This document shows, one piece after another, positions 1-64,000 of a stretch of 64,000 nt of DNA; positions within the stretch are counted from its first letter, which is position 1; the number at the start of each line of letters is the position of its first letter. Both the position numbers and the translations under genes were made by a program. The notes below the pieces were generated by a model. That model saw only the letters and a list, made by a program, of their open reading frames with translations. It had not been told where the DNA came from and searched no databases. This DNA comes from Promethearchaeota archaeon (lineage in GTDB: Archaea > Asgardarchaeota > Lokiarchaeia > Sigyniarchaeales > SOKP01): assembly GCA_019058245.1 (NCBI GenBank), contig JAHPZJ010000030.1, forward strand, positions 1 to 64,000, given 5' to 3'.

Positions 1-88
1 GTTTTATTCGAATAACCATCATATAATAAAAAATAATTTAAATCTTATTTACATAATTTTAATAAAAAGATATTGAATGAGATTTTAA

Positions 89-1006
89 ATGTTCAAAGAG
101 AAATTTAGCGAAGGTATTATAACTGCGAAGCAATTTGATCGAGAAGATATTGAATATATCCTAAAAAAAGGCAATGAAATGATGAAAATCAAAAATTCAA
201 ATCTTCTTCATGGGAAAATTCTAGCTACATTATTCTTTGAGCCATCTACTCGCACTCGTCTTAGTTTTGAATCTGCGATGTATAGACTAGGGGGGAATGT
301 TATCGGTTTTCATTCTGGAGATGTATCTTCAATAAAAAAAGGTGAAACTATTGCTGATACGATAAGAACCGTGGAGAATTATAGCGATTGCATAGTGATG
401 AGACACTCACTTGAAGGAGCTGCTAGAATGGCTTCGAAATTCACAAAAATCCCTATTATAAATGCTGGATCGGGAAGTGGAGAACATCCTACCCAAGCAT
501 TATTAGATTTATTAACTATTACTGAAGAGATTGGACCATTAGATGGTTTGAATATAGGTATAATGGGTGATCTCAAATATGGAAGGACGGTGCATTCACT
601 TTCAATTTTATTATCCAATTTTGATGTAAATATATATTTCATAAGCCCAGAAAGCTTAAGAATGAGAAATCGAGATATAGACTTTTTGCAGCAGCACAAA
701 ATCCAATATAAAGAAATTACAAATTATAGAAAAATATTAAATATATTAGATGTTCTTTATATGACAAGAATCCAAAAAGAAAGATTTGTCGATATTGAAG
801 AGTATGAAAAATTAAAGAATTTCTATATATTTAGAGAAGATGATCTTGATGATACAAAAGATAATTTCAAATTATTACATCCTTTACCTCGCGTTTTAGA
901 AATTTCTCCTGAAGTTGATGCTTCAAAAAAAGCCATTTATTTTAAGCAAACATTTTATGGAATTCCAATGAGAAAAGCTATTCTAGCCGAGCTAATGACT
1001 GATTAA
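89..1006 (+). CDS. pyrB: Aspartate carbamoyltransferase catalytic subunit
   Basis: FFEPSTRTRLSFE carbamoyl-phosphate motif, HPTQ, GDLKYGRTVHS, RIQKER, HPLPR. Confidence 0.97.
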   Translation: MFKEKFSEGIITAKQFDREDIEYILKKGNEMMKIKNSNLLHGKILATLFFEPSTRTRLSFESAMYRLGGNVIGFHSGDVSSIKKGETIADTIRTVENYSDCIVMRHSLEGAARMASKFTKIPIINAGSGSGEHPTQALLDLLTITEEIGPLDGLNIGIMGDLKYGRTVHSLSILLSNFDVNIYFISPESLRMRNRDIDFLQQHKIQYKEITNYRKILNILDVLYMTRIQKERFVDIEEYEKLKNFYIFREDDLDDTKDNFKLLHPLPRVLEISPEVDASKKAIYFKQTFYGIPMRKAILAELMTD

Positions 1007-1039
1007 TTCTTAAAAAAGTAAAAAAATTTTCGTATTCTA

Positions 1040-3028
1040 CTATTCAAAAAAACAATCCTTAATAGATATAAACTCTATTTCGGATTTAAAAAGATTTTTT
1101 AACAATTCATAAACTGATAATTCATCTGTATTAATTTTTTCTATAAACAATGTACCTCCATTGATAATTTTTTGAAATTTTTTAAATAGGGATATTCTTT
1201 TATTTATGGAAAGTTTTGATCCACTCCTTATCAATTTTGATGAATATTGATTTCTCTCTTTATTTAATTTTAAACAGCCATTATGCCATGTATCTTTTAG
1301 ATATGAATCATAATGAGGTTGACTGAGAACAAAATTATTACCATTAAGTTGATTTGTTTCCTCAATTAATTCTTTCATTAAAGATAAAACATTAAAGGCA
1401 AATTTCTTACTATTTTCTGTTCTGTCGAGTTCGATTCCACAATGATTAAGGATAGCATCATTTAATCCGAAAAAACTAATAGATTTCAGGGATTTTCTTA
1501 TTAAATCTTCATAATGTTCATTTAGAATTTCTGAACCAATGAATATCCATTGTTTAAGAGAATGCAATTTCTTTATTACCAATTCCTCTTTATAATTAAA
1601 CAATTCAAAGACGGAATTTAACTTATTTTCCAATACTTCTAAAAATCTATCATCATTTTGTTTTGCTACTTCTGATATTCTGTGTAAATTTATTAAAATT
1701 TTATCTAATACAATTATATTATTGTTAATATCAGGTATTTGAATGATAGATGAATTTAACAAATTTTTTCTATTTGAATCGTATAGAAAGAGATCTCCTT
1801 TATTTGTTTCGGCAATATAATATTTCAAAAGACTATCTTTCGAATCCAATAAATACTTATCTGATATATTTGAAAGTAGTAAAGGCCTAACGCGATCTTT
1901 ATTTTGAAGGAACATGGAATTATAGAATTCTGCATCAACCTGAGAATTATTGAAAAAATTTTCAGATGTTTTTCCACTGTTATTGAATCCTAAAGATAAG
2001 TGAGATTTACCATCATTAAAAAGAGTATTGAATCGGAGTAGTTGGGATGATAAAATATTGAAATGGGATGGTTTTATTTTAGGTGAAGCAAAACAAGAAA
2101 GAAAGTAGGTGTTGAATTCTCCTAATAGCAAATCTTCAGAATAAAAATGTTTAAATTGATATAAAATATCTAAAAACTGAGAAATTATATTGTTTAATTC
2201 ACTTCTCCTAACATCATTTTGGAGATTAATTGAATTTTTTTTAGACAAATAATCAATTAGAGTTTTAGTATTAAGGTAAATACTTAATGGTCTTAGACTC
2301 CAATAATTTAGATGTAATAGAGCAATTTCACCCGATAAATATAAGTCAGCTAGATTTTTTGGTAGTAGATTCAATAGTAAAAATTGCTCAGAAACATCAG
2401 ATCCTAGCCTTTTTATTAACGTTTCTGGTGAAAACTGTTTTTCTTTAGAATTAAATAGTTGAAATACTTCAAATGGGGGTGTACCTAATCGAGTTAATCT
2501 GTGTCTAACCTCTTCTAATCCATTTTCGAGTAAAACAACATTAATAAATTCACGCATTAAAGGTGCGGTCATATATTCTATATTTGTTTTAGAAAGCCGT
2601 TCTTCTACTTCATGAGATATTTGTTTAGCTAAATATCGCTCTAAATCTCCCTCATTTACAAGGTATTCCTCAATCTTACTTATATCAAATAATTCTTTAG
2701 AATATTTCGAAGTTCGAATCATTATTGTTTTTTTTTGGTTGTTAAGGATTTCTTCAATAGATAAAATCTTATCAATTATTTTTTCACCTAAAAGTGAAAT
2801 GGAGTATCCCTCATCAGAAGTTATAATTAATTCGCTTTCCTTTAATGAGTTTAAATGAAAAGATAAATTTACAGAAGAAAGATTATGACCTAAAACATCT
2901 TTTTGTAGCTTTGAAAATGATATTGGAGATTGGACATTTTTTAATTTCTTTAATATATCAATTCTAATCTTTTGACCTAAGGTTTTTAACTGTTTTTCTA
3001 AAAGTGATTGATTTTTGTCGGTATCCAA
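1040..3028 (-). CDS. ArsR-type HTH + ATP-cone + degenerate class III ribonucleotide reductase (NrdD)-like protein
   Basis: N-terminal wHTH (RIDILKKL..ISFSKL..NLSFHLNSL); ATP cone (IRTS..FDISKI..TAPLMREFIN); NrdD-like LLPKNLADLYLSGEI and SISFFGLND; no C-terminal Zn ribbon or glycyl-radical motif. Confidence 0.8.
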   Translation of the reverse strand: MDTDKNQSLLEKQLKTLGQKIRIDILKKLKNVQSPISFSKLQKDVLGHNLSSVNLSFHLNSLKESELIITSDEGYSISLLGEKIIDKILSIEEILNNQKKTIMIRTSKYSKELFDISKIEEYLVNEGDLERYLAKQISHEVEERLSKTNIEYMTAPLMREFINVVLLENGLEEVRHRLTRLGTPPFEVFQLFNSKEKQFSPETLIKRLGSDVSEQFLLLNLLPKNLADLYLSGEIALLHLNYWSLRPLSIYLNTKTLIDYLSKKNSINLQNDVRRSELNNIISQFLDILYQFKHFYSEDLLLGEFNTYFLSCFASPKIKPSHFNILSSQLLRFNTLFNDGKSHLSLGFNNSGKTSENFFNNSQVDAEFYNSMFLQNKDRVRPLLLSNISDKYLLDSKDSLLKYYIAETNKGDLFLYDSNRKNLLNSSIIQIPDINNNIIVLDKILINLHRISEVAKQNDDRFLEVLENKLNSVFELFNYKEELVIKKLHSLKQWIFIGSEILNEHYEDLIRKSLKSISFFGLNDAILNHCGIELDRTENSKKFAFNVLSLMKELIEETNQLNGNNFVLSQPHYDSYLKDTWHNGCLKLNKERNQYSSKLIRSGSKLSINKRISLFKKFQKIINGGTLFIEKINTDELSVYELLKNLFKSEIEFISIKDCFFE

Positions 3029-3341
3029 TTTTATACAATTCTCTATAATCTTTTTTTTAATCTACTTAAATAATTAATGTGTCCAAATTTTATTTAAAAA
3101 TTTAGGTGTTTTCGAAGTTATAAATGATTTTAGATAATATGTAGGTGATATGAATCCATACTTTAAAAAAATTAATCTTCTATTTAGATTAGTTTAACCT
3201 GTAAGAATTATAAAAATTGTAATTTAATATTTTTATATATTATAATACTAAAAATTGGATTATTTTTTTTTTAAATTTCAATTAACTTCAATTAAATTAT
3301 ATAATAAATTTTAAATTCTTACTAAAAGTTGACATAGAACA

Positions 3342-4823
3342 ATGTCAAAAAGAAAGCCATTAACTGAATTAATTTTATTTCAGAAGGATACAGAAATCTT
3401 GGAAGAAAGAGGGAAAAATTTTTTCCAAATAGATTTTTTAAAGGCTGCAATGACATTCTTAGTGATCTTTGATCATATAGTAGATTGGGGGATTAAAAGT
3501 AAGATTGGAGTGTCATTATGGGAACGTATATCAATTCCAGTATTTTTAGTTATAATGGGATTCAATATGGGTATTTCTTTTCAGAGGAAAGGACTTACTA
3601 AGTTAAATGAATTATACTCATGGAGTTATTTTAAAAGTAAAATCTTGAGATATATTGTCCCTTTTCTAGTGTTATATAGTTTTTCTACTGTAATAGGGCT
3701 AATTTTTTATCAGTTTAACATTACAGCAATGTATTATGGGCAATATTATCCGAATCATGGATTTATACAATTATTTACGGGTATATTACCATTTTGGGGT
3801 CCTGGAAATTGGTTTATACCTGTTATTTTTGAATCTATTCTGATTTTTCCATTAGTTTATTGGGCCTTTGCAAAGAAACAAATATTTACATTAATTCTAT
3901 GTTTTACTATTGAAATTGTACTTCAATTAATAGTATTTTTCTTTATTGGGGAAATTACAAGCTGGGAAGAAGCTCATATACTTGGTTTATTTATGACAAG
4001 CTTTCCATTCTATTTATCTGCAATTGGTCTAGGGCTTTGGTTTTCATTTAATCCTAAACCTTTTTCAAGACGTAACTTATTTATTTGGATTTTATTCCCA
4101 ATTAGTTTGATATATATCATTTTATACCAATTCTTTGGATTTCGACTTTTGATTAATGATATTCCATTAATCAGAGGAGATTATAATTCCTTAGTATTCC
4201 CTTATTCAGCAGTTTTAGTTTTGTTGGTAATGATTATATTACCACAATACTCAGAAAATAGATTTTCACACGCTATTTCATTAATTGGAAAGTCCACTTA
4301 CCATATTTTGCTTACTCAAATCTTCGGATATGGAATGATTTTTGCTTGGAGGGGTGCACATTACCTTATAAATGTTGGATTTACCTTTTTTGATGCATTA
4401 CTCTTAATATATGCTTGGATAATATTTATACCCTTTGGAGTTTTATGGTATAAGTTAGATCAAGAAAAAGTTATAATTAGACGTTTGTTGTATTATGTAA
4501 ACTTTTTCTTAATATTCATTGTAGTAGTATATACTATGTTTGTTTGGTTAACTCCCCCCTTAATTAACTGGGTACCAATCCCTTTTATTATAATCCTTAT
4601 TTATGCTGCTACTGTATTAACAATTAATATTCTATTAAAAAATCCAGTTAAAACAACAACTTTAGCTCTTTGGACATTATTTCTAGTATATCTATTCATT
4701 CTTACAATACTTTACATTGGAATTCTTCCACCTAGCGAATATCTGATTCAAAATATTTCTATAAGTACATTTCTTATATTAGTAATTATTGGTACGGTTT
4801 TAGATTATACTTTCAGAAAATAA
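3342..4823 (+). CDS. Acyltransferase-3 (OafA-like) integral membrane protein
   Basis: IDFLKAAMTFLVIFDH and PVFLVIMGF motifs, R..RYIVPF, STYHILLTQ; many TM segments. Confidence 0.8.
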   Translation: MSKRKPLTELILFQKDTEILEERGKNFFQIDFLKAAMTFLVIFDHIVDWGIKSKIGVSLWERISIPVFLVIMGFNMGISFQRKGLTKLNELYSWSYFKSKILRYIVPFLVLYSFSTVIGLIFYQFNITAMYYGQYYPNHGFIQLFTGILPFWGPGNWFIPVIFESILIFPLVYWAFAKKQIFTLILCFTIEIVLQLIVFFFIGEITSWEEAHILGLFMTSFPFYLSAIGLGLWFSFNPKPFSRRNLFIWILFPISLIYIILYQFFGFRLLINDIPLIRGDYNSLVFPYSAVLVLLVMIILPQYSENRFSHAISLIGKSTYHILLTQIFGYGMIFAWRGAHYLINVGFTFFDALLLIYAWIIFIPFGVLWYKLDQEKVIIRRLLYYVNFFLIFIVVVYTMFVWLTPPLINWVPIPFIIILIYAATVLTINILLKNPVKTTTLALWTLFLVYLFILTILYIGILPPSEYLIQNISISTFLILVIIGTVLDYTFRK

Positions 4824-4954
4824 TTAATTTTTTTCCTTAATTCTTTATTCCTAATTTTAATAGAATTGAAAAATTGGACTCCAATATAATTTAATATAAA
4901 ATCAAAATATAAAATTATAACAATAGATTTTTTATTAAGATATAAGGTTTTGTT

Positions 4955-5626
4955 ATGGCTCGGAATGAAATGAAAAGAAAATATAAGAAAGTATCTATAT
5001 TATTATGGGCTGCATTATTTATAACCACTATAGTAATGGCGGCTTTAATTTTAGGAAATGTATTTACCACTGATGAGATTTGGATTCCCCTGATTCCTGT
5101 AGGTGTATTAATAATAATAGCTATTGCTGCTACAATTATTAACTTTAGTTCTTATTCGAGGAAAAGGATGAGTGTTGTTGGAATTTGGGCCGTGGTTTTT
5201 ATAACAGCTATAGTAATGGCAGCTTTAATAATTGGAGATATCTTTAGTCCTGAAGAGTATTGGATTCCTTCGATTCCAATAGGTTGTTTATCTGTTTTGG
5301 CAATTGTCTTAACAATATTAGAATTCACTACTGGTGAAGTAAAGTATTGTCCCAAATGTGGAAGATTATTCGAGAAAAAATGGGATTTTTGTCAGGAGTG
5401 TGGCACTAGAATTATTATGAAATGCCCCAACTGTGATGAAAAAATTAAAGGAAATCCTAAATATTGTGTGAAGTGTGGAATAAATCTAAGTGAAGTTGAT
5501 GTTCTTCATGGTAGTGCAACTAACATTAAATTTAACATTGAAGGTTATACAAATACTTGTGAAAATTGTGGAGCACCCGCTAAACCTGAAGCAAAATATT
5601 GTGTATTTTGTGGTGCTGCACAATAA
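4955..5626 (+). CDS. Membrane protein with duplicated 2-TM unit and C-terminal zinc ribbons
   Basis: Internal repeat FIT.IVMAALI.G..F...E.WIP.IP.G occurs twice; six CxxC motifs. Confidence 0.8.
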   Translation: MARNEMKRKYKKVSILLWAALFITTIVMAALILGNVFTTDEIWIPLIPVGVLIIIAIAATIINFSSYSRKRMSVVGIWAVVFITAIVMAALIIGDIFSPEEYWIPSIPIGCLSVLAIVLTILEFTTGEVKYCPKCGRLFEKKWDFCQECGTRIIMKCPNCDEKIKGNPKYCVKCGINLSEVDVLHGSATNIKFNIEGYTNTCENCGAPAKPEAKYCVFCGAAQ

Positions 5627-5742
5627 TTCCTTATTTTCTAAAAATTACCCAAAACTAAGTAAATCATATTCATGGAGTTATTTACTACTTAAATTTATAT
5701 CCAAAATTAATAAATAATAAAGTTATTTTCTTTTAGTTCTAT

Positions 5743-5895
5743 TTACAAATTTAACAAATGATCTCTATACTCCGTTGACTTATTATTTTTAATTTCTTTA
5801 ATTAACTCTTTTAAAGTTGCTTTAAAATGTTCTTTTAGAGTATTTCCTTGAAAATTTTCATTGTTAACCATCCATTTATGTTTTTTCAGTTCCAT
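5743..5895 (-). CDS. Small hypothetical protein (50 aa, MELKKHKWMV...)
   Basis: Hand-translated open frame with ATG and upstream GAGGA; below the ORF-track size cutoff. Confidence 0.35.
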   Translation of the reverse strand: MELKKHKWMVNNENFQGNTLKEHFKATLKELIKEIKNNKSTEYRDHLLNL

Positions 5896-6113
5896 TATTC
5901 TTCAAATCCTCTTTAATCAAGTAATTTAAAGTAAAAATGAATATTTTCTTTTTACATAGTAATTTTCCTAATTTGATTGAAAAATTTACCTAATACATTT
6001 TAAGTATACTTAGAGGTTTTAATATTTGTAATAAGAACAAATAACTAGAGCAATCATACAGCTATTCTTAAAGGTTCAATCTTAGAAGTCATAATTAGAA
6101 CCTATTCCTCCAT

Positions 6114-7793
6114 TTAATCTTTTAACTTTTTTGCTATTGTAAATATAAATGTTGTCCCTGAACCTAATAAACTTGTAAATGTTATGCTACCTCCATGCAA
6201 TTCTACAAGCCTTTTGGTTAATGATAATCCAAGTCCAGTTCCAGGAACAGAATGTACATATGCAGAATCTACTCTTTTAAATTCCTTAAAGATTATTTTA
6301 AAATCCTTATGATCTATACCAATACCTGTATCCTTAACTTTAAAAATCCAATGATCCCATTTTTCTTGTACTTTGAGGGTGATATAACCCTCAATAGTAA
6401 ACTTAATAGCATTACTCATTAGGTTTAATAAGATTTCTTTAAATCGGATTGGATCAGCATAAATATACTTCTCTTCTTCTAACCCTTTTACCTTGACCTT
6501 AAGCTTCTTTTTATGGTAAAAAGGCTTTAGATTCGATATAACTTGTTCAACTATAGTATTCAATGAAAATTTTTGTAGGTTTAATGATATTTGTCCAGAT
6601 TCTATTTTCGAAATATTTAAGATATGTTCTATCATGTCAAATTGATGCTGAGCCGAATTTTTAATATCGTTTATAAATTCTAGCTGTTTCTTAGTTATTG
6701 TTCCATAAACTTGTTCTAAAAGTAAATCAGAAAAACCAATAATAGAATTAAGAGGAGTTCGTAATTCATGAGATATCATTGACATAAATTCTGACTTAAA
6801 TTGAGATCTTTTTAAGATCTCATTCATCAATAATTTCTGTTGATTTAAAGCATTATGCAGTTCTCGTGTTCTTCTTTTAACTTCTCTTTCCAACTTTTCT
6901 CTAAATTTATTTTGCAGATCTTCTATTTTTTTCCTTTCTGTTATATCTCTGAAAATTCCGAAGTATCCAATTATGTTATTATTCAAATCATATTTTTTCG
7001 TTATAGAAGTTTCTATTGTTATTTTTTCACCATTTTTTTTAATAATTTTAAATTCAAAAGGAATATCAGGTATTTCAGTAACATTCAAATTAGTTAATAT
7101 ATTATAACTCCCTTCATCTAGTAGACTACTCAGAGGTTTATTTATTAATTCTTCATGAGAATATCCTAAGATTTTACACAGAGAATTATTAAAAAATATT
7201 AAATTTTCATCAATATCAAATTCAAAATATGCTTCTTTTATATTATTCAGAATTTCTTGATATCTTCTTTCATGCTCATAAAGCTTTTTCCCACTTTTAT
7301 ATAATAATTCTAAGGAATTCTTTTTTTGAGAAAGACTCCATAATCTGATTTCAGGAAATATTGTAGATAGTTTCTTTAGTTCTTCCTGAGATTTATTTAA
7401 TTTTTTTTGAAGAACCTCCTTTTCACTAAAATCATGAGCAAATTGGATTATTATATTTCCATTTTGGGATTTAAGTGGAATTCCGAAACCTCGGACATAT
7501 AAATATTGACCATCTGATTTTTTTAACATGTAATCCATATATTGATTTCTTTTAACAGTTAGTTTTAAAAATTTTGTCAAGTTAATTTTTTTTGACTGAA
7601 AATTCTTTTGTTTAATTATTTGATTTAGCGTTAATGCCTGAATTTTTTTCTTATTATTATAACCTAAAGCAATAATAAAACTATGATTAACATCAATGAT
7701 TCTACCTCGCAGATCGTGGATATAGATTAAATCTAAGGAATTATTAATTAATAAATCCAATTCTGGTCCTAAATTAATCATATTGCTTGACAT
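6114..7793 (-). CDS. Cytoplasmic PAS-PAS sensor histidine kinase
   Basis: Two PAS-like segments; H-box SHELRTPL; N box NLMSNAIKF; G1 DTGIG; G2 GTGLGL. Confidence 0.93.
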   Translation of the reverse strand: MSSNMINLGPELDLLINNSLDLIYIHDLRGRIIDVNHSFIIALGYNNKKKIQALTLNQIIKQKNFQSKKINLTKFLKLTVKRNQYMDYMLKKSDGQYLYVRGFGIPLKSQNGNIIIQFAHDFSEKEVLQKKLNKSQEELKKLSTIFPEIRLWSLSQKKNSLELLYKSGKKLYEHERRYQEILNNIKEAYFEFDIDENLIFFNNSLCKILGYSHEELINKPLSSLLDEGSYNILTNLNVTEIPDIPFEFKIIKKNGEKITIETSITKKYDLNNNIIGYFGIFRDITERKKIEDLQNKFREKLEREVKRRTRELHNALNQQKLLMNEILKRSQFKSEFMSMISHELRTPLNSIIGFSDLLLEQVYGTITKKQLEFINDIKNSAQHQFDMIEHILNISKIESGQISLNLQKFSLNTIVEQVISNLKPFYHKKKLKVKVKGLEEEKYIYADPIRFKEILLNLMSNAIKFTIEGYITLKVQEKWDHWIFKVKDTGIGIDHKDFKIIFKEFKRVDSAYVHSVPGTGLGLSLTKRLVELHGGSITFTSLLGSGTTFIFTIAKKLKD

Positions 7794-7919
7794 CGAATTG
7801 ATTAGAAAATATTATTCATTTTTAACCCATAATAACATAGTGTAAAAGTATATAAACTAATATTTTTAGTAAAATTAAAAAAATCAATTAGAACCATAAC
7901 TTTATCTATTTTTTTTAAA

Positions 7920-8669
7920 TTAGTCATTAATATTCAAGCTAGGTTTTAAAAATCCATAGTATGCGCCAAAAATTGCAATTATTACACAAAACCATGCTAG
8001 AAAATAAAAAATAGTGAAGCCAAAACCTCCCAATAAGATTAAGAACCGGTCAATTAAAAAGTTAAAAAAAACAACTATTAGACTTAATGACATGATTGAC
8101 AAAGATAAAAATGCTTTTTTATATAACAAATCTTGAGTAGTTCTATAAGATTTATAAGCACGAATCATAAATGGTGAATATACTGCTAATACTAGAATAA
8201 ATACAAAAAGGAAAGCTAAAGCATCAAAAAGTACATTTTCTTTTATATAAATTATTATTGAATAAATTGCTGTAAAGCTTCCATAGAAAAAAATGCAAAA
8301 TTTTCTAATTTTATTAATTTCTAAATTAAATACTTTTTCTTTGAAAATATAACTAATTAAAGTTCCAATGATTATAAATAAAAAACTTATTCTAAAACCA
8401 GTAATCCTCAATAATATCCAAGATAATGGGGTTAATGGATCTGGAATAGATTCATCAATTACATAATTAATATTTGAAAATAAAATGAGAATTTTTGAAA
8501 ACCATGAAAAAATTATTGCGATAATGTAGTTTAAGAACATTAAAAATAATAAAAGAGAAAGATAATGACGAGTTTTAATATAATTAGAAAATATGAGAAT
8601 TAATAAAATGGTGGCAATTATAATTATGCTGCCTTCATAAATTATACCTATAAAATACGGATTTATCAT
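7920..8669 (-). CDS. Hypothetical ~7-TM membrane protein upstream of the histidine kinase
   Basis: About seven hydrophobic segments; same strand as and directly upstream of the kinase. Confidence 0.7.
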   Translation of the reverse strand: MINPYFIGIIYEGSIIIIATILLILIFSNYIKTRHYLSLLLFLMFLNYIIAIIFSWFSKILILFSNINYVIDESIPDPLTPLSWILLRITGFRISFLFIIIGTLISYIFKEKVFNLEINKIRKFCIFFYGSFTAIYSIIIYIKENVLFDALAFLFVFILVLAVYSPFMIRAYKSYRTTQDLLYKKAFLSLSIMSLSLIVVFFNFLIDRFLILLGGFGFTIFYFLAWFCVIIAIFGAYYGFLKPSLNIND

Positions 8670-8841
8670 ATAAAAACAAAATAAAATTTTTTGTATTTAT
8701 GATTTGCGCTTTGATGTGCTTAAAGTAAAATTTAAAGCATTTTTATTTCAGTATATTAAGGAATAATAAACAAAAATTAAATTTGAGTTATCTTCAAGAA
8801 AAATATTACTATTTCTTTTTTAATTAGATTTCATTCACATT

Positions 8842-9018
8842 TCACACATTTACTATGTTTTCTAGTTTAAATGCTTGTACTTCTGAACGCCAGTGTCTGA
8901 ATAACGCATACTCTTCAAACTTTTTAATAATTTCTTGATTTTTATCCGCATCAATAAACAGATATTCCATGCATATCTTCCACTGTTCTCTGGTTAGATC
9001 AATATTGACTCCCTTCAT
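8842..9018 (-). CDS. Small hypothetical protein (58 aa, MKGVNIDLTREQWK...)
   Basis: Hand-translated frame with ATG and AGGA upstream; protein-like composition. Confidence 0.45.
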   Translation of the reverse strand: MKGVNIDLTREQWKICMEYLFIDADKNQEIIKKFEEYALFRHWRSEVQAFKLENIVNV

Positions 9019-9342
9019 TATTATCCTTTTAGAACTTTTAACGGATTTCTTAGGATTTTGACTATAAAAATATAATAAAGTTTGTTTATTTAAGTTCTGG
9101 CTTTTTTTATTTTTTCTCCTGGATGATTGTTGCTAATTCTTTTTATTAATAATTAAAATTCCTGCGGTGGTTCCAACAAGAATTTTATAAGTGTATCACC
9201 ATGGGGGAATTTCTTAGCTATTTCATAAACATATTATAATTCTTACATCATTCAGGATGGAAAATTAAAACCAATCAGATTTCTTTTTAGCTTTTCGATA
9301 AAATCTTTTATGTATAGGGATTATTGGATAAAAAATATTCAG

Positions 9343-9616
9343 TTAAAAGAAGGAAGGAATACAAATTTGAGCGATATTTTTAGGAGAAGAATAATTTATT
9401 TGAGGTTTTAGGGGTTTGTGAAATCTATATTAGCTCAAATTAAATATTTTAATATTCCCTTCTCTTCGATTATATCAAAATATATTATTTAAGGTATGTA
9501 TTATTTTGGAATACAAATAAACCTAAATAAAAACATTCAGGGGCATTATCGTATAGTATAAATTTCCTAATTTAGTAAAATCTTATATAGCACATAACCC
9601 AACCCCCCTATAGGAA
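9343..9616 (+). repeat. Left arm of ~275-bp imperfect inverted repeat
   Basis: Reverse complement of 11445..11721; first 65 bp match 64/65, remainder roughly 80-85% by eye. Confidence 0.92.
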
Positions 9617-10016
9617 AAAGTAAACGAATTAGAAAAGATGTCTATATAGTGGAATAAAATATATTATTATGATTGTCTAAATTGAAAAAACCTTACTCTA
9701 TCACAGAATCTGGATTTATTTATATAGCAATCAATGCATTTTTTTTTTCATTTTTTATATTATCTGTTATTTTATATCAAAATAATCTTAATTCATTTAA
9801 TCGATTTAAGATATATTAAAATATGTACAAATAAATTTTAAAAAAAAAGCACATGACAAAATTCGAAATTTAGATATTTCTTTTTTTTCACTACTTTTTT
9901 TTAAATTTTTCCTAGAATAAAAAAGAATTTTAAACAAAGCAAACAATATTTAAAGTTAATAAAAAAATAACTTAGAAAAATCGTTAATTTAACTGACTTT
10001 AATTCAATCTATTAGG

Positions 10017-10148
10017 TTAGGATCGTTTAAACCTTTCCTTCTTTTTTTTATATATGTCCTCAATATCAGAATCGATTTTTTCGTAAGTTTGTTTAAACAG
10101 ATCTTTAATTTGACTTTTAGTATCCTTTTTTTGCTGATTATCTGACAT
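10017..10148 (-). CDS. Small charged hypothetical protein (43 aa, MSDNQQKKDTK...)
   Basis: GGAGG SD before the ATG; lies 13 bp downstream of the 2-TM gene. Confidence 0.6.
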   Translation of the reverse strand: MSDNQQKKDTKSQIKDLFKQTYEKIDSDIEDIYKKKKERFKRS

Positions 10149-10161
10149 TAATTCAACCTCC

Positions 10162-10560
10162 TTACAGTTTTTCTATAAGTTGTTCCAATTCTTGGAATTT
10201 TTTTTTATAATTTCTTAGTATTTCTTCAGAAGAAACTAATGTATTATATGCTTCTTCTTCTGCAGTCTCTTTAGTCTTTTCAGCCATTTGTGCTGTTTTT
10301 TCAGCTTGACTAGCGGCTTTTTCGGCAGGGATTCGACCAAAATAATAACCTAATATGACTCCTCCCCATCCTCCCAAAATTGAAAAAATACCCTCTGCAC
10401 TCGTTAAATCTATTGGAGATGCAAATAAAGCAGGCCAAAGCAATATTAGTGTATATACAATAATAAATATTCCAATAATTGCAGTTATAACTTCTTTAAA
10501 TATTGTCGTTGAAAACACTTTAGGTTCTTCTTTTTTAATGTTGTTATTATCATTTGACAG
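10162..10560 (-). CDS. 2-TM protein with GYYFG motif and coiled-coil tail (probable CTG start)
   Basis: Two TM helices, GGWGGVILGYYFGR, Ala/Glu/Lys-rich tail; frame is open upstream to a CTG at 10558-10560 preceded by GAGGTG. Confidence 0.7.
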   Translation of the reverse strand: MSNDNNNIKKEEPKVFSTTIFKEVITAIIGIFIIVYTLILLWPALFASPIDLTSAEGIFSILGGWGGVILGYYFGRIPAEKAASQAEKTAQMAEKTKETAEEEAYNTLVSSEEILRNYKKKFQELEQLIEKL

Positions 10561-10837
10561 GTTTCACACCTCTGTTTTTAATAATGTAGGATTTCTATTA
10601 ATACTTAAAATAATAAATTAGAAAATCATTTTTTGATATTTAAATATTACTCAAGAGTTAATAAATTTGAAAATTATGATGATCTTTTATTCTTAATATA
10701 TTTAAGCACCAAAATTCGAAATTTTATTGATTTTTCCCATGAATTTTATTCTGGGAGCAAAAAATTTTAATAAGCAAATCTAAATATTTCTGAACGAGCG
10801 ATAAAGGTAATTAAAATTGAAAATAGATTTTAGAATT

Positions 10838-11098
10838 TTATGAAAAGTGTAATAAATACACATATTGCGAAAGATCAAATTTTTCGTATTTAAGATCTGG
10901 ACAGTCTTCATCTCTAGTAGGAATATCCCAGAAATTGTCGTTGTTGTTTAAGATAGGTGTTAAAGCTAGCTTTAAAACAAAACTATATTCATCAAAAAAG
11001 AAATTATGATAAAACACTTTGTTTATTGGATCATAATCAATATACATTTTAAATTTAAATATAGAGTCATTTAGAGTTTTCATATAGTCGAATATCAT
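10838..11098 (-). CDS. Hypothetical protein (possibly a fragment)
   Basis: 86-aa ORF with no recognisable motif. Confidence 0.45.
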   Translation of the reverse strand: MIFDYMKTLNDSIFKFKMYIDYDPINKVFYHNFFFDEYSFVLKLALTPILNNNDNFWDIPTRDEDCPDLKYEKFDLSQYVYLLHFS

Positions 11099-11444
11099 AT
11101 TTTTGGATTCTACAGTTGAATGGATCTACATTTTTATAAAAAAACTTACTTTTAAATATTTACTTTTCTAAAAATGTAAATTATCTATTCATTGGAACTT
11201 TAAATGCTTATATAAAATAATTCATAAAAACTATTACATAGAAATTCAATACTAATTTTGTAATTACGGAAGAGACTTTGTGGCTAATCAAAATAAAGGA
11301 AACAATGATTTAAAAAAGGTTTTTAATTAATTTCATTAATTTTTAATATTTAAAATTTCTGAAGTTTATCATTTTAGAATATTGACAATCATAATAATTT
11401 ACTTTATTCTACACTATAAGCATTTTTTCTAAATCATTCAATTC

Positions 11445-11721
11445 TTCCTATAGGGGAGTAAGGTTATGTGCTATACAAGATTTTACTAAATTAAAAAATA
11501 TTTACTATACGATAATGTCCCTGAATTCTTTTACTTAGGATTGTTTGCATTCCTAAATAATACATACCTTAAATAACATATATTAGTATTAGCGAAGAGA
11601 AGGATATATTATAATATATAATTTGAGCTAATAGCGTCTCCCCATAAACCTGATCTAACCTCAAATAAATTATTCTTCTCCTAAAAATATCGCTCAAATT
11701 TGTATTCCTTCCTCCTTTTAA
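11445..11721 (-). repeat. Right arm of ~275-bp imperfect inverted repeat
   Basis: Reverse complement of 9343..9616. Confidence 0.92.
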
Positions 11722-12306
11722 TGACCGATTAATTTGCTACTAATATTTCTTTTTAACTAAGTAAATTCGATACAACACCCTTTATCGCCTTCTTAATTAA
11801 ATCTAAAAAATTAGAATGATTAAAGATGATTAACTTGAAGGATAATGCTTTTGGATTTTTCCATCTTTACAAACGATCATCCTACTTCCATCTCTATAAT
11901 TGAATTCTTTCCATTCTTCATTTGTTAATTATTTTATATGATAATAATCAGGTAAATCATTTAGATCAGTTATCATGCATATAATTTTGAGTATTGCTGT
12001 AGATATAAAATATATAGATAAGTTCAAGAAGAGGTAGTTATAGATGTAGATGAGTGCAGATATTTAACCATATTCAAAAAAATGGAAGAATTTATTATTT
12101 TTAATATATGATATTGGTGGAAATATCAGAAATATCTATCAATATGTAAAGGATTTTATTCAGGATGGAGAAATTACCATTCGAAGTATTGTTATAAAAC
12201 ATTAAATTTTCTTTAAAAAAAATAGTATGTATCTCAGAACGAAACAAAAATACGTTCAGAGAGAATAGAGAGCAGGATCGATTAAAAAAGAAATAACTAG
12301 AGCAGG

Positions 12307-12762
12307 TTAAATTCCAAACTCATTTTTTACCCATTCTCGCCATACGGGGTCATCAAAATCTTCATGAGTCATCTCTCCCTGACGAAAGGTTTCAAAACAT
12401 TCTATACATGACCATTTTTCTAACCAAGGAACCCACACGAGATCAAGATCAGTAGGACGATCTTTGGGGTCAAGCCCCTTCTCTATTGCTTTATCTAAAG
12501 AGATACAAGCAGCTCCGCTATTACATTGCAATGTTGATCTTATAAAACGATGATATAATTCATTACATTTTCTGCTAAGTTGCCCTTTTCTGCGTTGTTG
12601 AGATGGGGTTAATTTTTCCTTTTTGAACTATAAATCTTCAAGTCTGGATAACTTATTCAATTCTTCTTTTACAGCTAACTTCAAAATGATTCTCAGATTA
12701 TTTCGCACGCGCCGTATACATGGAGTTCTTAACACGATTTTATGAATTTTTTTTGATCTCAT
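12307..12762 (-). pseudogene. 151-codon Cys-containing ORF interrupted by one in-frame TAG (codon 45)
   Basis: ATG at 12762 is in frame with the track ORF 12307..12531; the only interruption is TAG at 12628-12630. Confidence 0.7.
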
Positions 12763-12826
12763 TGTTAATATCAAATTTAATTTAACTTATATTTTTTTGG
12801 GCACTTATAAATTAATAAATTTTAAA

Positions 12827-13860
12827 TTAAATTATTGGATATATGTTTTCACGTAAATACACACTTAAAAACCACTGCCAAAAACTTTTTCTCATTCTCT
12901 CACTAAGAAAAAGCTTACTATTCATTGGTTTTTTACCATTTAAAAACAATTTATAATCATTCTCTATCGGAGAATATCTAAATTTATAAAAATTACTATA
13001 ACCTTCATCTCTATTTAAGAAAAATGCTTCGTATCCTTCTTTCTTTACTATAATCCATCGTTTAATCCATTTATTTATAGTAAAATCATCTAATCTATCC
13101 CATATTTTTACTTCTTTTCCTTCTATTCTTACTTCTTTGCCCCGAAATTCTTTTAAGAAAGTAGATTGGTAATCGAAGTCTTTAACAAATGGAATTTGGA
13201 TTAATTCATATAAGTGCATTAAACGATGCATTGCCAACTGGGTATTATAACCAAATTTACTAAGTTTATCAAGCTGATTATGATATTTATGCATCAATGG
13301 TGCCAATGCTATAACAAAATCTTCAAAAGGTATTAAATTCTTTGAATAATCGATATCTTCCGAAAATTTAAATATTGTATATATTGCCTTTATTTTTTCT
13401 AAGTGATGCCTTTCAATGTCAATTCTATATGTCTTTCCTTTTAATTCCGCGTCTTTAATGAACTCTTGACCCCAAATATCAAGCCCTAAAGTAATTTTTA
13501 ACATTTCTACCACTTGGATCTCATATAAGAAATCCCAATAATATTTTATATAATCATCTTTAACAAACTCTCCATTTCTTTCAACTACTTTATCAAGATT
13601 ATCAAGTGCAAGTTGATGAAATTCCTGAGCTAAAGTGTCTGATGATGCTTCGATCATTAATTCTTTCATCTCATCTACTTGAGTATTTGTAATTTCCCTT
13701 CCTTCAAGCGTTTTCTGTCTAAAGAGATTTCTATCATATCCTATAGATTCTGCTAGTGTTGTGGGTGAATAAAGATTATATCTTACCTCTGGAGTATCCA
13801 TCTTTGCCTTAGTCAATGTCAGTATTGTGTAAAATAAAGCATCAAAATCAAGTCTAAAAC
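12827..13860 (-). pseudogene. Probable 5'-truncated fragment of a larger protein, with HH..H..H residues (weakly HNH-like)
   Basis: 329-aa ORF whose frame stays open upstream with no SD or promoter space; ERHHLEK...MHKYH. Confidence 0.5.
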
Positions 13861-14196
13861 TATATTGATAATAGTAGTATACAAGGCATAAGTCTAGGTG
13901 ATAGTATGAACAATATTATATACAAAAACACAGCCACCAATAGCTATTATTATGGAATTTGTATAAGAAACAGTGATTATAATACCATTTCGAGAAATAA
14001 TTTAGCTGGATCTAGAATTCTATGTATTTTGGAAGAAAATTGCGAAGGGAATGTATTTCGAAATAATGAATCATGCGATTATGGGGAAACTGATCAAGCT
14101 ATTCCAAGCTATAACCTATTTTTACTAGTGGGTATTATCCTTATAGCTCTTCTCTTCATTCTTCGAAATAGATACAAAAAAGGTAAAATAATTTAA
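13858..14196 (+). pseudogene. 3' fragment of a NosD/parallel beta-helix surface protein with Loki-CTERM-type anchor
   Basis: GISLGDS.NN.I..N and GI.I..S..N.I..N repeats; IPSYNLFLL + TM + basic tail; no signal peptide; in-frame stop at 13855. Confidence 0.75.
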
Positions 14197-14438
14197 TCCC
14201 AACCTTTTTTTTTAACCTGAGTGATTTCTAATTTTCCTTAGAAGTTCAAGGAATCTATTAGAGTCAGTATTAAATAGTATAATAGAAAGAGTGATTTTGG
14301 TATAATACTTGTAATTTGTATTATTTTTCTAATATAAAAATGATTAAAACTTTAGATTCAATATTTTTCAAATCTAATTATTAGTTAAAATTAAAGTAAA
14401 TAAGATAAAAACTCTTTGAGGTTTTTATATTTAGTTGA

Positions 14439-15056
14439 CTAGCGCGCTGATACAGCTATTCTCTCAATCTCATCTTTACGTTTTATCGCTCTAGATTCTT
14501 GACTATTACTTGATGCTAAGATTAATTCTTGAGCTAAATTTTCTTCGAATTGCCTTTCATTAGAATGAGATCTTGCACTTATGGCTTGAGACAGATACTT
14601 GATAGCAAGATCGACTCTGCGCTGTGGGGCGATATCTACTGCTGACGCATAGGATATCCCTCCCATTGCTATTTTGGTAGTCTCTTCTCGAGGTGCAGCT
14701 GCCATTATTGCATCTATTAAGATTTGAATAGGATTTTCACCAGTCAATAATTCAATTAACGTAAAGGCATTTTTAATACTTTTAATAAGTTTACTTTTTT
14801 TACCTGAATTATAAGAACTCTTATGACCTCTAATTTTACTTCCAATATATCCTGGAGATAGTAATCTATTTACGAATCTCTCAATTATTGAAACTTTAGA
14901 GGTTTTCCAAAATCTTCTATGCTCATGTCTACCTGCAGAATGAGGAATAATGATAGGTTTTAAATTGATATAATTTTCAAGAGTTCTATCATTAATTTTA
15001 ATATCATCAAATGGCCATTTGTTGAAAAGTCTTATTTCTTTCTTTGTTTTACTCAT
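14439..15056 (-). CDS. rps7: 30S ribosomal protein uS7
   Basis: PHSAGRH, ENPIQIL, PREET, AVDIAPQRRVD, ERIAVSAR. Confidence 0.97.
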   Translation of the reverse strand: MSKTKKEIRLFNKWPFDDIKINDRTLENYINLKPIIIPHSAGRHEHRRFWKTSKVSIIERFVNRLLSPGYIGSKIRGHKSSYNSGKKSKLIKSIKNAFTLIELLTGENPIQILIDAIMAAAPREETTKIAMGGISYASAVDIAPQRRVDLAIKYLSQAISARSHSNERQFEENLAQELILASSNSQESRAIKRKDEIERIAVSAR

Positions 15057-15070
15057 ATATATTAACCTTT

Positions 15071-15499
15071 TTACCGTAGTGGTTTCTCTTTCTTTCCAGC
15101 TAAAAGTGCTTCAAGACTTACACCGTTTACTTTTACGACCCTATATCTTACACCAGGAAGGTCACCTATACTTCTACCTTTTGCACCACCAATTCCCTCA
15201 ACTATGACTCGATCATGTTCCTCTATGAAATTAAGAGCTCCATCTCCAGGAAGGAAAGCAGTCACACCTTTTCCGTTCTTCTTCAACTGAACCCTTACAC
15301 ATTTTCTTATTGCGGAATTTGGTTGCTTACTCTCTCGACCAACCTTTTGTAATACAATTCCAAGAGCTTGGCAAGATCCCTCAAGAGGGTCAACCTTTTT
15401 CTTTAATTGGAGTTTTCTTCTTTTGTATTTTGTTTTAGACCATCGAAATTTTTTTCGATTTGCTTTTAGTTTTCTTGCAGAGTATAGTCCTTTTGGCAC
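15071..15499 (-). CDS. rps12: 30S ribosomal protein uS12 (probable GTG start)
   Basis: [34 protein letters not shown]; the extra N-terminus in the track ORF is probably non-coding. Confidence 0.96.
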
Positions 15500-15615
15500 T
15501 TCTTTTGTCACCAAAATAATATTTAATATAATGTGTAAAAATATCTCATAGAACTTAAAATTTATGTATATAAAGTACAATTCTTAAAGATTATTTTTTT
15601 TAGATTGTAAACAAG

Positions 15616-16854
15616 TTATTCAACTCTCGAATCGAGGCTTCTTATAGTATTGTAACAAATATCAATACATCCATTTAGATTTTCAGCAGAGCATAACTCA
15701 GGAATATCCTTCTTGGAATGTATATATTTTAAGTCTTCTTTTGATAAAAAACAAGTTACTTGGAAGCCTTTCTTGCCCATTTTTTCTGTAATCGCTTTAA
15801 AAACTAAATGATCGCTTCCAGTTCCGAAAGAGGGTTTTGATTTTTTAGAGGGGATTCTATTTTGTGTGTCAGATGCTCTTAAAACATCATTTAAGTTTTT
15901 ATTTAATTTTGTCTTTTTAAATAAACCAGTTTCATCAACTAATCCTATGTAAGTACCTACCATATCTATATTAATATTGAATGACTTATTCAAGTTATAA
16001 TCATGATTTAAATTTTCCAAATGTTTGGAACAATAATTTTTTGAACCAAAATGTCCCATTTCCTCAGCTCCGCACCATAAAAAGATTACATCAGTTTTCT
16101 CGAGAGGATTTTTTTTAACTAGTTTTGCTAATTCAAGAAGAACTGCTATACCAGATGCATTATCAATTGCTCCAACAGATAAATCGGTAGATTTCATAAA
16201 AAAGAATATTGATACTCCCACAAGCAATATAATGCCTATAATTAAGGAAATCATTCTTATCCATAAATAAATAGTTTCAATTTGAATTATAATTAACGAG
16301 ATAATAATAGACCAAATTGAAAGTATTAAGTTTATTATTATATGTGAAAATAATAAGAATAGTCCAGAAAGAAGCAATATTTTTGTTATCTTGTACGGAA
16401 AATTATTAGAAATGGAATCATGATGAGCTGAAAAAATAATAACAGGTCTTTTAGGATATAAATTTCTAGCCTTTATGGTAGCTATAATATTTTTAGACTT
16501 TCTCTTCTTTCCAAAGGATATATTCCTTGAATAATCAAAAAAATATTTATTCAGAAAAATTAAAAATAGAAAAAATAATCCATCAAGAGGAAGAATTAGC
16601 CATGTAAAATCAGGAAATAACAGTAATATCTCACTTCCACAAACAAATATGAATAACCACAAAAAAATCAATTTTCTTAAAATGCTAAATGAATTTGACC
16701 ATTCAAAAGATTCTAGATTAAATGCAACATTTTCTTTATCCAGTTGATTTTGGATGTAATTTATCGCTTTAGATTCTCCCTCAGTTGCTGCGTAACGTGT
16801 AAAGCTTAATGATTTTATATGGTTTATGGCAGCATTCTCTTCATATAAATTCAA
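15616..16854 (-). CDS. Membrane-anchored M28 family metallopeptidase
   Basis: SAHHDS, GAIDNASG, GAEEMG, NIDMVG, SDH, YIHS motifs with inserted TM hairpins. Confidence 0.9.
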   Translation of the reverse strand: MNLYEENAAINHIKSLSFTRYAATEGESKAINYIQNQLDKENVAFNLESFEWSNSFSILRKLIFLWLFIFVCGSEILLLFPDFTWLILPLDGLFFLFLIFLNKYFFDYSRNISFGKKRKSKNIIATIKARNLYPKRPVIIFSAHHDSISNNFPYKITKILLLSGLFLLFSHIIINLILSIWSIIISLIIIQIETIYLWIRMISLIIGIILLVGVSIFFFMKSTDLSVGAIDNASGIAVLLELAKLVKKNPLEKTDVIFLWCGAEEMGHFGSKNYCSKHLENLNHDYNLNKSFNINIDMVGTYIGLVDETGLFKKTKLNKNLNDVLRASDTQNRIPSKKSKPSFGTGSDHLVFKAITEKMGKKGFQVTCFLSKEDLKYIHSKKDIPELCSAENLNGCIDICYNTIRSLDSRVE

Positions 16855-16937
16855 TTGTGAAATAAAAATACCTTCTAAGGAGTAATTTAATAATTATATT
16901 AATATTAAATTATAATTATAACTTTATTACAAACCAG

Positions 16938-17414
16938 TCAGATATTCTTAGTGTTAATAATTACATTATCAACTTCAAAATACCTTAAAACTAATTCTTT
17001 AATTTTCCTTATCATAGAACCATCTTTTCCAATAGCTTTTCCTCTATCTTGAGGACGCACAGTAATAATTACCGTTTTCTTTTGTGTTCTATTTTCTTTT
17101 ATTTCAATATTTTGGACTAGAATAGAATTCTTAGTAGTTTGCAAGATATTTTGAATGAATTTATTGAGATCCTCAGAAAAAGCAATAACATCAATCTTTT
17201 TATTGAGTTTTGATTTTAAATCTTTAACATGCTCACCTGCTTTTCCTATTGCTTTCCCTACATCCTCTTCTTTAACTAGAAAAATAATAACTTCAGATCC
17301 ATTCTCGTTTGATTTAAAAATCAAACAATCTTTGATTATTGCTCCTGAAATATTATTAAATAAGGAAATAAGCTCCATTGATTCCCTATCAATTTTAATA
17401 TTCTTCTTTAACAT
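16938..17414 (-). CDS. nusA: Archaeal NusA (two KH domains)
   Basis: GKAIGKAG and GKAIGKDG KH motifs; operon position. Confidence 0.93.
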   Translation of the reverse strand: MLKKNIKIDRESMELISLFNNISGAIIKDCLIFKSNENGSEVIIFLVKEEDVGKAIGKAGEHVKDLKSKLNKKIDVIAFSEDLNKFIQNILQTTKNSILVQNIEIKENRTQKKTVIITVRPQDRGKAIGKDGSMIRKIKELVLRYFEVDNVIINTKNI

Positions 17415-17442
17415 ATAAGTATCAAGCTAAGTATAGTTTGCT

Positions 17443-17817
17443 TTATTTTGTTTTTAAGGTTAATAAGTCGGAATCTCCAAAATCGATTACACCAATGAGG
17501 GAAATCATATAAGGTTTAGCACATGCTAATCCTAAATCCCAACTTGAACCATTATATTTATAGATAAATAGTTTATCTTTTAAAAGAGAATTAAAATGGT
17601 TTATTTGATTAAGTAATTCTATTGGACAATTATTACTCACTATTAGCATCTTAAAAGGATTATCTTTGAATAAATTCTTCAAAACTTGGTTTTTTCCATA
17701 TAAGATTTTACCAGTCTTATAAGCAACTTTGATATTGATATCAATATCAAATTCTTTAGTTTTTTTCCTACTTAAATCAAGTTTTGGAGCATCAGTTTTG
17801 TTCTTTCTCTTTGCCAT
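17443..17817 (-). CDS. rpl30e: 50S ribosomal protein eL30
   Basis: KTGKILYG, YNGSSWDLGLACAKPY, GDSDL; operon position. Confidence 0.93.
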   Translation of the reverse strand: MAKRKNKTDAPKLDLSRKKTKEFDIDINIKVAYKTGKILYGKNQVLKNLFKDNPFKMLIVSNNCPIELLNQINHFNSLLKDKLFIYKYNGSSWDLGLACAKPYMISLIGVIDFGDSDLLTLKTK

Positions 17818-17921
17818 GATAATTTCAATCAGTATCTATATAATATGTAATAAGTATACTACTTTTTTAACTTTTATTTAAAGCTTTTTAATGCTATTTA
17901 TTCATTATTAAAAGTATTTGG

Positions 17922-19127
17922 TTAACTACTTCTTTTTTTCTTCTTTTTTAATAAATCTAAGTTAGCATCCAGATCAAACATTATATTTACACGTCCCGAA
18001 CCAATTGGTGAAATTTGTCCCACTATAACATTTTCTGGAATTCCAAGCAATCGTTCTTCCTCACCGTATAATCCAGCATCAAGTAATTGATTTACTGTGA
18101 CCTCAAAAGCAGCTCTAGCGAATACACTTGATTTTGAGCCGGAAATTCCATGCCTACCAATAGATTGTATAGATCCAGAATAACACATTAAATCAGCTAA
18201 AATTAAAAGATGTCTTAAATCCACATCTAAACCTTGTTGTTCAAGAACTTTTTGAGATTCTATAATTATCATTTGACGTGCAGCTTCAACACCATATAAC
18301 TTTTCAATTTCATGAATATGATTTGAAACGGTTCTTGTCACATCTACACCTTCAATCTGTATAACACCCTGCATGTTAGTACCTTCTGTTTTTATTATCC
18401 ATTCTTTTCCATCGTCAGAAGGAGTCAATAATCCTCTTTTTACCCCTCTAATTCCTTTTACAACTTTTTTAAGTATTTTTTCTCTTAGTTTTTGTAAACT
18501 TTGTAGATCTTCTATTCCTGGATCAATAATTATCGAGTTTCCTTCACGTTTAATTGTTCCCTTTTTTTTATAGCGCTTTAAAATTTCAGGAATTTCATTA
18601 ATTTCAATTCCTTTTTTCTCACAAATTTCTGGTATCAAATTAATTACAATATTCCAATTTACAAAATCAAGATCAACATCATGGGTTATTTGTTCTATAC
18701 GTATTTGTTCAATTCGATTATGAACCTCAATTGCTTTTGCTTCACTTTCGTGATAAGGTTTTTCCAGAAAAATCGTCATTTGAGGAGTACTGGGAAAACG
18801 GCGTGCATCTACAATTTCGATGAGACGTGGTAAACCTTGGGTTACAGAGAATTCTTCTACTCCTGCGTAATGAAAAGTTCTTAGAGTCATTTGAGTTCCA
18901 GGTTCTCCAATAGATTGGGCTGCTACTGTTCCTACTGGTTCTGAAGTTTCTACAAGAGCATTACTAAAATTAATATAAATTTTATTTAAAAGATATTCGA
19001 GTTGTTCTTCCTCTAATTCCTCATCAATTACTTTTTCTCTAATTATATTAATTAAATCTTCAGGAATTCCATCATTTTTTAAAATAGCTAATTCCTCATC
19101 CAATATTTTCTCAGTTATTTTGGTCAT
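17922..19127 (-). CDS. rpoA2: DNA-directed RNA polymerase subunit A'' (Rpo1C)
   Basis: [41 protein letters not shown]. Confidence 0.98.
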
Positions 19128-19159
19128 TACTAGATTCCCTTCTCTTTAATATATTATAT

Positions 19160-22081
19160 TTATGCCATTTTATCCTTTTTCCATTCTAAATAAGTCTTGG
19201 TCTCTTTCCCTCGCCATATAGCATTTTTACCAGTTTCTTCATTAAATTGTTTCATTAAACTTTCTTCATCTAATTCTTCTTCCTTTTGTTTAGTTTTAGT
19301 TGTTTTAACAGGTTTTTCTTTAGTGATTTTTTCTTTTTTTGATGCGGGTTTTATAGAATTGGAGATAGTTTTAATTTCTTTCCGAATGGCCTCCACATCA
19401 AGTGCTTTAGCTTTCAGTAATAATACATCTAGATTTACTGCTTTCCCATGATCTGTATGAGTAGGTTCTACTCCATCATCTCCAAAGGTAAATTGTATTA
19501 CATTTTTATCCGAATTTCTAACTGTACCATCATTTTCTATTACCATATCTTGCAATGCATTTACTAATCTTCGTTGCATATAACCAGATGTAGATGTTCT
19601 CACTGCTGTATCAACTAATCCTTCTCTTCCTCCCATTGCATGAAAGAAGAATTCTACTGGCTTTAATCCATTTCTATACGATGATGATACAAAACCTCTT
19701 GATTTGGGAGTAAGATCATTAATTTTAAAATGAGGTAAAGTTCTCAGAGTATATCCTCGATTAATTCTTTCACCCCTAATTGCCTGTTGCCCAACAACTG
19801 CAGACATTTGCCCTAAATTCAAAATATTACCTCGAGCACCAGATTTAGTCATAATAACTGAATGAGCTTCATCACCAATGAATTCGGCTGCTGTTTCTTC
19901 TGCTTCTTTCCTAGCTTCTGCTAATACTTGCCTAATTCTTAATTCTAATGTTTCTCTCATCGAACGTCCAGGAGCTCTTCTTAAAATGGTCGTATCATTA
20001 TCGTAAAATGCATCAATCAGTTTCTCAGATTCAGCAGTTGCATCCTTTAAAATTCTCTGGATTTCTTCATATGCGTGACCATGCACATATACCTCATCTA
20101 ATCCCATTGTCATTCCATTTTGCCTAATAACATACAAAAGCATCTTAGTTGCACTATCTAAAAATTGTCGACCTAACGCATTTCCATGATCTTTAATGAT
20201 ACGTTGTAAAATACTATTTGATTGCATCGCTCCGAAGGAGTTTTCGTCAATGGTTCCCGTTATCAATTGACCATTTCTTATTACGACATATGCATCATAA
20301 GGACAATCCGCTTCCTCGCATACTTCGCATTTCTTACAAAATTTTGATTTTACTTTAATATTAAGATCATCCGGAAATAATGTACTAAAAATTTGTTTTC
20401 CAGAGTATTTAGGTTCTGGGTCGGTGATTACTGGAACGAGTTGATTTAACTTAAAATTTGGATTATTCTTATATACATCACCAATATATAACAGTTTTAA
20501 AGCATCCTTTTTAGTATATAATGAATCCTTACTAGTAAATTGAAAAACACTTGAAATAAAGTCTTGGATACCACCTAGAATTGGACCACCAAATCGCGGA
20601 GATAAGATGTGTTCTTGAACTTTAAGAAGTAATTCTGCTTCTGTACGAGCTTCTTCACTTTGAGGTACATGTAAATTCATTTCATCTCCATCAAAATCAG
20701 CGTTATATGGTGGACATACAGTCAAATTTAATCGAAAAGTCCTTCCTTTCATAATTCTAACTTCATGTGCCATTATTGACATTCTATGAAGAGAAGGTTG
20801 ACGATTGAATAGCACTAAATCTCCATCATTTAAATGACGTTCAATTGTAAAGCCAGGTGCTAGCATATCAGCAATAATCTTTCTGTTTTTCACATATCGA
20901 AGATCTATTCTTCTCCGATCGTTACGAATTATATAATTAGCACCGGGATGTTTAAAAGGTCCATTTAGGACCATTTGTTTCATTTCTTCAATATTCCAAT
21001 CGTTTACATTTGTAGGAATCGTTAAAATCTTGGCAATTTCTATTGGTACACCTACATCATTGATACTTATATATGGATTTGGTGATATAACACTACGCGC
21101 AGAAAAATCAACTCTTTTTCCACTAAGATTACTCCTAAATCTACCCTCTTTACCTTTTAATCTCTGGGTTAATGTTCTAAGGGCCCTTCCAGAACGATGT
21201 CTGGCAGGAGGGATACCAGATACTTGATTATCAAAATAGGTTGTAATATGATATTGCAATAATTCCCAAAGATCTTCAACTATTAAATGTGGAGCTCCAG
21301 CATCAATATTTTCTCTTAATCTTTGGTTAATTCGAATAACATCGACCAATTTATGGGTTAAATCATCTTCAGAACGAATCCCACTATCTAAAGTAATTGA
21401 TGGTCTTGCACATACAGGAGGGATTGGTAAAACAGTAAACACAACCCATTCTAAACGTGCATTCTCAGGTGAAATTCCAAGTATCCTAAGATCAGCATCA
21501 CCTATTTTTTTTAAACGTTCTAAAATTTCAATAGGTGTTATTCTCCGTGACCCTTTTCCTTCTTCTTCTTCATAAAAAGTAGTTGGTTTCTCAATAATTA
21601 TTTTCTTCTTTTTTGCTCCACAATACGGACATATTTTTGCTTTTCTCGCTCTTTTAAATACTATTTTAGCCGCATCCTCATCACCTTCAAAAAAGATTTT
21701 CCTGTGTTGTGATTGTTCTTGTCTAAATTTTTCTTTTTCCTCTTCAGTAAGCATTAATTTGCTACATTCAGGGCATATACTTCTTAAAACTTTTAAAACC
21801 TTTTTTGCGTATCCAACGTGAATGACTGGCCTTGCAAGTTCAATATGTCCAAAATGTCCCATACAATTACTAACTAAATTCCCACATGTTTGACATCTCT
21901 GTCCAGGCTCGATGGTACCTAGTCTTTGGTCCATTAACCCACTTGGTATGGGAAGACCATCTTCATCATAGGTGTCTGCGGTGATTATACGAGCTGCTGA
22001 CATTTTACGGATCTCATTTGGACTTAATAAGCCAAATTTAATCTTTTCAATCATTTTCATTCTTGAAAATGTATAACTCAT
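19160..22081 (-). CDS. rpoA1: DNA-directed RNA polymerase subunit A' (Rpo1N) with C-terminal extension
   Basis: CMGHFGHIEL, GKRVDFSAR, NRQPSLH, catalytic NADFDGD, GGREGLVDTA. Confidence 0.99.
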   Translation of the reverse strand: MSYTFSRMKMIEKIKFGLLSPNEIRKMSAARIITADTYDEDGLPIPSGLMDQRLGTIEPGQRCQTCGNLVSNCMGHFGHIELARPVIHVGYAKKVLKVLRSICPECSKLMLTEEEKEKFRQEQSQHRKIFFEGDEDAAKIVFKRARKAKICPYCGAKKKKIIIEKPTTFYEEEEGKGSRRITPIEILERLKKIGDADLRILGISPENARLEWVVFTVLPIPPVCARPSITLDSGIRSEDDLTHKLVDVIRINQRLRENIDAGAPHLIVEDLWELLQYHITTYFDNQVSGIPPARHRSGRALRTLTQRLKGKEGRFRSNLSGKRVDFSARSVISPNPYISINDVGVPIEIAKILTIPTNVNDWNIEEMKQMVLNGPFKHPGANYIIRNDRRRIDLRYVKNRKIIADMLAPGFTIERHLNDGDLVLFNRQPSLHRMSIMAHEVRIMKGRTFRLNLTVCPPYNADFDGDEMNLHVPQSEEARTEAELLLKVQEHILSPRFGGPILGGIQDFISSVFQFTSKDSLYTKKDALKLLYIGDVYKNNPNFKLNQLVPVITDPEPKYSGKQIFSTLFPDDLNIKVKSKFCKKCEVCEEADCPYDAYVVIRNGQLITGTIDENSFGAMQSNSILQRIIKDHGNALGRQFLDSATKMLLYVIRQNGMTMGLDEVYVHGHAYEEIQRILKDATAESEKLIDAFYDNDTTILRRAPGRSMRETLELRIRQVLAEARKEAEETAAEFIGDEAHSVIMTKSGARGNILNLGQMSAVVGQQAIRGERINRGYTLRTLPHFKINDLTPKSRGFVSSSYRNGLKPVEFFFHAMGGREGLVDTAVRTSTSGYMQRRLVNALQDMVIENDGTVRNSDKNVIQFTFGDDGVEPTHTDHGKAVNLDVLLLKAKALDVEAIRKEIKTISNSIKPASKKEKITKEKPVKTTKTKQKEEELDEESLMKQFNEETGKNAIWRGKETKTYLEWKKDKMA

Positions 22082-22415
22082 AAACTAATAACCTCAATAA
22101 TTTGAATTTCTTTTATTATTTTTGGAGAAAAAGCACTAATCATGGGAGAAAACATCCTTTATAAAAGTTGAATAATGATATTTTTAAAAAATAAGAATAC
22201 AAGTGTTCCACTGTAATTAAGTAACGATAGCAAATATTAAAAATTTTATTGTTTTGGGCAATATTAAATTATTCCAATTATATTCATAAAATTAAATTAT
22301 AAGAAGATAATTACATCAAGCTTTGGAATAAACTTAATATTTGATTATTTTTATAGTCCAAATTATACAATCTTAAAAAAGAATTTAATTTATACACAAA
22401 TTTAATTACATAATA

Positions 22416-23024
22416 ATGAAATTAATTGATATTTTAAGAAAAAGAATAATTATATTTATCATTCAAATACTTCTCCTAAATGTTTTAGTTTTTATAATTG
22501 GAAATGAATATACTATAGATTTTAATGAAGAAACCTCAAAAACCCAAGAATTAATAATACAATTCTTAGCAAACTTCACGATTTTTGATACTATACAGGG
22601 ATTTTACTTTATTTATATTAGTTGGCTCTTAATCTCATTAATTCCAATATTTCTGTTTAATAATTTCAAAAAAGCCTCTTCAATGAATCTATTGACATTT
22701 TTCTTTCCATGTTTTTTTTTTTATGTATTTCTAAAGAGATATGCAAAAATATTTTTTGACTCAAATTTTTATCGTCTTATTGGACAGACAATCATACTTG
22801 GGATTTTTATTATTGGATTTTCAATATGTCTTTCTTTACTATTGAAAAAACTCATAAAGAGTGATATTGAATCTCAAAGAGAAGATTTATTAATTTTAGC
22901 AAGGAATAATAAAAGTGAATGTCCACATTGTGGTACAATTTTTGATTCAATTCCCAATTTTTGCTATAATTGCAATGCAGATTTAACAATGCCAATTAAC
23001 AATGAGAATAAAATAAAAAAGTAG
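22416..23024 (+). CDS. Membrane protein with C-terminal zinc ribbon
   Basis: About 4 TM segments, CPHCG...CYNC. Confidence 0.75.
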   Translation: MKLIDILRKRIIIFIIQILLLNVLVFIIGNEYTIDFNEETSKTQELIIQFLANFTIFDTIQGFYFIYISWLLISLIPIFLFNNFKKASSMNLLTFFFPCFFFYVFLKRYAKIFFDSNFYRLIGQTIILGIFIIGFSICLSLLLKKLIKSDIESQREDLLILARNNKSECPHCGTIFDSIPNFCYNCNADLTMPINNENKIKK

Positions 23025-23296
23025 CATTGATACAAAAGCGTTATGGGCAATCTATTTTGAAATAATTTAAATATAAAAAAAAGTCAAATATATTCAAATT
23101 TTAAAATTAAAGGGATTTTAGATAAATTTTTTACTCTTTTCTTGACATTCTCAACACAGTAAATCTACATCAAATCTCATTTAATAAATATAAAAAAATC
23201 TAAAACTCTAAATCTAATGCTTAATAAGATATATTAACTTAATATTAAATCATTATAATCCCAGTTAATTAATGGATATTATAAAAGGTAAGTATT

Positions 23297-24763
23297 GTGG
23301 AAAAGAAATCATTAGATCTTTTATTTAAACCCCGAAATGTTGTTATATTTGAAGCAAAAGAAAGATATAAGTTTTTTATTGAGGGTTTTAAAATGCAAGG
23401 ATATGATCTAGAGAAATTATATTTAATATCACCAACAGAGAGAGAAATCTTTGGAATTGAGTGTTATAAAAAGATTGATGATATACCTGATGATACAATT
23501 GATTTATTGATTTTAGCTGTTAGAAGAGATATACTTTTAAGAACTTTAGAAGAGATTACAGATATCAAGAAAATTGAATTTATACACATTTTTACTGCAG
23601 GAACAGGAGAATTTGATGAAATTGGAGCAAAGATTGAAAATCAATTGAAAAATTTTTTCGATAATCACCCTAACATAAAAGCAATAGGTCCAAATTGTAT
23701 GGGTATTTATTGTCCTAGTGGGAAAACAGCATATCTTCCTAGATTCCCACTAGATAAGGGGAATATAGGTTTGATTTATCACTCTGGTGATTTACATTCA
23801 AGAGCTATAAACTATGGATATAGTAGATATCGCCTTACATTTTCAAAAGGAGCTAGTATAGGAAATTGTGTAAGTTTGCAAGTAACCGATTTTTTAGATT
23901 ATTTCGAGAAAGATGGTGAAATTGACTTAATTAGCATTTATTTTGAAGGTTTTTCAAAATATCAAAAATCAGCAGGAAATGAATTACTTAAGAGATTAAA
24001 AAAAATGAAAAAACCAATATTATTTTTGCGTGGTGGTATGACAAAGCGCGCTCAATCTGCTGTTCAAACACATACTGGTTCCTTAGGATCAGATGAAAAG
24101 ATCTGGGGTGCAATATTTAATCAAACACCTCTAATTGAAGTAGGAAGCTGCTTAGACGAAATGATTGATTATATGTTCATTTTTGATAGTTTTTTTAAAA
24201 AATATAGAGAATTACCTTTTGAAGAACAAATCAAGTATTATCCTAAAGGAAAAAATGTCTTAGTTATTATGTGGTCAGGTGGATTAGGAATTCTTGATAC
24301 TGATACTCTAATTAGGTTAAAACTTAATTTACCTTTATTTGAAGGAAAAATTAAAGAACGATTAATGAAAGTATTCCCAATTAAAATAGGATCTCTCAAT
24401 AATCCATTAGACTTACCATGGGTTTCACGATCAGAACATTATGTTAATTTATGCAAAGCGGCGATTTCAGAAGATATTAATCTGGTAATTATGCACACAA
24501 ATGCTTTTGGTTTTGAAGATAAGGAACGATTTAAAGAATATTATGCTAATTTAAAGGAGATAAGAAAACATGTTGAATCTTTGAATAAGATTTTGATATT
24601 GATTTTATCAGAAACACCAATGAAAATTCGCAACGATTATTTTGAACTTCTTATTGATGATGGTTTTATCGTGTATCCTTCAATTGATCGGGGTGCTAAA
24701 TCATTTTTAAAATTATATGAATTTGGTAAGAAAATAGCAAGATTGCATAATAAAAATAACTAG
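23297..24763 (+). CDS. NDP-forming acyl-CoA synthetase alpha-subunit-like (CoA-binding) protein
   Basis: GPNCMG, HSG, SIGN, phospho-His motif AVQTHTGSL, SGGLG, NPLDL. Confidence 0.88.
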   Translation: MEKKSLDLLFKPRNVVIFEAKERYKFFIEGFKMQGYDLEKLYLISPTEREIFGIECYKKIDDIPDDTIDLLILAVRRDILLRTLEEITDIKKIEFIHIFTAGTGEFDEIGAKIENQLKNFFDNHPNIKAIGPNCMGIYCPSGKTAYLPRFPLDKGNIGLIYHSGDLHSRAINYGYSRYRLTFSKGASIGNCVSLQVTDFLDYFEKDGEIDLISIYFEGFSKYQKSAGNELLKRLKKMKKPILFLRGGMTKRAQSAVQTHTGSLGSDEKIWGAIFNQTPLIEVGSCLDEMIDYMFIFDSFFKKYRELPFEEQIKYYPKGKNVLVIMWSGGLGILDTDTLIRLKLNLPLFEGKIKERLMKVFPIKIGSLNNPLDLPWVSRSEHYVNLCKAAISEDINLVIMHTNAFGFEDKERFKEYYANLKEIRKHVESLNKILILILSETPMKIRNDYFELLIDDGFIVYPSIDRGAKSFLKLYEFGKKIARLHNKNN

Positions 24764-24840
24764 TATATAACATTTTTATTTCTATTGCAGAGTATGATAT
24801 TATACAAAACAATTTAGGTTTCTTTTAATTCATATACTCA

Positions 24841-25818
24841 ATGTTTGGGGAACTTATTGCAATTTCAGCAGTACTAACTTTTGTAGGATCTAATGTTCTT
24901 TTTCGTAAAACAGAAAAAGAAGTTAGTCCAACTTTAATCAATTTTTTTCGAACAGGGATTGGAACTTTAACTTTCCTTCTTATTATAATTCTCTTAAATC
25001 AATTCAATCTAATACTAATTATACCATGGGAATTGTGGTTATTATTAATTTTAAGTTTTGTTTTTGGTCAGGTTATAGCTGATACTGCTTATTTTACTGC
25101 TCAAAAGGAATTAGGGACCACAATAGCTCTTGCTATATCCATGATTTTTCCTCTTTTTACTTTTATTTTATCTATGATATTTCTTAAACAATCTTTTGAA
25201 ATGAATTTACTTTTATCTCTAATTTTAATTGGAATTGGAATCATAATAATCGGAAAATCTAAAAATACATCTGATAGATCAATAGTAGAAGAGGATTTAA
25301 CATCACGAAGATCAATAAAAACCGGATTTCAGAAGGTTTTTAATAAAGATTTTATGAAGGCATTAGCATTTTGTCTTACAGCTGCTCTAGGATGGGCTAT
25401 AGGAGCTGTTATAATTGATTATGCTACTAATAAAATAGATCAAATTATAATTGTTGATGAATTGAGTTCTATCGTAGGAAATGTAATCAGGTTTCCATTT
25501 GCATTATCTCTCTTAGGCTTAATGGTATTGAGAGAAAATAATTTAAAGAAAAAAGAGAATGATTCCTTAAAGCAAAAGATATCGCGTAACTCGTGGATCT
25601 ATTTATTAGTTGCTTCTATAATTGGTACTTCACTTGGGGCATATCTATATACCGAAGCTGTACATATTGCTGGGGCTAATGTTGTATCTTTAATTGCAAG
25701 TGCTGCTCCTTTATTTGCACTTCCGCTAACTTATTTTATAAATAAGGAAAAAATAACAAAATGGGGCTTTTTAGGAGTAATTTTAACTATTTTGGGCGTT
25801 CTTATTATTTTTTTCTAA
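24841..25818 (+). CDS. DMT/EamA family transporter
   Basis: Two 5-TM repeats; PLF motifs; KEKIT. Confidence 0.88.
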   Translation: MFGELIAISAVLTFVGSNVLFRKTEKEVSPTLINFFRTGIGTLTFLLIIILLNQFNLILIIPWELWLLLILSFVFGQVIADTAYFTAQKELGTTIALAISMIFPLFTFILSMIFLKQSFEMNLLLSLILIGIGIIIIGKSKNTSDRSIVEEDLTSRRSIKTGFQKVFNKDFMKALAFCLTAALGWAIGAVIIDYATNKIDQIIIVDELSSIVGNVIRFPFALSLLGLMVLRENNLKKKENDSLKQKISRNSWIYLLVASIIGTSLGAYLYTEAVHIAGANVVSLIASAAPLFALPLTYFINKEKITKWGFLGVILTILGVLIIFF

Positions 25819-26018
25819 ATAAAAAGTAAAAATTATTCATAATACTGTTCAAATAATTTTAATTCATCTGAAATCCCCAATTATACCAATTATTTTATTA
25901 TTTAGAATAGAAAGATCTCCATCTAATTCATGATAAATCTCTACCATTTTTTAAATCCCCAAATATAAATATATATGGTATTTAAAAAAATCTCCTATAA
26001 GCTAAGTGGTATATTTAT

Positions 26019-26600
26019 TTATAACAATCGATTGTAATCTAATTTGTTTTTCTCTAAAACACTAATAACTAGTTCCTTAAAGATTAATTCAATATTATAA
26101 TTATCCTTAGAAGAAGTTTTATAAAAATCAGTTTCCTTATGTCTTTCTTTAAATCTTTTAATAACTAAATCATCAACCCTAGTTTTTTCATCAGCAGTTT
26201 TAACAAGATCGTTTTTTGCACCTATTATCATACGTGGTGTATGGATTTGTTCATATTCCTCTAATTTTTCATACCACCAATCTAATCTCAGTAACGTTTG
26301 AAGATCTATTAAATTAAATACCATGAATATCCCATTAGCACCATTAATATAATAGGGAAATAATTTTTTAAATTGTTCTCGTCCACCAAAATCCCAGATA
26401 CTAATTCGAACAAACGAATTCTCATCATCTACGATAATTGGAAGGTCTTTGGTATAGAACTCAATTCCAAGAGTTTCTCTAGTATTCACATCAAATGTAT
26501 TGAAACATAATCTTCTTGCAATACACGTTTTTCCTACACGCTCTTGACCAAGTACACAAATCTTAAAGATATATACAGGTTTTTCCTCGGACTTTCGCAT
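26019..26600 (-). CDS. Rab-like small GTPase
   Basis: FKICVLGQERVGKT, WDFGG, GAKND, TSSK; no C-terminal Cys. Confidence 0.92.
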   Translation of the reverse strand: MRKSEEKPVYIFKICVLGQERVGKTCIARRLCFNTFDVNTRETLGIEFYTKDLPIIVDDENSFVRISIWDFGGREQFKKLFPYYINGANGIFMVFNLIDLQTLLRLDWWYEKLEEYEQIHTPRMIIGAKNDLVKTADEKTRVDDLVIKRFKERHKETDFYKTSSKDNYNIELIFKELVISVLEKNKLDYNRLL

Positions 26601-27019
26601 GATTTGGTAAGACTCCTAATTCTTGATATAATTTAAGTAATAGGTATTTTTAATTTTTTATAATTGAATTCTTATAATTAAAAAATACTTAACTTAATTA
26701 TTAAAAATAAAAGTTTGGATTTATAAGTTTTGAGTATATAAAAATAAATCTAAAACAAATAAACTATGAAATAAGAAGTATTTTTACCAGACTATACACC
26801 AATTATTACTACTGATCCAATTTAAATCTGTTTATAAGATTCAAATTCAAAAAGAGAAATCAATAAGATTAAAAAAAGAAACAGAAAAATATCTCAAAAT
26901 TTAAAATTTTATAAACTTCTTTTTTGATATATTAATTATATAGGTTCTGGACAGTTCTTTTACTTGAGAAAAAAGAAACCTGCTTTAAAAAGTTAATAAT
27001 CTAAAAGTTCTATGTTTAA

Positions 27020-28105
27020 CTACAAGTTTTCCAAAGAGTTTGTTGTTTTCTTATCATACACTTTTAAATTCAATTTTCCTTTAGTAGGAATTTCTATATA
27101 AGTAGGTTGCATGTGCTGCCAAGATCCACTGTTTAATATTTCTACTTTCAGATTATTTATGTTTCCATATGATATTCCACTATGATGAGTGTGTCCATAT
27201 ATAACATGGTTAATTTTTGAAAGGTCATACTTATCATTCTCTAAAAACGCTTTTATTTCTTCAAAATAATAATCAGGATGACTCGCACGTTCCCATTTAG
27301 TCATTATACGCATGTTTGTTTTAATTAAGTTAAATTCTAAATTACTTAATCCTGAAAATAATCTGTCCATAGTTTCTTTAGGCATTTTTTTTAGAACAAC
27401 TAATTCTTTTTTCATCTGATCAAGTTTAATTGGTTTAATCTTTCTTTTCTCTTTAACTACCTCATTCCAAAAATAATCATAAGTTTCTTTTACCTCAAAT
27501 TTATTATTAGAGATTAAAGATTTCCATATGGGTCCTACAAAAAACCTATATAAATCACTATCAAATTGATAACCATGGGTTAGAAAACATTTATACTCCA
27601 TATCCAAATCTAGACCTTTAACTTTTATTTTATTGATTGGTTTATTTTCAATTTGTTCTCGCGAGTCGTATAGTGAAAGCATAGCACCCTCATCCCTATT
27701 TTTTAATAATAAATATTGACAATATAAGTCTTTATCAAATAATTCACTGAAACTACTATTCTTAAATTTGATTAAATACTTCAGTTCCCGACGCTTAAAT
27801 TTCTCGTCGTAATCTCCAGTAACAGGAATCTCATGATTCCCCAAAACAATAACGAGGTTTATTGATTTTTTAATATCTAGCAAAAGACTAAAAATTTTTT
27901 GCACTTTTTCTCTTTTTAAAAGTCTCTCAGGAACGTCCATACATAAATCGATAAAATCCCCTAATATTACAAGAGTTTGTAATTCATCTCCGAAATCTCC
28001 AGTGAGAACGTTTTGTAAAAATTGAATAAACAAATCTCTTTCACAATCCAAGGACCCTAAGTGAATATCTGAGACTACTAAAATCTTAGGTTTTGTTTCG
28101 ATCAT
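27020..28105 (-). CDS. Calcineurin-like metallophosphoesterase (LpxH-like)
   Basis: SDIHLG, GDFID, GNHE, THG, GHTH, NSGSW. Confidence 0.9.
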   Translation of the reverse strand: MIETKPKILVVSDIHLGSLDCERDLFIQFLQNVLTGDFGDELQTLVILGDFIDLCMDVPERLLKREKVQKIFSLLLDIKKSINLVIVLGNHEIPVTGDYDEKFKRRELKYLIKFKNSSFSELFDKDLYCQYLLLKNRDEGAMLSLYDSREQIENKPINKIKVKGLDLDMEYKCFLTHGYQFDSDLYRFFVGPIWKSLISNNKFEVKETYDYFWNEVVKEKRKIKPIKLDQMKKELVVLKKMPKETMDRLFSGLSNLEFNLIKTNMRIMTKWERASHPDYYFEEIKAFLENDKYDLSKINHVIYGHTHHSGISYGNINNLKVEILNSGSWQHMQPTYIEIPTKGKLNLKVYDKKTTNSLENL

Positions 28106-28614
28106 TTTCTATCATCTATTTTTTACGTAAATTAATAATATATCATTATAATAGAATAAAATAAAATTATTAAAGAGAATAGATACTGTTTATATCGGCA
28201 AAAAATTTTTTTAAATCCTCAAGATAAATTATTATAAATTCAACTAAAGTGCGCTTTATGAGTATCATTTTATAAATAATCTTGATGATAAATACATTAA
28301 TCTTTTATCTCATATATTACATATTGGAAAGCGGATAAAGATGTTAATAATTATTATGGGTTTTGTAAGATTGTTCTAATATAATCTAGTCATTTGAAAT
28401 CAAAAATTGATCATTTTCTCTTAATTGAATTCACTAGTAAAAAATTTATCAATTATTTTAATCAATTTTTTTTGTCGACCATATTTGATTGATCATATAC
28501 ATCGGATTAGTAATGATCGACCAACACATTTAAATATAAGTAATACTAATTAAAATTTAAATACACTCTAAAAAAAGAATATAAAATAAGAAAAATTAAG
28601 TGGAGGAATAAAAA

Positions 28615-28821
28615 ATGGCTGCATTTGCATGGAGTCCTTTACGGGCTCTAATGAAGAAAGCCGGAGCAGAAATTGTAAGTCGAGCTGCAGTTGACAAATT
28701 AATGGATTATTTAGAAGAATATGCCAAGAGTTTAACTGGCTGTGCGCTTGATATTGCTAAACACTCCGGTAGAAAGAAAGTAACCGCTGCAGATATGAAA
28801 ATTGCTATCGGTTTAATATAA
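28615..28821 (+). CDS. Archaeal histone (HMf-type, no tail)
   Basis: LMKKAGAEIVS..A, AKHSGRKKV...D histone fold; GGAGG SD. Confidence 0.95.
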   Translation: MAAFAWSPLRALMKKAGAEIVSRAAVDKLMDYLEEYAKSLTGCALDIAKHSGRKKVTAADMKIAIGLI

Positions 28822-28890
28822 ACAGTTTTTAAGTTACTTTCTCTTATTAATAAATTTTTTTTTTATTTTTTTCTTCTAATTTATTATAAT

Positions 28891-29445
28891 TCATAATTCC
28901 CATGAAAGCTTGAGTTTAGTCCATTTGTCATTAATCCATGATTTATTTAAAAAGGAAAAATTAACTTTTTTGTTAATACATAATTCAATAAAGCGTTGTG
29001 CATATCCTGCTGCTATAAGGTACCAATTTTTCCAATCTCGAGGAAAATCTTTATAAGTAAATACTAATTCGTTATCAGAGACGAATTCTGGAAGTATTTC
29101 ACCAAAATTATGGACCATTTTATGAAAACGTGAATATTTTTCAGTAGCAAGTTTAATATCTCCCTCAATAACGGAAAATTTGTAGACTGTTGTGAACCAA
29201 CGGTTTGCCTCATCTCGTCCCCATTGGTGTAAAATTTTAGGATCATTTTTTCCTTCAAAAAGACAAATAGCATTATATATTTCCCTGTATTGTTCTAAAG
29301 GATACCAACTTGCTACGAGAATTCTTTTATTAAGAAGTTCTTTTGCTTTGTCTGAAAGAATCTCATTATATTTACCCCTTAAATTAGGATTTGCTTTAAT
29401 TGACTTCACTATTGTTACGAATATTGTTCCTTTTACTTCTTTCAA
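28891..29445 (-). CDS. 184-aa array paralog 8 (H-NOX/V4R-like, DUF2378-related)
   Basis: VKG, SWYP, WG, RFH, NFGE, NKSW shared with the other seven copies; TTG start. Confidence 0.85.
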   Translation of the reverse strand: MKEVKGTIFVTIVKSIKANPNLRGKYNEILSDKAKELLNKRILVASWYPLEQYREIYNAICLFEGKNDPKILHQWGRDEANRWFTTVYKFSVIEGDIKLATEKYSRFHKMVHNFGEILPEFVSDNELVFTYKDFPRDWKNWYLIAAGYAQRFIELCINKKVNFSFLNKSWINDKWTKLKLSWEL

Positions 29446-29646
29446 ATAAATCGCCTAATTAATTAAATTAATTTTTAATAAAATATTTCTTGATTAAATT
29501 GACCTAAACTAGCTTAACCTAATAAGAAAGTTTAAAAAATTCTTTAAAATTATAGCGTAACTCTGATTATAAAAACTTTAACTAAACGTTAATTTTCCTA
29601 ATATTATAGTAAAAAATATTCAATGGCTTTTTTAAATAAGAAACTG

Positions 29647-29661
29647 AAAAAAAAAAAAAAA
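29647..29661 (-). terminator. T15 tract, probable archaeal oligo(dT) terminator
   Basis: 15 consecutive A on + strand, about 90 bp downstream of the stop at 29752. Confidence 0.5.
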
Positions 29662-29751
29662 TTTTTAACATGATCTATTAAATCTAATAAAGATAAATTT
29701 GATTTAATAATAGTTATAAGTTTTAGTTTACAGATTGAAATAATAGATTAG

Positions 29752-30306
29752 TTATGAACCCCAAGAAAACCTTGTTTTCGTCCAACCTCCCCCTTCCCAT
29801 GACTTATTTTGAAAGGTATATTCTGGTTTTTTACCAATACATAATTCAATAAATGATAATGCGTATCCTAATGAGGTGTAATAGTAATTTTTCCAATCGC
29901 GAGGCAAATCTATATAACTAAATTCTAATTCATTATCAGAGGGGGATTCTACTTTAACTTCACCAAAATTAAAAACTTTTTTATGAAAGCGTTTATATCT
30001 CTCAACAGCTAGTTGAAGATCACCCTTAACAATAGTAGATTGGTAAATTGTTGTAAACCAATGTTTTCCTTCTTCTATTCCCCATCCGATTAAAGTTTTT
30101 GGATCATTTTTTGCTCCTAAAAAACATAATGTATCAAATAATTCTCTATAATCTTCTAAAGGATACCATGACGCATTTAAAATTCTTCTCTCAAGAAATT
30201 CTTTTGCTCTATTTGATAGTTTCCTATTATATTCCGCTCTTTTATTATGGTTTACTTTTATTGACTTCACAATCGTTATCAATAATGTTCCTTTTACTTG
30301 TTTCAC
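29752..30306 (-). CDS. 184-aa array paralog 7 (H-NOX/V4R-like)
   Basis: Same motifs; GTG start; only 34 bp from paralog 6. Confidence 0.85.
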   Translation of the reverse strand: MKQVKGTLLITIVKSIKVNHNKRAEYNRKLSNRAKEFLERRILNASWYPLEDYRELFDTLCFLGAKNDPKTLIGWGIEEGKHWFTTIYQSTIVKGDLQLAVERYKRFHKKVFNFGEVKVESPSDNELEFSYIDLPRDWKNYYYTSLGYALSFIELCIGKKPEYTFQNKSWEGGGWTKTRFSWGS

Positions 30307-30340
30307 ATAAATTCACTTCCTTATCGAAATTATTTTAAAT

Positions 30341-30895
30341 TCAAGAAGACCATGAAAATTTAACAGTAGTCCAACCCTGATTTTTCCATGATTTATTTAG
30401 GTAAACGTAGTCTATTTGTTTATCAAGACACATTTCTATAAACGCAATTGCCCATCCTACAGCTGTATGATACCAATTTTCCCATTCACGAGGCATATCA
30501 GTATAAGTAAATTTTACTTCGTTATCAGAGATAATTTCTGGTATGATTTCTCCAACAGTCGTAGTTCTTTTGTGAAATCGTATATATCTCTCAGCAGCAA
30601 GTTGGATATCGTTTTTAATAACTGTAGACTGATATGTTGATGAAAATGTACGTTTTCCATCCATTTCTCCCCATCCGACAATAGTTTTTGGATCATTTCT
30701 AGCTTCTACAAAACATAAAGCATCAAAGCATTCTCGATATAATTCAAAAGGATACCATGATGCTATCAGAATTCTTTGCTTAAGAAATTCTTTTGCATTG
30801 TCTGAAAGTATCTTGTTATATTCACTTCTTTTTTGATGGTTCGCTTTAATAGACTTTACAGTCATGATTAATACCGATCCTTTTACTTTTTTCAA
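30341..30895 (-). CDS. 184-aa array paralog 6 (H-NOX/V4R-like)
   Basis: Same motifs, with TTTVGE replacing NFGE; TTG start; most similar to paralog 1. Confidence 0.85.
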   Translation of the reverse strand: MKKVKGSVLIMTVKSIKANHQKRSEYNKILSDNAKEFLKQRILIASWYPFELYRECFDALCFVEARNDPKTIVGWGEMDGKRTFSSTYQSTVIKNDIQLAAERYIRFHKRTTTVGEIIPEIISDNEVKFTYTDMPREWENWYHTAVGWAIAFIEMCLDKQIDYVYLNKSWKNQGWTTVKFSWSS

Positions 30896-31047
30896 ATCAA
30901 TCCCCTTCTTAACTTAAATTAATTATAATAACCCTAAGCCTAAAAAGAACTATAGATAAACCTTTAAGATTATCTAATAAGGCTGCTGATTGTAAAATCT
31001 CTGTTCATTTCTGATTTCTTTGATTTTCTAACTATACTTCAAATATT

Positions 31048-31602
31048 TTAGGATCCCCATGAAAGCTTGGCTGTGGTCCATCCTCCGTTTAACCATGATT
31101 TATTTAAGAATGTGTGCTTTATTTTTTTTTCAATGCATAATTCTATAAACACTTTTGCCCACCCCACAGCTGTATAATACCAATTTTTCCAATCAGGAGG
31201 AATATCTATCCATGTTACTTCTATCTCGGTTCCAGTGTTGAAGCTTGGTACAATTTTACCAAAATTAAACAACATATTATGAAAGCGAGTATATTTCTCA
31301 ATGGCGAGTTGTAGATCTCCTTTGAAAACCGTAGATCTGTATATCGTAGTCAACCAACGTTTTCCTTCCATAAAACCCCACTCTACCAATGTTTCTGGAT
31401 TATTGTTTGCTTCAATTAAACATAAAGCATCAAAACATTCTCTATAAGATTCCAATGGATACCATGATGCCGTCAGAATTCTTCGTTCAAGAAATTCTTT
31501 AGCGCTATTTGAAAGTATCTGATCATATTTCTCTCTTTTACTATGGTTTACTTTAATTGATTTTACAATCATTAAAACCATCGTTCCTTTTACTTGCTTC
31601 AC
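31048..31602 (-). CDS. 184-aa array paralog 5 (H-NOX/V4R-like)
   Basis: Same motifs; GTG start. Confidence 0.85.
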   Translation of the reverse strand: MKQVKGTMVLMIVKSIKVNHSKREKYDQILSNSAKEFLERRILTASWYPLESYRECFDALCLIEANNNPETLVEWGFMEGKRWLTTIYRSTVFKGDLQLAIEKYTRFHNMLFNFGKIVPSFNTGTEIEVTWIDIPPDWKNWYYTAVGWAKVFIELCIEKKIKHTFLNKSWLNGGWTTAKLSWGS

Positions 31603-31965
31603 ATAAATCCCCTTATTTTTCCTAATTAAACCTAGTTTAACTAATTAAAAATTACTTAATCTGATCTAAGCTAGTTGTCCTAATCTAAACTTTCTTAAGA
31701 TTATCCAAATTAACTTAGCCAATAAAGTAACTTTTAAGAGTTTTTCAAAAATCTAGTGTTTATTTGACTATAAAAATGTTTACATATAGATATAATCCGT
31801 GTTATATCAACATAATTAAGTTATAGCCTCTTTTGTCTATGAATAATAAGTATTATTTGTTTTTAGAATTATTATATGATTTAAAGCATCTCCAAGAAAT
31901 AAGTTCATAATTCATAGATTGAAGCCTTTAGTTCTAAATCTTGAATTTTTTAAGGAGTCCATGAA
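31585..31965 (+). repeat. 381-bp direct repeat, copy 1 (array spacer plus gene ends)
   Basis: Matches 32487..32867 with 3 mismatches seen; period 902 bp. Confidence 0.95.
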
Positions 31966-32504
31966 AACTGGATTTTTGTCCCACCATCCTGTATCCATGA
32001 TTTATTTAAGAATGTATAATCTACTTCTTTGTCAATACATAATTTAATAAATGTTATTACCCATCCTACTGATGATTGATACCAATTTTCCCAATCAAGA
32101 GGAAGATCTTTGTAAGATAATTCTATCTTATTATCAGAGATTACATTTGGTATAATTTCACCGAAATTAAAAAATCTTCTGTGTAAACGCTGGTATTTCT
32201 CTATAGCCATTTCAATGTCTCCCTTAAGGATAATAGCCTGGTAAAGTGTCGTAAGCCAACGATATGCTTCCCTTATAGCCCATTTAAGAACAATTTCCTG
32301 ATTATTTCGTGCTTCAACATAACATATTGCGTCAAAACATTCTCTATAATCCTCTAAAGGATACCATGATCCCGTCAGTATTCTTTTTTGAAGAAATTCT
32401 TTTGCTCGGTCTGATAGTATTCTGTCATATTCACCCCATCCTTTAGAGCTTGTTTTGATTGATTTTACAATCGTTATTATTAACGATCCTTTTACTTGCT
32501 TCAC
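31950..32504 (-). CDS. 184-aa array paralog 4 (H-NOX/V4R-like)
   Basis: Same motifs (RLH variant); GTG start; flanked by the direct repeats. Confidence 0.85.
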   Translation of the reverse strand: MKQVKGSLIITIVKSIKTSSKGWGEYDRILSDRAKEFLQKRILTGSWYPLEDYRECFDAICYVEARNNQEIVLKWAIREAYRWLTTLYQAIILKGDIEMAIEKYQRLHRRFFNFGEIIPNVISDNKIELSYKDLPLDWENWYQSSVGWVITFIKLCIDKEVDYTFLNKSWIQDGGTKIQFSWTP

Positions 32505-32867
32505 ATAAATCCCCTTATTTTTCCTAATTAAACCTAGTTTAACTAATTAAAAATTACTTAATCTGATCTAAGCTAGTTGTCCTAATCTAAACTTTCTTAA
32601 GATTATCCAAATTAACTTAGCCAATAAAGTAACTTTTAAGAGTTTTTCAAAAATCTAGTGTTTATTTGACTATAAAAATGTTTACATATAGATATAATCC
32701 GTGTTATATCAACATAATTAAGTTATAGCCTCTTTTGTCTATGAATAATAAGTATTATTTGTTTTTAGAATTATTACATGATTTAAAGCATCTCCAAGAA
32801 ATAAGTCCATAATTCATAGATTGAAGCCTTTAGTTCTAAATCTTGAATTTTTCAAGGAGTCCATGAA
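32487..32867 (+). repeat. 381-bp direct repeat, copy 2
   Basis: Matches 31585..31965. Confidence 0.95.
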
Positions 32868-33406
32868 TATTTGATTTTAGTCCAACCTTCTCTTTCCCAT
32901 GATTTATTAAGGAAGACATAATCGGGTCTTTTACCAGTACATAATTCAATAAATACTATACCATACCCTATTGTTACATTATAATAATTTTGCCAATCAC
33001 GAGGCATGTCTACAAAAGTCATATGTAGTTCTCTATCAGAGATGAATTCTGTAACTATTTCTCCAAAATTAAAAACTCTTCTGTGAAAACGTGAATATTT
33101 CTCAAAAGCCATTTTAATATCTTCCTTATCAACAGTGGAGTGGTAAATCGTTGTAAGTAAACGTTCTGATCCATTTATACCCCATTGAACCAAATCTGAT
33201 GGATTATTTCGTGCTTCAACAAAGCATAAAGTATCATATAATTCCCGATACTCTTTAAAAGGATACCATGATCCCATCAGAATTCGTTGTTGTAGAAATT
33301 CTTTTGCCTTGTCTGAAAGTCTCTCATTATATGACTTCAATCCTTTAGGACTAGTTTTAATTGCCTTTACAAGCGTTATAGTAATTGCTCCTTTCACTTG
33401 TTTCAA
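32852..33406 (-). CDS. 184-aa array paralog 3 (H-NOX/V4R-like)
   Basis: Same motifs; TTG start. Confidence 0.85.
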   Translation of the reverse strand: MKQVKGAITITLVKAIKTSPKGLKSYNERLSDKAKEFLQQRILMGSWYPFKEYRELYDTLCFVEARNNPSDLVQWGINGSERLLTTIYHSTVDKEDIKMAFEKYSRFHRRVFNFGEIVTEFISDRELHMTFVDMPRDWQNYYNVTIGYGIVFIELCTGKRPDYVFLNKSWEREGWTKIKYSWTP

Positions 33407-33687
33407 ATTAATCTCCTTACCTAGCTTAAATTATTCTATACATTTTTTACCTAATATGAAGATTTAGAGAATCTTCCAAAATTATAGTAAAAGATGGATT
33501 ATTTAAGTATATGTAAATCATTAATTTTCGTATTATTTTAGCTTAAAAAATTTTTTGATTTCTTCTTTTATCAGTAATGAAGAAAATTGTTTTTAGCACT
33601 ATAAAATGATTTAGAATATATCTTAAAGGATAGTGTGTTCTTATCCGATTGGAGCCTTCATTTCTAATATATAGGTTCATATACTTT

Positions 33688-34242
33688 TCAAGGAGTCCAT
33701 GAAAGCTTGATTTTAGTCCAGCCTTCTCTTTCCCATGATTTATTAAGGAAGATATAATTGGGTTTTTTGTTAATAGTAGATTCGACAAATGAAATTACCC
33801 ACCCCATTGCTATGTAATAATAATTTGACCAATCACGAGGAAGATCTATATAAGTAAATTCTATCTCTGTATCAGAGACAAATTTTGCTTTAATTTCACC
33901 AAAATTAAAAACTAGTCTGTGAAAACGCGTATATTGTGTTGTAAGTGCTTGAAGATTTCCTTTTTCAATAATAGATTTGTAAATGGTTGAAAGCCAAACT
34001 TTTGACTCGCCTAATCCCCATCCTGTTAAAGTTTTTGGATCATTTTTTGCTTCAATTAAACATAAAGCATCAAAACATTCTCTATATGCATCATAAGGAT
34101 ACCATGATCCCGCAAGAATCCTTCGATTAAGTAAATCTTTTGCTTTATCTGAGAGAATCTGGTTATATGGTCCCAATCCTTTAGGACTTGTTTTAATATT
34201 CTTTATAATCGTTACTGCCATTGATCCTTTTACTTGTTTCAA
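33688..34242 (-). CDS. 184-aa array paralog 2 (H-NOX/V4R-like)
   Basis: Same motifs; TTG start. Confidence 0.85.
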   Translation of the reverse strand: MKQVKGSMAVTIIKNIKTSPKGLGPYNQILSDKAKDLLNRRILAGSWYPYDAYRECFDALCLIEAKNDPKTLTGWGLGESKVWLSTIYKSIIEKGNLQALTTQYTRFHRLVFNFGEIKAKFVSDTEIEFTYIDLPRDWSNYYYIAMGWVISFVESTINKKPNYIFLNKSWEREGWTKIKLSWTP

Positions 34243-34497
34243 ATAAATCCCCTTAGATAGAATATTGAAAAATAATATTCTTTTTGAAGAGTTCTACAAA
34301 AATATATGCAAATTAAGATATAAAAAGTTTTATCACAGTATTAATTTCATTTCATTTTAATGGATGATATTTTAGATATCTTTGTCAATTTATAAAAAAT
34401 AGAATATTATTTGAGATATATCGAGAATAATATGAAGATAAACTTGTTTTAATAACAGTTGCAAGTCTTAATTTTAACGAATAGAATTTTCAATTTG

Positions 34498-35052
34498 TTA
34501 TGAATTCCAATAGTATTTAACTATGGTCCAACCCTCGTTTTTCCATGATTTATTTAAGTATTCATAATTTACTTCTTTATCAAGACACATTCCTATAAAT
34601 ACGATTGCCCACCCTATAGCTGTATGATACCAATTTTCCCATTCTCGATCCATATTTGTATACGTAAATTTTACTTCGTTATCACAGATAAATTCTGGCA
34701 TAATTTCACCAAAATTCATAGCCCTTCTGTGAAATCGTATATATCTCTCAACTGCAGATTCGATATCTTCTTTAATAACTGAAGACTGATATATTGATGA
34801 AAATGTTCTTTTTCCTTCCATCATACCCCATTGAACTAAGATTTTTGGATCATTTTTTGCTTCTATAAAACATAAAGCATTATAACATTCTTTATAATCT
34901 TCAAAAGGATACCATGCTGCGCTTAGAATTCGTTGTTTAAGAAATTCTTTTGCTTTATCTGAAAGTAACCTGTCATATTCACTTCTTTTTTGATGATTTG
35001 CTTTAATGGACTTTACAATTGTTAATATTGTCGCTCCTTTTATTTTTTCCAA
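34498..35052 (-). CDS. 184-aa array paralog 1 (H-NOX/V4R-like)
   Basis: Same motifs; TTG start. Confidence 0.85.
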   Translation of the reverse strand: MEKIKGATILTIVKSIKANHQKRSEYDRLLSDKAKEFLKQRILSAAWYPFEDYKECYNALCFIEAKNDPKILVQWGMMEGKRTFSSIYQSSVIKEDIESAVERYIRFHRRAMNFGEIMPEFICDNEVKFTYTNMDREWENWYHTAIGWAIVFIGMCLDKEVNYEYLNKSWKNEGWTIVKYYWNS

Positions 35053-35291
35053 ATAAATCCCCTTCTTAACTTAAATTGCTTTGTAATAAATTAACCTAAA
35101 CTTACTTTTTCCAATAAGAAAGTCTAGTGAGTTTTTCAAAATTATAATATAAAATTATTTATATAAACTTTTTTTTAAACTCAAAATTTCGTGTTAATTC
35201 AACATAACAAACTAAAACGCTTTTGGGTAAATATTAGGATTTCTTATTTATTAATAGAATAGAAATAAATTTTGGATTCTAATTTTTTGGA

Positions 35292-35876
35292 CTAAAAAGA
35301 TTTTTCTGAATATAAATTGTTTAAATGTGTTATCCATTCCATTCCAAGATTTTCTAGATGAGATATGAAATTTAATGAACTTAATTTTTTAATATCTTGA
35401 AACTCATTTTTATATTCTTCATAAAGTTCTATAAAATATTTATGTATTAAATTTTCAAACGATTTAATATGAATATATGGATTTAGGAAGAATATAACAG
35501 TAAAATTATCTAAATCAAAAATAGAATGAAATTTGATATTAGAGCCCTTAAGATTAATACAGGGCACATCTTGAATATTAATTTCTTCTGAAAATCTTTC
35601 TAAGGCACTTATAAACATTGGAATGAGTTCTATATTAAAGCATTCACTTTTTGATGGATCTTTCATATTCTTTTTAAGATAAAATTCTAAAGCTCCCTTA
35701 TGACTCTCAAATAATGCAATTGTTTTTCCTTCTTTATCTGATAAGATACACCCAATAAACGGGGGTGGAGAAAAATCATAAATACTTTTAAAACTGAAGT
35801 CCTTTTTACTCTGCTGATTGTCTAATTCTAAGAAAGCATTTAATGTCATTTTTTTATTCTCACTATCTTTATCCAA
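35292..35876 (-). CDS. Hypothetical protein, probable roadblock/longin-like fold
   Basis: GCILSDKEGKTI...LIPMFISALERFSEEI pattern (beta-beta-alpha), followed by beta strands and a helix. Confidence 0.55.
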   Translation of the reverse strand: MDKDSENKKMTLNAFLELDNQQSKKDFSFKSIYDFSPPPFIGCILSDKEGKTIALFESHKGALEFYLKKNMKDPSKSECFNIELIPMFISALERFSEEINIQDVPCINLKGSNIKFHSIFDLDNFTVIFFLNPYIHIKSFENLIHKYFIELYEEYKNEFQDIKKLSSLNFISHLENLGMEWITHLNNLYSEKSF

Positions 35877-36057
35877 TTAGAAGAATTATTTTGTATATAA
35901 ATAGATAACAAAAAAAAGTATTTTGTGATTTTGATATAAAATAACATCTTTTTGTGTACAAAAAAACATTATGATTTCTTACCTTAATACTATAGAATTA
36001 TTACTAAATCTTCTTACTTATGGATTTTAAATATATTTATAAAATTAAATTAAAATT

Positions 36058-36240
36058 ATGTTGGAAAATATATATTGTGATAAATGCGGGCATCCTATGA
36101 AGGGTGATGTTATTCATAAAGAAGATAATAAAGATTGTACTCATTATTACTGTTCTAAATGTGGATTTAATTATGAATCGGGATTTCGGTATAATGCATT
36201 AATGAAACAATACATTAAATACATACATTTTCATTCGTAA
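36058..36240 (+). CDS. Small zinc-ribbon protein
   Basis: CDKCG...CSKCG. Confidence 0.6.
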   Translation: MLENIYCDKCGHPMKGDVIHKEDNKDCTHYYCSKCGFNYESGFRYNALMKQYIKYIHFHS

Positions 36241-36438
36241 TTAAGTACTTAGGACATGTACTAAGACGAAATCCTATTAAAAATTGATTGATATTAATTT
36301 TATATCTTTTGCGGTTTGGGTTAAAATAAACATAAATTTTAGTATTGTGAAAATTGTGTGAGTTATATTAAAATTTATGATTTATACCAATATTTAACGT
36401 AAATACTTAATATACTAAATTCTCAATAATAAAATTCG

Positions 36439-36624
36439 ATGAGAAATAGTGTTTCAATTGAGGAAATTAATTTAAAAAAACCATTAAAAGAAAATGAAAC
36501 ATGTTTCTTTTATTCTATGGGAGAATGCCTTCATGTTAAGAGGATTTCTGATAAATGTGTTGTATTAAATTGTAAGTTATATAAATCTATGTATCCAATT
36601 AAAAAGAGATCCAATAACAAATAG
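36439..36624 (+). CDS. Small Cys-rich hypothetical protein
   Basis: Four Cys in 61 aa; ATG start with AT-rich upstream region. Confidence 0.45.
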   Translation: MRNSVSIEEINLKKPLKENETCFFYSMGECLHVKRISDKCVVLNCKLYKSMYPIKKRSNNK

Positions 36625-36774
36625 ATAAAATCTTGCTATTTACAATTTTATCATCGCTTTTAATAAATTAAATGAAAAGTAATCATATTCATATTTCATT
36701 AAGTTTATTATATACATTTTTTTTAAGCTTTTGATTAAAAAAAGAAATAATAATCCCAAAACCCATGCAAGGTC

Positions 36775-36811
36775 GTCATTGAATGTCTCATTTTTTTCAC
36801 ATTCATTTCAT
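36775..36811 (-). promoter_or_regulatory. Eukaryote-like SECIS element in the 3' UTR of the selenoprotein gene
   Basis: 5'-AUGAA-A-UGAAUGU-[GAAAAAAAUGAG]-ACAUUCA-A-UGAC-3': AUGA/GA core, 7-bp perfect stem, A-rich loop; starts 2 nt after the stop codon. Confidence 0.8.
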
Positions 36812-36813
36812 TC

Positions 36814-37338
36814 TTATTTGGGATTTATAATATATTTATCAATCAGAATGATCATTGCACCTACAGAAGGCCTATCGGTTTTATCTCTTCCTACATATTT
36901 CCAAATTATTTTTCTGTTTTTGTCAAGGAGGAATTTGCTTGGTATTGCTTGTTTTACTTTTAGTTTTCCCCAACCTTCAGCAAACCAATACACATTATAA
37001 TCTTTAGCGATTTTTGCTCCACGATCTGAAATCATATCTATAGGAAATTTATTTTCTTCCTTGAATTTTTTTAGTAGTCCAAGAGAATCAGTAGCTATTG
37101 AAATAATCTTAATATTTCTTTTCTCAAATTCATGAAATTGCTTTGTTAAACGCTCTAATTCTTCCTTTCAGTAGCTTCACCACGTCCCCCGAAAAAAATC
37201 AATCAATACTCCATTATGAATTTTAAGTAATTCATCTAAATCCACTGGTTTTCCGTATATATCAAAAGATTTTATTAGTGGTCCTTGTGAATTCAGTGGT
37301 AATCCTTTTGGTCTTGTAGTACTATTATCAGTCGTCAT
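36814..37338 (-). CDS. Peroxiredoxin-like (AhpC/TSA, thioredoxin fold) selenoprotein with UxxU motif, 174 aa
   Basis: Continuous frame from ATG 37338: DFFRGTW-TGA-SY-TGA-KEEL, with both TGA at the CxxC positions; then IATD, FPIDMISD, AIPSKFLLD, DRP. Confidence 0.9.
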
Positions 37339-37464
37339 TTTATTAATAATTCTAAATATAATTCCAATGAAATTTTTTTATATTGACTAACAAAATTAGT
37401 AATTTTAAAGATTTGTTTTTCAAAAATTAGCAATAATAAAATAGATTATTATCTTTATTAAAAA

Positions 37465-37989
37465 CTAGTGTGAATACTTTTCAAAAAGAATTTCTGTCAT
37501 TACATTAAAAGCTTTCTCGACATTCTCTCCTGTTTTAGAAGATAATTCTACAAAAGAAGCAAGATTGTATTTTTTTGCGGCTAATATTCCATCATCTCGC
37601 GATACTGCACGGAAATCATGCAAATCTACTTTCGAACCAATTAACATTATAGGTATTTCTCCTGCATGTTCTCTTATTACTTGAGTCCAATCAGGTAAAT
37701 GATCTAATGATGTTTGATTAGTGATATCGTATAGGAAAAATGCCCCATTTGCACCTTTACTATATTGAGAAAGTAAAAAGCGAAATCGTTCTTCTCCACC
37801 AAAATCCCATATTTGTAATTTGACTTTCTTATCCTTGAAGGAGGTGGTCTTACTATAAAAATCTACTCCAATTGTTAATTTGAGGTCTTCCATAAAATAT
37901 CCAGAGATATATCTCATAGTAAGGGATGTCTTTCCTACAGATGCATCACCAAGCATCATAATTTTAAATGTATAATCGTAATTCGTCAT
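37465..37989 (-). CDS. Rab-like small GTPase
   Basis: FKIMMLGDASVGKT, TIGVDF, KLQIWDFGGEERFR, GSKVD, SSKTG. Confidence 0.95.
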   Translation of the reverse strand: MTNYDYTFKIMMLGDASVGKTSLTMRYISGYFMEDLKLTIGVDFYSKTTSFKDKKVKLQIWDFGGEERFRFLLSQYSKGANGAFFLYDITNQTSLDHLPDWTQVIREHAGEIPIMLIGSKVDLHDFRAVSRDDGILAAKKYNLASFVELSSKTGENVEKAFNVMTEILFEKYSH

Positions 37990-38121
37990 TATATTCTTTT
38001 CAAGTTTAAAATTTATAATAATAATATAGGATAATCCTAATTTAATTTTATAATATTATTATCTCCAATATTAATTATTTTTTGTATATTTAAAATTAAT
38101 ATTTTCATTATAAAGTAAAAG

Positions 38122-38763
38122 TTAAATTAGTAAAATAAGGATATTAAAGCAAGAATGGGCAATTGAACAAGGAATTATAGAATATTCGAAATACACAAAT
38201 ATAAGAGAAAGTAACACTCCAAATACTAAATAGTATCCAGAATATGTAATAATTGTTGTTATAGGCACTAGAATTGGTGGAACATGATAAAGTGTAAAAA
38301 TTAGAGATGATAGAAAAATACTGAAAATTAAATTTAATTTAGTTTCGAATTTTTTAATAAGAAATCCTCTGAAAAAAGCTTCTTCACACGGTCCAATAAT
38401 AAGTATATTTAAAATTATGATGATTACCATTTGAATAATATTAGGATGAATTGGTTCTGTGCTAATAGCTCCTTTTTGACCAAGTTCGACAAAACCAGAA
38501 CCAAACAGATTTGTAATAATAATATCCTTGAAAAATATAATGATATAACTACCAAAAAAGAAAAATAATATTCCAAGACCCAATCCGGTGATTATTTTTA
38601 TTAATAAATTTTCATTCTCACGAAAACCCATATCCTTTATAATTTCTTGAAATGATCTCTTTTCCAATTTACTGAATATTAAAGCGGGAATGATTACAAA
38701 CATTAATTCCAAAAATGTTAACCCGATTAAAATCCAAGGATTTTCTCCTAATTGTATAACCAT
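38122..38763 (-). CDS. CPBP/CAAX-type intramembrane glutamic endopeptidase
   Basis: EEAFFRG, F.LYH, AHSCFN. Confidence 0.9.
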   Translation of the reverse strand: MVIQLGENPWILIGLTFLELMFVIIPALIFSKLEKRSFQEIIKDMGFRENENLLIKIITGLGLGILFFFFGSYIIIFFKDIIITNLFGSGFVELGQKGAISTEPIHPNIIQMVIIIILNILIIGPCEEAFFRGFLIKKFETKLNLIFSIFLSSLIFTLYHVPPILVPITTIITYSGYYLVFGVLLSLIFVYFEYSIIPCSIAHSCFNILILLI

Positions 38764-38857
38764 TTTTCCTATATTGTTATTGTTAACTAATCCTAATAAA
38801 TCAAAAAATTAAATATCTCATAATTATTAATATTAATTTTATTATTTCTACTTTTAA

Positions 38858-40138
38858 ATGACAATTAGGGATAAATTAATTGGATCAGAAAAGCGTTCTT
38901 TTAAGAATGTTAATCAGGACAAGAATAGTATTGATGAACTTGGTCTTACAAAAGAACAACTTCTTTTAAATGATCTTAAAACTATTGCAAAAGAATATTT
39001 AGAGATTGAAAAATTGAAAAACTCTTTTGTAGATGTCATTTTGAAAAATTTAGATAATTTAGATTTTAATGAATTCATTGATTTTCCTAAGTTTTATATT
39101 AAAGAAGCAACTTTGAAAAAAAAAGTATCCTCCGCTAACATTCAGGGATTAAATGTTGTTAGTGTAGATGGAAGTTCTGTTACGAAGAAATTTATGAATG
39201 TAGATTTTTCATTTTTAAAAGCTATTGCAGTGAAATATTATTTTCAGAAAAATCATAATGCAAACATTGTTTATTATCCAGACCTTAGCGGATTTAATAA
39301 TTATTATGTACAAGGAAATTTCTTTAATCGAGATGATACTGCTATCGAAACAAAAATATCTATTGATATGACTTTCATGGAAATCAATCTATTAAATAGA
39401 TTAATAAAAAAGACTTCTGGAATTGACATGATAATAATTGATGGTTCGATTGTTATTATGCCTATAAATTTATTATTTTCTAAAGATCTTGAAATATCAA
39501 AAAAATATGATATATTATTGAAAGAGTATCATAAATTATATCTGAATTGTAAAGAAAAAGGTATTTTATTAATAGGTTCAATTAAAGATACGAGAACATC
39601 TGCTCTTTCTCACATTTTAAGAGACACAATTCAATTATTAAAACCTAATTATTCAAAATTAACGGATTTTATCACAATAAATTATCGAAATATAATTGAA
39701 TATTTTTCAGATGTAGATCTGTTCAATCGAGTTTTAAAAAAGGCTGAAAGAACGTGTATCTTTAATTGCAAGAGAGAAATTGATAAAATTAGAGATACTG
39801 GAATAAAAAAAGAAATTCCATACTACTTTCCTTTATCTTTTTATGCATTTTATCTAAAAACAACTCATTATGATATGCCATGTAGAATTGAATTCTTTAT
39901 GGAAGAAAAACATCAATATTTTAAAGCTTCAGAAACTGCAGACTTAATTTCCTCTATCCTTTTACCAATTTCAAGTTTAAATGAACATTATGGATTACCA
40001 ATCCCTCAAATTGAAGCCCATAAAAGAGCCGTCTTTAAACCAAAAGAAATTGATTTGTTATTCAATAACTTAAATAGAACTTTGAACATGCATGGCATTA
40101 AGTTATTAGAAAAAAGAAGAAACAGAAGACCTTTCTAA
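38858..40138 (+). CDS. nurA: NurA family nuclease
   Basis: VSVDGS, E, IIDGS, GSIKD, YGLPIPQIEAH..A. Confidence 0.88.
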   Translation: MTIRDKLIGSEKRSFKNVNQDKNSIDELGLTKEQLLLNDLKTIAKEYLEIEKLKNSFVDVILKNLDNLDFNEFIDFPKFYIKEATLKKKVSSANIQGLNVVSVDGSSVTKKFMNVDFSFLKAIAVKYYFQKNHNANIVYYPDLSGFNNYYVQGNFFNRDDTAIETKISIDMTFMEINLLNRLIKKTSGIDMIIIDGSIVIMPINLLFSKDLEISKKYDILLKEYHKLYLNCKEKGILLIGSIKDTRTSALSHILRDTIQLLKPNYSKLTDFITINYRNIIEYFSDVDLFNRVLKKAERTCIFNCKREIDKIRDTGIKKEIPYYFPLSFYAFYLKTTHYDMPCRIEFFMEEKHQYFKASETADLISSILLPISSLNEHYGLPIPQIEAHKRAVFKPKEIDLLFNNLNRTLNMHGIKLLEKRRNRRPF

Positions 40139-40821
40139 CCAAAATTAATATTTAATCTATTTAAAATAAGATCCTCAAAAAATATATGCTCTTTTTTAAC
40201 GATTCTATTTTTGTATCCTAAGTTAACAATTTTTTTATTTAATTTTGATAAGTTTGTTCTACTAGAACTAATGTAATATATGTAATGTTCTTCTTTCAAA
40301 TCTAAAAAAAATTTAGCGTTGGAAAGAAAATCAATTAAAAGTTCATAACCTTTTGGTCCGCCATCCCAACTATAATCGATATATTGTTTATTTTGATTTT
40401 CTTTAATAAGAGAAGAGGAGGGTAAATATGGAGGATTAAAGATGATAATATTGAATGAATTTTCCAACTTTTTTGGAAAGGATTTAAATAAATCTGAATG
40501 TATTAAATTAATCTGCTTATAGATTTTATTTCTTTTCGCGTTTAACTTAGCACATTTTAGAGAATTTTCTAAAATGTCAGATCCATATATCAATGGGTTA
40601 AAATTTGGAATCTGCATCGCAATTAATCTTAAAAAGATAGAAATTATCCCAGTCCCAGTGCCAACATCAAGTATTTTTTTAATTTTACTCAATTTGATAC
40701 CATCAAAATTATCATAATTAATTTTGTGTTTAAAATAGTCTATTATTAAATAACTATCATCAGAAGGAGAGTAAACATCTTCAAAATCACAATAAATTAT
40801 TGGATCTGGTAAAGAAGGTAT
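40135..40821 (-). CDS. HemK2/N6AMT1-type release-factor methyltransferase (probable ATA start)
   Basis: LDVGTGTG, NPPY, WDGG; conserved VYSPSDDSYL lies upstream of the track start, and only ATA codons are available before it. Confidence 0.88.
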   Translation of the reverse strand: MPSLPDPIIYCDFEDVYSPSDDSYLIIDYFKHKINYDNFDGIKLSKIKKILDVGTGTGIISIFLRLIAMQIPNFNPLIYGSDILENSLKCAKLNAKRNKIYKQINLIHSDLFKSFPKKLENSFNIIIFNPPYLPSSSLIKENQNKQYIDYSWDGGPKGYELLIDFLSNAKFFLDLKEEHYIYYISSSRTNLSKLNKKIVNLGYKNRIVKKEHIFFEDLILNRLNINFG

Positions 40822-40847
40822 ATATATCGCCTAATATTATTTAAATT

Positions 40848-41693
40848 TTAAGAATAAAATACTTTGCTAATTTCAATAAGTTCATTTGGTGTAAAATTAA
40901 GTAATTTTTTATTTTCATAATTATTTTTCTGTAGAATCATAAGGATTTCTTCTTTTGTGTATTTTCTTTTAGTTAAAGCTTTAAAATAAATATCCAAAGC
41001 ATTTGAAATATTTTTATTTTTATAAGGCATTATTCCCGCTATAAATCTTAAAAAATAAGCTATTGAGTCTTTTTCCATTAAAAATGAATTAATTTCGGTC
41101 TTAGGTACTAATTTAATAAGTGATAATGATATTTTTGGAATGGGATAAAAGCTCATTCTCGAAATAGTAGATCTAGAAACAGGATTTACAAAAGCATTAG
41201 TATTAACACTAATTCTTGAATAATTTTTAGAATTTTCTGAGAAGAAGATTCTGTCAGCTATGTTTTTTTCAATCATTAAAACACCGATTGGTGGCTTATT
41301 TTTGAAAAATATTTTCTCTAAAATTGGACCTGTTATTGAATATGGAATATTTGATACTACCTTTGTATGAAAAGGAAGTTCTAATTCAAGCACATTTCCA
41401 TAAATAATCTCAATATTATCAAAATTTCTAAATTTTTCATCTAAATAAGAAAACAGACGATAATCAATTTCAATTGCATAAATCTTTTTAACATATTTTA
41501 CCAACTCTTCCGTTAAGGCGCCTAGACCAGGTCCAATTTCTAAAATGACATCATTTTTAGAGATTTCTGAAAATGATATAATTTTATTTACTATATTTTT
41601 ATCTATTAAGAAATTTTGTCCTAATTTTTTATTTGGATTTATTTTTAGTTGCTTTAAAATGAGTTGTACTTCTCTTTTATCCATAAAATTCAT
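40848..41693 (-). CDS. ksgA: 16S rRNA dimethyladenosine transferase KsgA/Dim1
   Basis: KKLGQNFLID, EIGPGLGALT, SNIPYSIT. Confidence 0.95.
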   Translation of the reverse strand: MNFMDKREVQLILKQLKINPNKKLGQNFLIDKNIVNKIISFSEISKNDVILEIGPGLGALTEELVKYVKKIYAIEIDYRLFSYLDEKFRNFDNIEIIYGNVLELELPFHTKVVSNIPYSITGPILEKIFFKNKPPIGVLMIEKNIADRIFFSENSKNYSRISVNTNAFVNPVSRSTISRMSFYPIPKISLSLIKLVPKTEINSFLMEKDSIAYFLRFIAGIMPYKNKNISNALDIYFKALTKRKYTKEEILMILQKNNYENKKLLNFTPNELIEISKVFYS

Positions 41694-42334
41694 TCATATT
41701 TTTGAGTCTTACTAAAAAGGTAATATTTTACGTCTCGTTGAAGTTCTTTAATAATTCTTTGTGCTATTAATCTTGCGGGATGAGATATACTAGTTCTATC
41801 CGCAATATCTTGAAATGTTCCGAATTTTTGTCTTTCTCTTGCTTCAAGAATTTCCCACATGTGTTTTTGCCCAACTCCAGGCAATAATTTTAAAGCATGC
41901 ATTCTTGGAGTTATTGAGGTAGAGTTATTAAAGAAATTGATAAACGTTTCCTCATACTTTAATACTTCATTTTCGAGAATTGGTTGTAATAATGCTTTTG
42001 ATGTACTTGTTAAATCATTGTAATCAATTTTTTTTAATACTTCTTTTAATTTTTCTTCATTAACGAATTCTTCATATGTTTTTTGTTCTTGTACTTCAAT
42101 AATAGAATTTTTATTTAATTTAACTTCGTAAAGTACAAAATCCGGAAAAGTAAGAACTTGAGCAATTGGAGTTTTAGCCCAGCTAGGCTTATCTTCTTCG
42201 GGATGTCCATGTATTAATGAATCTAAGACAACAACTTCCCGAAACTTCTTTATAAATTGCTTTTTCTTCTTTGGACCACCACGATAATCTTTTTTGCGTG
42301 GAGGATGTCGATATCTCTCTCTTCTTTCCATCAT
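41690..42334 (-). CDS. DUF655 putative RNA-binding protein
   Basis: FFNNSTSITPRMHALKLLPGVG; conserved position between rpo4 and ksgA. Confidence 0.9.
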   Translation of the reverse strand: MMERRERYRHPPRKKDYRGGPKKKKQFIKKFREVVVLDSLIHGHPEEDKPSWAKTPIAQVLTFPDFVLYEVKLNKNSIIEVQEQKTYEEFVNEEKLKEVLKKIDYNDLTSTSKALLQPILENEVLKYEETFINFFNNSTSITPRMHALKLLPGVGQKHMWEILEARERQKFGTFQDIADRTSISHPARLIAQRIIKELQRDVKYYLFSKTQKYE

Positions 42335-42501
42335 TACTAGTTAACTGTTTTTTAACTTTTCCGATTACCATTTCAGAATTTTAATTGTAATAACCTACTA
42401 TAATAGTTGGGATTGTTCATTAGAATTATAGAGATTGAGACTTATAAATTCTTCTAATTTTATAGAAAATAATTGAATTTTTGCTACAAAAAAGATTTAA
42501 T

Positions 42502-42867
42502 TCAAGATGTTTTTATTTCTTCTATTTGGTATAGTATTTCTTGTAATTGCTGATCATTAAAAGTCTTTCCTACGAATGATTTTTCTAAAATCATCCGAAG
42601 TTCTGGGATTGTTTTTGGATTAATATTAATAATATTGATAGCATAAATTTCCTCAATCTCATATTTATCGATTAGCATTTTTTGTACTTTCTTAGCAGTT
42701 TTTGCATCGTATTTTGCAAATTTATTTACATAGTTATAGGTAATTTCTTGAAAATGGGACATTCCTTCATCAGCATCAATTTTTGATATTTGATCTTTTA
42801 TATTTTCCATTATTTCTTTAACTTCAGGTATAGAGACTATTTTTTCCTCTCTTTTTCTTCCAGACAT
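42502..42867 (-). CDS. rpoF: RNA polymerase subunit F (Rpo4)
   Basis: VSIPEVKEI, YVNKFAK, INPKTIPELR; operon context. Confidence 0.9.
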   Translation of the reverse strand: MSGRKREEKIVSIPEVKEIMENIKDQISKIDADEGMSHFQEITYNYVNKFAKYDAKTAKKVQKMLIDKYEIEEIYAINIININPKTIPELRMILEKSFVGKTFNDQQLQEILYQIEEIKTS

Positions 42868-42886
42868 CTTATATCTTAGTAAAATT

Positions 42887-43198
42887 TTAATTTTCTATTT
42901 TTGATATTGAATTTAATCTTAAATGTTCTCTGCCAATTATTAAAATCTTTTTAGAGTTCCCCAGTTTTATATCGACCAAATAGCATCGGCCTCTTTGACC
43001 AATAATAGTTCCTGTACGACCATGATACCTAGAGTGAGGCATTCCTCGCTTATGCTGGGAAGAATCTGTAATAATATCTACTTTATCATCAATTTTATAA
43101 TCTATTAGATACTTTTCAACAGAACTTAAACCTTTATCTCGGACATTTCTTCTATGTTTATGCCTTGTTTTTGTGCGATATCCTCTATGCTTAACTAT
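42887..43198 (-). CDS. rpl21e: 50S ribosomal protein eL21 (ATA start, absent from ORF track)
   Basis: Hand translation: (M)VKHRGYRTKTRH...GMPHSRYHGRTG...EHLRL; AGGTG 7 nt before the ATA. Confidence 0.95.
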   Translation of the reverse strand: MVKHRGYRTKTRHKHRRNVRDKGLSSVEKYLIDYKIDDKVDIITDSSQHKRGMPHSRYHGRTGTIIGQRGRCYLVDIKLGNSKKILIIGREHLRLNSISKIEN

Positions 43199-43314
43199 TT
43201 CGAAACACCTTAAGAATGGTAATTGCGAAAATTAATCAATTGATTTAGTAGAATTATGTATTATAATTTATTTATTTTTTGATTTAAAATGAATTTTATG
43301 GGAAAAAATATACA

Positions 43315-44673
43315 TTACATTGATACTTCTAATACATCCAATTCCTTACATAATAAGTTAGTTTTAAAAATTTCTGAAAAAGAAGGAGAAGTACGTCCCT
43401 CGTCACCACTTATCAATTCTTTTATGTAAGTTCCTCCTTGAGATATTATTTTAAATTCAAATAAATTCGATTTTATAAACTTTCCTTCGATTTTATAAAT
43501 GATTTTTTCACGTATTTTATCAGCTCGCCGATGAGAAACCCTATTTGGTGTTCTTTGTTTAACTTCTTGATTATTAAATACTTTATTCAATTCTAGTAAT
43601 TTTTGATTAAATTGATTTTTACTAAACTTAGCTTCAGTCATAACGGTTGCTTTATAAAATTTTTTGGTGTTCTTTGCATTAGTCTTAAGTTTAATAACTT
43701 CATTCTTACTACTATATCTTAAATCTCTGATTTGAATCTTTTTTCTATTTTTTTTATTAACTTTTTTCTCAAGTTTGATTAAATCTAAATTTCTTTTTTT
43801 AGGATTTCTTAATTCAATGATAAAAGGTCTGCCTAACCCTAACATTCTTACATCAATATCTTCTCTTCCAGCTCCATGAAATTTGGAATCTTTTGAATTT
43901 GCTTCGTTAATAAAGTAAGGACTAATTAAGTCCTCCACACTCGTTAAATATTGTTTTCCCGTAAAATTGCACATTTCACAACCTTTTCCACTGCATTTCT
44001 TACAAAACCAATGTGTTTGTGGAATACCTCTAATTAATTTTTTATATCGTCCATATATGAAAAGAGATTTAAAGATAATTTCAAAATTAAAGGAATCATA
44101 ATCAATAGAATAGATAATCAAAATCTCAGGATTGTTGAATTCAGGAACTTTATCAATTGTTTTCATTAATTCTTTTCCTACAATTCGATTAAAGTGGCTT
44201 TTAAAGGATTCTGCTTCTAAAAGATTCAATTCTGCTTTAAATTTATCCTCACGGTTGATTATTCTTGATTTTGGACTTGTGCCAATTAAAAAGTTACTGA
44301 ATTCAATTTCCTTAAGTGCTTGTTTAGTTTCACTCACATATTTTTGTATATTATTAAAAATATTATTGCATAAATAACAAACTTGGTTTGAGTTATTTAG
44401 TGAATAATTTAATCCTTCTTTAGTTAAAACCTTCTGAGCTGGGTTATAATTAGCATTTACTGCAAGCAATTTCAAATTATTAATTGATACTTTCTGTAAA
44501 GTTTCATTTCCTCCAAGATAATTTTTATGATTTTCCATTGTTATTGCTAGTAATAATGAATTTCCTCTCTCGTAGTTAGTTGTACTTGTTCCTAGTAGAG
44601 AAAACATTCTGCCCAAGCAGTGAATACAAATATAATATTTCTGATAAATTTCTAGAACCTTATCGAAAATCAT
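43315..44673 (-). CDS. pus10: tRNA pseudouridine(54/55) synthase Pus10
   Basis: CIHCLGR, GIPQTHW, GAGREDIDVRMLG, QRTP.RV.HRR, GGTYIKELISGD.GRT.PS. Confidence 0.96.
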   Translation of the reverse strand: MIFDKVLEIYQKYYICIHCLGRMFSLLGTSTTNYERGNSLLLAITMENHKNYLGGNETLQKVSINNLKLLAVNANYNPAQKVLTKEGLNYSLNNSNQVCYLCNNIFNNIQKYVSETKQALKEIEFSNFLIGTSPKSRIINREDKFKAELNLLEAESFKSHFNRIVGKELMKTIDKVPEFNNPEILIIYSIDYDSFNFEIIFKSLFIYGRYKKLIRGIPQTHWFCKKCSGKGCEMCNFTGKQYLTSVEDLISPYFINEANSKDSKFHGAGREDIDVRMLGLGRPFIIELRNPKKRNLDLIKLEKKVNKKNRKKIQIRDLRYSSKNEVIKLKTNAKNTKKFYKATVMTEAKFSKNQFNQKLLELNKVFNNQEVKQRTPNRVSHRRADKIREKIIYKIEGKFIKSNLFEFKIISQGGTYIKELISGDEGRTSPSFSEIFKTNLLCKELDVLEVSM

Positions 44674-44861
44674 TCTTGTATAAATTAAGTAGTTAATTAT
44701 TTATTGATTTTATCAATGGAGAAAGTGCTTTTAAAAAAATTTTAAAAATAAAAATTTATTTTTCTATATAATTTCAATTAATATTACAGTTAAGAAAGAT
44801 CCCAAGAGGATCTTTGATATAGTCTATTATAAAATAAAAATCAACAACAAGAGAATTATCC

Positions 44862-45095
44862 ATGTCAGAAAAAAAAATAGGTTTCGTTAAGTGGTTCGAT
44901 GCAAAAAAAGGCTATGGTTTCATTAGTGTTAAGGATCAGGAAGATGTTTTTGTCCATTTTTCAAACGTTTCAATGGAAGGCTTTAAAAAGCTTGATATGG
45001 GCGATGAAGTTGAATTTGAACTAAAAGAATCAAAAGATGGAAAAGGTCCTGAAGCATTGAAAGTAAAAGTTGTTTCAAAGGACAGAAGATATTAA
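44862..45095 (+). CDS. Cold-shock domain protein
   Basis: VKWFDAKKGYGFI and DVFVHFS (RNP1/RNP2). Confidence 0.95.
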   Translation: MSEKKIGFVKWFDAKKGYGFISVKDQEDVFVHFSNVSMEGFKKLDMGDEVEFELKESKDGKGPEALKVKVVSKDRRY

Positions 45096-45439
45096 TATTC
45101 TAAAAAAAAAAAATACTCTTTTTTCAACTACTCAATTTTATTGGTAATTATTATATTTTAAGTTGGTTGATATTTTGAAGAAATAAAAGAGTCACTTGAA
45201 AATAATCATGACTTCTGGAAATTTATTGTAATATTTTAATTTGAATATCTGATTTACTCATAGTATTTCACATATTTTATTTTCGAGTTATAAAATAAAT
45301 TTTTGAATAAAAATAGATTGGAAAATAGAATATTTAAAATTTGAATATATAATCATTAGAGATCTCATCTGAATTAAAAAAAAGATGAAATATGCCAAAA
45401 GAAAATATACAATAGTGTTAAAAAGAGTAAAAACAATAA

Positions 45440-46426
45440 CTAATCTTCTTCTTGATCCCAGCCAAGATCTTTTAGTACTGAGCCGAGAGTTTCTGACTCT
45501 TCCTCTAATACAAATTCTGTATCATATTCAGATGCAGATGCCTCTAAATCAAAATCAGGGGGTGATAATTCTTCAAACGAAGGTAATTCATCCAGAGATG
45601 GAAAACTTTGCTTTGAAACAGGCTCCTCATAAACGGTCTTTCGTATCTCTGATGTAGGTTCCTCATCGATTTCCATTGGAGTATAATCATTGAGAGGAAT
45701 TGGCGGTATTTCATCATCATATACTTTAAATTGAGAACCTGGTGCAATATTTTCAGCTTCATAAGGTGACTCAGACTCAATTGCTACTTTTACTTCTTTT
45801 TCAATCCCTAATCCCATTGATTTAGGTATTGCTACGATATTACTTTCTATGTCTGCTTCAAGTTCCTCAAAATCTTCTCCTTCCTGTTCCCAATCATCTA
45901 AAAATCCTAAAAGATCATCTAAAGCAGCTTTATCTTGTGCAAGTGACGGTTTTACAATAATATTAGCTTCTTCTTCTGCCTTTTGTTGTTCAATCTTCTT
46001 AATTTCAGACTCTTCAAGTGATAGCATCATCTCTGTTTCTTGATCTCCTGAAATTAATCTATTTAATTTTTTAGCCAACTCTCTCAAGTAACCAAGATAA
46101 TACCCTATCCGATAAATCGCTTTTAATCCTCCAAAAATAATATATTCATCATCGATTGCCACTAAAATACTATAACCTGAGGTGTTATGTAGTATTATTT
46201 CTGTTAATGCCCCATGAAGAGTAGCTTGATTAAGTCTTAGCCCCAAATCTATTAAAGCCGTACTAGAAGCGGAAGTAGCATCAGCATCTAATTCTGAAGA
46301 TTTGGAACTGGCAACTTTCATTCCTACTCGAGATAATACCGCGAGATCTTCTAAATCAGTGTTTTGTTCTTCTTCTTTTAAAACACCCATCATTTTAATA
46401 CGAATATCTTCCGTAATTGCAGACAT
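45440..46426 (-). CDS. Roadblock/LC7 domain protein with long acidic disordered tail
   Basis: N-terminal roadblock pattern (AVLSRVGMKVAS...SASSTAL..LG); about 190-aa E/D/P-rich tail. Confidence 0.8.
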   Translation of the reverse strand: MSAITEDIRIKMMGVLKEEEQNTDLEDLAVLSRVGMKVASSKSSELDADATSASSTALIDLGLRLNQATLHGALTEIILHNTSGYSILVAIDDEYIIFGGLKAIYRIGYYLGYLRELAKKLNRLISGDQETEMMLSLEESEIKKIEQQKAEEEANIIVKPSLAQDKAALDDLLGFLDDWEQEGEDFEELEADIESNIVAIPKSMGLGIEKEVKVAIESESPYEAENIAPGSQFKVYDDEIPPIPLNDYTPMEIDEEPTSEIRKTVYEEPVSKQSFPSLDELPSFEELSPPDFDLEASASEYDTEFVLEEESETLGSVLKDLGWDQEED

Positions 46427-46526
46427 TTATTTTACCTACTTGTTATAAGATCAGATTGAACACGAAATATTTAATTTAGATTTATGTATAAATAGAAAAG
46501 CCATTTTAATATATTTTATTATCATG

Positions 46527-47237
46527 TTATTTTAAAAAATTAATTATATTCATTTGAGTTGAAGCCGGTTTTTCCAACTTATCGAAAGAATATCCTGATA
46601 CTTGGGTTATTATTATTTTTATTTCAGTAATAACTTGATCAGGAGTTTTATTATCCGTATCTATTATAAAAACGTCCTCTTTAGTTGAAAGAAATTGTTT
46701 ATAATAAGAAAGAATACTAAGCAGATAATCTTTATCATCTTCATTCCAGTCCTTTCTTATTTTTTCTAATGATCCTCTTTGGATAATTCGTTTCATTATT
46801 GTACTTGGATTAGCGTATAAGTAAATAATATAATCTTCCTTCCATTTTATAGAATTATAAGTGTCTAAAATAAGATTAAAGTCTTTTTCCTTTAAGTTTA
46901 GACTTTTCGAATATATTAAAACACATAAGGGCGTTCTATCTAAAATAATTATTCTCCCATTATATCTATTATCAAAATTTGTAATGTTTTGATTACGTCT
47001 AATTAATTGCTGAAGAAAATGAAGCTCACTTCGAAAACCAATTTGCTTATTTGAAGATCCAAAGGGAAAAGGTGGATTTTTCTTATACCGTTCTGGAAAA
47101 AATCTAAATTTATTATTGTCTTTAAATTTTGATTTGAGAAGGTTAAAAACTGTCGTTTTACCTATACCATGAGCACCTGCAATAGATATAACAATGTTGT
47201 CTTTTGAACCCTTATTTCTATAAATAGTTTTACTCAA
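46527..47237 (-). CDS. Deoxynucleoside/thymidylate kinase-like P-loop protein
   Basis: GAHGIGKTT, ILDR, IYL.A.P...RI..RG. Confidence 0.82.
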   Translation of the reverse strand: MSKTIYRNKGSKDNIVISIAGAHGIGKTTVFNLLKSKFKDNNKFRFFPERYKKNPPFPFGSSNKQIGFRSELHFLQQLIRRNQNITNFDNRYNGRIIILDRTPLCVLIYSKSLNLKEKDFNLILDTYNSIKWKEDYIIYLYANPSTIMKRIIQRGSLEKIRKDWNEDDKDYLLSILSYYKQFLSTKEDVFIIDTDNKTPDQVITEIKIIITQVSGYSFDKLEKPASTQMNIINFLK

Positions 47238-47342
47238 ATTTATTTACTCCAAATCAGAACAATCAAGTCGTATTAATAAAACTATTGAGATTATTGGTTT
47301 TTTCTTACTATTAAAATTTTATATTTAGAAGGTAATGATAAG

Positions 47343-48410
47343 TTAAAAATTGAGATAGACGAGGATAATTATGCCAATATTGTAGAAAATATTGGCGAAA
47401 ATTGTAGAAATAATGTTCCCATCTGAAAGTTCAAAAATTATACCTAATAGCACAGATGCTAGAAAGTTTATTAGAAAAAAACTAAATCCTATTGGAAAAG
47501 TAATTAATAACATTAATGAAGAGTATATGAGTGCTACTAAAAGTATTACACTAAAATCATTTTTAAATTTCTGTTTTAATGTGTTATGTAAGACTCCTCT
47601 ATAAACGATTTCTGTAGAAAACGCTCCTATACTCAATGTTATTATTAAAAGTACTATCCAAAGTAGTCCAGCGTTTCTGATTATCATGTTCTGATCTCCT
47701 ATACTTGAACTTGCATCAAAAAAATCCAACCCTATGTCTGAAAAGAAATTAATAAGAGAGTCTGAAAAATAATTTATCTCTATTAATAATATAGCGCCTA
47801 AAATCCCTATAAATACTGCTAATAAATTTTTTTTAGAATTAGGATAAAATCCTATTTTAGTAAAACTATGTTTTTTACTATAAATATAAAAAATTGGATA
47901 TACCGCAAATAATAATTCAGGTATTTGAACTAACAGGATTTGTTGAATATTAATATTTTCAGTGTTTATACCTGTTTGATATAAGGAAAAAGATAACAAA
48001 AAGTAGATAATAATTAATATGTAGACACAATTTAAAAAAACATTAAATCCTTCTTTTAGATTCCATAAATCTTTTTTTAGAATAAATTTTTGTTCAGGTT
48101 CAAGTTTTTTTTCCATAAAAATTAAACCAGGTTGTTTTTGAATTAATTCTTTTTTGACATCAGAGATCTTCTCTAATGGTGTATCACATATCGGACATTG
48201 ATCGATAACTTTAGAGGTTATTATAGATCCACATCCAGGGCATTTTCTTGAAATATCTAGTTTTTGACCTATTGGAGGCCTTAAATCTTTCTTATTTGAA
48301 TCAATCTTAATTATTAATTTTCCACATTTTGGACAATAAGTTTCATTTTCAGGCACTTCAGCTCCACAGTAAACGCAATATTTGATCTTCTTTTCAATAT
48401 TTTCTGACAT
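47343..48410 (-). CDS. Double zinc ribbon + degenerate CPBP domain membrane protein
   Basis: Four CxxC motifs; TEIVYRG in place of EExxxRG; His motifs absent. Confidence 0.75.
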   Translation of the reverse strand: MSENIEKKIKYCVYCGAEVPENETYCPKCGKLIIKIDSNKKDLRPPIGQKLDISRKCPGCGSIITSKVIDQCPICDTPLEKISDVKKELIQKQPGLIFMEKKLEPEQKFILKKDLWNLKEGFNVFLNCVYILIIIYFLLSFSLYQTGINTENINIQQILLVQIPELLFAVYPIFYIYSKKHSFTKIGFYPNSKKNLLAVFIGILGAILLIEINYFSDSLINFFSDIGLDFFDASSSIGDQNMIIRNAGLLWIVLLIITLSIGAFSTEIVYRGVLHNTLKQKFKNDFSVILLVALIYSSLMLLITFPIGFSFFLINFLASVLLGIIFELSDGNIISTIFANIFYNIGIIILVYLNF

Positions 48411-48534
48411 TTTTTGGGATTTTGATATAATTCTTTTTCTTGATATATTTTGTAAATTATATAAACTAGAAATTATATAATTTTTGCTTACATTTTATTC
48501 AATTAATTGTATATTACATTTAACTGATTTTATT

Positions 48535-48921
48535 ATGTTTCATAAAATTTTCAAAAAAAGAATTAATGAGATACATGAAAAGTTTAACGATAAAAAAATC
48601 CTGCTTGCAGATGATATCTCAAACTTTTTTGGATTAGAATCATCAGGAATTTGGAAAGTTCGTGGAAATGGGGTTTTGTTACTTACAGAAGAAGAACTTT
48701 TTTTTGGAATGTGGAAACCTAAAAAAGAAGTATTAATATCTATTAAATCTATGATTAACATTTCAAATCCGAAATCCCATATGCATAGATCAGTATCTCA
48801 CCCTCTATTAAAGGTAACATTTACTAATATTAATGGTGAAATCGATTCAGCCGCTTGGTTTGTACGAAACTTAGAGGATTGGAATGAAACGCTTAATCAA
48901 TTAATTTTAAAAGAGAAATAA
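48535..48921 (+). CDS. Hypothetical protein with GRAM/PH-like pattern
   Basis: GNGVLLLTEEELFF...I.IKSM; ATG at 48535 is a more likely start than TTG 48484. Confidence 0.6.
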   Translation: MFHKIFKKRINEIHEKFNDKKILLADDISNFFGLESSGIWKVRGNGVLLLTEEELFFGMWKPKKEVLISIKSMINISNPKSHMHRSVSHPLLKVTFTNINGEIDSAAWFVRNLEDWNETLNQLILKEK

Positions 48922-48924
48922 TGG

Positions 48925-50178
48925 TTATCTATCCTTTAACTGTTTAATAGTCTTTTTTGTAATATTACTTAATTCCATTAATAAAAGTCCGTGATAATAA
49001 GAAATCGAATCAAAATAACTTTCACCTAAATCTGATTTACCAGCATAAACTAAAGCCATTTGAGCGTTTAATGCCGCTCTCATTAGAATTTCAACACCTT
49101 TATATATTAAATTTGGAGACCAAGTCCCATTGAGGGGATTAGACCACCATACAGGACAAGAATAAATACCACGGTCATAGAAATATCTAGCAGTATTATA
49201 ATAATTATCTACTTCCCAATCTAATGTTAGGTCTAAATTATCTGATAAACTCATTAGATTATTTAAACTTTTCATGAGTTTCCAATAATACTTATGTAAA
49301 CTATTATCTGGATGGTCCCATAGAGGATAAGGGATATTTTTTTTAAGATCCTCATAAGTTGTACTCCAACTTGACTCTCTTGGGATAATTTTTTTTTTAG
49401 CAATTGGAAAATATTGATCTAAATCTGAAATAAAAATTGTTTTGATTTTATCATCATTAGTAATTAGATCAAGGGTTTTGCCTAAAAAGCTCTTTTCATA
49501 TTTTTTAATATGATGCCCAAATGTTTCAATATCTAATGCAGAAATGATGTATGTATCATTTTCAATAATTTCTTTTTCATTCTTATACATCTTTAGTAAA
49601 TTTTTAACAAATTCTTTTGATGTCATACTATTGAAGGCAATTTTATTACTTAAAATATCATCTCTAAAGAATAATTGAAGTCCATTAGGAGATGTATAGA
49701 TCTTGTCATATACCCACTCTTCAGGACATGCAATACCACTTAAAATTACCCATTTATATCCTAATTGACGAATTTCTTTAGCTGCGCTTCCGGAGATTGC
49801 CAATTCTGGAGGAAAAAAGCCCTTTTTTTCCCAATGACCAAATTCTTTTCTATTTAATTCTTCATTCATCTGAATTTGATGATGTACTTCTTTTTGAGGA
49901 ATTAGTGGAAGAATTGGATGATATTTTGCAGTCCCCACTATTTCTATTTTTTTCTCAGAAACTAAATTCTGTATTAATTCCATTGTATCCGATAATCCGA
50001 ATTCATAGAATAACTCAATAAGAACTCCATTGATGTTAATAGTAAATTGGATACTATCGTATTTTTCCAGAAGAGAAAACACTGGTTTATAACATTCTTT
50101 ATCAATATCTTTTAAAATATTAAAATCTTGAGTCGGTGGTTGATAAGCATGTAATAAAGGAGCCCAATATGTAACCAT
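48925..50178 (-). CDS. Glycoside hydrolase family 57
   Basis: HAYQP, YHPILPL, PELA (nucleophile), ALDIETFGHH (acid/base). Confidence 0.92.
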   Translation of the reverse strand: MVTYWAPLLHAYQPPTQDFNILKDIDKECYKPVFSLLEKYDSIQFTININGVLIELFYEFGLSDTMELIQNLVSEKKIEIVGTAKYHPILPLIPQKEVHHQIQMNEELNRKEFGHWEKKGFFPPELAISGSAAKEIRQLGYKWVILSGIACPEEWVYDKIYTSPNGLQLFFRDDILSNKIAFNSMTSKEFVKNLLKMYKNEKEIIENDTYIISALDIETFGHHIKKYEKSFLGKTLDLITNDDKIKTIFISDLDQYFPIAKKKIIPRESSWSTTYEDLKKNIPYPLWDHPDNSLHKYYWKLMKSLNNLMSLSDNLDLTLDWEVDNYYNTARYFYDRGIYSCPVWWSNPLNGTWSPNLIYKGVEILMRAALNAQMALVYAGKSDLGESYFDSISYYHGLLLMELSNITKKTIKQLKDR

Positions 50179-50303
50179 TTTAATTAATAACCCTAACTTT
50201 AAATTATATCTTTTAAAATTTCAATTATAGTTAAATTAAAATTAGATTTATTTTAATAAAATTTTTTTACAGAATTATTCAATTAAATTTATCGTGATAT
50301 AAA

Positions 50304-51422
50304 ATGGACGAAATAAAATTTGGTCATCAATTGTTTTTTCTTCACTCTTATGACTTTTTCCGAAAAAAGGTCTTGGCTGCAAGTAAAGAAAATTGGGATT
50401 CTCTATGGCTTCCTGACCATCTTGCTGGTATGGGGGGCAGTTTAATTAATGATTTTTTGAGCGTTTGGTGTTTATTTGGCTCAATGGCTGAATTGGTGGA
50501 AGGAAAAACTTTTGGGACGGCTGTTACGGATCCTCATAGAATGCATCCCGCAGTGTTAGCACAATTGTGCACTTCGGTTAATCATCTTACAGGTGGTAAG
50601 TTTATTTTAGGAATTGGAGCTGGAGAAGCAATGAACCTAAAAGCTTATGGCATACCCTCTGACCATGCTCTTTCAAAAATGAGAGAAACTATAAGTATGG
50701 TAAAGTTGTACTGGAATAAGGGCGGAATTGCATCATTTAAGGGACAACATTTCTATGCAAATAATGCTATATTAGTTCCAAAACCTATATCAAAAATTCC
50801 TATTTGGATAGGAGCCAATAGTCCAAAAACACTACAGTTAACTGGAGAAGTAGCTGATGGATGGATACCTGTTGGAATTGATCCCAAAACGTTCAAAAGC
50901 AAAAAAGAGGAAATTGTCAAGGTAATGAAAGAAAAAGGAAGAAACTTAAATGATTTTTCATTTGGTATTTTCCAATTCATATTTCTTAACGATGATGAAA
51001 AACAGATTAACATGAGAATACTTGGAAATAAGTACGGGTTGCTTTTAAATCCCCGTCGAATAAAAGAATTAGGATATTGGAAAGATGAGTTTGAAGAACT
51101 CTATTTAGAGGCTACTGGATATAAAAGCGAACAATTGAATATTCTAAAGATTGACGGAAATGATAGGAAAAAAATTAATCTAAAAAAATTAGAACCTATT
51201 ATCAGGGAAATTCCAGATGAATTAATAAGAGAAGGTTTGATGATTGGACCAAAAGATGAAATAATACATAAAATTCGTAAGTATGTGGATGTCGGTGCTA
51301 ATTACTTCATATTTTCGTCTACAAACAGCATTTCTAATAAAAATGCACCGTTCACGTACTGGGATGCTTCAAGAATAATAAGTGATGAAATAGTTCCTTT
51401 ATTTAAAAACGCTAACGTCTAG
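50304..51422 (+). CDS. LLM-class flavin/F420-dependent oxidoreductase
   Basis: WLPDH, GTAVT, HPAVLAQ, LGIGAGE, IPIWIGA, ADGW. Confidence 0.92.
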   Translation: MDEIKFGHQLFFLHSYDFFRKKVLAASKENWDSLWLPDHLAGMGGSLINDFLSVWCLFGSMAELVEGKTFGTAVTDPHRMHPAVLAQLCTSVNHLTGGKFILGIGAGEAMNLKAYGIPSDHALSKMRETISMVKLYWNKGGIASFKGQHFYANNAILVPKPISKIPIWIGANSPKTLQLTGEVADGWIPVGIDPKTFKSKKEEIVKVMKEKGRNLNDFSFGIFQFIFLNDDEKQINMRILGNKYGLLLNPRRIKELGYWKDEFEELYLEATGYKSEQLNILKIDGNDRKKINLKKLEPIIREIPDELIREGLMIGPKDEIIHKIRKYVDVGANYFIFSSTNSISNKNAPFTYWDASRIISDEIVPLFKNANV

Positions 51423-51446
51423 TTTTATCTATTTATTTTTAGTATG

Positions 51447-52562
51447 CTATTTTTCTATGATAGTTTCTTTTACTGCCGTTCCAAAATGTGTAGCTCCAGG
51501 TCCAATATGGGCTAACACCTCATCACCAACTTTAATATCAACTACAGATTTCGCTTTCCCATCAACATCAACTAATCGAATTGTTTCAGCATTTTGGCAA
51601 ATACAGCTTATGGTTATTTTCTTACTTTCTTTCATTGCTTCTAATTCAAATCGGAGCATCGGACGAGTTTCAATTTTTACCCTCCCAACTGAAATAATTC
51701 GAGCCTCTCCTTTAGTAGAAACTGCTAAGACTTTCTTTCCTCCCTTCAATTCGCTTAAATAGTTTGTTCTATATACTTTTTCTGGATCATCATTAGGTAC
51801 CAATACATATGATGACACATCCCCTGCATTGACTCGAAATGGTCTAGACGCCACAAATTCTGTTTCGAATGTTTCAGAATGAACCAAGCAGAACCCCACT
51901 GCCGTTGATCCGACGAGAAGACCTTCTCCTATATTAAAAAGAGATGCTGTATCAACGCACACTCTTTCTGCCTCAGAAATGTTTTCAATACTCACTACTT
52001 TAGCCTTAGTAAGTTCAATTTGAAAGGAATCATGAATCAAATTTTTAATTTCATTTATTTCATCTACGTTTTTGGGAGTTATAAGTATTCCATCAACTCC
52101 AATTTCTAAAGTTTTTAGTAGTAATTTAGCTTCCTCTAAGGAATCAACAGCGGCAATCAATTCTGTGTCGTTTGTTTGCATTTCTGCTATTAAATTTTCA
52201 AAAGGTATAATCTTCCAATCTTTAGCAGATACTATTATAAAATCTATAGTTCCTGACTTCGAAATTTCAATAATTTCTCTCTCATCTTCTTTTCTTTTTA
52301 ATTCAATAAAAAGTCCAGAATTCTGGGAAATAGACTTTTCTTTTTCAATTTTTTCTTCAAAACCCTTTTTTTTATCAAGAACCAAATATGTGGAAGGAAT
52401 ATTAAGATCTCTTGAATAGAGTTTTATCCTTTCAATTTTTTCAAAATCTCTAATAGTTTCTTGAGAAATTAAAAAGTCTAGAAAATTTTTATTAAAAGCT
52501 TCTTGAACTAATTTCTTGAAATTATTTGTTTTTTTTTCAAAACCTAATATTACTTTTTTCAT
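51447..52562 (-). CDS. 3-dehydroquinate synthase II (archaeal type)
   Basis: DWKIIPFEN, RVCVDT, RPFRVNAG, GRVKIETRP, QNAETIRL, HFG. Confidence 0.95.
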   Translation of the reverse strand: MKKVILGFEKKTNNFKKLVQEAFNKNFLDFLISQETIRDFEKIERIKLYSRDLNIPSTYLVLDKKKGFEEKIEKEKSISQNSGLFIELKRKEDEREIIEISKSGTIDFIIVSAKDWKIIPFENLIAEMQTNDTELIAAVDSLEEAKLLLKTLEIGVDGILITPKNVDEINEIKNLIHDSFQIELTKAKVVSIENISEAERVCVDTASLFNIGEGLLVGSTAVGFCLVHSETFETEFVASRPFRVNAGDVSSYVLVPNDDPEKVYRTNYLSELKGGKKVLAVSTKGEARIISVGRVKIETRPMLRFELEAMKESKKITISCICQNAETIRLVDVDGKAKSVVDIKVGDEVLAHIGPGATHFGTAVKETIIEK

Positions 52563-52713
52563 ATTGTATCAAATTTTGGTCTATGAAAACTTTTTTGATG
52601 TAAATTATTTTATAATATTATAACAAATAATATTAAATTTTTAAGTTAGAAAAATCATATAATTTATAAATCAGATAGAATAAATTTAAAACTCTAAAAG
52701 GAGTAATCTTGAA

Positions 52714-53364
52714 ATGGGTCTAAAAAAGAAACTTTTCCCTCGTAAAGGTAAAGAAAAGGATGATTTAGTAGCACAAGCGAAAGGCCATATTCACAAATTA
52801 AATATGATGAATAAAAATTACACTAAAAGAGCTGAAATAAGCCGTAAGAATGCGAAAATCGCATTAAAACGAGGTGAAAAAGATCGTGCTAAAAGTTATC
52901 TGGTTCAATATAAGGCATATCAAGCAAAAGTTGACCGATCCAATAATATAAGATTAAAGATAGAAAGACAAATTCAAGCGATAGAAGAAGGAATGCTTAT
53001 TTCTCAAACTGGAGATGTGATGGGCGGAATTAGGGATGAATTAGAATTTATTGCTACAAAAGCATCTCCTACTAAAGTGGCCGAAATCGCCGAGGATTCT
53101 GAAGCATATGTTTCTGAAATCGAGGAAGCCGCAGAAATTTTAGCGGGAGATCCAGAAATTGATCTTGCTATTGATGTTACAGATGAATTGAATCAGCTTG
53201 AAACAGAAATGTTGCTTGATCAAGGAGGAACGATGCCCGAAATTCCTTCTGATGATTTACAATATATTCCTGAGTTTGATGAACTTGAAGAGGAAGCAGA
53301 GGTAAAATCAAAAGATAAGTTAAAAGACGAAATTGAGAAATTGAGAAAAGAATTAGATGGATAA
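52714..53364 (+). CDS. ESCRT-III / Snf7-family protein
   Basis: Basic helical N-half (AKIALKRGEKDRAK.YL), acidic C-half (ELNQLE), terminal amphipathic helix; 216 aa. Confidence 0.82.
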   Translation: MGLKKKLFPRKGKEKDDLVAQAKGHIHKLNMMNKNYTKRAEISRKNAKIALKRGEKDRAKSYLVQYKAYQAKVDRSNNIRLKIERQIQAIEEGMLISQTGDVMGGIRDELEFIATKASPTKVAEIAEDSEAYVSEIEEAAEILAGDPEIDLAIDVTDELNQLETEMLLDQGGTMPEIPSDDLQYIPEFDELEEEAEVKSKDKLKDEIEKLRKELDG

Positions 53365-53473
53365 TTCTTTCTTGTTCATCATTTTCTTTTTAAAAAAAAT
53401 TAATTTTAGATACTATTGTTTAATTCTATATTCTGTTTTTTAATGATATAAATAATGCTTATCTTTACTAGTA

Positions 53474-53974
53474 TTGAGAAAAGTGATGATAAAAAAAATA
53501 AAAAGTAAGAATCAGCTTTTAGAAAGTGTAGAAGTGATAAGAATTTCCTTTATTACAGTAGCACATGATTTTAATCTAAATAAAGAAAATGCTCCTACAA
53601 ATCCTGCTTTTATAACTTTTAATAAACTAAAAGAATTGAAAGATAAAGGTGTAAAACTATATGGATTTTTCAATGAAATTAATAGAAAGCAAATAGGTGT
53701 TGTTGCCATAGAAAAAGCAAATAATGCATTATATTATATGGAGAAATTATGTGTGCTACCTAAGTTTAGACATAATGGATATGGAAAAGAATTAATGGAT
53801 TTTGTTTTTGAATACGTTAGAAAAAACAATGGAAATAAAGTTTCAATCGGAATAATTAATGAAAATTTCATTTTAAAAAATTATTATATCAAGAATGGAT
53901 TTGTTGAAACCGGATTAAAGAAATTTAATCATTTGCCTTTTACAGTTTGCTTCATGGAAAAAAAAATAAGATAA
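53474..53974 (+). CDS. GNAT family N-acetyltransferase
   Basis: LCVLPKFRHNGYGK motif A; Y.KNGF. Confidence 0.92.
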   Translation: MRKVMIKKIKSKNQLLESVEVIRISFITVAHDFNLNKENAPTNPAFITFNKLKELKDKGVKLYGFFNEINRKQIGVVAIEKANNALYYMEKLCVLPKFRHNGYGKELMDFVFEYVRKNNGNKVSIGIINENFILKNYYIKNGFVETGLKKFNHLPFTVCFMEKKIR

Positions 53975-54093
53975 ACAATAAAAACTGAATTAATTAGTAT
54001 AAAAACTGTAGAGATCAGCATTATTAAAATAGAATTCTTTTCTTAAATATACAATACTATTTTAATTTATTCTATACTAATGCTAAAGGATAC

Positions 54094-55116
54094 TTAATGC
54101 CTCAATTCTTTTAATGCAAGAACCAAATTTTTCACTTTTTTTATTGCAATTTCATAACCATCTTTCTCTCCGAAGACCTTTAAGGGGTAGAAACCACAAT
54201 CAGGTTTTATAATTAAATTTTCTTTACCATATTGTTCAATCCCTTTCTTTATATATTCCTTAAGGTAATCAACGTCCTCCACATAATCATCGATTGTCTT
54301 CTCTTTAATAGATACAAATTTCGATTCAACAGTTCCCAAAGCTAAAAGTTTATCAGTTCCTTGAAAATGTTTTCTTTCAAAAACTTTAAAATTCTCTTCA
54401 TTTGTACTGAATTCATGGTCTAAGATCTTAACATTTGTTTTTAAAAGAAGATCTCGCAAATTTGGACTAATCCTTCCACATACGTGTATAGAAGAGAATC
54501 CCTTTATTCCCGATATCGCTTTATTAATAGTATCAATAATGAAATCTTCTGAGTGGAAGAGAATTTTCCTTCCTACTAATAATCCAAGAATTGGTTCATC
54601 GCAAGAAATTATATCTATTCCCATATCATTATAAGCTGAGCCTAATTGTTTCACAATTTCAGCATATTTATCAACTATCCAATCTACCATAACTGCTCTT
54701 GGTTCTTCAGAGATTAGAGGTTTTAAGCCTTTTGTTAGATCATTTTTCAATATTGTTTCAAATGATAAAGTGAAAGGTCCAGTTAAACAAGCTTTCGTGC
54801 CTTTAATTAATTCTCTAAGATTGGGATGATCTTTAAAATAATTAACCATAAATTCTCCGTATTCTAGAGCTATATTTTGCTTAGGTAATTTAAAATCTCC
54901 ATGTAAATAAAATTTTTTATCAATTTCTTCTAAATTTTTAACTATTTTAGACAAAGGGGATAAGAACTGATAATTCATATCTAAAAATTGAGGGTAGCAC
55001 GGATAATCAATACCAATCTGAATTAAATCAGTGAAAACCTTTTTCATATTGTTATCTGTATTCTCTAAAGGCCAACTTCCTACAACTGTCGTGAAAGGAG
55101 TATCCTCTTTATCCAT
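54094..55116 (-). CDS. Single-barrel (core) methionine synthase, MetE C-terminal-like
   Basis: VVGSWP, TGPFTL, DEP, IHVCG, KPDCG zinc ligands. Confidence 0.85.
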   Translation of the reverse strand: MDKEDTPFTTVVGSWPLENTDNNMKKVFTDLIQIGIDYPCYPQFLDMNYQFLSPLSKIVKNLEEIDKKFYLHGDFKLPKQNIALEYGEFMVNYFKDHPNLRELIKGTKACLTGPFTLSFETILKNDLTKGLKPLISEEPRAVMVDWIVDKYAEIVKQLGSAYNDMGIDIISCDEPILGLLVGRKILFHSEDFIIDTINKAISGIKGFSSIHVCGRISPNLRDLLLKTNVKILDHEFSTNEENFKVFERKHFQGTDKLLALGTVESKFVSIKEKTIDDYVEDVDYLKEYIKKGIEQYGKENLIIKPDCGFYPLKVFGEKDGYEIAIKKVKNLVLALKELRH

Positions 55117-55196
55117 AGGATATAAAGAAGGAAAAGAAATATAAATATAAGATATTTAAAATATGCACGTCATTCATAAAAAAAAGGAAGTATATT

Positions 55197-57179
55197 CTAT
55201 GAATAATATCGTTTTTTATCAAAATTTCTGCTGTTTCTTTTAATTTCTTCGATTTCCTCGAGATTAATTTGAAGGGATTGTATTTTCTTTTCAATTAGAT
55301 AAATTTCTTTTTGAAGATTCTTAAAAGTTCTAAAGTAATCCACTTCAGAAATAATTCCTTGATCAAATTTAGCATCTAACTTTTTCAGAGTTTCCTTTAA
55401 ACTATATCTTTCCTTATCTAATTCTAACATTTTTTTATGCTTTTCTTTATCAATTTTAAATAATTTATGTTTGTATCGATATGAATTATCTGGCTGAGCA
55501 TTTTCCTGATCAAACATATCAGATAAATGATTTCTATTATAATCCTGAAAGATAAAGTCATCTTTTAAGAAATGATCATTTTGATTATATGGATGATTAT
55601 CAATACTTCTTCGTTGATTTTGAATTGGTCGATTTGGATGGGTGTAAAATTTATTTTCAGGAGTCAATGCCTGAGGATTATGATTTTGAAAGTAATTCGG
55701 ATTATACATATTCTGTGAAAAGAAGTTATTTCTTGTATAGTGTTGCCTTTCTGGATTACTAGAGAATTGAGGTGATTGAAAGTTATTTGGTTGGTAATAT
55801 GGTGAATTACTTTTTTCTTGATAGTAATTGATATTATTAGGAGAATTTAACCAAGGTTGAACGTTATTTTGAGAATGAATATATCGATTTGATGAACGAG
55901 AAGCATTATTAGGCATTAGATTGGGATGTATACCAAATGGAGGTACTGTTTCTTTATTATAGCTATAAGAATTCTCATAATTTTTATTATACTGACATTT
56001 AATACTGAAAAATGAATTAATACTTTCCTCAATGAAATTTGTTAACTCATTTAAATCTAAATCAATTTGTTGAAGTCTTTTGGCATTTTTTTCATCATAG
56101 ATTGTTGTTTCATCAAAAGATCTTGCTAAAAGAATATATTCTATTACTCTAGAAATAGTTTTAGGTGGTAGTGTAAACTCATATTTTCCATAAGAGAATT
56201 CAATGTATAATTTCTTGAAGACTTTACCTTTTTCCTTTAATTTTGTTAAATCTCGGACTGGGGCTTTAAATATTAATTCTTTCTTCTTTTTAACTACCCC
56301 ATATTCATGAACAAAAGACATGTCAAAATTAGTGATAAATAAGATACCTTTATCTTTCTTACATTTTTCGTGGGTATTTAAACCATTAGTTAATTTGGCA
56401 AAAATTGCATAAACAGGTTTTTCTCCGTCAGCAAGTCTTAAAAGTTTCTGGTATTCGCTAAAATAAGATTTTACTTTGCTAATAAAATGTAAATTTTTTT
56501 CAAAAGATTCAAAACTAACATTAAATGTACTTAAGTTTTTTTTTATAAATTCATCAATAGTATTATAACTCCTTGATAAATTTTCATATATACCTTCTAT
56601 AATGGTTATATTAGAATTTGGTTGAGGGTAAATATCAAAAAAATATTCCTTATTTTGATTTAATTGGTAAAAGTGAACATTAATTTTTTCAAATAAGGTA
56701 TTCCTTATATAAAGAAATAACTTAAAGAGAGCCAATAAGTCTGATTCCATTTTAGGAAAATGATAATACTTATTTGGAGGATCCCTTAATTCCTTGATTT
56801 TTGATTGAAATTGATATAATTTTTCAATTACTTCTTTTAAAGGTTGAATGAATAAACGTGAATTTTTGATTAATTCTAAAAATCTCTTTTCTAATTCTTC
56901 TTTTTTCTCATAAATATTAATTATCTGATGTGAATCACACTTTGGGCAGGATTTTAAGAGTTGGTTAGCTTTAATAATATTTTCATTACCACAATCCCTG
57001 CAAATTTTCTTATTTTCGGACTCAAAAATTTGTATATTTTTAGATTTACAATCTTGACAAATAAAGAATTCTACTTTTTTTTCATGGAGACATTCAGAAC
57101 AACAACTAGAGCCACATTCTTCACAATAATAAGCTAATTTTACATATCTGTGACAAAATCTACACACTTGTTCTGACAT
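55197..57179 (-). CDS. Multidomain Zn-finger / coiled-coil / PH-like / N,Q,P-rich / steadiness-box-like protein
   Basis: Cys-rich N-terminus; KGILFITNFD; low-complexity region; C-terminal TLKKLDAKFDQGIISEVDYF. Confidence 0.75.
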   Translation of the reverse strand: MSEQVCRFCHRYVKLAYYCEECGSSCCSECLHEKKVEFFICQDCKSKNIQIFESENKKICRDCGNENIIKANQLLKSCPKCDSHQIINIYEKKEELEKRFLELIKNSRLFIQPLKEVIEKLYQFQSKIKELRDPPNKYYHFPKMESDLLALFKLFLYIRNTLFEKINVHFYQLNQNKEYFFDIYPQPNSNITIIEGIYENLSRSYNTIDEFIKKNLSTFNVSFESFEKNLHFISKVKSYFSEYQKLLRLADGEKPVYAIFAKLTNGLNTHEKCKKDKGILFITNFDMSFVHEYGVVKKKKELIFKAPVRDLTKLKEKGKVFKKLYIEFSYGKYEFTLPPKTISRVIEYILLARSFDETTIYDEKNAKRLQQIDLDLNELTNFIEESINSFFSIKCQYNKNYENSYSYNKETVPPFGIHPNLMPNNASRSSNRYIHSQNNVQPWLNSPNNINYYQEKSNSPYYQPNNFQSPQFSSNPERQHYTRNNFFSQNMYNPNYFQNHNPQALTPENKFYTHPNRPIQNQRRSIDNHPYNQNDHFLKDDFIFQDYNRNHLSDMFDQENAQPDNSYRYKHKLFKIDKEKHKKMLELDKERYSLKETLKKLDAKFDQGIISEVDYFRTFKNLQKEIYLIEKKIQSLQINLEEIEEIKRNSRNFDKKRYYS

Positions 57180-57340
57180 TTTTAATACTTAAACCCAACC
57201 AAATGAGGTAAAAATTACCTATTAAATCGCTATATCAGAAGAATAAGAAATTCCAAAACATAAAAAAAGCTATATTATTCTCGTATCATGTAATATTTAG
57301 ATATAGCTAGGGAAAAATAACGATCAAAAAATAATAATTA

Positions 57341-57634
57341 TCATTTAATTATTTTTACTTTTTTTCCTAAGGCTTGACCTGGTACACCAGCTTTTTTGAA
57401 ATGGGCTCTTACTGCTCCATTATTCCCATGAGCTCGAGTTATAACTCCCTTTAGTTCTTTACCAGTAGGAGTATCCCAAACAACAGTTCTCCCAATAAGC
57501 TTATTCGCATCTTTTCTTGTTTTTATAGTAGGAAATACTATTATACAGTGTTTTTGGTGTATTGTATGGCGCCCTCCTTTATAATTTGAAATTACTCCTT
57601 CCATTCCAAGCATGTTTAATTTGTTTAATGACAT
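57341..57634 (-). CDS. rpl35ae: 50S ribosomal protein eL33 (L35Ae)
   Basis: LIGRTVVW, GVITRAHGNNGAVRAHF, PGQALG. Confidence 0.95.
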   Translation of the reverse strand: MSLNKLNMLGMEGVISNYKGGRHTIHQKHCIIVFPTIKTRKDANKLIGRTVVWDTPTGKELKGVITRAHGNNGAVRAHFKKAGVPGQALGKKVKIIK

Positions 57635-57898
57635 TAGGTAAAACCTTTTTAACTATTACATCAATCTATTATCTGATAAATATTTTAAAACTATTAAGTT
57701 TTTTCAAATAAAATCTTCATAATAAAAATATAATTATATTCAAAGAATATTTTGGATAAGAAATGTATACGTATAAAATTAGAGATGATTTGTGTGAGCC
57801 ACATGCTAATTTTAGTTTCATTTATTTATAATTTAAAAAATAAGAGAAGTTGGATTTTTTAGGAGAAATTAATTATAAGTGAATATAAAAATTTTTCA

Positions 57899-59062
57899 TT
57901 AAAGTATTTCATAGGATTTATTCCATGCCTCTAAATTAATAAATTTTAATTTATTTTGGAATTTTTCTTCAGTAATTTTATCTTCTAGTTTGATTAGATC
58001 GTTAATTTTAGAAATAATATTTTGTTCGATATTCCTTAGCTCATGTCTCTTGTTTATTGGCTTTGAGTTTGTATGTTTATACCAGAACCAATCAGAATTG
58101 ACCATTTGATAAGGCCCTGGATTATAAAATTTTTGTCCTTCAATAGGAAAAGAGTAAGGCTTATACAGACTAATACATGGAAGAGTTGTTCCTGTAAACC
58201 AATGAATTGAATTTTTTCCATTCCTTAGATGTGAAATTTGAGATCCCGTGGATTCAAATCCCCCATGCATACAAATTCCTGCTTGGTGGTCCCTTAAAAA
58301 CTCCATCATTAAATTTGGTGTAATTTCACCTTTATTTTCTTGTAATAAAAGAGCCGATTTTCCTCCTCTCGAATATGGTGAAGGCGTTGTTGAAACTGGA
58401 GACCCTGAAAATGTAACTGCAAAATCAAAATCATAATCATCTTTACAGTAACCTTTTTCAATTGCATATTGTATTATCCCATTCTTTCGAAGATCACCTT
58501 TCCCTCTAATGCTTATACTGTTTGATATGGATCTGACATCCTTAACTCTTTCCACAATCCACCATTCATCAGCAGTTTCTAATATATAAGCTTCTTTTGG
58601 GTCTGCAATTATGAATGAGTTATGGTACAACCAATTGGGATCATTATAAGAACAACCTCCTCCTTGTCCAAACTTCTCTAATAAATCAATGATTATATTC
58701 ATTGCCTCTTTCGCTGTTTTTCCTCTTTCAAGACCTAACCTTAATAAATCCATACCTAATAATCCAATATTCCTTAGAGGTTCATGTGTATATACTGCTT
58801 CATTACCAATTACAACATTACACTCATTTGTACCCATTTCAGCACCCCACATCCAGTAAGGTTGGCTTGTTAAAATTGCAAAGGTTTCGGAGACTTGAGG
58901 AATTTCTAAATATGTACATTTTAGGGTATCTTCTTTTTTAAAATTCATTCTTGGAGAGAAAGTTACTAGTTGTACTTCATCAAAAGGGCGATCTGAATTT
59001 TTACCAAAAATTACACTTCCATCTTCAGTTGAGTTTCCAAGAGCAACGAATGTATCACACAT
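57899..59062 (-). CDS. Secernin/dipeptidase (peptidase C69, Ntn hydrolase)
   Basis: MCDT N-terminus, GKNSDR, WMWGAEMG.NE, GMDLLRLGLER. Confidence 0.93.
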   Translation of the reverse strand: MCDTFVALGNSTEDGSVIFGKNSDRPFDEVQLVTFSPRMNFKKEDTLKCTYLEIPQVSETFAILTSQPYWMWGAEMGTNECNVVIGNEAVYTHEPLRNIGLLGMDLLRLGLERGKTAKEAMNIIIDLLEKFGQGGGCSYNDPNWLYHNSFIIADPKEAYILETADEWWIVERVKDVRSISNSISIRGKGDLRKNGIIQYAIEKGYCKDDYDFDFAVTFSGSPVSTTPSPYSRGGKSALLLQENKGEITPNLMMEFLRDHQAGICMHGGFESTGSQISHLRNGKNSIHWFTGTTLPCISLYKPYSFPIEGQKFYNPGPYQMVNSDWFWYKHTNSKPINKRHELRNIEQNIISKINDLIKLEDKITEEKFQNKLKFINLEAWNKSYEIL

Positions 59063-59380
59063 ACTTCCATTTGAGGTTTTTTTTGTAAATTTTGAGTTTT
59101 ATTTTGCATAAAAATATTCTAATTTATTAATTAATAACGCTTTTAAAGTAGATTATGATATAATCTAAGATGTATAGTACACTGGAAATTAAGCCATCAA
59201 TATCTATTCTAAATTCATTAAAAAATTTATTTTTTTGTCGTATTTGGACCTAAAAAATCCAATTTTAAGTAAGTTTTATTAGAATTCAATATTTTATGAA
59301 TTAGAATTAATTATTTTTATAGAATTTCTTATAATATGGATTTAAAATAATTTATTTCATGATAAATAGTTTATAAAAAA

Positions 59381-61171
59381 TTGATTAAAACCAAAGATAA
59401 TGTTTGGATTTTCACATTTGAATATGCGGGGATAGTGAAAGTTGGAGGTCTTGGAGAAGTACCCGCAAATCAAGCTAAAAATTTAGCTAATGATTATGAA
59501 ATCACAGTATTTATTCCTTCACATGGTCAATTGCAGAACTTAGAAAAATCATATAGTGTGGAAAAACTCCTTTTTAATTGTGTGGGACTAATAAATCCTT
59601 CTGAATTTGGAATAAATGAACCAGAGACTAGTTATAATATTTCCTTTTACAAGATAAGAATTAATAATGTGAATATAATTTTATTACACGGAGAAAATCC
59701 ATTTACTTCTAGATATATTGATGATAAAATCGTTTATAATCCAGATACACTTAGTGGAAAAATTTGTCTTTTTAGTATAGGTATGCGGTGTTATATTGAT
59801 TTTTTAATTGATAATCGCAGAGAAGAACTACCTGATATAATACACATCCATGATTATCATGCTGTGATAGCTTTTTTTTGCATAAAACAAAGATTATCAA
59901 AAAGTGGCTTAGACGTAGCTTCTTTAATTACTATCCATTTATTAACTTGGCCAAGATATCCAATTGAATTTTATAGTGCATGTGGATTAGATCATACTCC
60001 TATAACTATAAATTTGAAAGAAGGACTTCAAGCATTAACAATATATGAAATATTTTCGATTTGTGAAAAAAAAAGCGAAATCTATCAACAGCCTACAGTA
60101 GAGATGATAGGGGCATTTATAAGTGATTTGGTTACTACTGTAAGCCAGTCATATTTAAAATCAGATATAATTCCTAATTGTGGTAAAGATTTGATTGAAT
60201 TTAAATCAAATTTTATATGGGATGGATGTGATTGGGATTATAATGAAATCCTCCAACAGGTATTAAAAAATCATGAACAAGAAATGAAACATGTCTTACA
60301 TTTATCACTTGAAAAAGAACTTACATTGAATGACATTAAAGAATATTTGTTAACCTATAAGTTATCTCATTTGAATAAAAGTCCATTAATTCAATCAGAA
60401 AAAGTTCTAAAAGTCATTAATGAGATTTCAGATGAGAATAAATTTACGAGAAATGGATATATCAAATCCTTTAATCAATCTGGTCCATTAGTAATTACAA
60501 CTGGAAGAATTTCTCCCCAAAAAGGATTTGAAACAATTCTAGAAGCTATACCAAAGGTCATTGATGCAATTCCTGATGCTAAGTTCTTATTTCTCATATT
60601 GCCTACTGATTATAGCTTAAATGAAATTAAGGTTTATGCAGATTATGTTAAGAGATATCCAGATAATTTAAGGATAATCTATGGTGTAGCTACGGATATA
60701 TTTCATCTTGCACATATTTCAGCTGATGTTTATTGTGCAATGTCCAGATGGGAACCTTTTGGTATTATTGCTTTAGAAGCTATGGCTGTAAAATTACCAG
60801 TTATTGCCACAAATGTGGGCGGATTTCAAGAAACTATCATAGATATTAGAAACTTTCCTGAAATTGGTACAGGGATTTTAATTGAGAAAGAAAACCCCGT
60901 TCAATTTGCTGAAGCATTAATTTCTCTCTTTAAATTAAAGGAGATTTCTGAAAAAGTTAAAGAAAAAGAAAAGATTTATGAAGTTGAAAATTTTCGCTTA
61001 GTAAATCAGATTCCTGATAAAATACTTGAATCTCTTGTTCTTTTGGATCCTAATTATTATAATAAAGTTAGAGAAAACTGTCATAAAAGAGTAGAAAATA
61101 ATTTTAGATGGAATATAGTCTCTAAGAAACTAATTGACTTATACCTAATGATAAAAAATCTACGGTTATAG
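59381..61171 (+). CDS. glgA: Glycogen/starch synthase (GT5)
   Basis: KVGGLG, HIHDYH, TTVSQSY, GR...QKG, SRWEPFG...LEAM. Confidence 0.88.
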   Translation: MIKTKDNVWIFTFEYAGIVKVGGLGEVPANQAKNLANDYEITVFIPSHGQLQNLEKSYSVEKLLFNCVGLINPSEFGINEPETSYNISFYKIRINNVNIILLHGENPFTSRYIDDKIVYNPDTLSGKICLFSIGMRCYIDFLIDNRREELPDIIHIHDYHAVIAFFCIKQRLSKSGLDVASLITIHLLTWPRYPIEFYSACGLDHTPITINLKEGLQALTIYEIFSICEKKSEIYQQPTVEMIGAFISDLVTTVSQSYLKSDIIPNCGKDLIEFKSNFIWDGCDWDYNEILQQVLKNHEQEMKHVLHLSLEKELTLNDIKEYLLTYKLSHLNKSPLIQSEKVLKVINEISDENKFTRNGYIKSFNQSGPLVITTGRISPQKGFETILEAIPKVIDAIPDAKFLFLILPTDYSLNEIKVYADYVKRYPDNLRIIYGVATDIFHLAHISADVYCAMSRWEPFGIIALEAMAVKLPVIATNVGGFQETIIDIRNFPEIGTGILIEKENPVQFAEALISLFKLKEISEKVKEKEKIYEVENFRLVNQIPDKILESLVLLDPNYYNKVRENCHKRVENNFRWNIVSKKLIDLYLMIKNLRL

Positions 61172-61192
61172 AATATAAAATGGGTTGAGTTA

Positions 61193-62362
61193 TTGATGCT
61201 TTCAAAAAGAACTGTTTTTCTCAGTTTAATCTCAGTTTTAATTTTTGGTACAGCAGGTATGGCCCTAATATATTATCTTCCTCCATATCTAAAAGATCTT
61301 GGATTCAGTCCTTCAATTGTACAATTCATTACTACAATTTATCCTTTTGCTTTGATTTTTTTACCACAACGCTTTGGTAGGTTATCAGATAAAATTCAAA
61401 AAAGATATATCTTTATTATAGTGGGATCAATTGGTACGAGTTTAATCTATTTATCTTTAATATTTTCAAAGAATCTAATTCTAATAATGATATTATTAAT
61501 GATTTATAGTGTTTTTAATGCTAGTTATAGGTTAAATTTTACTCTGTATCAAGAATTAACAAAAAATAATCCTAACTTCGTAGTTTATTATAATGCAATT
61601 TCAGTATTTGGATGGTTTCTTGGTTCCCAACTTGGGGGTATCTTTATAGATATATTTGGAATTTCACACATATTTATATTTTTCTTAATCATCTCAATCA
61701 TTAATTGTGCGATTATTTTATTTATTAGAGAGAATAGAAAAGATATACTTGAATACTATAATGATTTAGAAATTGAAAATCTAAATAATAACATAGTAGA
61801 TGAGGTAGATGAACAACCACAAATTTCTAAGGCACTTTATATAGCACTCTTTTCAAGACATTTCGGAGTTAGACCAATAATTACAATTATAGCAATTCTA
61901 ATGGCTTTACATTTGAGTAGTAATACTCAGATTGGATTTCTAATCGGATTTAACCCATTACTTCAATTCTTTTTAATGCTTATTACTGGTAAATTTATTT
62001 CAAAAAAGAATGAGAAGTATGTCTTAATGTTAGGTTTTTTTTTAAGCTGTGGAGCTATCTTAGGGTATATGTTTGCTACTGACTTTATTAGTTTCTTTTT
62101 AGCTCAAATAATGGTTTCTGCATCTTTTGCACTATTTTGGAATGTCACCCAAATTTATATTTCTCAAAAAACCAATCTAAAGAATAAGGGTAAATATCTA
62201 GGCTATGCAAATTCAAGTTTTTTTTCAGGGGGTTTTTTTGGAGGCCTTTTCTTTAGTGTATTATTGTTATTTAATTCAGATTATTATGCTTTTATGTGGA
62301 TAATGCTTATATTTCCTTTAATTTCTACATTAATTGTATTTTTTAAATTTAAAAGTGAATAA
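61193..62362 (+). CDS. MFS transporter (tandem paralog 1)
   Basis: About 12 TM segments; motif A-like GRLSDK. Confidence 0.9.
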   Translation: MMLSKRTVFLSLISVLIFGTAGMALIYYLPPYLKDLGFSPSIVQFITTIYPFALIFLPQRFGRLSDKIQKRYIFIIVGSIGTSLIYLSLIFSKNLILIMILLMIYSVFNASYRLNFTLYQELTKNNPNFVVYYNAISVFGWFLGSQLGGIFIDIFGISHIFIFFLIISIINCAIILFIRENRKDILEYYNDLEIENLNNNIVDEVDEQPQISKALYIALFSRHFGVRPIITIIAILMALHLSSNTQIGFLIGFNPLLQFFLMLITGKFISKKNEKYVLMLGFFLSCGAILGYMFATDFISFFLAQIMVSASFALFWNVTQIYISQKTNLKNKGKYLGYANSSFFSGGFFGGLFFSVLLLFNSDYYAFMWIMLIFPLISTLIVFFKFKSE

Positions 62363-62495
62363 TTATTGAATTTTGCATAATTTTGTTTTTTATTCAGCAA
62401 TTAGCATCTTAATATACACCTTTGTAGAAAATTAAATAAATCTGACAATATTTTAGAGACTACTTTAAACAAATTTATAGTAGGATAAAGAAAGA

Positions 62496-63665
62496 TTGAT
62501 ATTATCAAAGAAATCTGTAATCTTCATTCTGGGAACCGTTTTCTTCATCTATGTTGCTATAATGTTGTTGTACACTTATTTACCTAAATATTTATTATTT
62601 TTAGGGATAGAATCACCAATTATTACTTTAACAATGACTTTTGCAATGTCTACCTTCTTCATTTTTCCACCATTATTAGGAAAGTATTCAGATAAACTCC
62701 AAAACAGAATATATTTTATTATGTTAAGTCCTTTAGGAACGTTCACTACTTTAATTCTACTTCTTTTTACTAAAAATATTATAGTCCTAAATATATTAAT
62801 TTTCATTTTTGGCTTTTTTATTTCATTTGGAACTATTTGTTTTACTCTTTTTATTGAATTAGTTCAAAATGACAAAAAGTGGATTTCTTATTATAACTCA
62901 ATCTGTTCAATTGGCAATTTTACGGGTATCATAATAGGTGGTATATTTATAGACTTTTTTAACATTGAGAAATTGTTCCTCTTTACATTAATCATGTTCT
63001 TGCCAAGTATTATTTTTAATATATTTATCAGAGAAAATCGACAATTAATACTAGAAAATAATGTTGAAATATCAGAGAATACTCATAAAGTAGGAGTGAT
63101 AAATAAACTTAAAGAAGAACATATCTCGAAATCAATATACCTGAGTCTTTTTTTTAGGAATTATGCTATTATACCAATCTTAAACATTCTTGTAATTATA
63201 ATAGGGTTCTACTTAGAAATTAATACTCAAATTGCATTACTCTTGGGTATTAACCCTTTATTACAGTTTTTCTTAATGCCATTCATAGGAAAGAAATTAA
63301 AACAAAAAAATATTAAAGGTGTTTTGATTTTAGGATATTTTTTATCAGTTATTGTTATTATTGGGTATATTATAGCAGATGACTTTTGGAGCTTCTTAAT
63401 TTTTCAAGTTCTAATTTCTTTAAGTTATTCCCTATTTTGGATGGCAACAACTGTTTATATTGCTCAAAATTCGACTCCTATCAACAAAGGGCGTTATATG
63501 GGATATGCTACTGCTAGCATTTTTGCTGGCACAGCATTTGGAGGTGTATTTTTTAGTTTATTGTTAGCATTGTTTAATTCTAATTACTATATATCTATAT
63601 CATTTATGATTATTTTTCCAACAATTTCTACGTTAGTCATATTGTTTAATTTTAAAAATAATTAG
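62496..63665 (+). CDS. MFS transporter (tandem paralog 2)
   Basis: About 12 TM segments; GKYSDK; same length (389 aa) as paralog 1. Confidence 0.9.
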   Translation: MILSKKSVIFILGTVFFIYVAIMLLYTYLPKYLLFLGIESPIITLTMTFAMSTFFIFPPLLGKYSDKLQNRIYFIMLSPLGTFTTLILLLFTKNIIVLNILIFIFGFFISFGTICFTLFIELVQNDKKWISYYNSICSIGNFTGIIIGGIFIDFFNIEKLFLFTLIMFLPSIIFNIFIRENRQLILENNVEISENTHKVGVINKLKEEHISKSIYLSLFFRNYAIIPILNILVIIIGFYLEINTQIALLLGINPLLQFFLMPFIGKKLKQKNIKGVLILGYFLSVIVIIGYIIADDFWSFLIFQVLISLSYSLFWMATTVYIAQNSTPINKGRYMGYATASIFAGTAFGGVFFSLLLALFNSNYYISISFMIIFPTISTLVILFNFKNN

Positions 63666-63815
63666 TAATTTAAAGGAGAAATTTTAATTACTGGTTTAAA
63701 AAATGAGGTCATTGGTCATTATTTAAATTTTTTTAAAAAAGTAATTATTTTATACTGATTTTTTATAATTACTAAAAGCAAATATTAATTGAATTTGTTA
63801 GATAGGGAATATTAA

Positions 63816-64000
63816 TTGATCTTATCAAAAAAGTCTGTTATTTTAATTCTATTATCTGTTTTTATTGTAAATACAGCCTCAATTACCCTTATAACATATT
63901 TACCTAGATATTTAGAATATTTAAGTATAGAAAGACCATTAATACAACTGGTCATTACTATTTTTCCTTTAACTTCTTTTGTTTTTCCACCGATATATGG
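63816..64000 (+). CDS. MFS transporter (tandem paralog 3, partial at window edge)
   Basis: TTG start, MILSKKSVIL...YLPRYL...FPP, homologous to the two preceding genes. Confidence 0.85.
   Translation, partial: MILSKKSVILILLSVFIVNTASITLITYLPRYLEYLSIERPLIQLVITIFPLTSFVFPPIY

Follow-up and report, generated by a model that had tools for sequence, protein, structure and literature searches.

The window, by which we mean the whole stretch of DNA analysed, comprises 64,000 nt of the forward strand of contig JAHPZJ010000030.1 (GCA_019058245.1, Promethearchaeota archaeon; Lokiarchaeia, Sigyniarchaeales, SOKP01), from an assembly of 3.09 Mb that is 76% complete. On its reverse strand, tail-to-tail with pyrB, lies a gene whose 662-aa product joins a winged helix-turn-helix (wHTH) and an ATP-cone to the dead barrel of a class III ribonucleotide reductase (RNR), NrdD. 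The features of the locus are as follows.

89..1006, forward strand: pyrB, the aspartate carbamoyltransferase catalytic chain, tail-to-tail neighbour of the gene (TIGR00670, 367.7 bits against a cut-off of 236.95)
3029..3090, reverse strand: putative promoter, with an A/T-rich TATA-like element about 26–38 nt 5' of the TTG start codon (from sequence and genus-level conservation)
1040..3028, reverse strand: the whole gene, encoding wHTH, ATP-cone and dead NrdD barrel, 662 codons plus stop in an intact frame
3013..3021, reverse strand: candidate operator, the box CCGACAAAA, at +7 to +15 of the ORF (codons NCC GAC AAA A)
2765..2989, reverse strand: wHTH (DUF7347/ArsR-like), residues 14–88 (from Pfam PF24038 and invariant columns)
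2495..2722, reverse strand: ATP-cone, residues 103–178 (from Pfam in relatives, homology to the genome's own NrdD, fold matches and low dN/dS)
2276..2503, reverse strand: hyper-conserved block, residues 176–251, the predicted dimer interface (near-invariant in 22 sequences; homodimer model; dN/dS 0.04–0.12)
2315..2323, reverse strand: A236-L237-L238, replacing the HxH of the HxHD substrate-triphosphate motif, which reads ALLH (from alignments)
2282..2284, reverse strand: S249, in place of the barrel-strand active-site Cys (C180 in the genome's own NrdD, C125 in T. maritima NrdD; from alignments)
1736..1741, reverse strand: Q430/I431, the junction left by deletion of the finger loop, which in NrdD bears the thiyl-radical Cys (from alignment)
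1307..1321, reverse strand: QPHYD, replacing the (T/Q)PAE substrate-phosphate loop (from alignments)
1043..1060, reverse strand: the C-terminus (…KDCFFE), where the chain stops short of the two parts that follow in true NrdD, the Zn ribbon and the glycyl-radical domain

An earlier, sequence-only reading of this DNA had described an intact 662-codon frame, convergent with pyrB, that holds an ArsR-like wHTH, an ATP-cone and NrdD-like segments, and all of this is borne out: the TTG start aligns with the ATG, GTG and TTG starts of orthologues, pyrB scores above its family cut-off and lies on the opposite strand, and the three parts are seen in Pfam domains, NrdD alignments and fold matches. The position of the TATA-like element suggests that the mRNA is leaderless or nearly so. 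An AlphaFold2 model of the protein (pLDDT 76) finds class III RNRs as its best Foldseek matches (E 7e-16, i.e. about 1e-15; TM about 0.5), and a profile built from the family alignment gave zero matches in the PDB sequence set at E ≤ 1e-3.

The N-terminus carries the wHTH and no Cys cluster. DUF7347 (PF24038) passes at residues 14–88, with 38.6 bits against a cut-off of 27.6, and there are weaker matches to HTH_45, HTH_20 and HTH_5. Domains of the ArsR type bind DNA, and the putative recognition helix (approximately N54–K63) is invariant across the family alignment. The ATP-cone that follows (PF03477, residues 103–174) scores 19.6 bits, under the cut-off of 25.8, in this protein and 28–32 bits in its relatives; it shares 28% identity with the corresponding cone of the NrdD encoded in the same genome (BLASTP, E 2e-17), and a sub-model of residues 95–260 (pLDDT 76.6) returns as its top fold matches ATP-cone proteins throughout (NrdR, NrdD, cone-bearing NrdB and NrdA; E 2e-3 to 1e-2). 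Judged by sequence and predicted fold together, residues 103–178 qualify as an ATP-cone. Six basic residues, R105, K118, R144, R159, R175 and R180, are common to the 662-aa protein and the true NrdD; searches against solved cones with the cone regions of these two proteins gave no ATP-cone alignments by which ligand residues could be placed.

The remainder of the chain is recognisably NrdD, since the NRDD profile (PF13597) matches residues 445–656 over profile positions 283–504 of 562 (59.3 bits; cut-off 26.2), whereas the NrdD equivalog TIGR02487 fails by a wide margin (71.1 bits; cut-off 326.35). We aligned the protein to the true NrdD of the same genome and used that alignment as a bridge to the T. 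maritima enzyme. The segment RPLSI falls opposite RPFCQ in the former and MPYCF (Cys125) in the latter. This segment had been read as the position of the catalytic Cys: a Cys is indeed absent there, but the position is that of the second, barrel-strand Cys and not of the thiyl-radical Cys. The latter is borne by the finger loop (QCCRKF in the genome's functional NrdD; SCCRL, Cys329/330, in the T. maritima enzyme), which the 662-aa protein has lost, and residues 312–529 of this protein include no Cys at all. Both motifs that bind the substrate triphosphate and phosphate in NrdD, HxHD and TPAE (PMC11226230), are replaced; QPHYD aligns with QPAES/TPAE, as had been proposed, and its P571 and H572 are invariant in the family. 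The alignment to the genome's own NrdD likewise agrees with the earlier observation that the protein ends before the CxxC Zn site and the RxxGY loop, the chain stopping about five residues short of the first CxxC. With proper alignment the catalytic residues do not reappear, as both Cys, HxH, TPAE, the Zn site and the Gly loop are gone, and it is close to certain from these comparisons that the protein is a catalytically dead descendant of a class III RNR. The family alignment also reveals that the barrel has gained new invariant residues, H529, C530 and H572.

A separate, intact RNR is present elsewhere in the genome, a point that the sequence-only reading had proposed to check. The true NrdD (712 aa, contig C25; TIGR02487, 429.2 bits) carries C180, C387/C388, QPAE, the CxxC…CxxC site and RVTGY, and its NrdG lies on contig C13 (148.8 bits); within the window there is no NrdG-like match, in line with the claim that no activase is nearby. 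The genome contains a second dead NrdD paralogue, which lacks the HTH; the GTDB family of the source genome carries three NrdD paralogues. A class I/II RNR (PF02867) was not found in the 76%-complete assembly.

Purifying selection maintains the dead reductase. A sample of the phylum includes 40 genomes from the GTDB family of the source genome, of which approximately 38 encode one full-length orthologue of about 650–670 aa (40–68% identity), which argues against a recent truncation, and a protein search returned 475 homologues of about 660 aa, the top 120 of which are all about 650–670 aa long, share both Pfam domains and carry Loki-, Thor-, Hod-, Hermod- or Odin-archaeal labels. The Nei–Gojobori dN/dS of genus orthologues, taken from the genome loci, is about 0.2 for the whole gene; by region it is mostly 0.07–0.10 in the ATP-cone, 0.04–0.12 in residues 179–255, 0.05–0.25 in the HTH and 0.19–0.49 in the barrel. 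Residues 103–251 hardly vary in the family alignment, and conservation is lowest in the middle of the barrel.

The hyper-conserved block corresponds to the dimer and specificity-site helices of NrdD together with the first barrel strand. A two-copy model of residues 100–590 passes our dimer mark (ipSAE 0.73 against 0.00 for the best control), a mark that 20 of 30 solved same-chain pairs and one of 23 single chains also reach; at least 71% of contacts are common to the runs, the partner pLDDT is at least 70, and the modelled interface (residues 175–220, 241–246, 276–295 and others) coincides with the invariant block. Because NrdD dimers are themselves solved, this pass may reflect the memory of the model. 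The modelling thus supports, with that caveat, a pairing of two chains through the old NrdD dimer interface, at residues 176–250 or so.

The 662-aa form is not alone. An exhaustive search uncovered a second tier of proteins of 700–890 aa with the same wHTH and cone, among which a type of about 765 aa retains the full NRDD profile and a 4-Cys ribbon. These larger proteins, labelled Hel-, Hod-, Frey-, Jord-, Njord-, Odin-, Baldr- and Atabey-archaeal and also Methanomethylicota/Verstraetearchaeota and Bathyarchaeia, have neither active-site Cys in any of 119 sequences, and about 30 of the 119 have lost the Gly as well. Like the 662-aa form, they (e.g. the Ca. Atabeyarchaeum deiterrae WXG45871.1 cluster) combine the DUF7347 wHTH with an ATP-cone and often lie tail-to-tail with pyrB; unlike it, they keep the Zn ribbon and C-terminal domain, and most keep the Gly at the old radical position, while the 662-aa form has neither ribbon nor C-terminal domain and has its finger loop deleted. 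Since the larger relatives keep more parts of NrdD, the 662-aa form is the most reduced branch of a large archaeal family of HTH-bearing dead reductases, most of which public databases label 'anaerobic ribonucleoside-triphosphate reductase'. The arrangement with pyrB, at gaps of 4–70 bp, recurs in 11 of 11 loci of the genus and 17 of 21 wider loci, including forms of about 765 aa from other Asgard families. Upstream, the source genus has a divergent acyltransferase; in most other genera of the family the gene lies downstream of, and in the same direction as, an rpoA'-rpoA''-L30e-NusA-S12-S7 cluster.

What, then, might a dead reductase with a wHTH regulate? When k-mers were counted in the 5' regions of the gene (21 orthologues) and of nrdD (likewise 21), a single outlier emerged, CCGACAAAA, which occurs at +7 of the gene in 18 of the 21 orthologous loci and about 85 nt 5' of nrdD in 20 of 21, in the same orientation at both. 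At the dead-reductase gene the box lies inside the reading frame, where the amino acid of codon 3 varies (T, A, S or P) yet the codon is always NCC, and two genomes whose start codon has shifted downstream retain the box outside the ORF. In the source genome, GAC makes up 11% of Asp codons and NCC about 9–10% of its codon families. Since codon 3 stays NCC while its residue changes, and since these codons are rare, the constraint on the box acts on the DNA. A variant, CCGACAATA, stands 165 nt 5' of orc1/cdc6 (386 bits) in the source genome, and CCGACAWWA is found in a conserved setting 5' of orc1 in roughly 17 of 30 family genomes. The source genome has seven promoter-like CCGACAWWA sites, three of them at the dead-reductase gene, nrdD and orc1.

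The 9-mer is rare genome-wide: the 3.09 Mb assembly holds only 10 exact copies of CCGACAAAA, with about 15 expected from base composition, and we take the other seven as chance occurrences, as they fall inside ORFs or next to genes unconnected with nucleotides (for an aldo-keto reductase, a hydrolase and an RHH protein, and small ORFs that match no family). Allowing one mismatch, the box was not found upstream of the second dead paralogue, nrdG or a 143-aa ATP-cone gene, nor in the 88 nt upstream of pyrB that remain before the contig end. Outside the source family, a sister family shows inverted CCGACA pairs, 48–60 bp apart, 5' of both its relative of the gene and nrdD, and in a family where no such protein was found, the box occurs in one of 20 nrdD 5' regions, and there away from the promoter. 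Within the source family, no conserved second or inverted half-site was found within 160 nt of the box; a single asymmetric 9-mer is an unusual target for a symmetric wHTH dimer. At all three genes the box lies 20–38 nt downstream of a TATA-like element, and thus roughly at the expected transcription start, although this placement is weakly founded because TATA-like strings are common at 27% GC. The common box is a sign of co-regulation of these genes and not of which protein binds it.

We suggest that the 662-aa protein is a dimeric, nucleotide-sensing, DNA-binding regulator of its own gene, nrdD and orc1, derived from a dead class III RNR, a reading to which we assign a probability of roughly 0.6. 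Two chains would pair through the old NrdD dimer interface, the ATP-cone of each would read ATP/dATP, and the wHTH of each would contact DNA, the likely target being CCGACA(A/T)(A/T)A just after the gene's own start codon, about 85 nt 5' of nrdD, and 5' of orc1/cdc6. Protein bound to a box at the transcription start would block RNA polymerase, so that the model becomes one of a nucleotide-dependent repressor of the three genes; repression as the direction of regulation is what we infer from this geometry. The earlier idea of an enzyme scaffold repurposed as a (d)NTP-sensing regulator therefore stands as far as the protein is dead, conserved and accompanied by a separate RNR, while DNA and nucleotide binding are inferred indirectly, from the wHTH and ATP-cone being the protein's most constrained parts and from the 9-mer common to the gene, nrdD and orc1.

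The main rival to this model, which we consider unlikely but the one most worth weighing, places the dead reductase within a replication and dNTP regulon that it does not control: another factor would bind the CCGACA box, and the protein would act through protein contacts, for example by joining the working NrdD or the second dead paralogue as a regulatory subunit or a non-catalytic companion, or by sensing or buffering nucleotides while tethered to chromatin. In favour of this rival, the box by itself says nothing of what binds it, the NrdD dimer interface is better conserved than any other part of the protein and shares 28% identity with its counterpart in the true NrdD, and the family offers three NrdD paralogues as possible partners. 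Against these points, the wHTH scores over its Pfam cut-off, has a dN/dS of 0.05–0.25 and keeps its putative recognition helix invariant, and the homodimer model passes. Two sister families, moreover, have a box within or next to the gene of the protein itself, and this box survives a shift of the start codon, the usual mark of autoregulation.

A position at or just past the predicted transcription start in three genes, always on the sense strand in the source family, would also suit a box that acts in RNA, with the dead reductase or another factor binding the 5' ends of the three mRNAs. We regard this as improbable, since in a sister family and in one genus the box occurs 5' of the gene in the opposite orientation, as fits recognition of DNA, and DNA is what ArsR-type wHTH domains bind. 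Fainter still is the prospect that the barrel has become an enzyme with a different, non-radical chemistry. Such a role could account for the purifying selection on the barrel half (dN/dS 0.19–0.49) and for its new invariant His and Cys residues, but every known catalytic and substrate-phosphate motif of RNR is gone, no part of the protein is less conserved than the middle of the barrel, and Pfam and NCBIfam recognise no new catalytic motif. A decaying NrdD pseudogene or mis-assembled fusion, for which nothing speaks beyond the loss of catalytic parts, is refuted by conservation, the frame being intact and constant in length in dozens of genomes and on hundreds of metagenomic contigs, with a dN/dS of about 0.2.

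How does the protein compare with known systems? The first comparison is with NrdD itself (PF13597, TIGR02487; P. copri 8p23/8p28, T. maritima 4coi, S. thermophilus 9d3x and T4 1h78), with which it shares a homologous ATP-cone, linker, dimer helices and alpha/beta barrel, and a predicted dimer through the same region; unlike NrdD, it has an N-terminal wHTH and lacks the finger loop, both Cys, HxHD, TPAE, the Zn ribbon and the glycyl-radical domain. The second is with NrdR, the bacterial RNR-specific repressor (PMC9110341, PMC12176259). Both fuse a DNA-binding domain (here a putative one) to an ATP-cone, and the best fold matches of the cone sub-model include structures of NrdR. As NrdR has its boxes, so a conserved box, a candidate target of the 662-aa protein, lies in the promoter of an RNR gene and probably in that of the protein's own gene. 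The 662-aa protein differs in using a wHTH where NrdR has a Zn ribbon and in carrying a whole dead RNR body, the probable source of its dimer; the box of its genes is unrelated, single and asymmetric, and the candidate regulon includes orc1/cdc6. It would resemble NrdR in function, but it is made from different parts and is not a member of the NrdR family. A third comparison is with trigger enzymes and pseudo-enzyme regulators such as PutA and BirA, in which an enzyme scaffold is combined with a DNA-binding domain and a metabolite-binding fold controls transcription; here, in contrast, catalysis is wholly lost and a separate paralogue performs the chemistry. A literature search for the wHTH–ATP-cone–dead NrdD architecture, for the family or for a role as regulator found no paper; one on Tn7 and an nrdD attachment site (10.1101/2025.07.27.667033) is irrelevant to the gene.

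A bolder extension, which we put forward as possible though rather doubtful, is that in Asgard archaea of the source family one sensor runs a small 'start of DNA synthesis' regulon, in which an RNR-derived wHTH protein that reads ATP/dATP would sit on CCGACA boxes where transcription of three genes, its own, nrdD and orc1/cdc6, begins. If true, replication initiation would thus be coupled to the supply of DNA precursors. Eukaryotes join their RNR and CDC6/ORC1 genes in G1/S promoter-box circuits, and the archaeal system would be a functional counterpart of these in the archaeal group closest to eukaryotes. The common box makes this directly testable as a three-gene regulon tying precursor supply to replication initiation.

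To our knowledge, NrdR is mostly absent from archaea, and the control of dNTP synthesis there is poorly known; if the proposed role holds, a widespread archaeal regulator has been hidden under an enzyme label in public databases. In Asgard and TACK genomes, that label would make 'anaerobic RNR' genes seem more numerous than they are. The family would, moreover, offer a clear case of a whole enzyme body retained solely as the dimerising, ligand-sensing chassis of a transcription factor.

The dead-reductase gene, which encodes a wHTH, an ATP-cone and a catalytically dead NrdD barrel, keeps different company across lineages. In other genera of the GTDB family of the source genome (loci L037, L039–L045), it directly follows, co-directionally, the cluster rpoA'-rpoA''-L30e-NusA-S12-S7, a slot occupied by EF-2 in many archaea, and ribosomal L44e lies beyond pyrB. 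In lineages with the longer form of about 765 aa (L046, L047, L049, L051, L052, L056), pyrB and pyrI are divergent, with no pyrBI operon at these loci, and downstream of pyrI come subunits F and A of the A-type ATP synthase; at L049 the dead HTH form adjoins the true nrdD convergently. Start codons also vary with distance: nearly all orthologues in the genus (L026–L033) begin with TTG or GTG, and more distant ones with ATG.

Window 3026–3028: start codon of the dead-reductase gene

The source genome encodes two further proteins with an ATP-cone.

Contig C13:294833–296641 (locus L002:1180–2988), plus strand: second dead NrdD paralogue, without HTH, 602 aa
Contig C8:53331–53762 (locus L022:1477–1908), plus strand: stand-alone ATP-cone protein, 143 aa

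The HTH-less paralogue is 42% identical to the true NrdD and scores 194 bits against TIGR02487, below the 326-bit equivalog cut-off. It retains the ATP-cone and lacks the Zn ribbon and Gly loop, and its finger-loop CC is deleted. At least nine other genomes of the family also carry a frame for this paralogue, 596–629 aa long. The candidate operator, the CCGACA box, was not found upstream of it. The 143-aa protein consists of an ATP-cone followed by the NrdD linker 'TRIGLPYFDL'; it matched no NCBIfam profile, and because it has no Zn ribbon it is not NrdR.

Among 20 nrdD 5' regions from another family of the phylum (L115–L134), the 8-mer GCCGGGAG lies near the nrdD start in 18, and CGCCGGGAG is common to 14.

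Within the dead barrel itself, three His/Cys residues are newly invariant, at positions occupied by different residues in the true NrdD.

Window 1307–1321: H572 (QPH), invariant
Window about 1439–1444: H529 and C530 (NHCG), invariant

The NHCG and QPH residues may make up a new site for a ligand or metal.

Follow-up and report, generated by a model that had tools for sequence, protein, structure and literature searches.

The window, that is, the whole stretch of 64,000 nt that was analysed from a Lokiarchaeia (Promethearchaeota) genome, carries eight co-oriented minus-strand ORFs that all code for proteins of exactly 184 aa. Copy 8 (34498-35052) is transcribed first, followed by copy 7 (33688-34242), copy 6 (32852-33406), copy 5 (31950-32504), copy 4 (31048-31602), copy 3 (30341-30895), copy 2 (29752-30306) and, last, copy 1 (28891-29445). 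Their start codons are TTG (copies 1, 3, 6, 7 and 8) or GTG (copies 2, 4 and 5), each found behind a GGGAT-like ribosome-binding site. The proteins align without gaps and have diverged to pairwise identities of 46-71% (65-81% at the nucleotide level), copy 3 being the closest paralog of copy 8 (71%). The first-pass annotation had described eight co-oriented, diverged genes of this length whose products align without gaps, and its estimate of 53% amino acid identity between copies 4 and 5 was reproduced. Chance likeness of the copies is excluded because tblastn of one against another gives E-values of 1e-60 or lower and similar arrays are present in other genomes. K5, G6, W47-Y48-P49, C61, W75, Y88, H108, G147 and N167-K-S-W170 are invariant in the eight copies, as listed earlier; C156 is to be removed from that list (T in copy 7). 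From copy 1 to copy 8, residue 131 reads YYYWYFYY and residue 136 reads RRRPLRRR.

The array is flanked by an archaeal histone gene (28615-28821, plus strand), convergent with copy 1, and by a minus-strand gene (35292-35876) coding for a Promethearchaeota-specific protein of 194 aa with a weak Roadblock/longin lead (Atlas score 0.85). Two Ras-family (Rab-like) GTPases are encoded nearby (26019-26600 and 37465-37989). The flanks are the same in G024, G226, G008 and L001. Orthologs were identified for copy 1 (91%, G226), copy 7 (86-88% amino acid identity, G024 and L001), copy 5 (82%, G024) and copy 6 (77%, G226). No signalling gene lies beside the array, gene neighbourhoods are not conserved among relatives, and no adjacent or fused effector was found at any Lokiarchaeia locus examined. 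The family is present in 8 of 61 relatives and in 26 of 400 genomes of the phylum; arrays of 3-11 copies recur patchily. Gene order is shuffled among the arrays of relatives, broken copies are found in G226 and G038, and contig C20 carries a deletion remnant. In agreement with the first-pass annotation, no published description of such an array was found.

Homologous promoter-like blocks precede seven of the eight copies. The block of copy 8 (35124-35199, minus strand) features an ACACGAA motif, an A-rich BRE-like run and the TATA-like box TTTATATA (35167-35160), with TTTTGAAAA about 25 nt downstream as candidate start site. The TATA-like box is TTTTTATA upstream of copy 7 (34319-34326) and copy 1 (29568-29575), a variant upstream of copy 6 (33500-33507) and the degenerate TTTTACAA, inside a homologous block, upstream of copy 3 (30990-30997), all on the minus strand. 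Copies 3 and 2 are probably co-transcribed, since they are separated by only 34 nt and copy 2 has no TATA block of its own upstream. The boxes of copies 5 (32678-32671) and 4 (31776-31769) are found within two 366-nt tracts, 32487-32852 and 31585-31950, each composed of the spacer and the first codons of the respective gene. These tracts are near-identical, with two mismatches (31875 and 31905), and the orthologous spacers of G024 are only 71% alike. The twin tracts likely result from a recent gene conversion or unequal crossover.

The AF2 model of copy 4 (pLDDT 96.9) is two-lobed with a full N-terminal lobe. Its top matches in Foldseek and VIA searches are H-NOX proteins (Z 13.9 and 13.4; Foldseek E 2.5e-6), matched over the whole chain (residues 4-184 on 1-180), followed by V4R, VirS, DmpR and TRAPPC3 at Z ~10-11. 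As modelled, the array proteins thus carry the full-length, two-lobed H-NOX fold of seven helices and four strands, in line with the likeness first proposed. In the Pfam PF07700 search no copy scored above cut-off, nor did any other protein of the genome. H108 aligns with the proximal His H102/H103 on helix alpha-F (hhalign probability 95.7), the position assigned to it previously; among 84 Lokiarchaeia relatives it is kept in 59 and substituted in 25, a 10-copy sister array having F or I. The proposed resemblance of Y131-x-D-x-x-R136 to YxSxR stands for its Tyr, which aligns with the first Tyr of the motif. It fails for the Ser, which is D/N in the copies (position 133) and Ser in 0/84 relatives, and for R136, which a four-residue insertion places out of register, so that the Arg equivalent is position 139 (K/E/S/Q). 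The P115/P116 loop of H-NOX, which follows alpha-F, packs on the haem; six residues are deleted there and FNFG is found instead. Both glycines of the hinge, which has a signalling role in H-NOX (PMC8196705), are conserved: G76 in 7/8 copies (A in copy 5) and 79/84 relatives, G147 in all copies and 83/84 relatives. Distal Tyr140 forms with Trp9 and Asn74 the triad of O2-binding H-NOX of the Caldanaerobacter type (PMC7356049), which is missing here, the respective equivalents being positions 144 (I/T/S/V), 12 (I/T/L) and 79 (E/D/G). The W/Y141-Y142 pair had been placed near the distal Tyr; this assignment is not supported, as the equivalent is 144 and Y142 falls on a zinc-Cys position. The zinc site (So C139/C164/C172; MopR C155/C181/C189) is likewise missing, with Cys in 0/84 sequences at columns 142, 165, 168 and 176.

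The nearest sequence relatives are bacterial DUF2378/TIGR02265-like proteins; DUF2378 has been called exclusive to myxobacteria (PMC9257966). The PF09536 and TIGR02265 profiles match none of the eight copies. The link noted at first reading is nevertheless real: it runs through intermediate sequences, 30 of 138 aligned homologs matching both the DUF2378 (PF09536) and TIGR02265 models (best E ~1e-9), and is also seen in the source annotations of close bacterial relatives (TIGR02265 or DUF2378) and in the closest Atlas models, which are Myxococcota clusters (TM 0.85-0.87). More distant relatives are fused to Ser/Thr kinase, receiver, PilZ or chemoreceptor domains. G147, W148, F152 and Y142 align with G160, Y161, Y165 and C155 of MopR, whose Y165 forms a wall of the phenol pocket (PMC9556785); at positions 148 and 152, the four H-NOX controls carry I/M/L and I/F/V. 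The MopR ligand is anchored by a His and an aromatic residue (10.1101/2023.07.11.548514). Equivalence of H108/Y131 to MopR H106/W134 is not shown by the alignment, whose N-terminal part is unreliable. The array proteins are best read as an unnamed subfamily of the H-NOX/V4R superfamily linked to DUF2378/TIGR02265.

Codon comparison indicates that the orthologs are under purifying selection (dN/dS 0.19-0.52) and that the paralogs are old (dS 0.45-1.1), yet all eight frames are intact. A nearly neutral array, in which one redundant gene is maintained by recombination, would accord with the conversion tract, the shuffled order and the broken copies of relatives, but is highly improbable given these intact frames, the ortholog dN/dS and the fixation of pocket columns within ortholog groups. 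Between ortholog groups, hydrophobic pocket columns differ by 0.47 and other hydrophobic columns by 0.36; within groups the values are 0.11 and 0.13 (permutation p ~0.007, with few and related ortholog groups). The pocket columns are H-NOX haem contacts, picked after the alignment had been seen. By this comparison the pocket positions are copy-specific, different between paralogs and nearly fixed within orthologs, which agrees with the per-copy variation suggested earlier. Summed pocket side-chain volumes did not separate array proteins from H-NOX.

No HemB, HemC or ferrochelatase was detected in 16 genomes bearing the family, whereas all three are present in 3/4 Asgard genomes with canonical H-NOX. 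Receptors for small organic molecules are likelier than gas sensors because most haem-gripping residues and detectable haem synthesis genes are lacking. The best explanation, to which we give about an even chance, is that the array is a bank of small-ligand receptors that carry no haem and act in trans by way of the H-NOX-like hinge. These soluble, stand-alone receptors would bind small organic, likely hydrophobic or aromatic molecules. The ligand would enter the inter-lobe cleft, lined by W/T/L83, Y88, Y104, F107, W/Y148 and F152, with H108 and Y/W/F131 as its anchors. The lobes may then rotate about G76/G147 and expose a new surface, read by a partner that, by analogy to stand-alone H-NOX/HnoK pairs, would most plausibly be one of the many histidine kinases of the genome (28 HATPase_c matches). 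Every copy would have a ligand of its own, and unequal recombination between the conserved ends of the genes would add, shuffle and delete copies. Of the gas/ligand sensor repertoire first proposed, ligand sensing is thus retained as the best reading, and gas sensing becomes a minority view in light of the motifs, the loss of H108 from entire sister arrays and the lack of detectable haem synthesis.

Co-occurrence of H108 and Y/W131 in 53/84 relatives fits haem binding too and counts against the haem-free reading. The proteins could be non-canonical haem proteins: scavenged haem, or another tetrapyrrole, would be coordinated by H108, with Y131 contributing to the grip on a propionate in the absence of the Ser/Arg clamp. 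This is unlikely; within it, NO/CO sensors, as first proposed, are quite unlikely, and low-affinity sensors or chaperones of haem in an auxotroph are very unlikely. The His at the proximal position in every copy and the rank of H-NOX as best structural match speak for haem binding, and a tree in which the His clade joins canonical H-NOX is not rejected by the AU test (p 0.3). Of 135 genomes of the taxonomic family, 43 have the haem enzyme KatG but only one has HemB, which suggests scavenging. However, carriers do not have KatG significantly more often than the rest (7/14 vs 36/121, p 0.14), it was not found in the genome that the window comes from (76% complete), and no de novo haem pathway was detected. 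The Ser133 absence, out-of-register Arg and deleted Pro loop are also adverse, as are the acidic residue at 133, the usually acidic one at 79 and W/Y at distal position 148; the F/I108 array shows that the family persists without the His. It is unlikely that an Asgard lineage auxotrophic for haem acquired an H-NOX/DUF2378-like protein without haem, restored its His and propionate Tyr and expanded it into an array of tuned, non-canonical sensors of gas or haem that use scavenged haem.

Binding proteins without signalling output (carriers, buffers or decoys for hydrophobic metabolites, cofactors or hostile small molecules) are fairly improbable as well. Their patchy birth-and-death arrays would mirror shifting chemical or conflict pressure, which suits the distribution, the broken copies and remnant, the effector-free loci and the cavities of TRAPPC3/V4R folds that hold hydrophobic ligands (PMC10933270); strong hinge-glycine conservation points rather to a moving switch, and distant relatives have signalling fusions. 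There is a slim chance that the proteins are TRAPPC3/Bet3-like adaptors working with the adjoining Roadblock/longin-like gene and the two GTPases, given the shared fold (Z 10.3-10.7) and the flanks shared with G024, G226, G008 and L001. TRAPPC3, however, matches only residues ~46-184, the H-NOX match including the N-terminal lobe, and the longin-like neighbour is lacking at most family loci. Because both small GTPases and longins are plentiful in these genomes (PMC10933270), such neighbours are expected by chance.

The H-NOX/V4R/Bet3 superfamily spans the gas and phenol sensors of bacteria as well as the soluble guanylate cyclase and TRAPP of eukaryotes. The array represents an Asgard branch that lacks annotation, in which the H-NOX architecture and hinge are complete but the pocket is rebuilt. 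Its repertoires reach 11 paralogs, and most of the paralogs have a promoter-like block to themselves; paralog arrays in themselves are ordinary. Eight small soluble pocket variants offer a comparative test of the ligands of haem-free H-NOX folds, including the long-unexplained DUF2378, and could show which chemistry Lokiarchaeia sense from microbial partners. Should the copies prove to bind haem, the YxSxR rule of haem binding by H-NOX proteins would have to be revised, and the gas or haem sensor reading would mean that relatives of the eukaryote ancestor sense haem without YxSxR, through a bank of many receptors.

The array proteins resemble H-NOX/HNOB proteins (Shewanella oneidensis, Nostoc, Caldanaerobacter, sGC beta1) in fold, length, KG start, soluble stand-alone form, alpha-F His, first YxSxR Tyr and both hinge glycines. 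They differ in the absence of the YxSxR Ser and in-register Arg, Pro loop, W9/N74/Y140, zinc cysteines and an adjacent kinase or cyclase, in their bulky W/Y148, and in standing 3-11 copies in tandem, in lineages for which no haem synthesis was detected. V4R/XylR-type aromatic sensors (MopR, DmpR, PoxR) and VirS share the superfamily fold (Z 9.6-10.7); they form part of larger proteins, joined to a sigma54 ATPase or an AraC regulator, and MopR-type domains bind zinc, whereas the array proteins stand alone, have no zinc site and carry an H-NOX-type N-terminal lobe. Asgard TRAPPC3/V4R proteins (PDB 7yh2; Z 10.5) share superfamily and host and have an internal cavity proposed for ligand binding (PMC10933270), but are shorter zinc-binding homodimers without the lobe that the array proteins keep, and no arrays of them are described. 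The KG, WYP and hinge-Gly signature and paralog expansion are common to the array and to the myxobacterial paralogous family DUF2378/TIGR02265 (PF09536). Many of the more distant bacterial relatives keep zinc-type cysteines, which the Asgard clade lacks, and bacterial relatives have mostly W, F or R at position 108, where the array copies have His.

The eight open reading frames of the array (28891-35052, minus strand) are co-oriented, code for exactly 184 amino acids each and align without gaps, as described in the first-pass annotation. Their products share 46-71% identity (65-81% at the nucleotide level), and all eight start with TTG or GTG preceded by a GGGAT-like site. The residues listed there as invariant are so with the exception of C156, replaced by T in copy 7 (33688-34242). 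Close homologs are annotated as hypothetical proteins from Promethearchaeota archaeon, which makes the host Lokiarchaeia-like; the completeness of the window's genome is 76%. Neither single copies nor the eight-copy profile matched Pfam, NCBIfam or PDB sequences. A profile search yielded 272 relatives. Among the 138 that were aligned, 30 match DUF2378/TIGR02265, 14 HNOB and 9 V4R, which substantiates the suspected resemblance to DUF2378/TIGR02265 as a link; the function of that family is not known (PMC9257966). H-NOX was reached only by the 138-sequence profile, with a weak match (E 0.03-0.07). No longer, fused form turned up when such proteins were looked for, although this counts for little, and Rfam gave no match within 26000-38000. 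Hydropathy over 19 residues peaks at ~1, so membrane anchoring was dismissed.

The array proteins have the H-NOX fold that had been proposed for them. H-NOX domains account for each of the 34 best Foldseek matches (lowest E 2.5e-6) of the AlphaFold2 model of copy 4 (31048-31602; pLDDT 96.9). The three best matches in a wide structure search are the Shewanella, Nostoc and Kordia H-NOX (Z 13.9, 13.4 and 12.5; residues 4-184), followed at Z 10-11 by YslB, sGC, TRAPP, VirS, BcsD, V4R and DmpR. The nearest predicted structures belong to unnamed Myxococcota clusters (TM 0.85-0.87).

In H-NOX proteins the proximal His ligates the iron and the YxSxR motif grips the haem propionates (PMC8196705). The haem DETERMINANTS comparison was a profile-profile alignment with canonical H-NOX genes taken from other Asgard genomes (probability 95.7, E 1e-8). 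H108 pairs with H103 of the Asgard H-NOX and H102 of Caldanaerobacter, in agreement with its assignment to the proximal position; it is present in 59 of the 84 full-length Lokiarchaeia members, and the 10-copy array of the related genome G195 has F/I there. The reading of Y131-x-D-x-x-R136 as YxSxR stands only for Y131, which pairs with the Tyr. The Ser position is occupied by D/N133 and, because a four-residue insertion follows it, the Arg equivalent is residue 139 (K/E/S/Q) and not R136. Ser133 and a relaxed YxSxR motif are both found in 0/84 full-length Lokiarchaeia members, and the six residues bearing the conserved Pro loop are deleted. Equivalents of the O2-binding triad W9/N74/Y140 (PMC7356049) are positions 12 (I/T/L), 79 (E/D/G) and 144 (I/T/S/V), so the distal Tyr corresponds to position 144 and not to W/Y141-Y142: Y142 aligns with a zinc Cys (So C139, MopR C155). 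No zinc cysteine is left at the equivalent positions.

That the proteins bind scavenged haem in a non-canonical way, to sense either gas or haem itself, appears unlikely. Within the host family f1, HemB is encoded in 1/135 genomes and catalase-peroxidase (KatG), a haem enzyme, in 43/135; these archaea look like haem auxotrophs, and some of them probably scavenge their haem. The haem reading is weakened by the absence of synthesis genes: HemB, HemC and ferrochelatase are all missing from the 16 genomes examined that bear the family, of which several are 94-100% complete, whereas 3/4 Asgard genomes with canonical H-NOX encode all three; related genomes in this comparison are not independent. KatG is not significantly enriched in carriers of the array family (7/14 versus 36/121, p 0.14). 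Canonical H-NOX genes above the Pfam cut-off occur in 6/301 genomes; the four from other Asgard genome bins (L059-L062) have zinc cysteines as well as the proximal His, and the full YxSxR is present in three of them.

The hinge glycines are kept (G76 in 79/84 and G147 in 83/84 Lokiarchaeia members). Hhalign comparison to MopR/XylR domains is reliable for the C-terminal third alone. MopR Y161 and Y165, the latter a wall of the phenol pocket (PMC9556785), align with W/Y148 and F152 of the array proteins. Phenol is anchored in MopR by H106 and W134 (10.1101/2023.07.11.548514); H108 and Y/W131 lie in similar secondary-structure elements and might be their equivalents. Summed pocket side-chain volumes do not separate array proteins from H-NOX. 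The most likely reading, to which we give an even chance, is that each copy is a haem-free receptor with a ligand-driven hinge switch read in trans: a small organic ligand would enter the interlobe pocket, the lobes would rotate about the hinge glycines, and the conformational change would be sensed by a partner. Regulation of kinases and cyclases in trans is a role of stand-alone H-NOX proteins (PMC8846402). Distant relatives of the array proteins are fused to Ser/Thr kinase, receiver, PilZ or chemoreceptor domains, or occur doubled or tripled within one chain.

No kinase, cyclase or chemoreceptor flanks the Lokiarchaeia loci examined, and the gene contexts of bacterial relatives have no common neighbour. 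The genome has 28 HATPase_c matches, one of them a PAS-HisKA-HATPase histidine kinase encoded at 6114-7793, ~21 kb from the array, which is one candidate partner among many. That the proteins are carriers or decoys devoid of signalling output is improbable. A role as adaptors of TRAPP-like type is very unlikely: the array is flanked by a histone gene, two genes for Rab-like GTPases and one with a Roadblock/longin-like lead, but these flanks are missing from most other family loci. The last of them, at 35292-35876, encodes a Promethearchaeota-specific protein of 194 aa, whose Roadblock/longin lead is weak (Atlas 0.85); this gene also flanks the locus in four related genomes or loci (G024, G226, G008, L001).

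Distribution of the family is patchy (8/61 relatives and 26/400 genomes of the phylum, weak matches counted). Besides singletons, arrays are found in L001 (11 copies), G024 (7), L004 (4), G226 (4), G195 (6 and 10), G193 (6) and G038 (about 8, some broken). The order of the genes differs from genome to genome, and G226 has a frameshifted copy. A second, more distant H-NOX/DUF2378-like array of four copies, with W at the proximal-His position, lies in another genome of the genus (G036, L079:1704-4934). A homologous upstream block precedes 7/8 window copies, with an A-rich run, a TATA-like box and TTTTGAAAA ~25 nt on; it is degenerate before copy 3 (30341-30895) and missing before copy 2 (29752-30306; 34-nt gap). 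An ACACGAA motif often lies further upstream in the block. Within the spacers (29446-35291) it precedes the TATA-like box by ~25 nt, a position shared by many array genes in four genomes, and it is possibly a regulator site. A promoter-matrix scan, circular for the array itself, detected no convincing site elsewhere, hence no regulon; a sigma-70 and terminator scan, of a type ill-suited to archaea, remained at chance level.

The tracts 31585-31950 and 32487-32852, each a spacer plus first codons, differ by two mismatches in 366 bases, whereas the genes that they join are only 53-55% identical and the orthologous G024 spacers 71% alike. Given this contrast in sequence, conversion or unequal crossover is likely to have taken place recently, perhaps via the conserved gene ends. 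An in-frame internal-deletion remnant of the family, ~15 N-terminal codons fused to the last 38, is present on contig C20 of genome G000 (L028:6500-6665, about 24500-24665 of the contig), and G016 has a similar C-terminal remnant. The array is a birth-and-death repertoire.

Its copies are under selection. An ortholog from another genome groups with 7/8 window copies; dN/dS of orthologs is 0.19-0.52 and paralog dS 0.45-1.1. A neutral array is highly improbable. Between ortholog groups, hydrophobic pocket columns differ by 0.47 and other hydrophobic columns by 0.36; within groups the values are 0.11 and 0.13 (p ~0.007). This is supportive of copy-specific pockets, though not decisively, as the columns were picked after the alignment had been viewed. 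In ML trees the His108 clade is nested inside His-lacking, largely bacterial relatives. Its kinship with canonical H-NOX is not rejected by the AU test (p 0.3), so the nesting does not prove that the His was regained.

Elsewhere in the window, 36814-37338 (minus strand), with TGA read as Sec, codes for a predicted 174-aa redoxin/AhpC-like protein that lacks Cys and has a W-U-S-Y-U motif, its two Sec residues coming from TGA codons 54 and 57. The 662-aa protein of 1040-3028 combines an N-terminal DUF7347 domain with a partial match to NrdD (anaerobic ribonucleotide reductase). Two adjacent plus-strand ORFs of 389 aa each (59381-63665), downstream of a 596-aa ORF, are possibly another tandem duplication.

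No description of the family or of such arrays was found in the literature, covered incompletely for subscription papers, nor does the Asgard TRAPPC3/V4R study (PMC10933270) appear to cover the subfamily. The array proteins lie outside HNOB, to which they do not conform in YxSxR, Pro loop or score, and are members neither of the zinc V4R proteins nor of TRAPPC3. They fall below the DUF2378 family score and are linked to DUF2378/TIGR02265 all the same, forming an unnamed Asgard subfamily whose proteins probably work like an H-NOX switch bearing a V4R-like pocket for organic ligands.

Follow-up and report, generated by a model that had tools for sequence, protein, structure and literature searches.

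The window, a stretch of 64,000 nucleotides from a Promethearchaeota archaeon, is part of contig C30 of an assembly of 3.09 Mb (31 contigs, 76% complete, 29% G+C). On the minus strand of the window, a reading frame (PrxL) runs from an ATG at position 37338 to a TAA at 36816-36814 and comprises 174 codons plus the stop. This frame (37338..36814) is interrupted by exactly two in-frame TGAs, at codon 54 (37179-37177) and codon 57 (37170-37168), which translation places in the context ...LIDFFRGTW-U-SY-U-KEELERL.... Throughout its 174 codons the frame is free of Cys codons, further stops and frameshifts. The start codon, both TGA positions, the length of 174 aa and the absence of Cys are all as given in the original prediction. 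Under translation table 11, the frame is split into a 53-aa ORF (37177..37338) and a 73-aa ORF (36814..37035), the latter being the portion that the prediction had reported as the only one displayed on the annotation track. Translation through both TGAs yields a product that matches the Pfam families AhpC-TSA (PF00578, 6e-23, 81.5 bits) and Redoxin (PF08534, 3e-18, 66.4 bits) over residues 22-146, an interval that spans the two TGAs. The features of the locus are the following.

36814..37338, minus strand: complete coding sequence of a PrxL.1-type, peroxiredoxin (Prx)-like selenoprotein (translation, Pfam match across the TGAs, orthologues, AlphaFold2 model with pLDDT 90)
37177..37179, minus strand: UGA codon 54, predicted to be read as selenocysteine (Sec), at the first redox-box position, equivalent to the N-terminal nucleophilic Cys of CxxC (TGA in 37/37 homologous genes; alignment)
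37168..37170, minus strand: UGA codon 57, predicted to be read as Sec, at the second redox-box position, equivalent to the resolving Cys of CxxC or the peroxidatic Cys (Cp) of Prx (homologues; alignment)
36814..37035, minus strand: 73-aa ORF of the standard code, a gene-calling artefact that represents the C-terminal fragment of the real gene (ORF list)
36776..36811, minus strand: lokiSECIS core hairpin (published description, covariation, leave-one-out covariance model)
36760..36774, minus strand: conserved side-arm hairpin, GACCU/GGGUU with a 5-nt loop (covariation, RNAalifold)
36752..36825, minus strand: whole three-helix element (minimum free energy fold, covariation, RNAalifold)

Upstream of PrxL, the window encodes a Ras-family small GTPase that lacks a C-terminal CAAX Cys (37465-37989, minus strand; Pfam Ras, 2e-47), an Rce1-like membrane protein of the CAAX-protease family (38122-38763, minus strand) and a NurA nuclease (38858-40138, plus strand). 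No functional link to PrxL is evident among its neighbours (the Ras-family GTPase, the Rce1-like protease, NurA and a methyltransferase). Three tandem ORFs of 184-194 aa (33688-34242, 34498-35052 and 35292-35876, all on the minus strand) are without a Pfam match and may constitute a small paralogous family.

The protein query was compared with 400 genomes of the phylum, with stop codons read through. PrxL homologues are present in 99 of these genomes, and the family of the window genome, represented by 134 other genomes, accounts for 86 of the 99. All full-length close homologues recovered by this query have one or two in-frame TGAs at the redox positions; the matches that are free of stops are either fragments or distant proteins. 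From 30 loci, 37 homologous genes were extracted. The first redox position is TGA in every one of them. The second is TGA in 12 genes, which share the motif FFRG[TSN]W-U-x[YF]-U, and Cys in the other 25, the UxxC paralogues, which share FFRGNW-U-[SN]H-C. Both TGAs are retained in 11 orthologues that are 68-76% identical, with one near-copy at 92%, and the alignment is conserved on either side of the TGAs. A maximum-likelihood tree, computed with the two redox positions masked, places the window gene within a clade of 11 UxxU genes (UFboot 99 / SH-aLRT 100). The UxxC paralogues, 57-66% identical to the window gene and equipped with the same SECIS architecture, form a separate clade. The remaining UxxU gene branches from within the UxxC genes, which means that the second position has switched at least twice. 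In a more distant Asgard homologue both positions are Cys (YRGGW-C-PN-C), and at still greater distance the homologues are PrxQ proteins of the ordinary kind, which have TxxC as well as the catalytic Arg. The expected occurrence of Cys or TGA at both redox positions of homologues is borne out by this series, in which the second position of the paralogues alternates only between TGA and TGC/TGT and the distant Asgard protein reads CPNC. In several congeners, a UxxC paralogue is located in tandem approximately 230 nt upstream of the UxxU gene; a UxxC copy was not found in the window's own genome with the PrxL query. The named relatives are MAGs designated 'Promethearchaeota archaeon' and include Loki_b32.

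The public records for PrxL homologues are systematically wrong. In MAG annotations, these homologues appear as 'redoxin domain-containing protein' (Lokiarchaeota/Promethearchaeota), begin downstream of the second TGA and are shortened to 104-120 aa. The full-length homologues in the databases are stored with Trp at both Sec positions because gene calling with TGA as Trp was used on short contigs.

Directly behind the PrxL stop codon, the sequence conforms to the lokiSECIS element. The core starts 2 nt past the UAA and consists, in order, of AUGA, the 5' stem strand AAUGAAUGU, the loop GAAAAAAAUGAG, the 3' stem strand ACAUUCAAU and GA. The stem spans nine positions with a single A.A mismatch. 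The loop, at 12 nt, is A-rich and ends in AG. As published, the lokiSECIS comprises AUGA, a 9-bp stem, an 11-nt loop that starts with A's and ends with (A)G, and then GA (PMC4989117); the window element thus has one extra A in the loop, and a 12-nt loop is common to 5 of the 25 other homologous elements. Two further helices accompany this core. In addition to the side arm, a basal helix is formed between the last sense codons AAUCCCAA (36825-36818) and the downstream segment UUGGGAUU (36759-36752), so that the stop codon, the SECIS core and the side arm all lie within it. In the closest relative of the window genome (G198, contig C93; 92-93% identical), the TAA stop of PrxL.1 is replaced by AGA, so that the frame stays open until the UGA contained in the AUGA core of its own SECIS. 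What looked like a frameshift in this relative is a run of 10 N in its assembly.

All three helices are supported by an alignment of the 3' regions of 26 PrxL genes. Overall, 90% of the alignment cells are paired and 13 of 22 pairs show double changes, values that were matched by none of 500 shuffles, and pairing collapses when the partner column is shifted. In the SECIS stem, compensatory double changes are observed in seven of nine pairs, and two basal positions of this stem are frequently unpaired across homologues. The side arm has 92% of its cells paired and double changes in two pairs. The basal helix, likewise paired in 92% of cells, includes double changes from C-G to U-A, observed in each of the paralogues L017 and L033. 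RNAalifold independently predicts the SECIS stem, the side arm and the basal helix. A leave-one-out covariance model, built from the 25 other elements with the window's own sequence excluded, returns 36830-36744 as the only significant match in the 64 kb (95.1 bits, E 5.5e-21), with the next match at E 0.11. Rfam yields no SECIS family match, either in the window at the gathering threshold or in the 3' region at E up to 10, in agreement with the published observation that standard SECIS tools miss the lokiSECIS. A weak match to a C/D-box snoRNA (25 bits, E 0.2) was taken as a chance k-turn-like similarity.

This architecture raises the tentative suggestion, doubtful though it is at present, that the Sec-insertion signal exceeds the published hairpin and is a three-helix junction, with a functional basal helix built from the last three sense codons and a conserved side arm. 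The codons in AAUCCCAA encode the conserved C-terminal N-P-K/N. If the basal helix is functional, a ribosome that arrives at the stop codon has to open the lower end of the SECIS; termination would then be coupled to competence for Sec insertion, and the C-terminus of the protein would be constrained at the RNA level. Such coupling is not described in Mariotti et al. 2016 (PMC4989117) or Huang et al. 2024 (PMC11227280), both of which describe the core and generic 'lower stems', and so a three-helix architecture with a basal helix from the last codons of the ORF, as predicted here, would go slightly beyond these two reports.

The AlphaFold2 model of the read-through product (pLDDT 90, pTM 0.87) has a thioredoxin-type fold, in which the helix of residues 55-66 begins at the redox box. 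The closest solved folds are PrxQ/BCP peroxiredoxins (PDB 2cx3 and 3hjp; the latter, Bcp4, with TM 0.82), with ResA at rank 23, and the best sequence match among solved structures is again PrxQ/BCP (2e-13), with ResA at 2e-10. In the alignments, U54 falls opposite the first Cys of the ResA motif GTWCKPC and U57 opposite the second; in PrxQ, the counterpart of U54 is the Ser/Thr of TxxC, and that of U57 is the Cp (Aeropyrum PrxQ). The resemblance to ResA/TlpA-type oxidoreductases (PDB 4nmu and 1st9) is local: GTW-C-xx-C aligns to GTW-U-SY-U, and the ResA motif PTSFLIDKDGKV, which contains the cis-Pro, aligns to PSKFLLDKNRKI of the PrxL protein, in the region P133-SKFLLDKNRKI, where P133-SKFLLDK matches the PTSFLIDK of ResA. 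ResA differs in being a membrane-anchored, extracytoplasmic protein with Cys, whereas the fold of the PrxL protein is nearer to PrxQ and its sequence contains no signal peptide or membrane segment; the PrxL protein is therefore probably cytoplasmic. PrxQ/BCP proteins differ in having PxxxT/SxxC and a catalytic Arg. In the PrxL protein, the stretch equivalent to this Prx motif is R50-G-T-W-U54-S-Y-U57, in which both the Pro and the Thr/Ser are replaced, and the position of the Aeropyrum PrxQ Arg (AKRAV) is occupied by Q130 (KQAI), which is nearly invariant. The original prediction had taken F.RG.WCxxC as a signature of AhpC/TSA-like proteins, an assignment that has to be corrected: true AhpC/TSA proteins have PxxxTxxC and the catalytic Arg, both of which are missing from the PrxL protein, and the signature instead belongs to a 'Prx-like'/ResA-type CxxC subgroup. 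The best NCBIfam match is to NF040769, 'SelL-related redox protein', followed by ResA. The NF040769 score of 55.4 bits falls below the cut-off of 120, and the match therefore indicates resemblance to SelL-related proteins and not membership.

On this evidence, the chemistry of the protein is somewhat better explained, at a little above even odds, by a CxxC thiol-disulfide oxidoreductase than by a peroxiredoxin, with U54 as the attacking residue, U57 as the resolving residue and a diselenide as the product. The main competitor retains the gene and its decoding as described and proposes a genuine peroxidase, in which either U57 would be peroxidatic or U54 would act in a GPx-like manner, with the partner Sec as the resolving residue. 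Selenols react quickly with peroxides, AhpC/TSA is the best Pfam match, and both the nearest solved folds and the alignment of U57 with the Cp of Aeropyrum PrxQ are in agreement with such an activity. However, all three active-site residues of Prx (Pro, Thr and Arg) are replaced, and the local motifs and NCBIfam matches point to ResA-type and SelL-related proteins. Furthermore, the Sec that is invariant in the family is at the first position, that of the exposed nucleophile of CxxC oxidoreductases, and not at the peroxidatic position of Prx. A peroxidase is thus the less probable of the two functions, although it keeps an appreciable share of the likelihood.

The decoding of the two UGAs depends on the Sec machinery of the host, most of which is encoded in this assembly. 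SepSecS is located on contig C14 (TIGR03531, 473 bits against a cut-off of 225), and aSelB lies 5 kb from it (TIGR00475, 236 bits, and Pfam PF21440 aSelB_III). A KTI12/PSTK-like kinase on contig C31 has TIGR03574 as its best family and matches it over the full length, with a score (143 bits) below the cut-off of 290.5. Searches of the whole genome with the Rfam tRNA-Sec model (RF01852) and ARAGORN yielded ordinary tRNAs and, apart from these, only a spurious 'SeC' call whose intron would be 2.9 kb long. The tRNA-Sec(UCA) gene was instead located by blastn with a congener tRNA-Sec, at C14:82523-82676 on the plus strand, approximately 40 nt upstream of SepSecS and 5 kb from aSelB. The gene is split by two introns, one in the D-loop (34 nt) and one in the T-loop (30 nt), and is missed by Rfam and ARAGORN because of them. 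Once spliced, the 90-mer is identical at 85 of 89 positions to an intronless congener tRNA-Sec, has a compensatory GGAG/CUCC T-stem, and is recognized by ARAGORN as tRNA-SeC(UCA) with a 9/4 fold and a 7-bp D-stem. A clear tRNA-Sec is present in 16 of 25 congeners. A T-arm intron in the Loki tRNA-Sec has been published (PMC5330540); no mention of the second intron was found alongside it.

One component, SelD, was not found in the 76%-complete assembly, either above the cut-off of TIGR00476 or by tblastx with the congener SelD region. All 25 congeners searched have a Sec-containing SelD, encoded by one or two (tandem) genes each. Given this distribution and the completeness of the assembly, the missing SelD is most likely an assembly gap. 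The absence could otherwise be taken to mean that tRNA-Sec and the SECIS do decode the UGAs, with Cys or another residue inserted for want of selenophosphate synthetase. This reading is very improbable, given the incomplete assembly and the SelD genes of the congeners, and the retention of SepSecS, aSelB and tRNA-Sec without a selenium donor is unlikely. The host, though its MAG is incomplete, most probably uses selenocysteine. The statement of the original prediction that Lokiarchaeia decode Sec is accordingly supported for this genome, in which SepSecS, aSelB, the intron-split tRNA-Sec and a PSTK-like kinase are present; of the machinery that it had named, tRNA-Sec, SepSecS, aSelB and, with a score below cut-off, the kinase were recovered, and SelD was not.

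The stored Trp residues of the full-length database homologues could also be read as evidence of a reassigned TGA that encodes a standard amino acid, Trp or Gly (codes 4/25), which would turn the product into a WxxW protein. Across the genome, however, TGA ends 222 of 1580 long ORFs (14%), the median distance to the next in-frame stop is 6 codons, and this distance is the same as that after TAA or TAG. TGA is therefore an ordinary stop genome-wide, and a reassigned code is excluded. In addition, the SepSecS, aSelB and PSTK genes have no internal TGA, the in-frame TGAs occur at Cys-equivalent redox positions with SECIS elements downstream, and the only tRNA found with a UCA anticodon is tRNA-Sec. 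The chance that reassignment accounts for the locus is accordingly negligible, and the Trp residues are a gene-caller artefact.

Equally negligible is the proposal of a decaying redoxin pseudogene that has acquired two nonsense mutations: the standard code does break the frame twice, and public annotations offer only C-terminal fragments, but the same two TGAs persist in the 11 orthologues despite their divergence, both flanks are conserved with no other lesions, the SECIS 3' of the stop is conserved and covaries, the homologue alignment shows no relaxed selection upstream of codon 54, and nonsense mutations restricted to the two redox positions across ~100 genomes are not expected. A reading as two separate ORFs was also considered and rejected. 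The original prediction had reached U54 and U57 by arguing that two independent nonsense mutations at these positions were implausible, and that argument is now joined by the retention of the TGAs in orthologues, the SECIS 3' of the stop and the Sec machinery.

The locus is best explained, with a probability of about 92%, as an intact selenoprotein gene, an orthologue of Lokiarchaeal PrxL.1 in an Asgard (Lokiarchaeia/Promethearchaeia-type) genome, with the following proposed decoding, product and chemistry. In the mRNA, the eukaryote-like lokiSECIS directly behind the UAA stop would recruit aSelB loaded with Sec-tRNA-Sec, which would decode both UGA54 and UGA57, three codons apart. The predicted decoding of these two codons as Sec is established at the level of sequence and comparative evidence. 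The product would be a cytoplasmic, Cys-free protein with a PrxQ/BCP-like thioredoxin fold and a W-U-S-Y-U box at the N-terminus of helix α1. In this protein, the exposed selenolate of U54 would attack the substrate, and U57 would resolve the intermediate, which would produce an intramolecular diselenide.

Genes of this type have been described. Mariotti et al. (2016, Mol Biol Evol 33:2441; PMC4989117) reported two Prx-like selenoprotein genes in Lokiarchaeota, PrxL.1, with Sec at both redox positions, and PrxL.2, with one Sec at the first. Both lack further Cys beyond the redox box and have a lokiSECIS 3' of the stop codon, and a diselenide was proposed for PrxL.1 by analogy with SelL (PMC4989117). 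A later survey by Huang et al. (2024; PMC11227280) put the share of Sec-using Asgard archaea that have Prx-like selenoproteins at 43%; most of these genes are accompanied by type I eSECIS-like elements. The window gene has each of the features reported for PrxL.1: the AhpC/TSA-Redoxin fold domain, Sec at both redox positions, no other Cys and a lokiSECIS near, and indeed directly after, the stop. It also resides in an Asgard host with archaeal/eukaryote-type Sec machinery, from which SelD was not recovered. It differs in the apical loop, which is 12 nt here and 11 nt in the report. From these shared features, compared by description, we infer orthology to the published PrxL.1 gene. PrxL.2 is a family member that shares this SECIS architecture, but its second position is Cys (FFRGNW-U-SH-C). 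Outside the archaea, SelL of aquatic metazoans is reported to have a UxxU box in a Prx-like thioredoxin fold (Shchedrina et al. 2007, cited in PMC4989117). By that account, SelL shares with the PrxL protein the UxxU box, the fold, two UGAs three codons apart, a single SECIS and a proposed diselenide, and differs in being a eukaryotic protein with a eukaryotic SECIS. The original prediction had emphasized the rarity of UxxU and its association with SelL. The UxxU box is real here; it is not new in this family, in which Loki PrxL.1 was described in 2016 (PMC4989117).

In a motif scan of the genome, lokiSECIS elements were also located behind other genes that contain UGA, among them two HdrA-VhuD pairs. 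These HdrA-VhuD (FrhD) pairs, at C17:88657-91174 (plus strand) and C28:246479-243996 (minus strand), have two Sec codons per HdrA and two to three per VhuD. Each pair has one lokiSECIS, behind VhuD, which ends in a GA tail in one pair and in an AA tail in the second; this arrangement has been published for Lokiarchaeota. Two paralogous proteins of approximately 155 aa are encoded at C10:60564-60103 and C10:58778-58314, both on the minus strand, and contain adjacent Sec-Sec residues (HAD-UU-ADV and SGC-UU-EKV). A perfect lokiSECIS lies behind each, neither has a Pfam match, and the second gene runs in frame into the AUGA of its own SECIS (C10:58290-58256). This family occurs in 117 of 135 family genomes, always with at least two in-frame TGAs. 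Finally, three ORFs for small membrane proteins of 71-86 aa, at C13:146441-146181 (minus strand), C27:41629-41880 (plus strand) and C27:42118-42333 (plus strand), have one in-frame UGA each (GG-U-GC, VVS-U-GE and LMA-U-GT), no significant Pfam match, and their own lokiSECIS 12-61 nt past the stop. The C10, C13 and C27 families are absent from the seven Asgard families in the 2024 survey (PMC11227280).

The window gene itself represents known biology and not a discovery: its type, its SECIS and the idea of a diselenide were already published in 2016, and the Asgard survey followed in 2024. The locus illustrates cleanly how standard gene callers shorten a selenoprotein gene, and it adds one member to the rare class of proteins that are predicted to form a diselenide.
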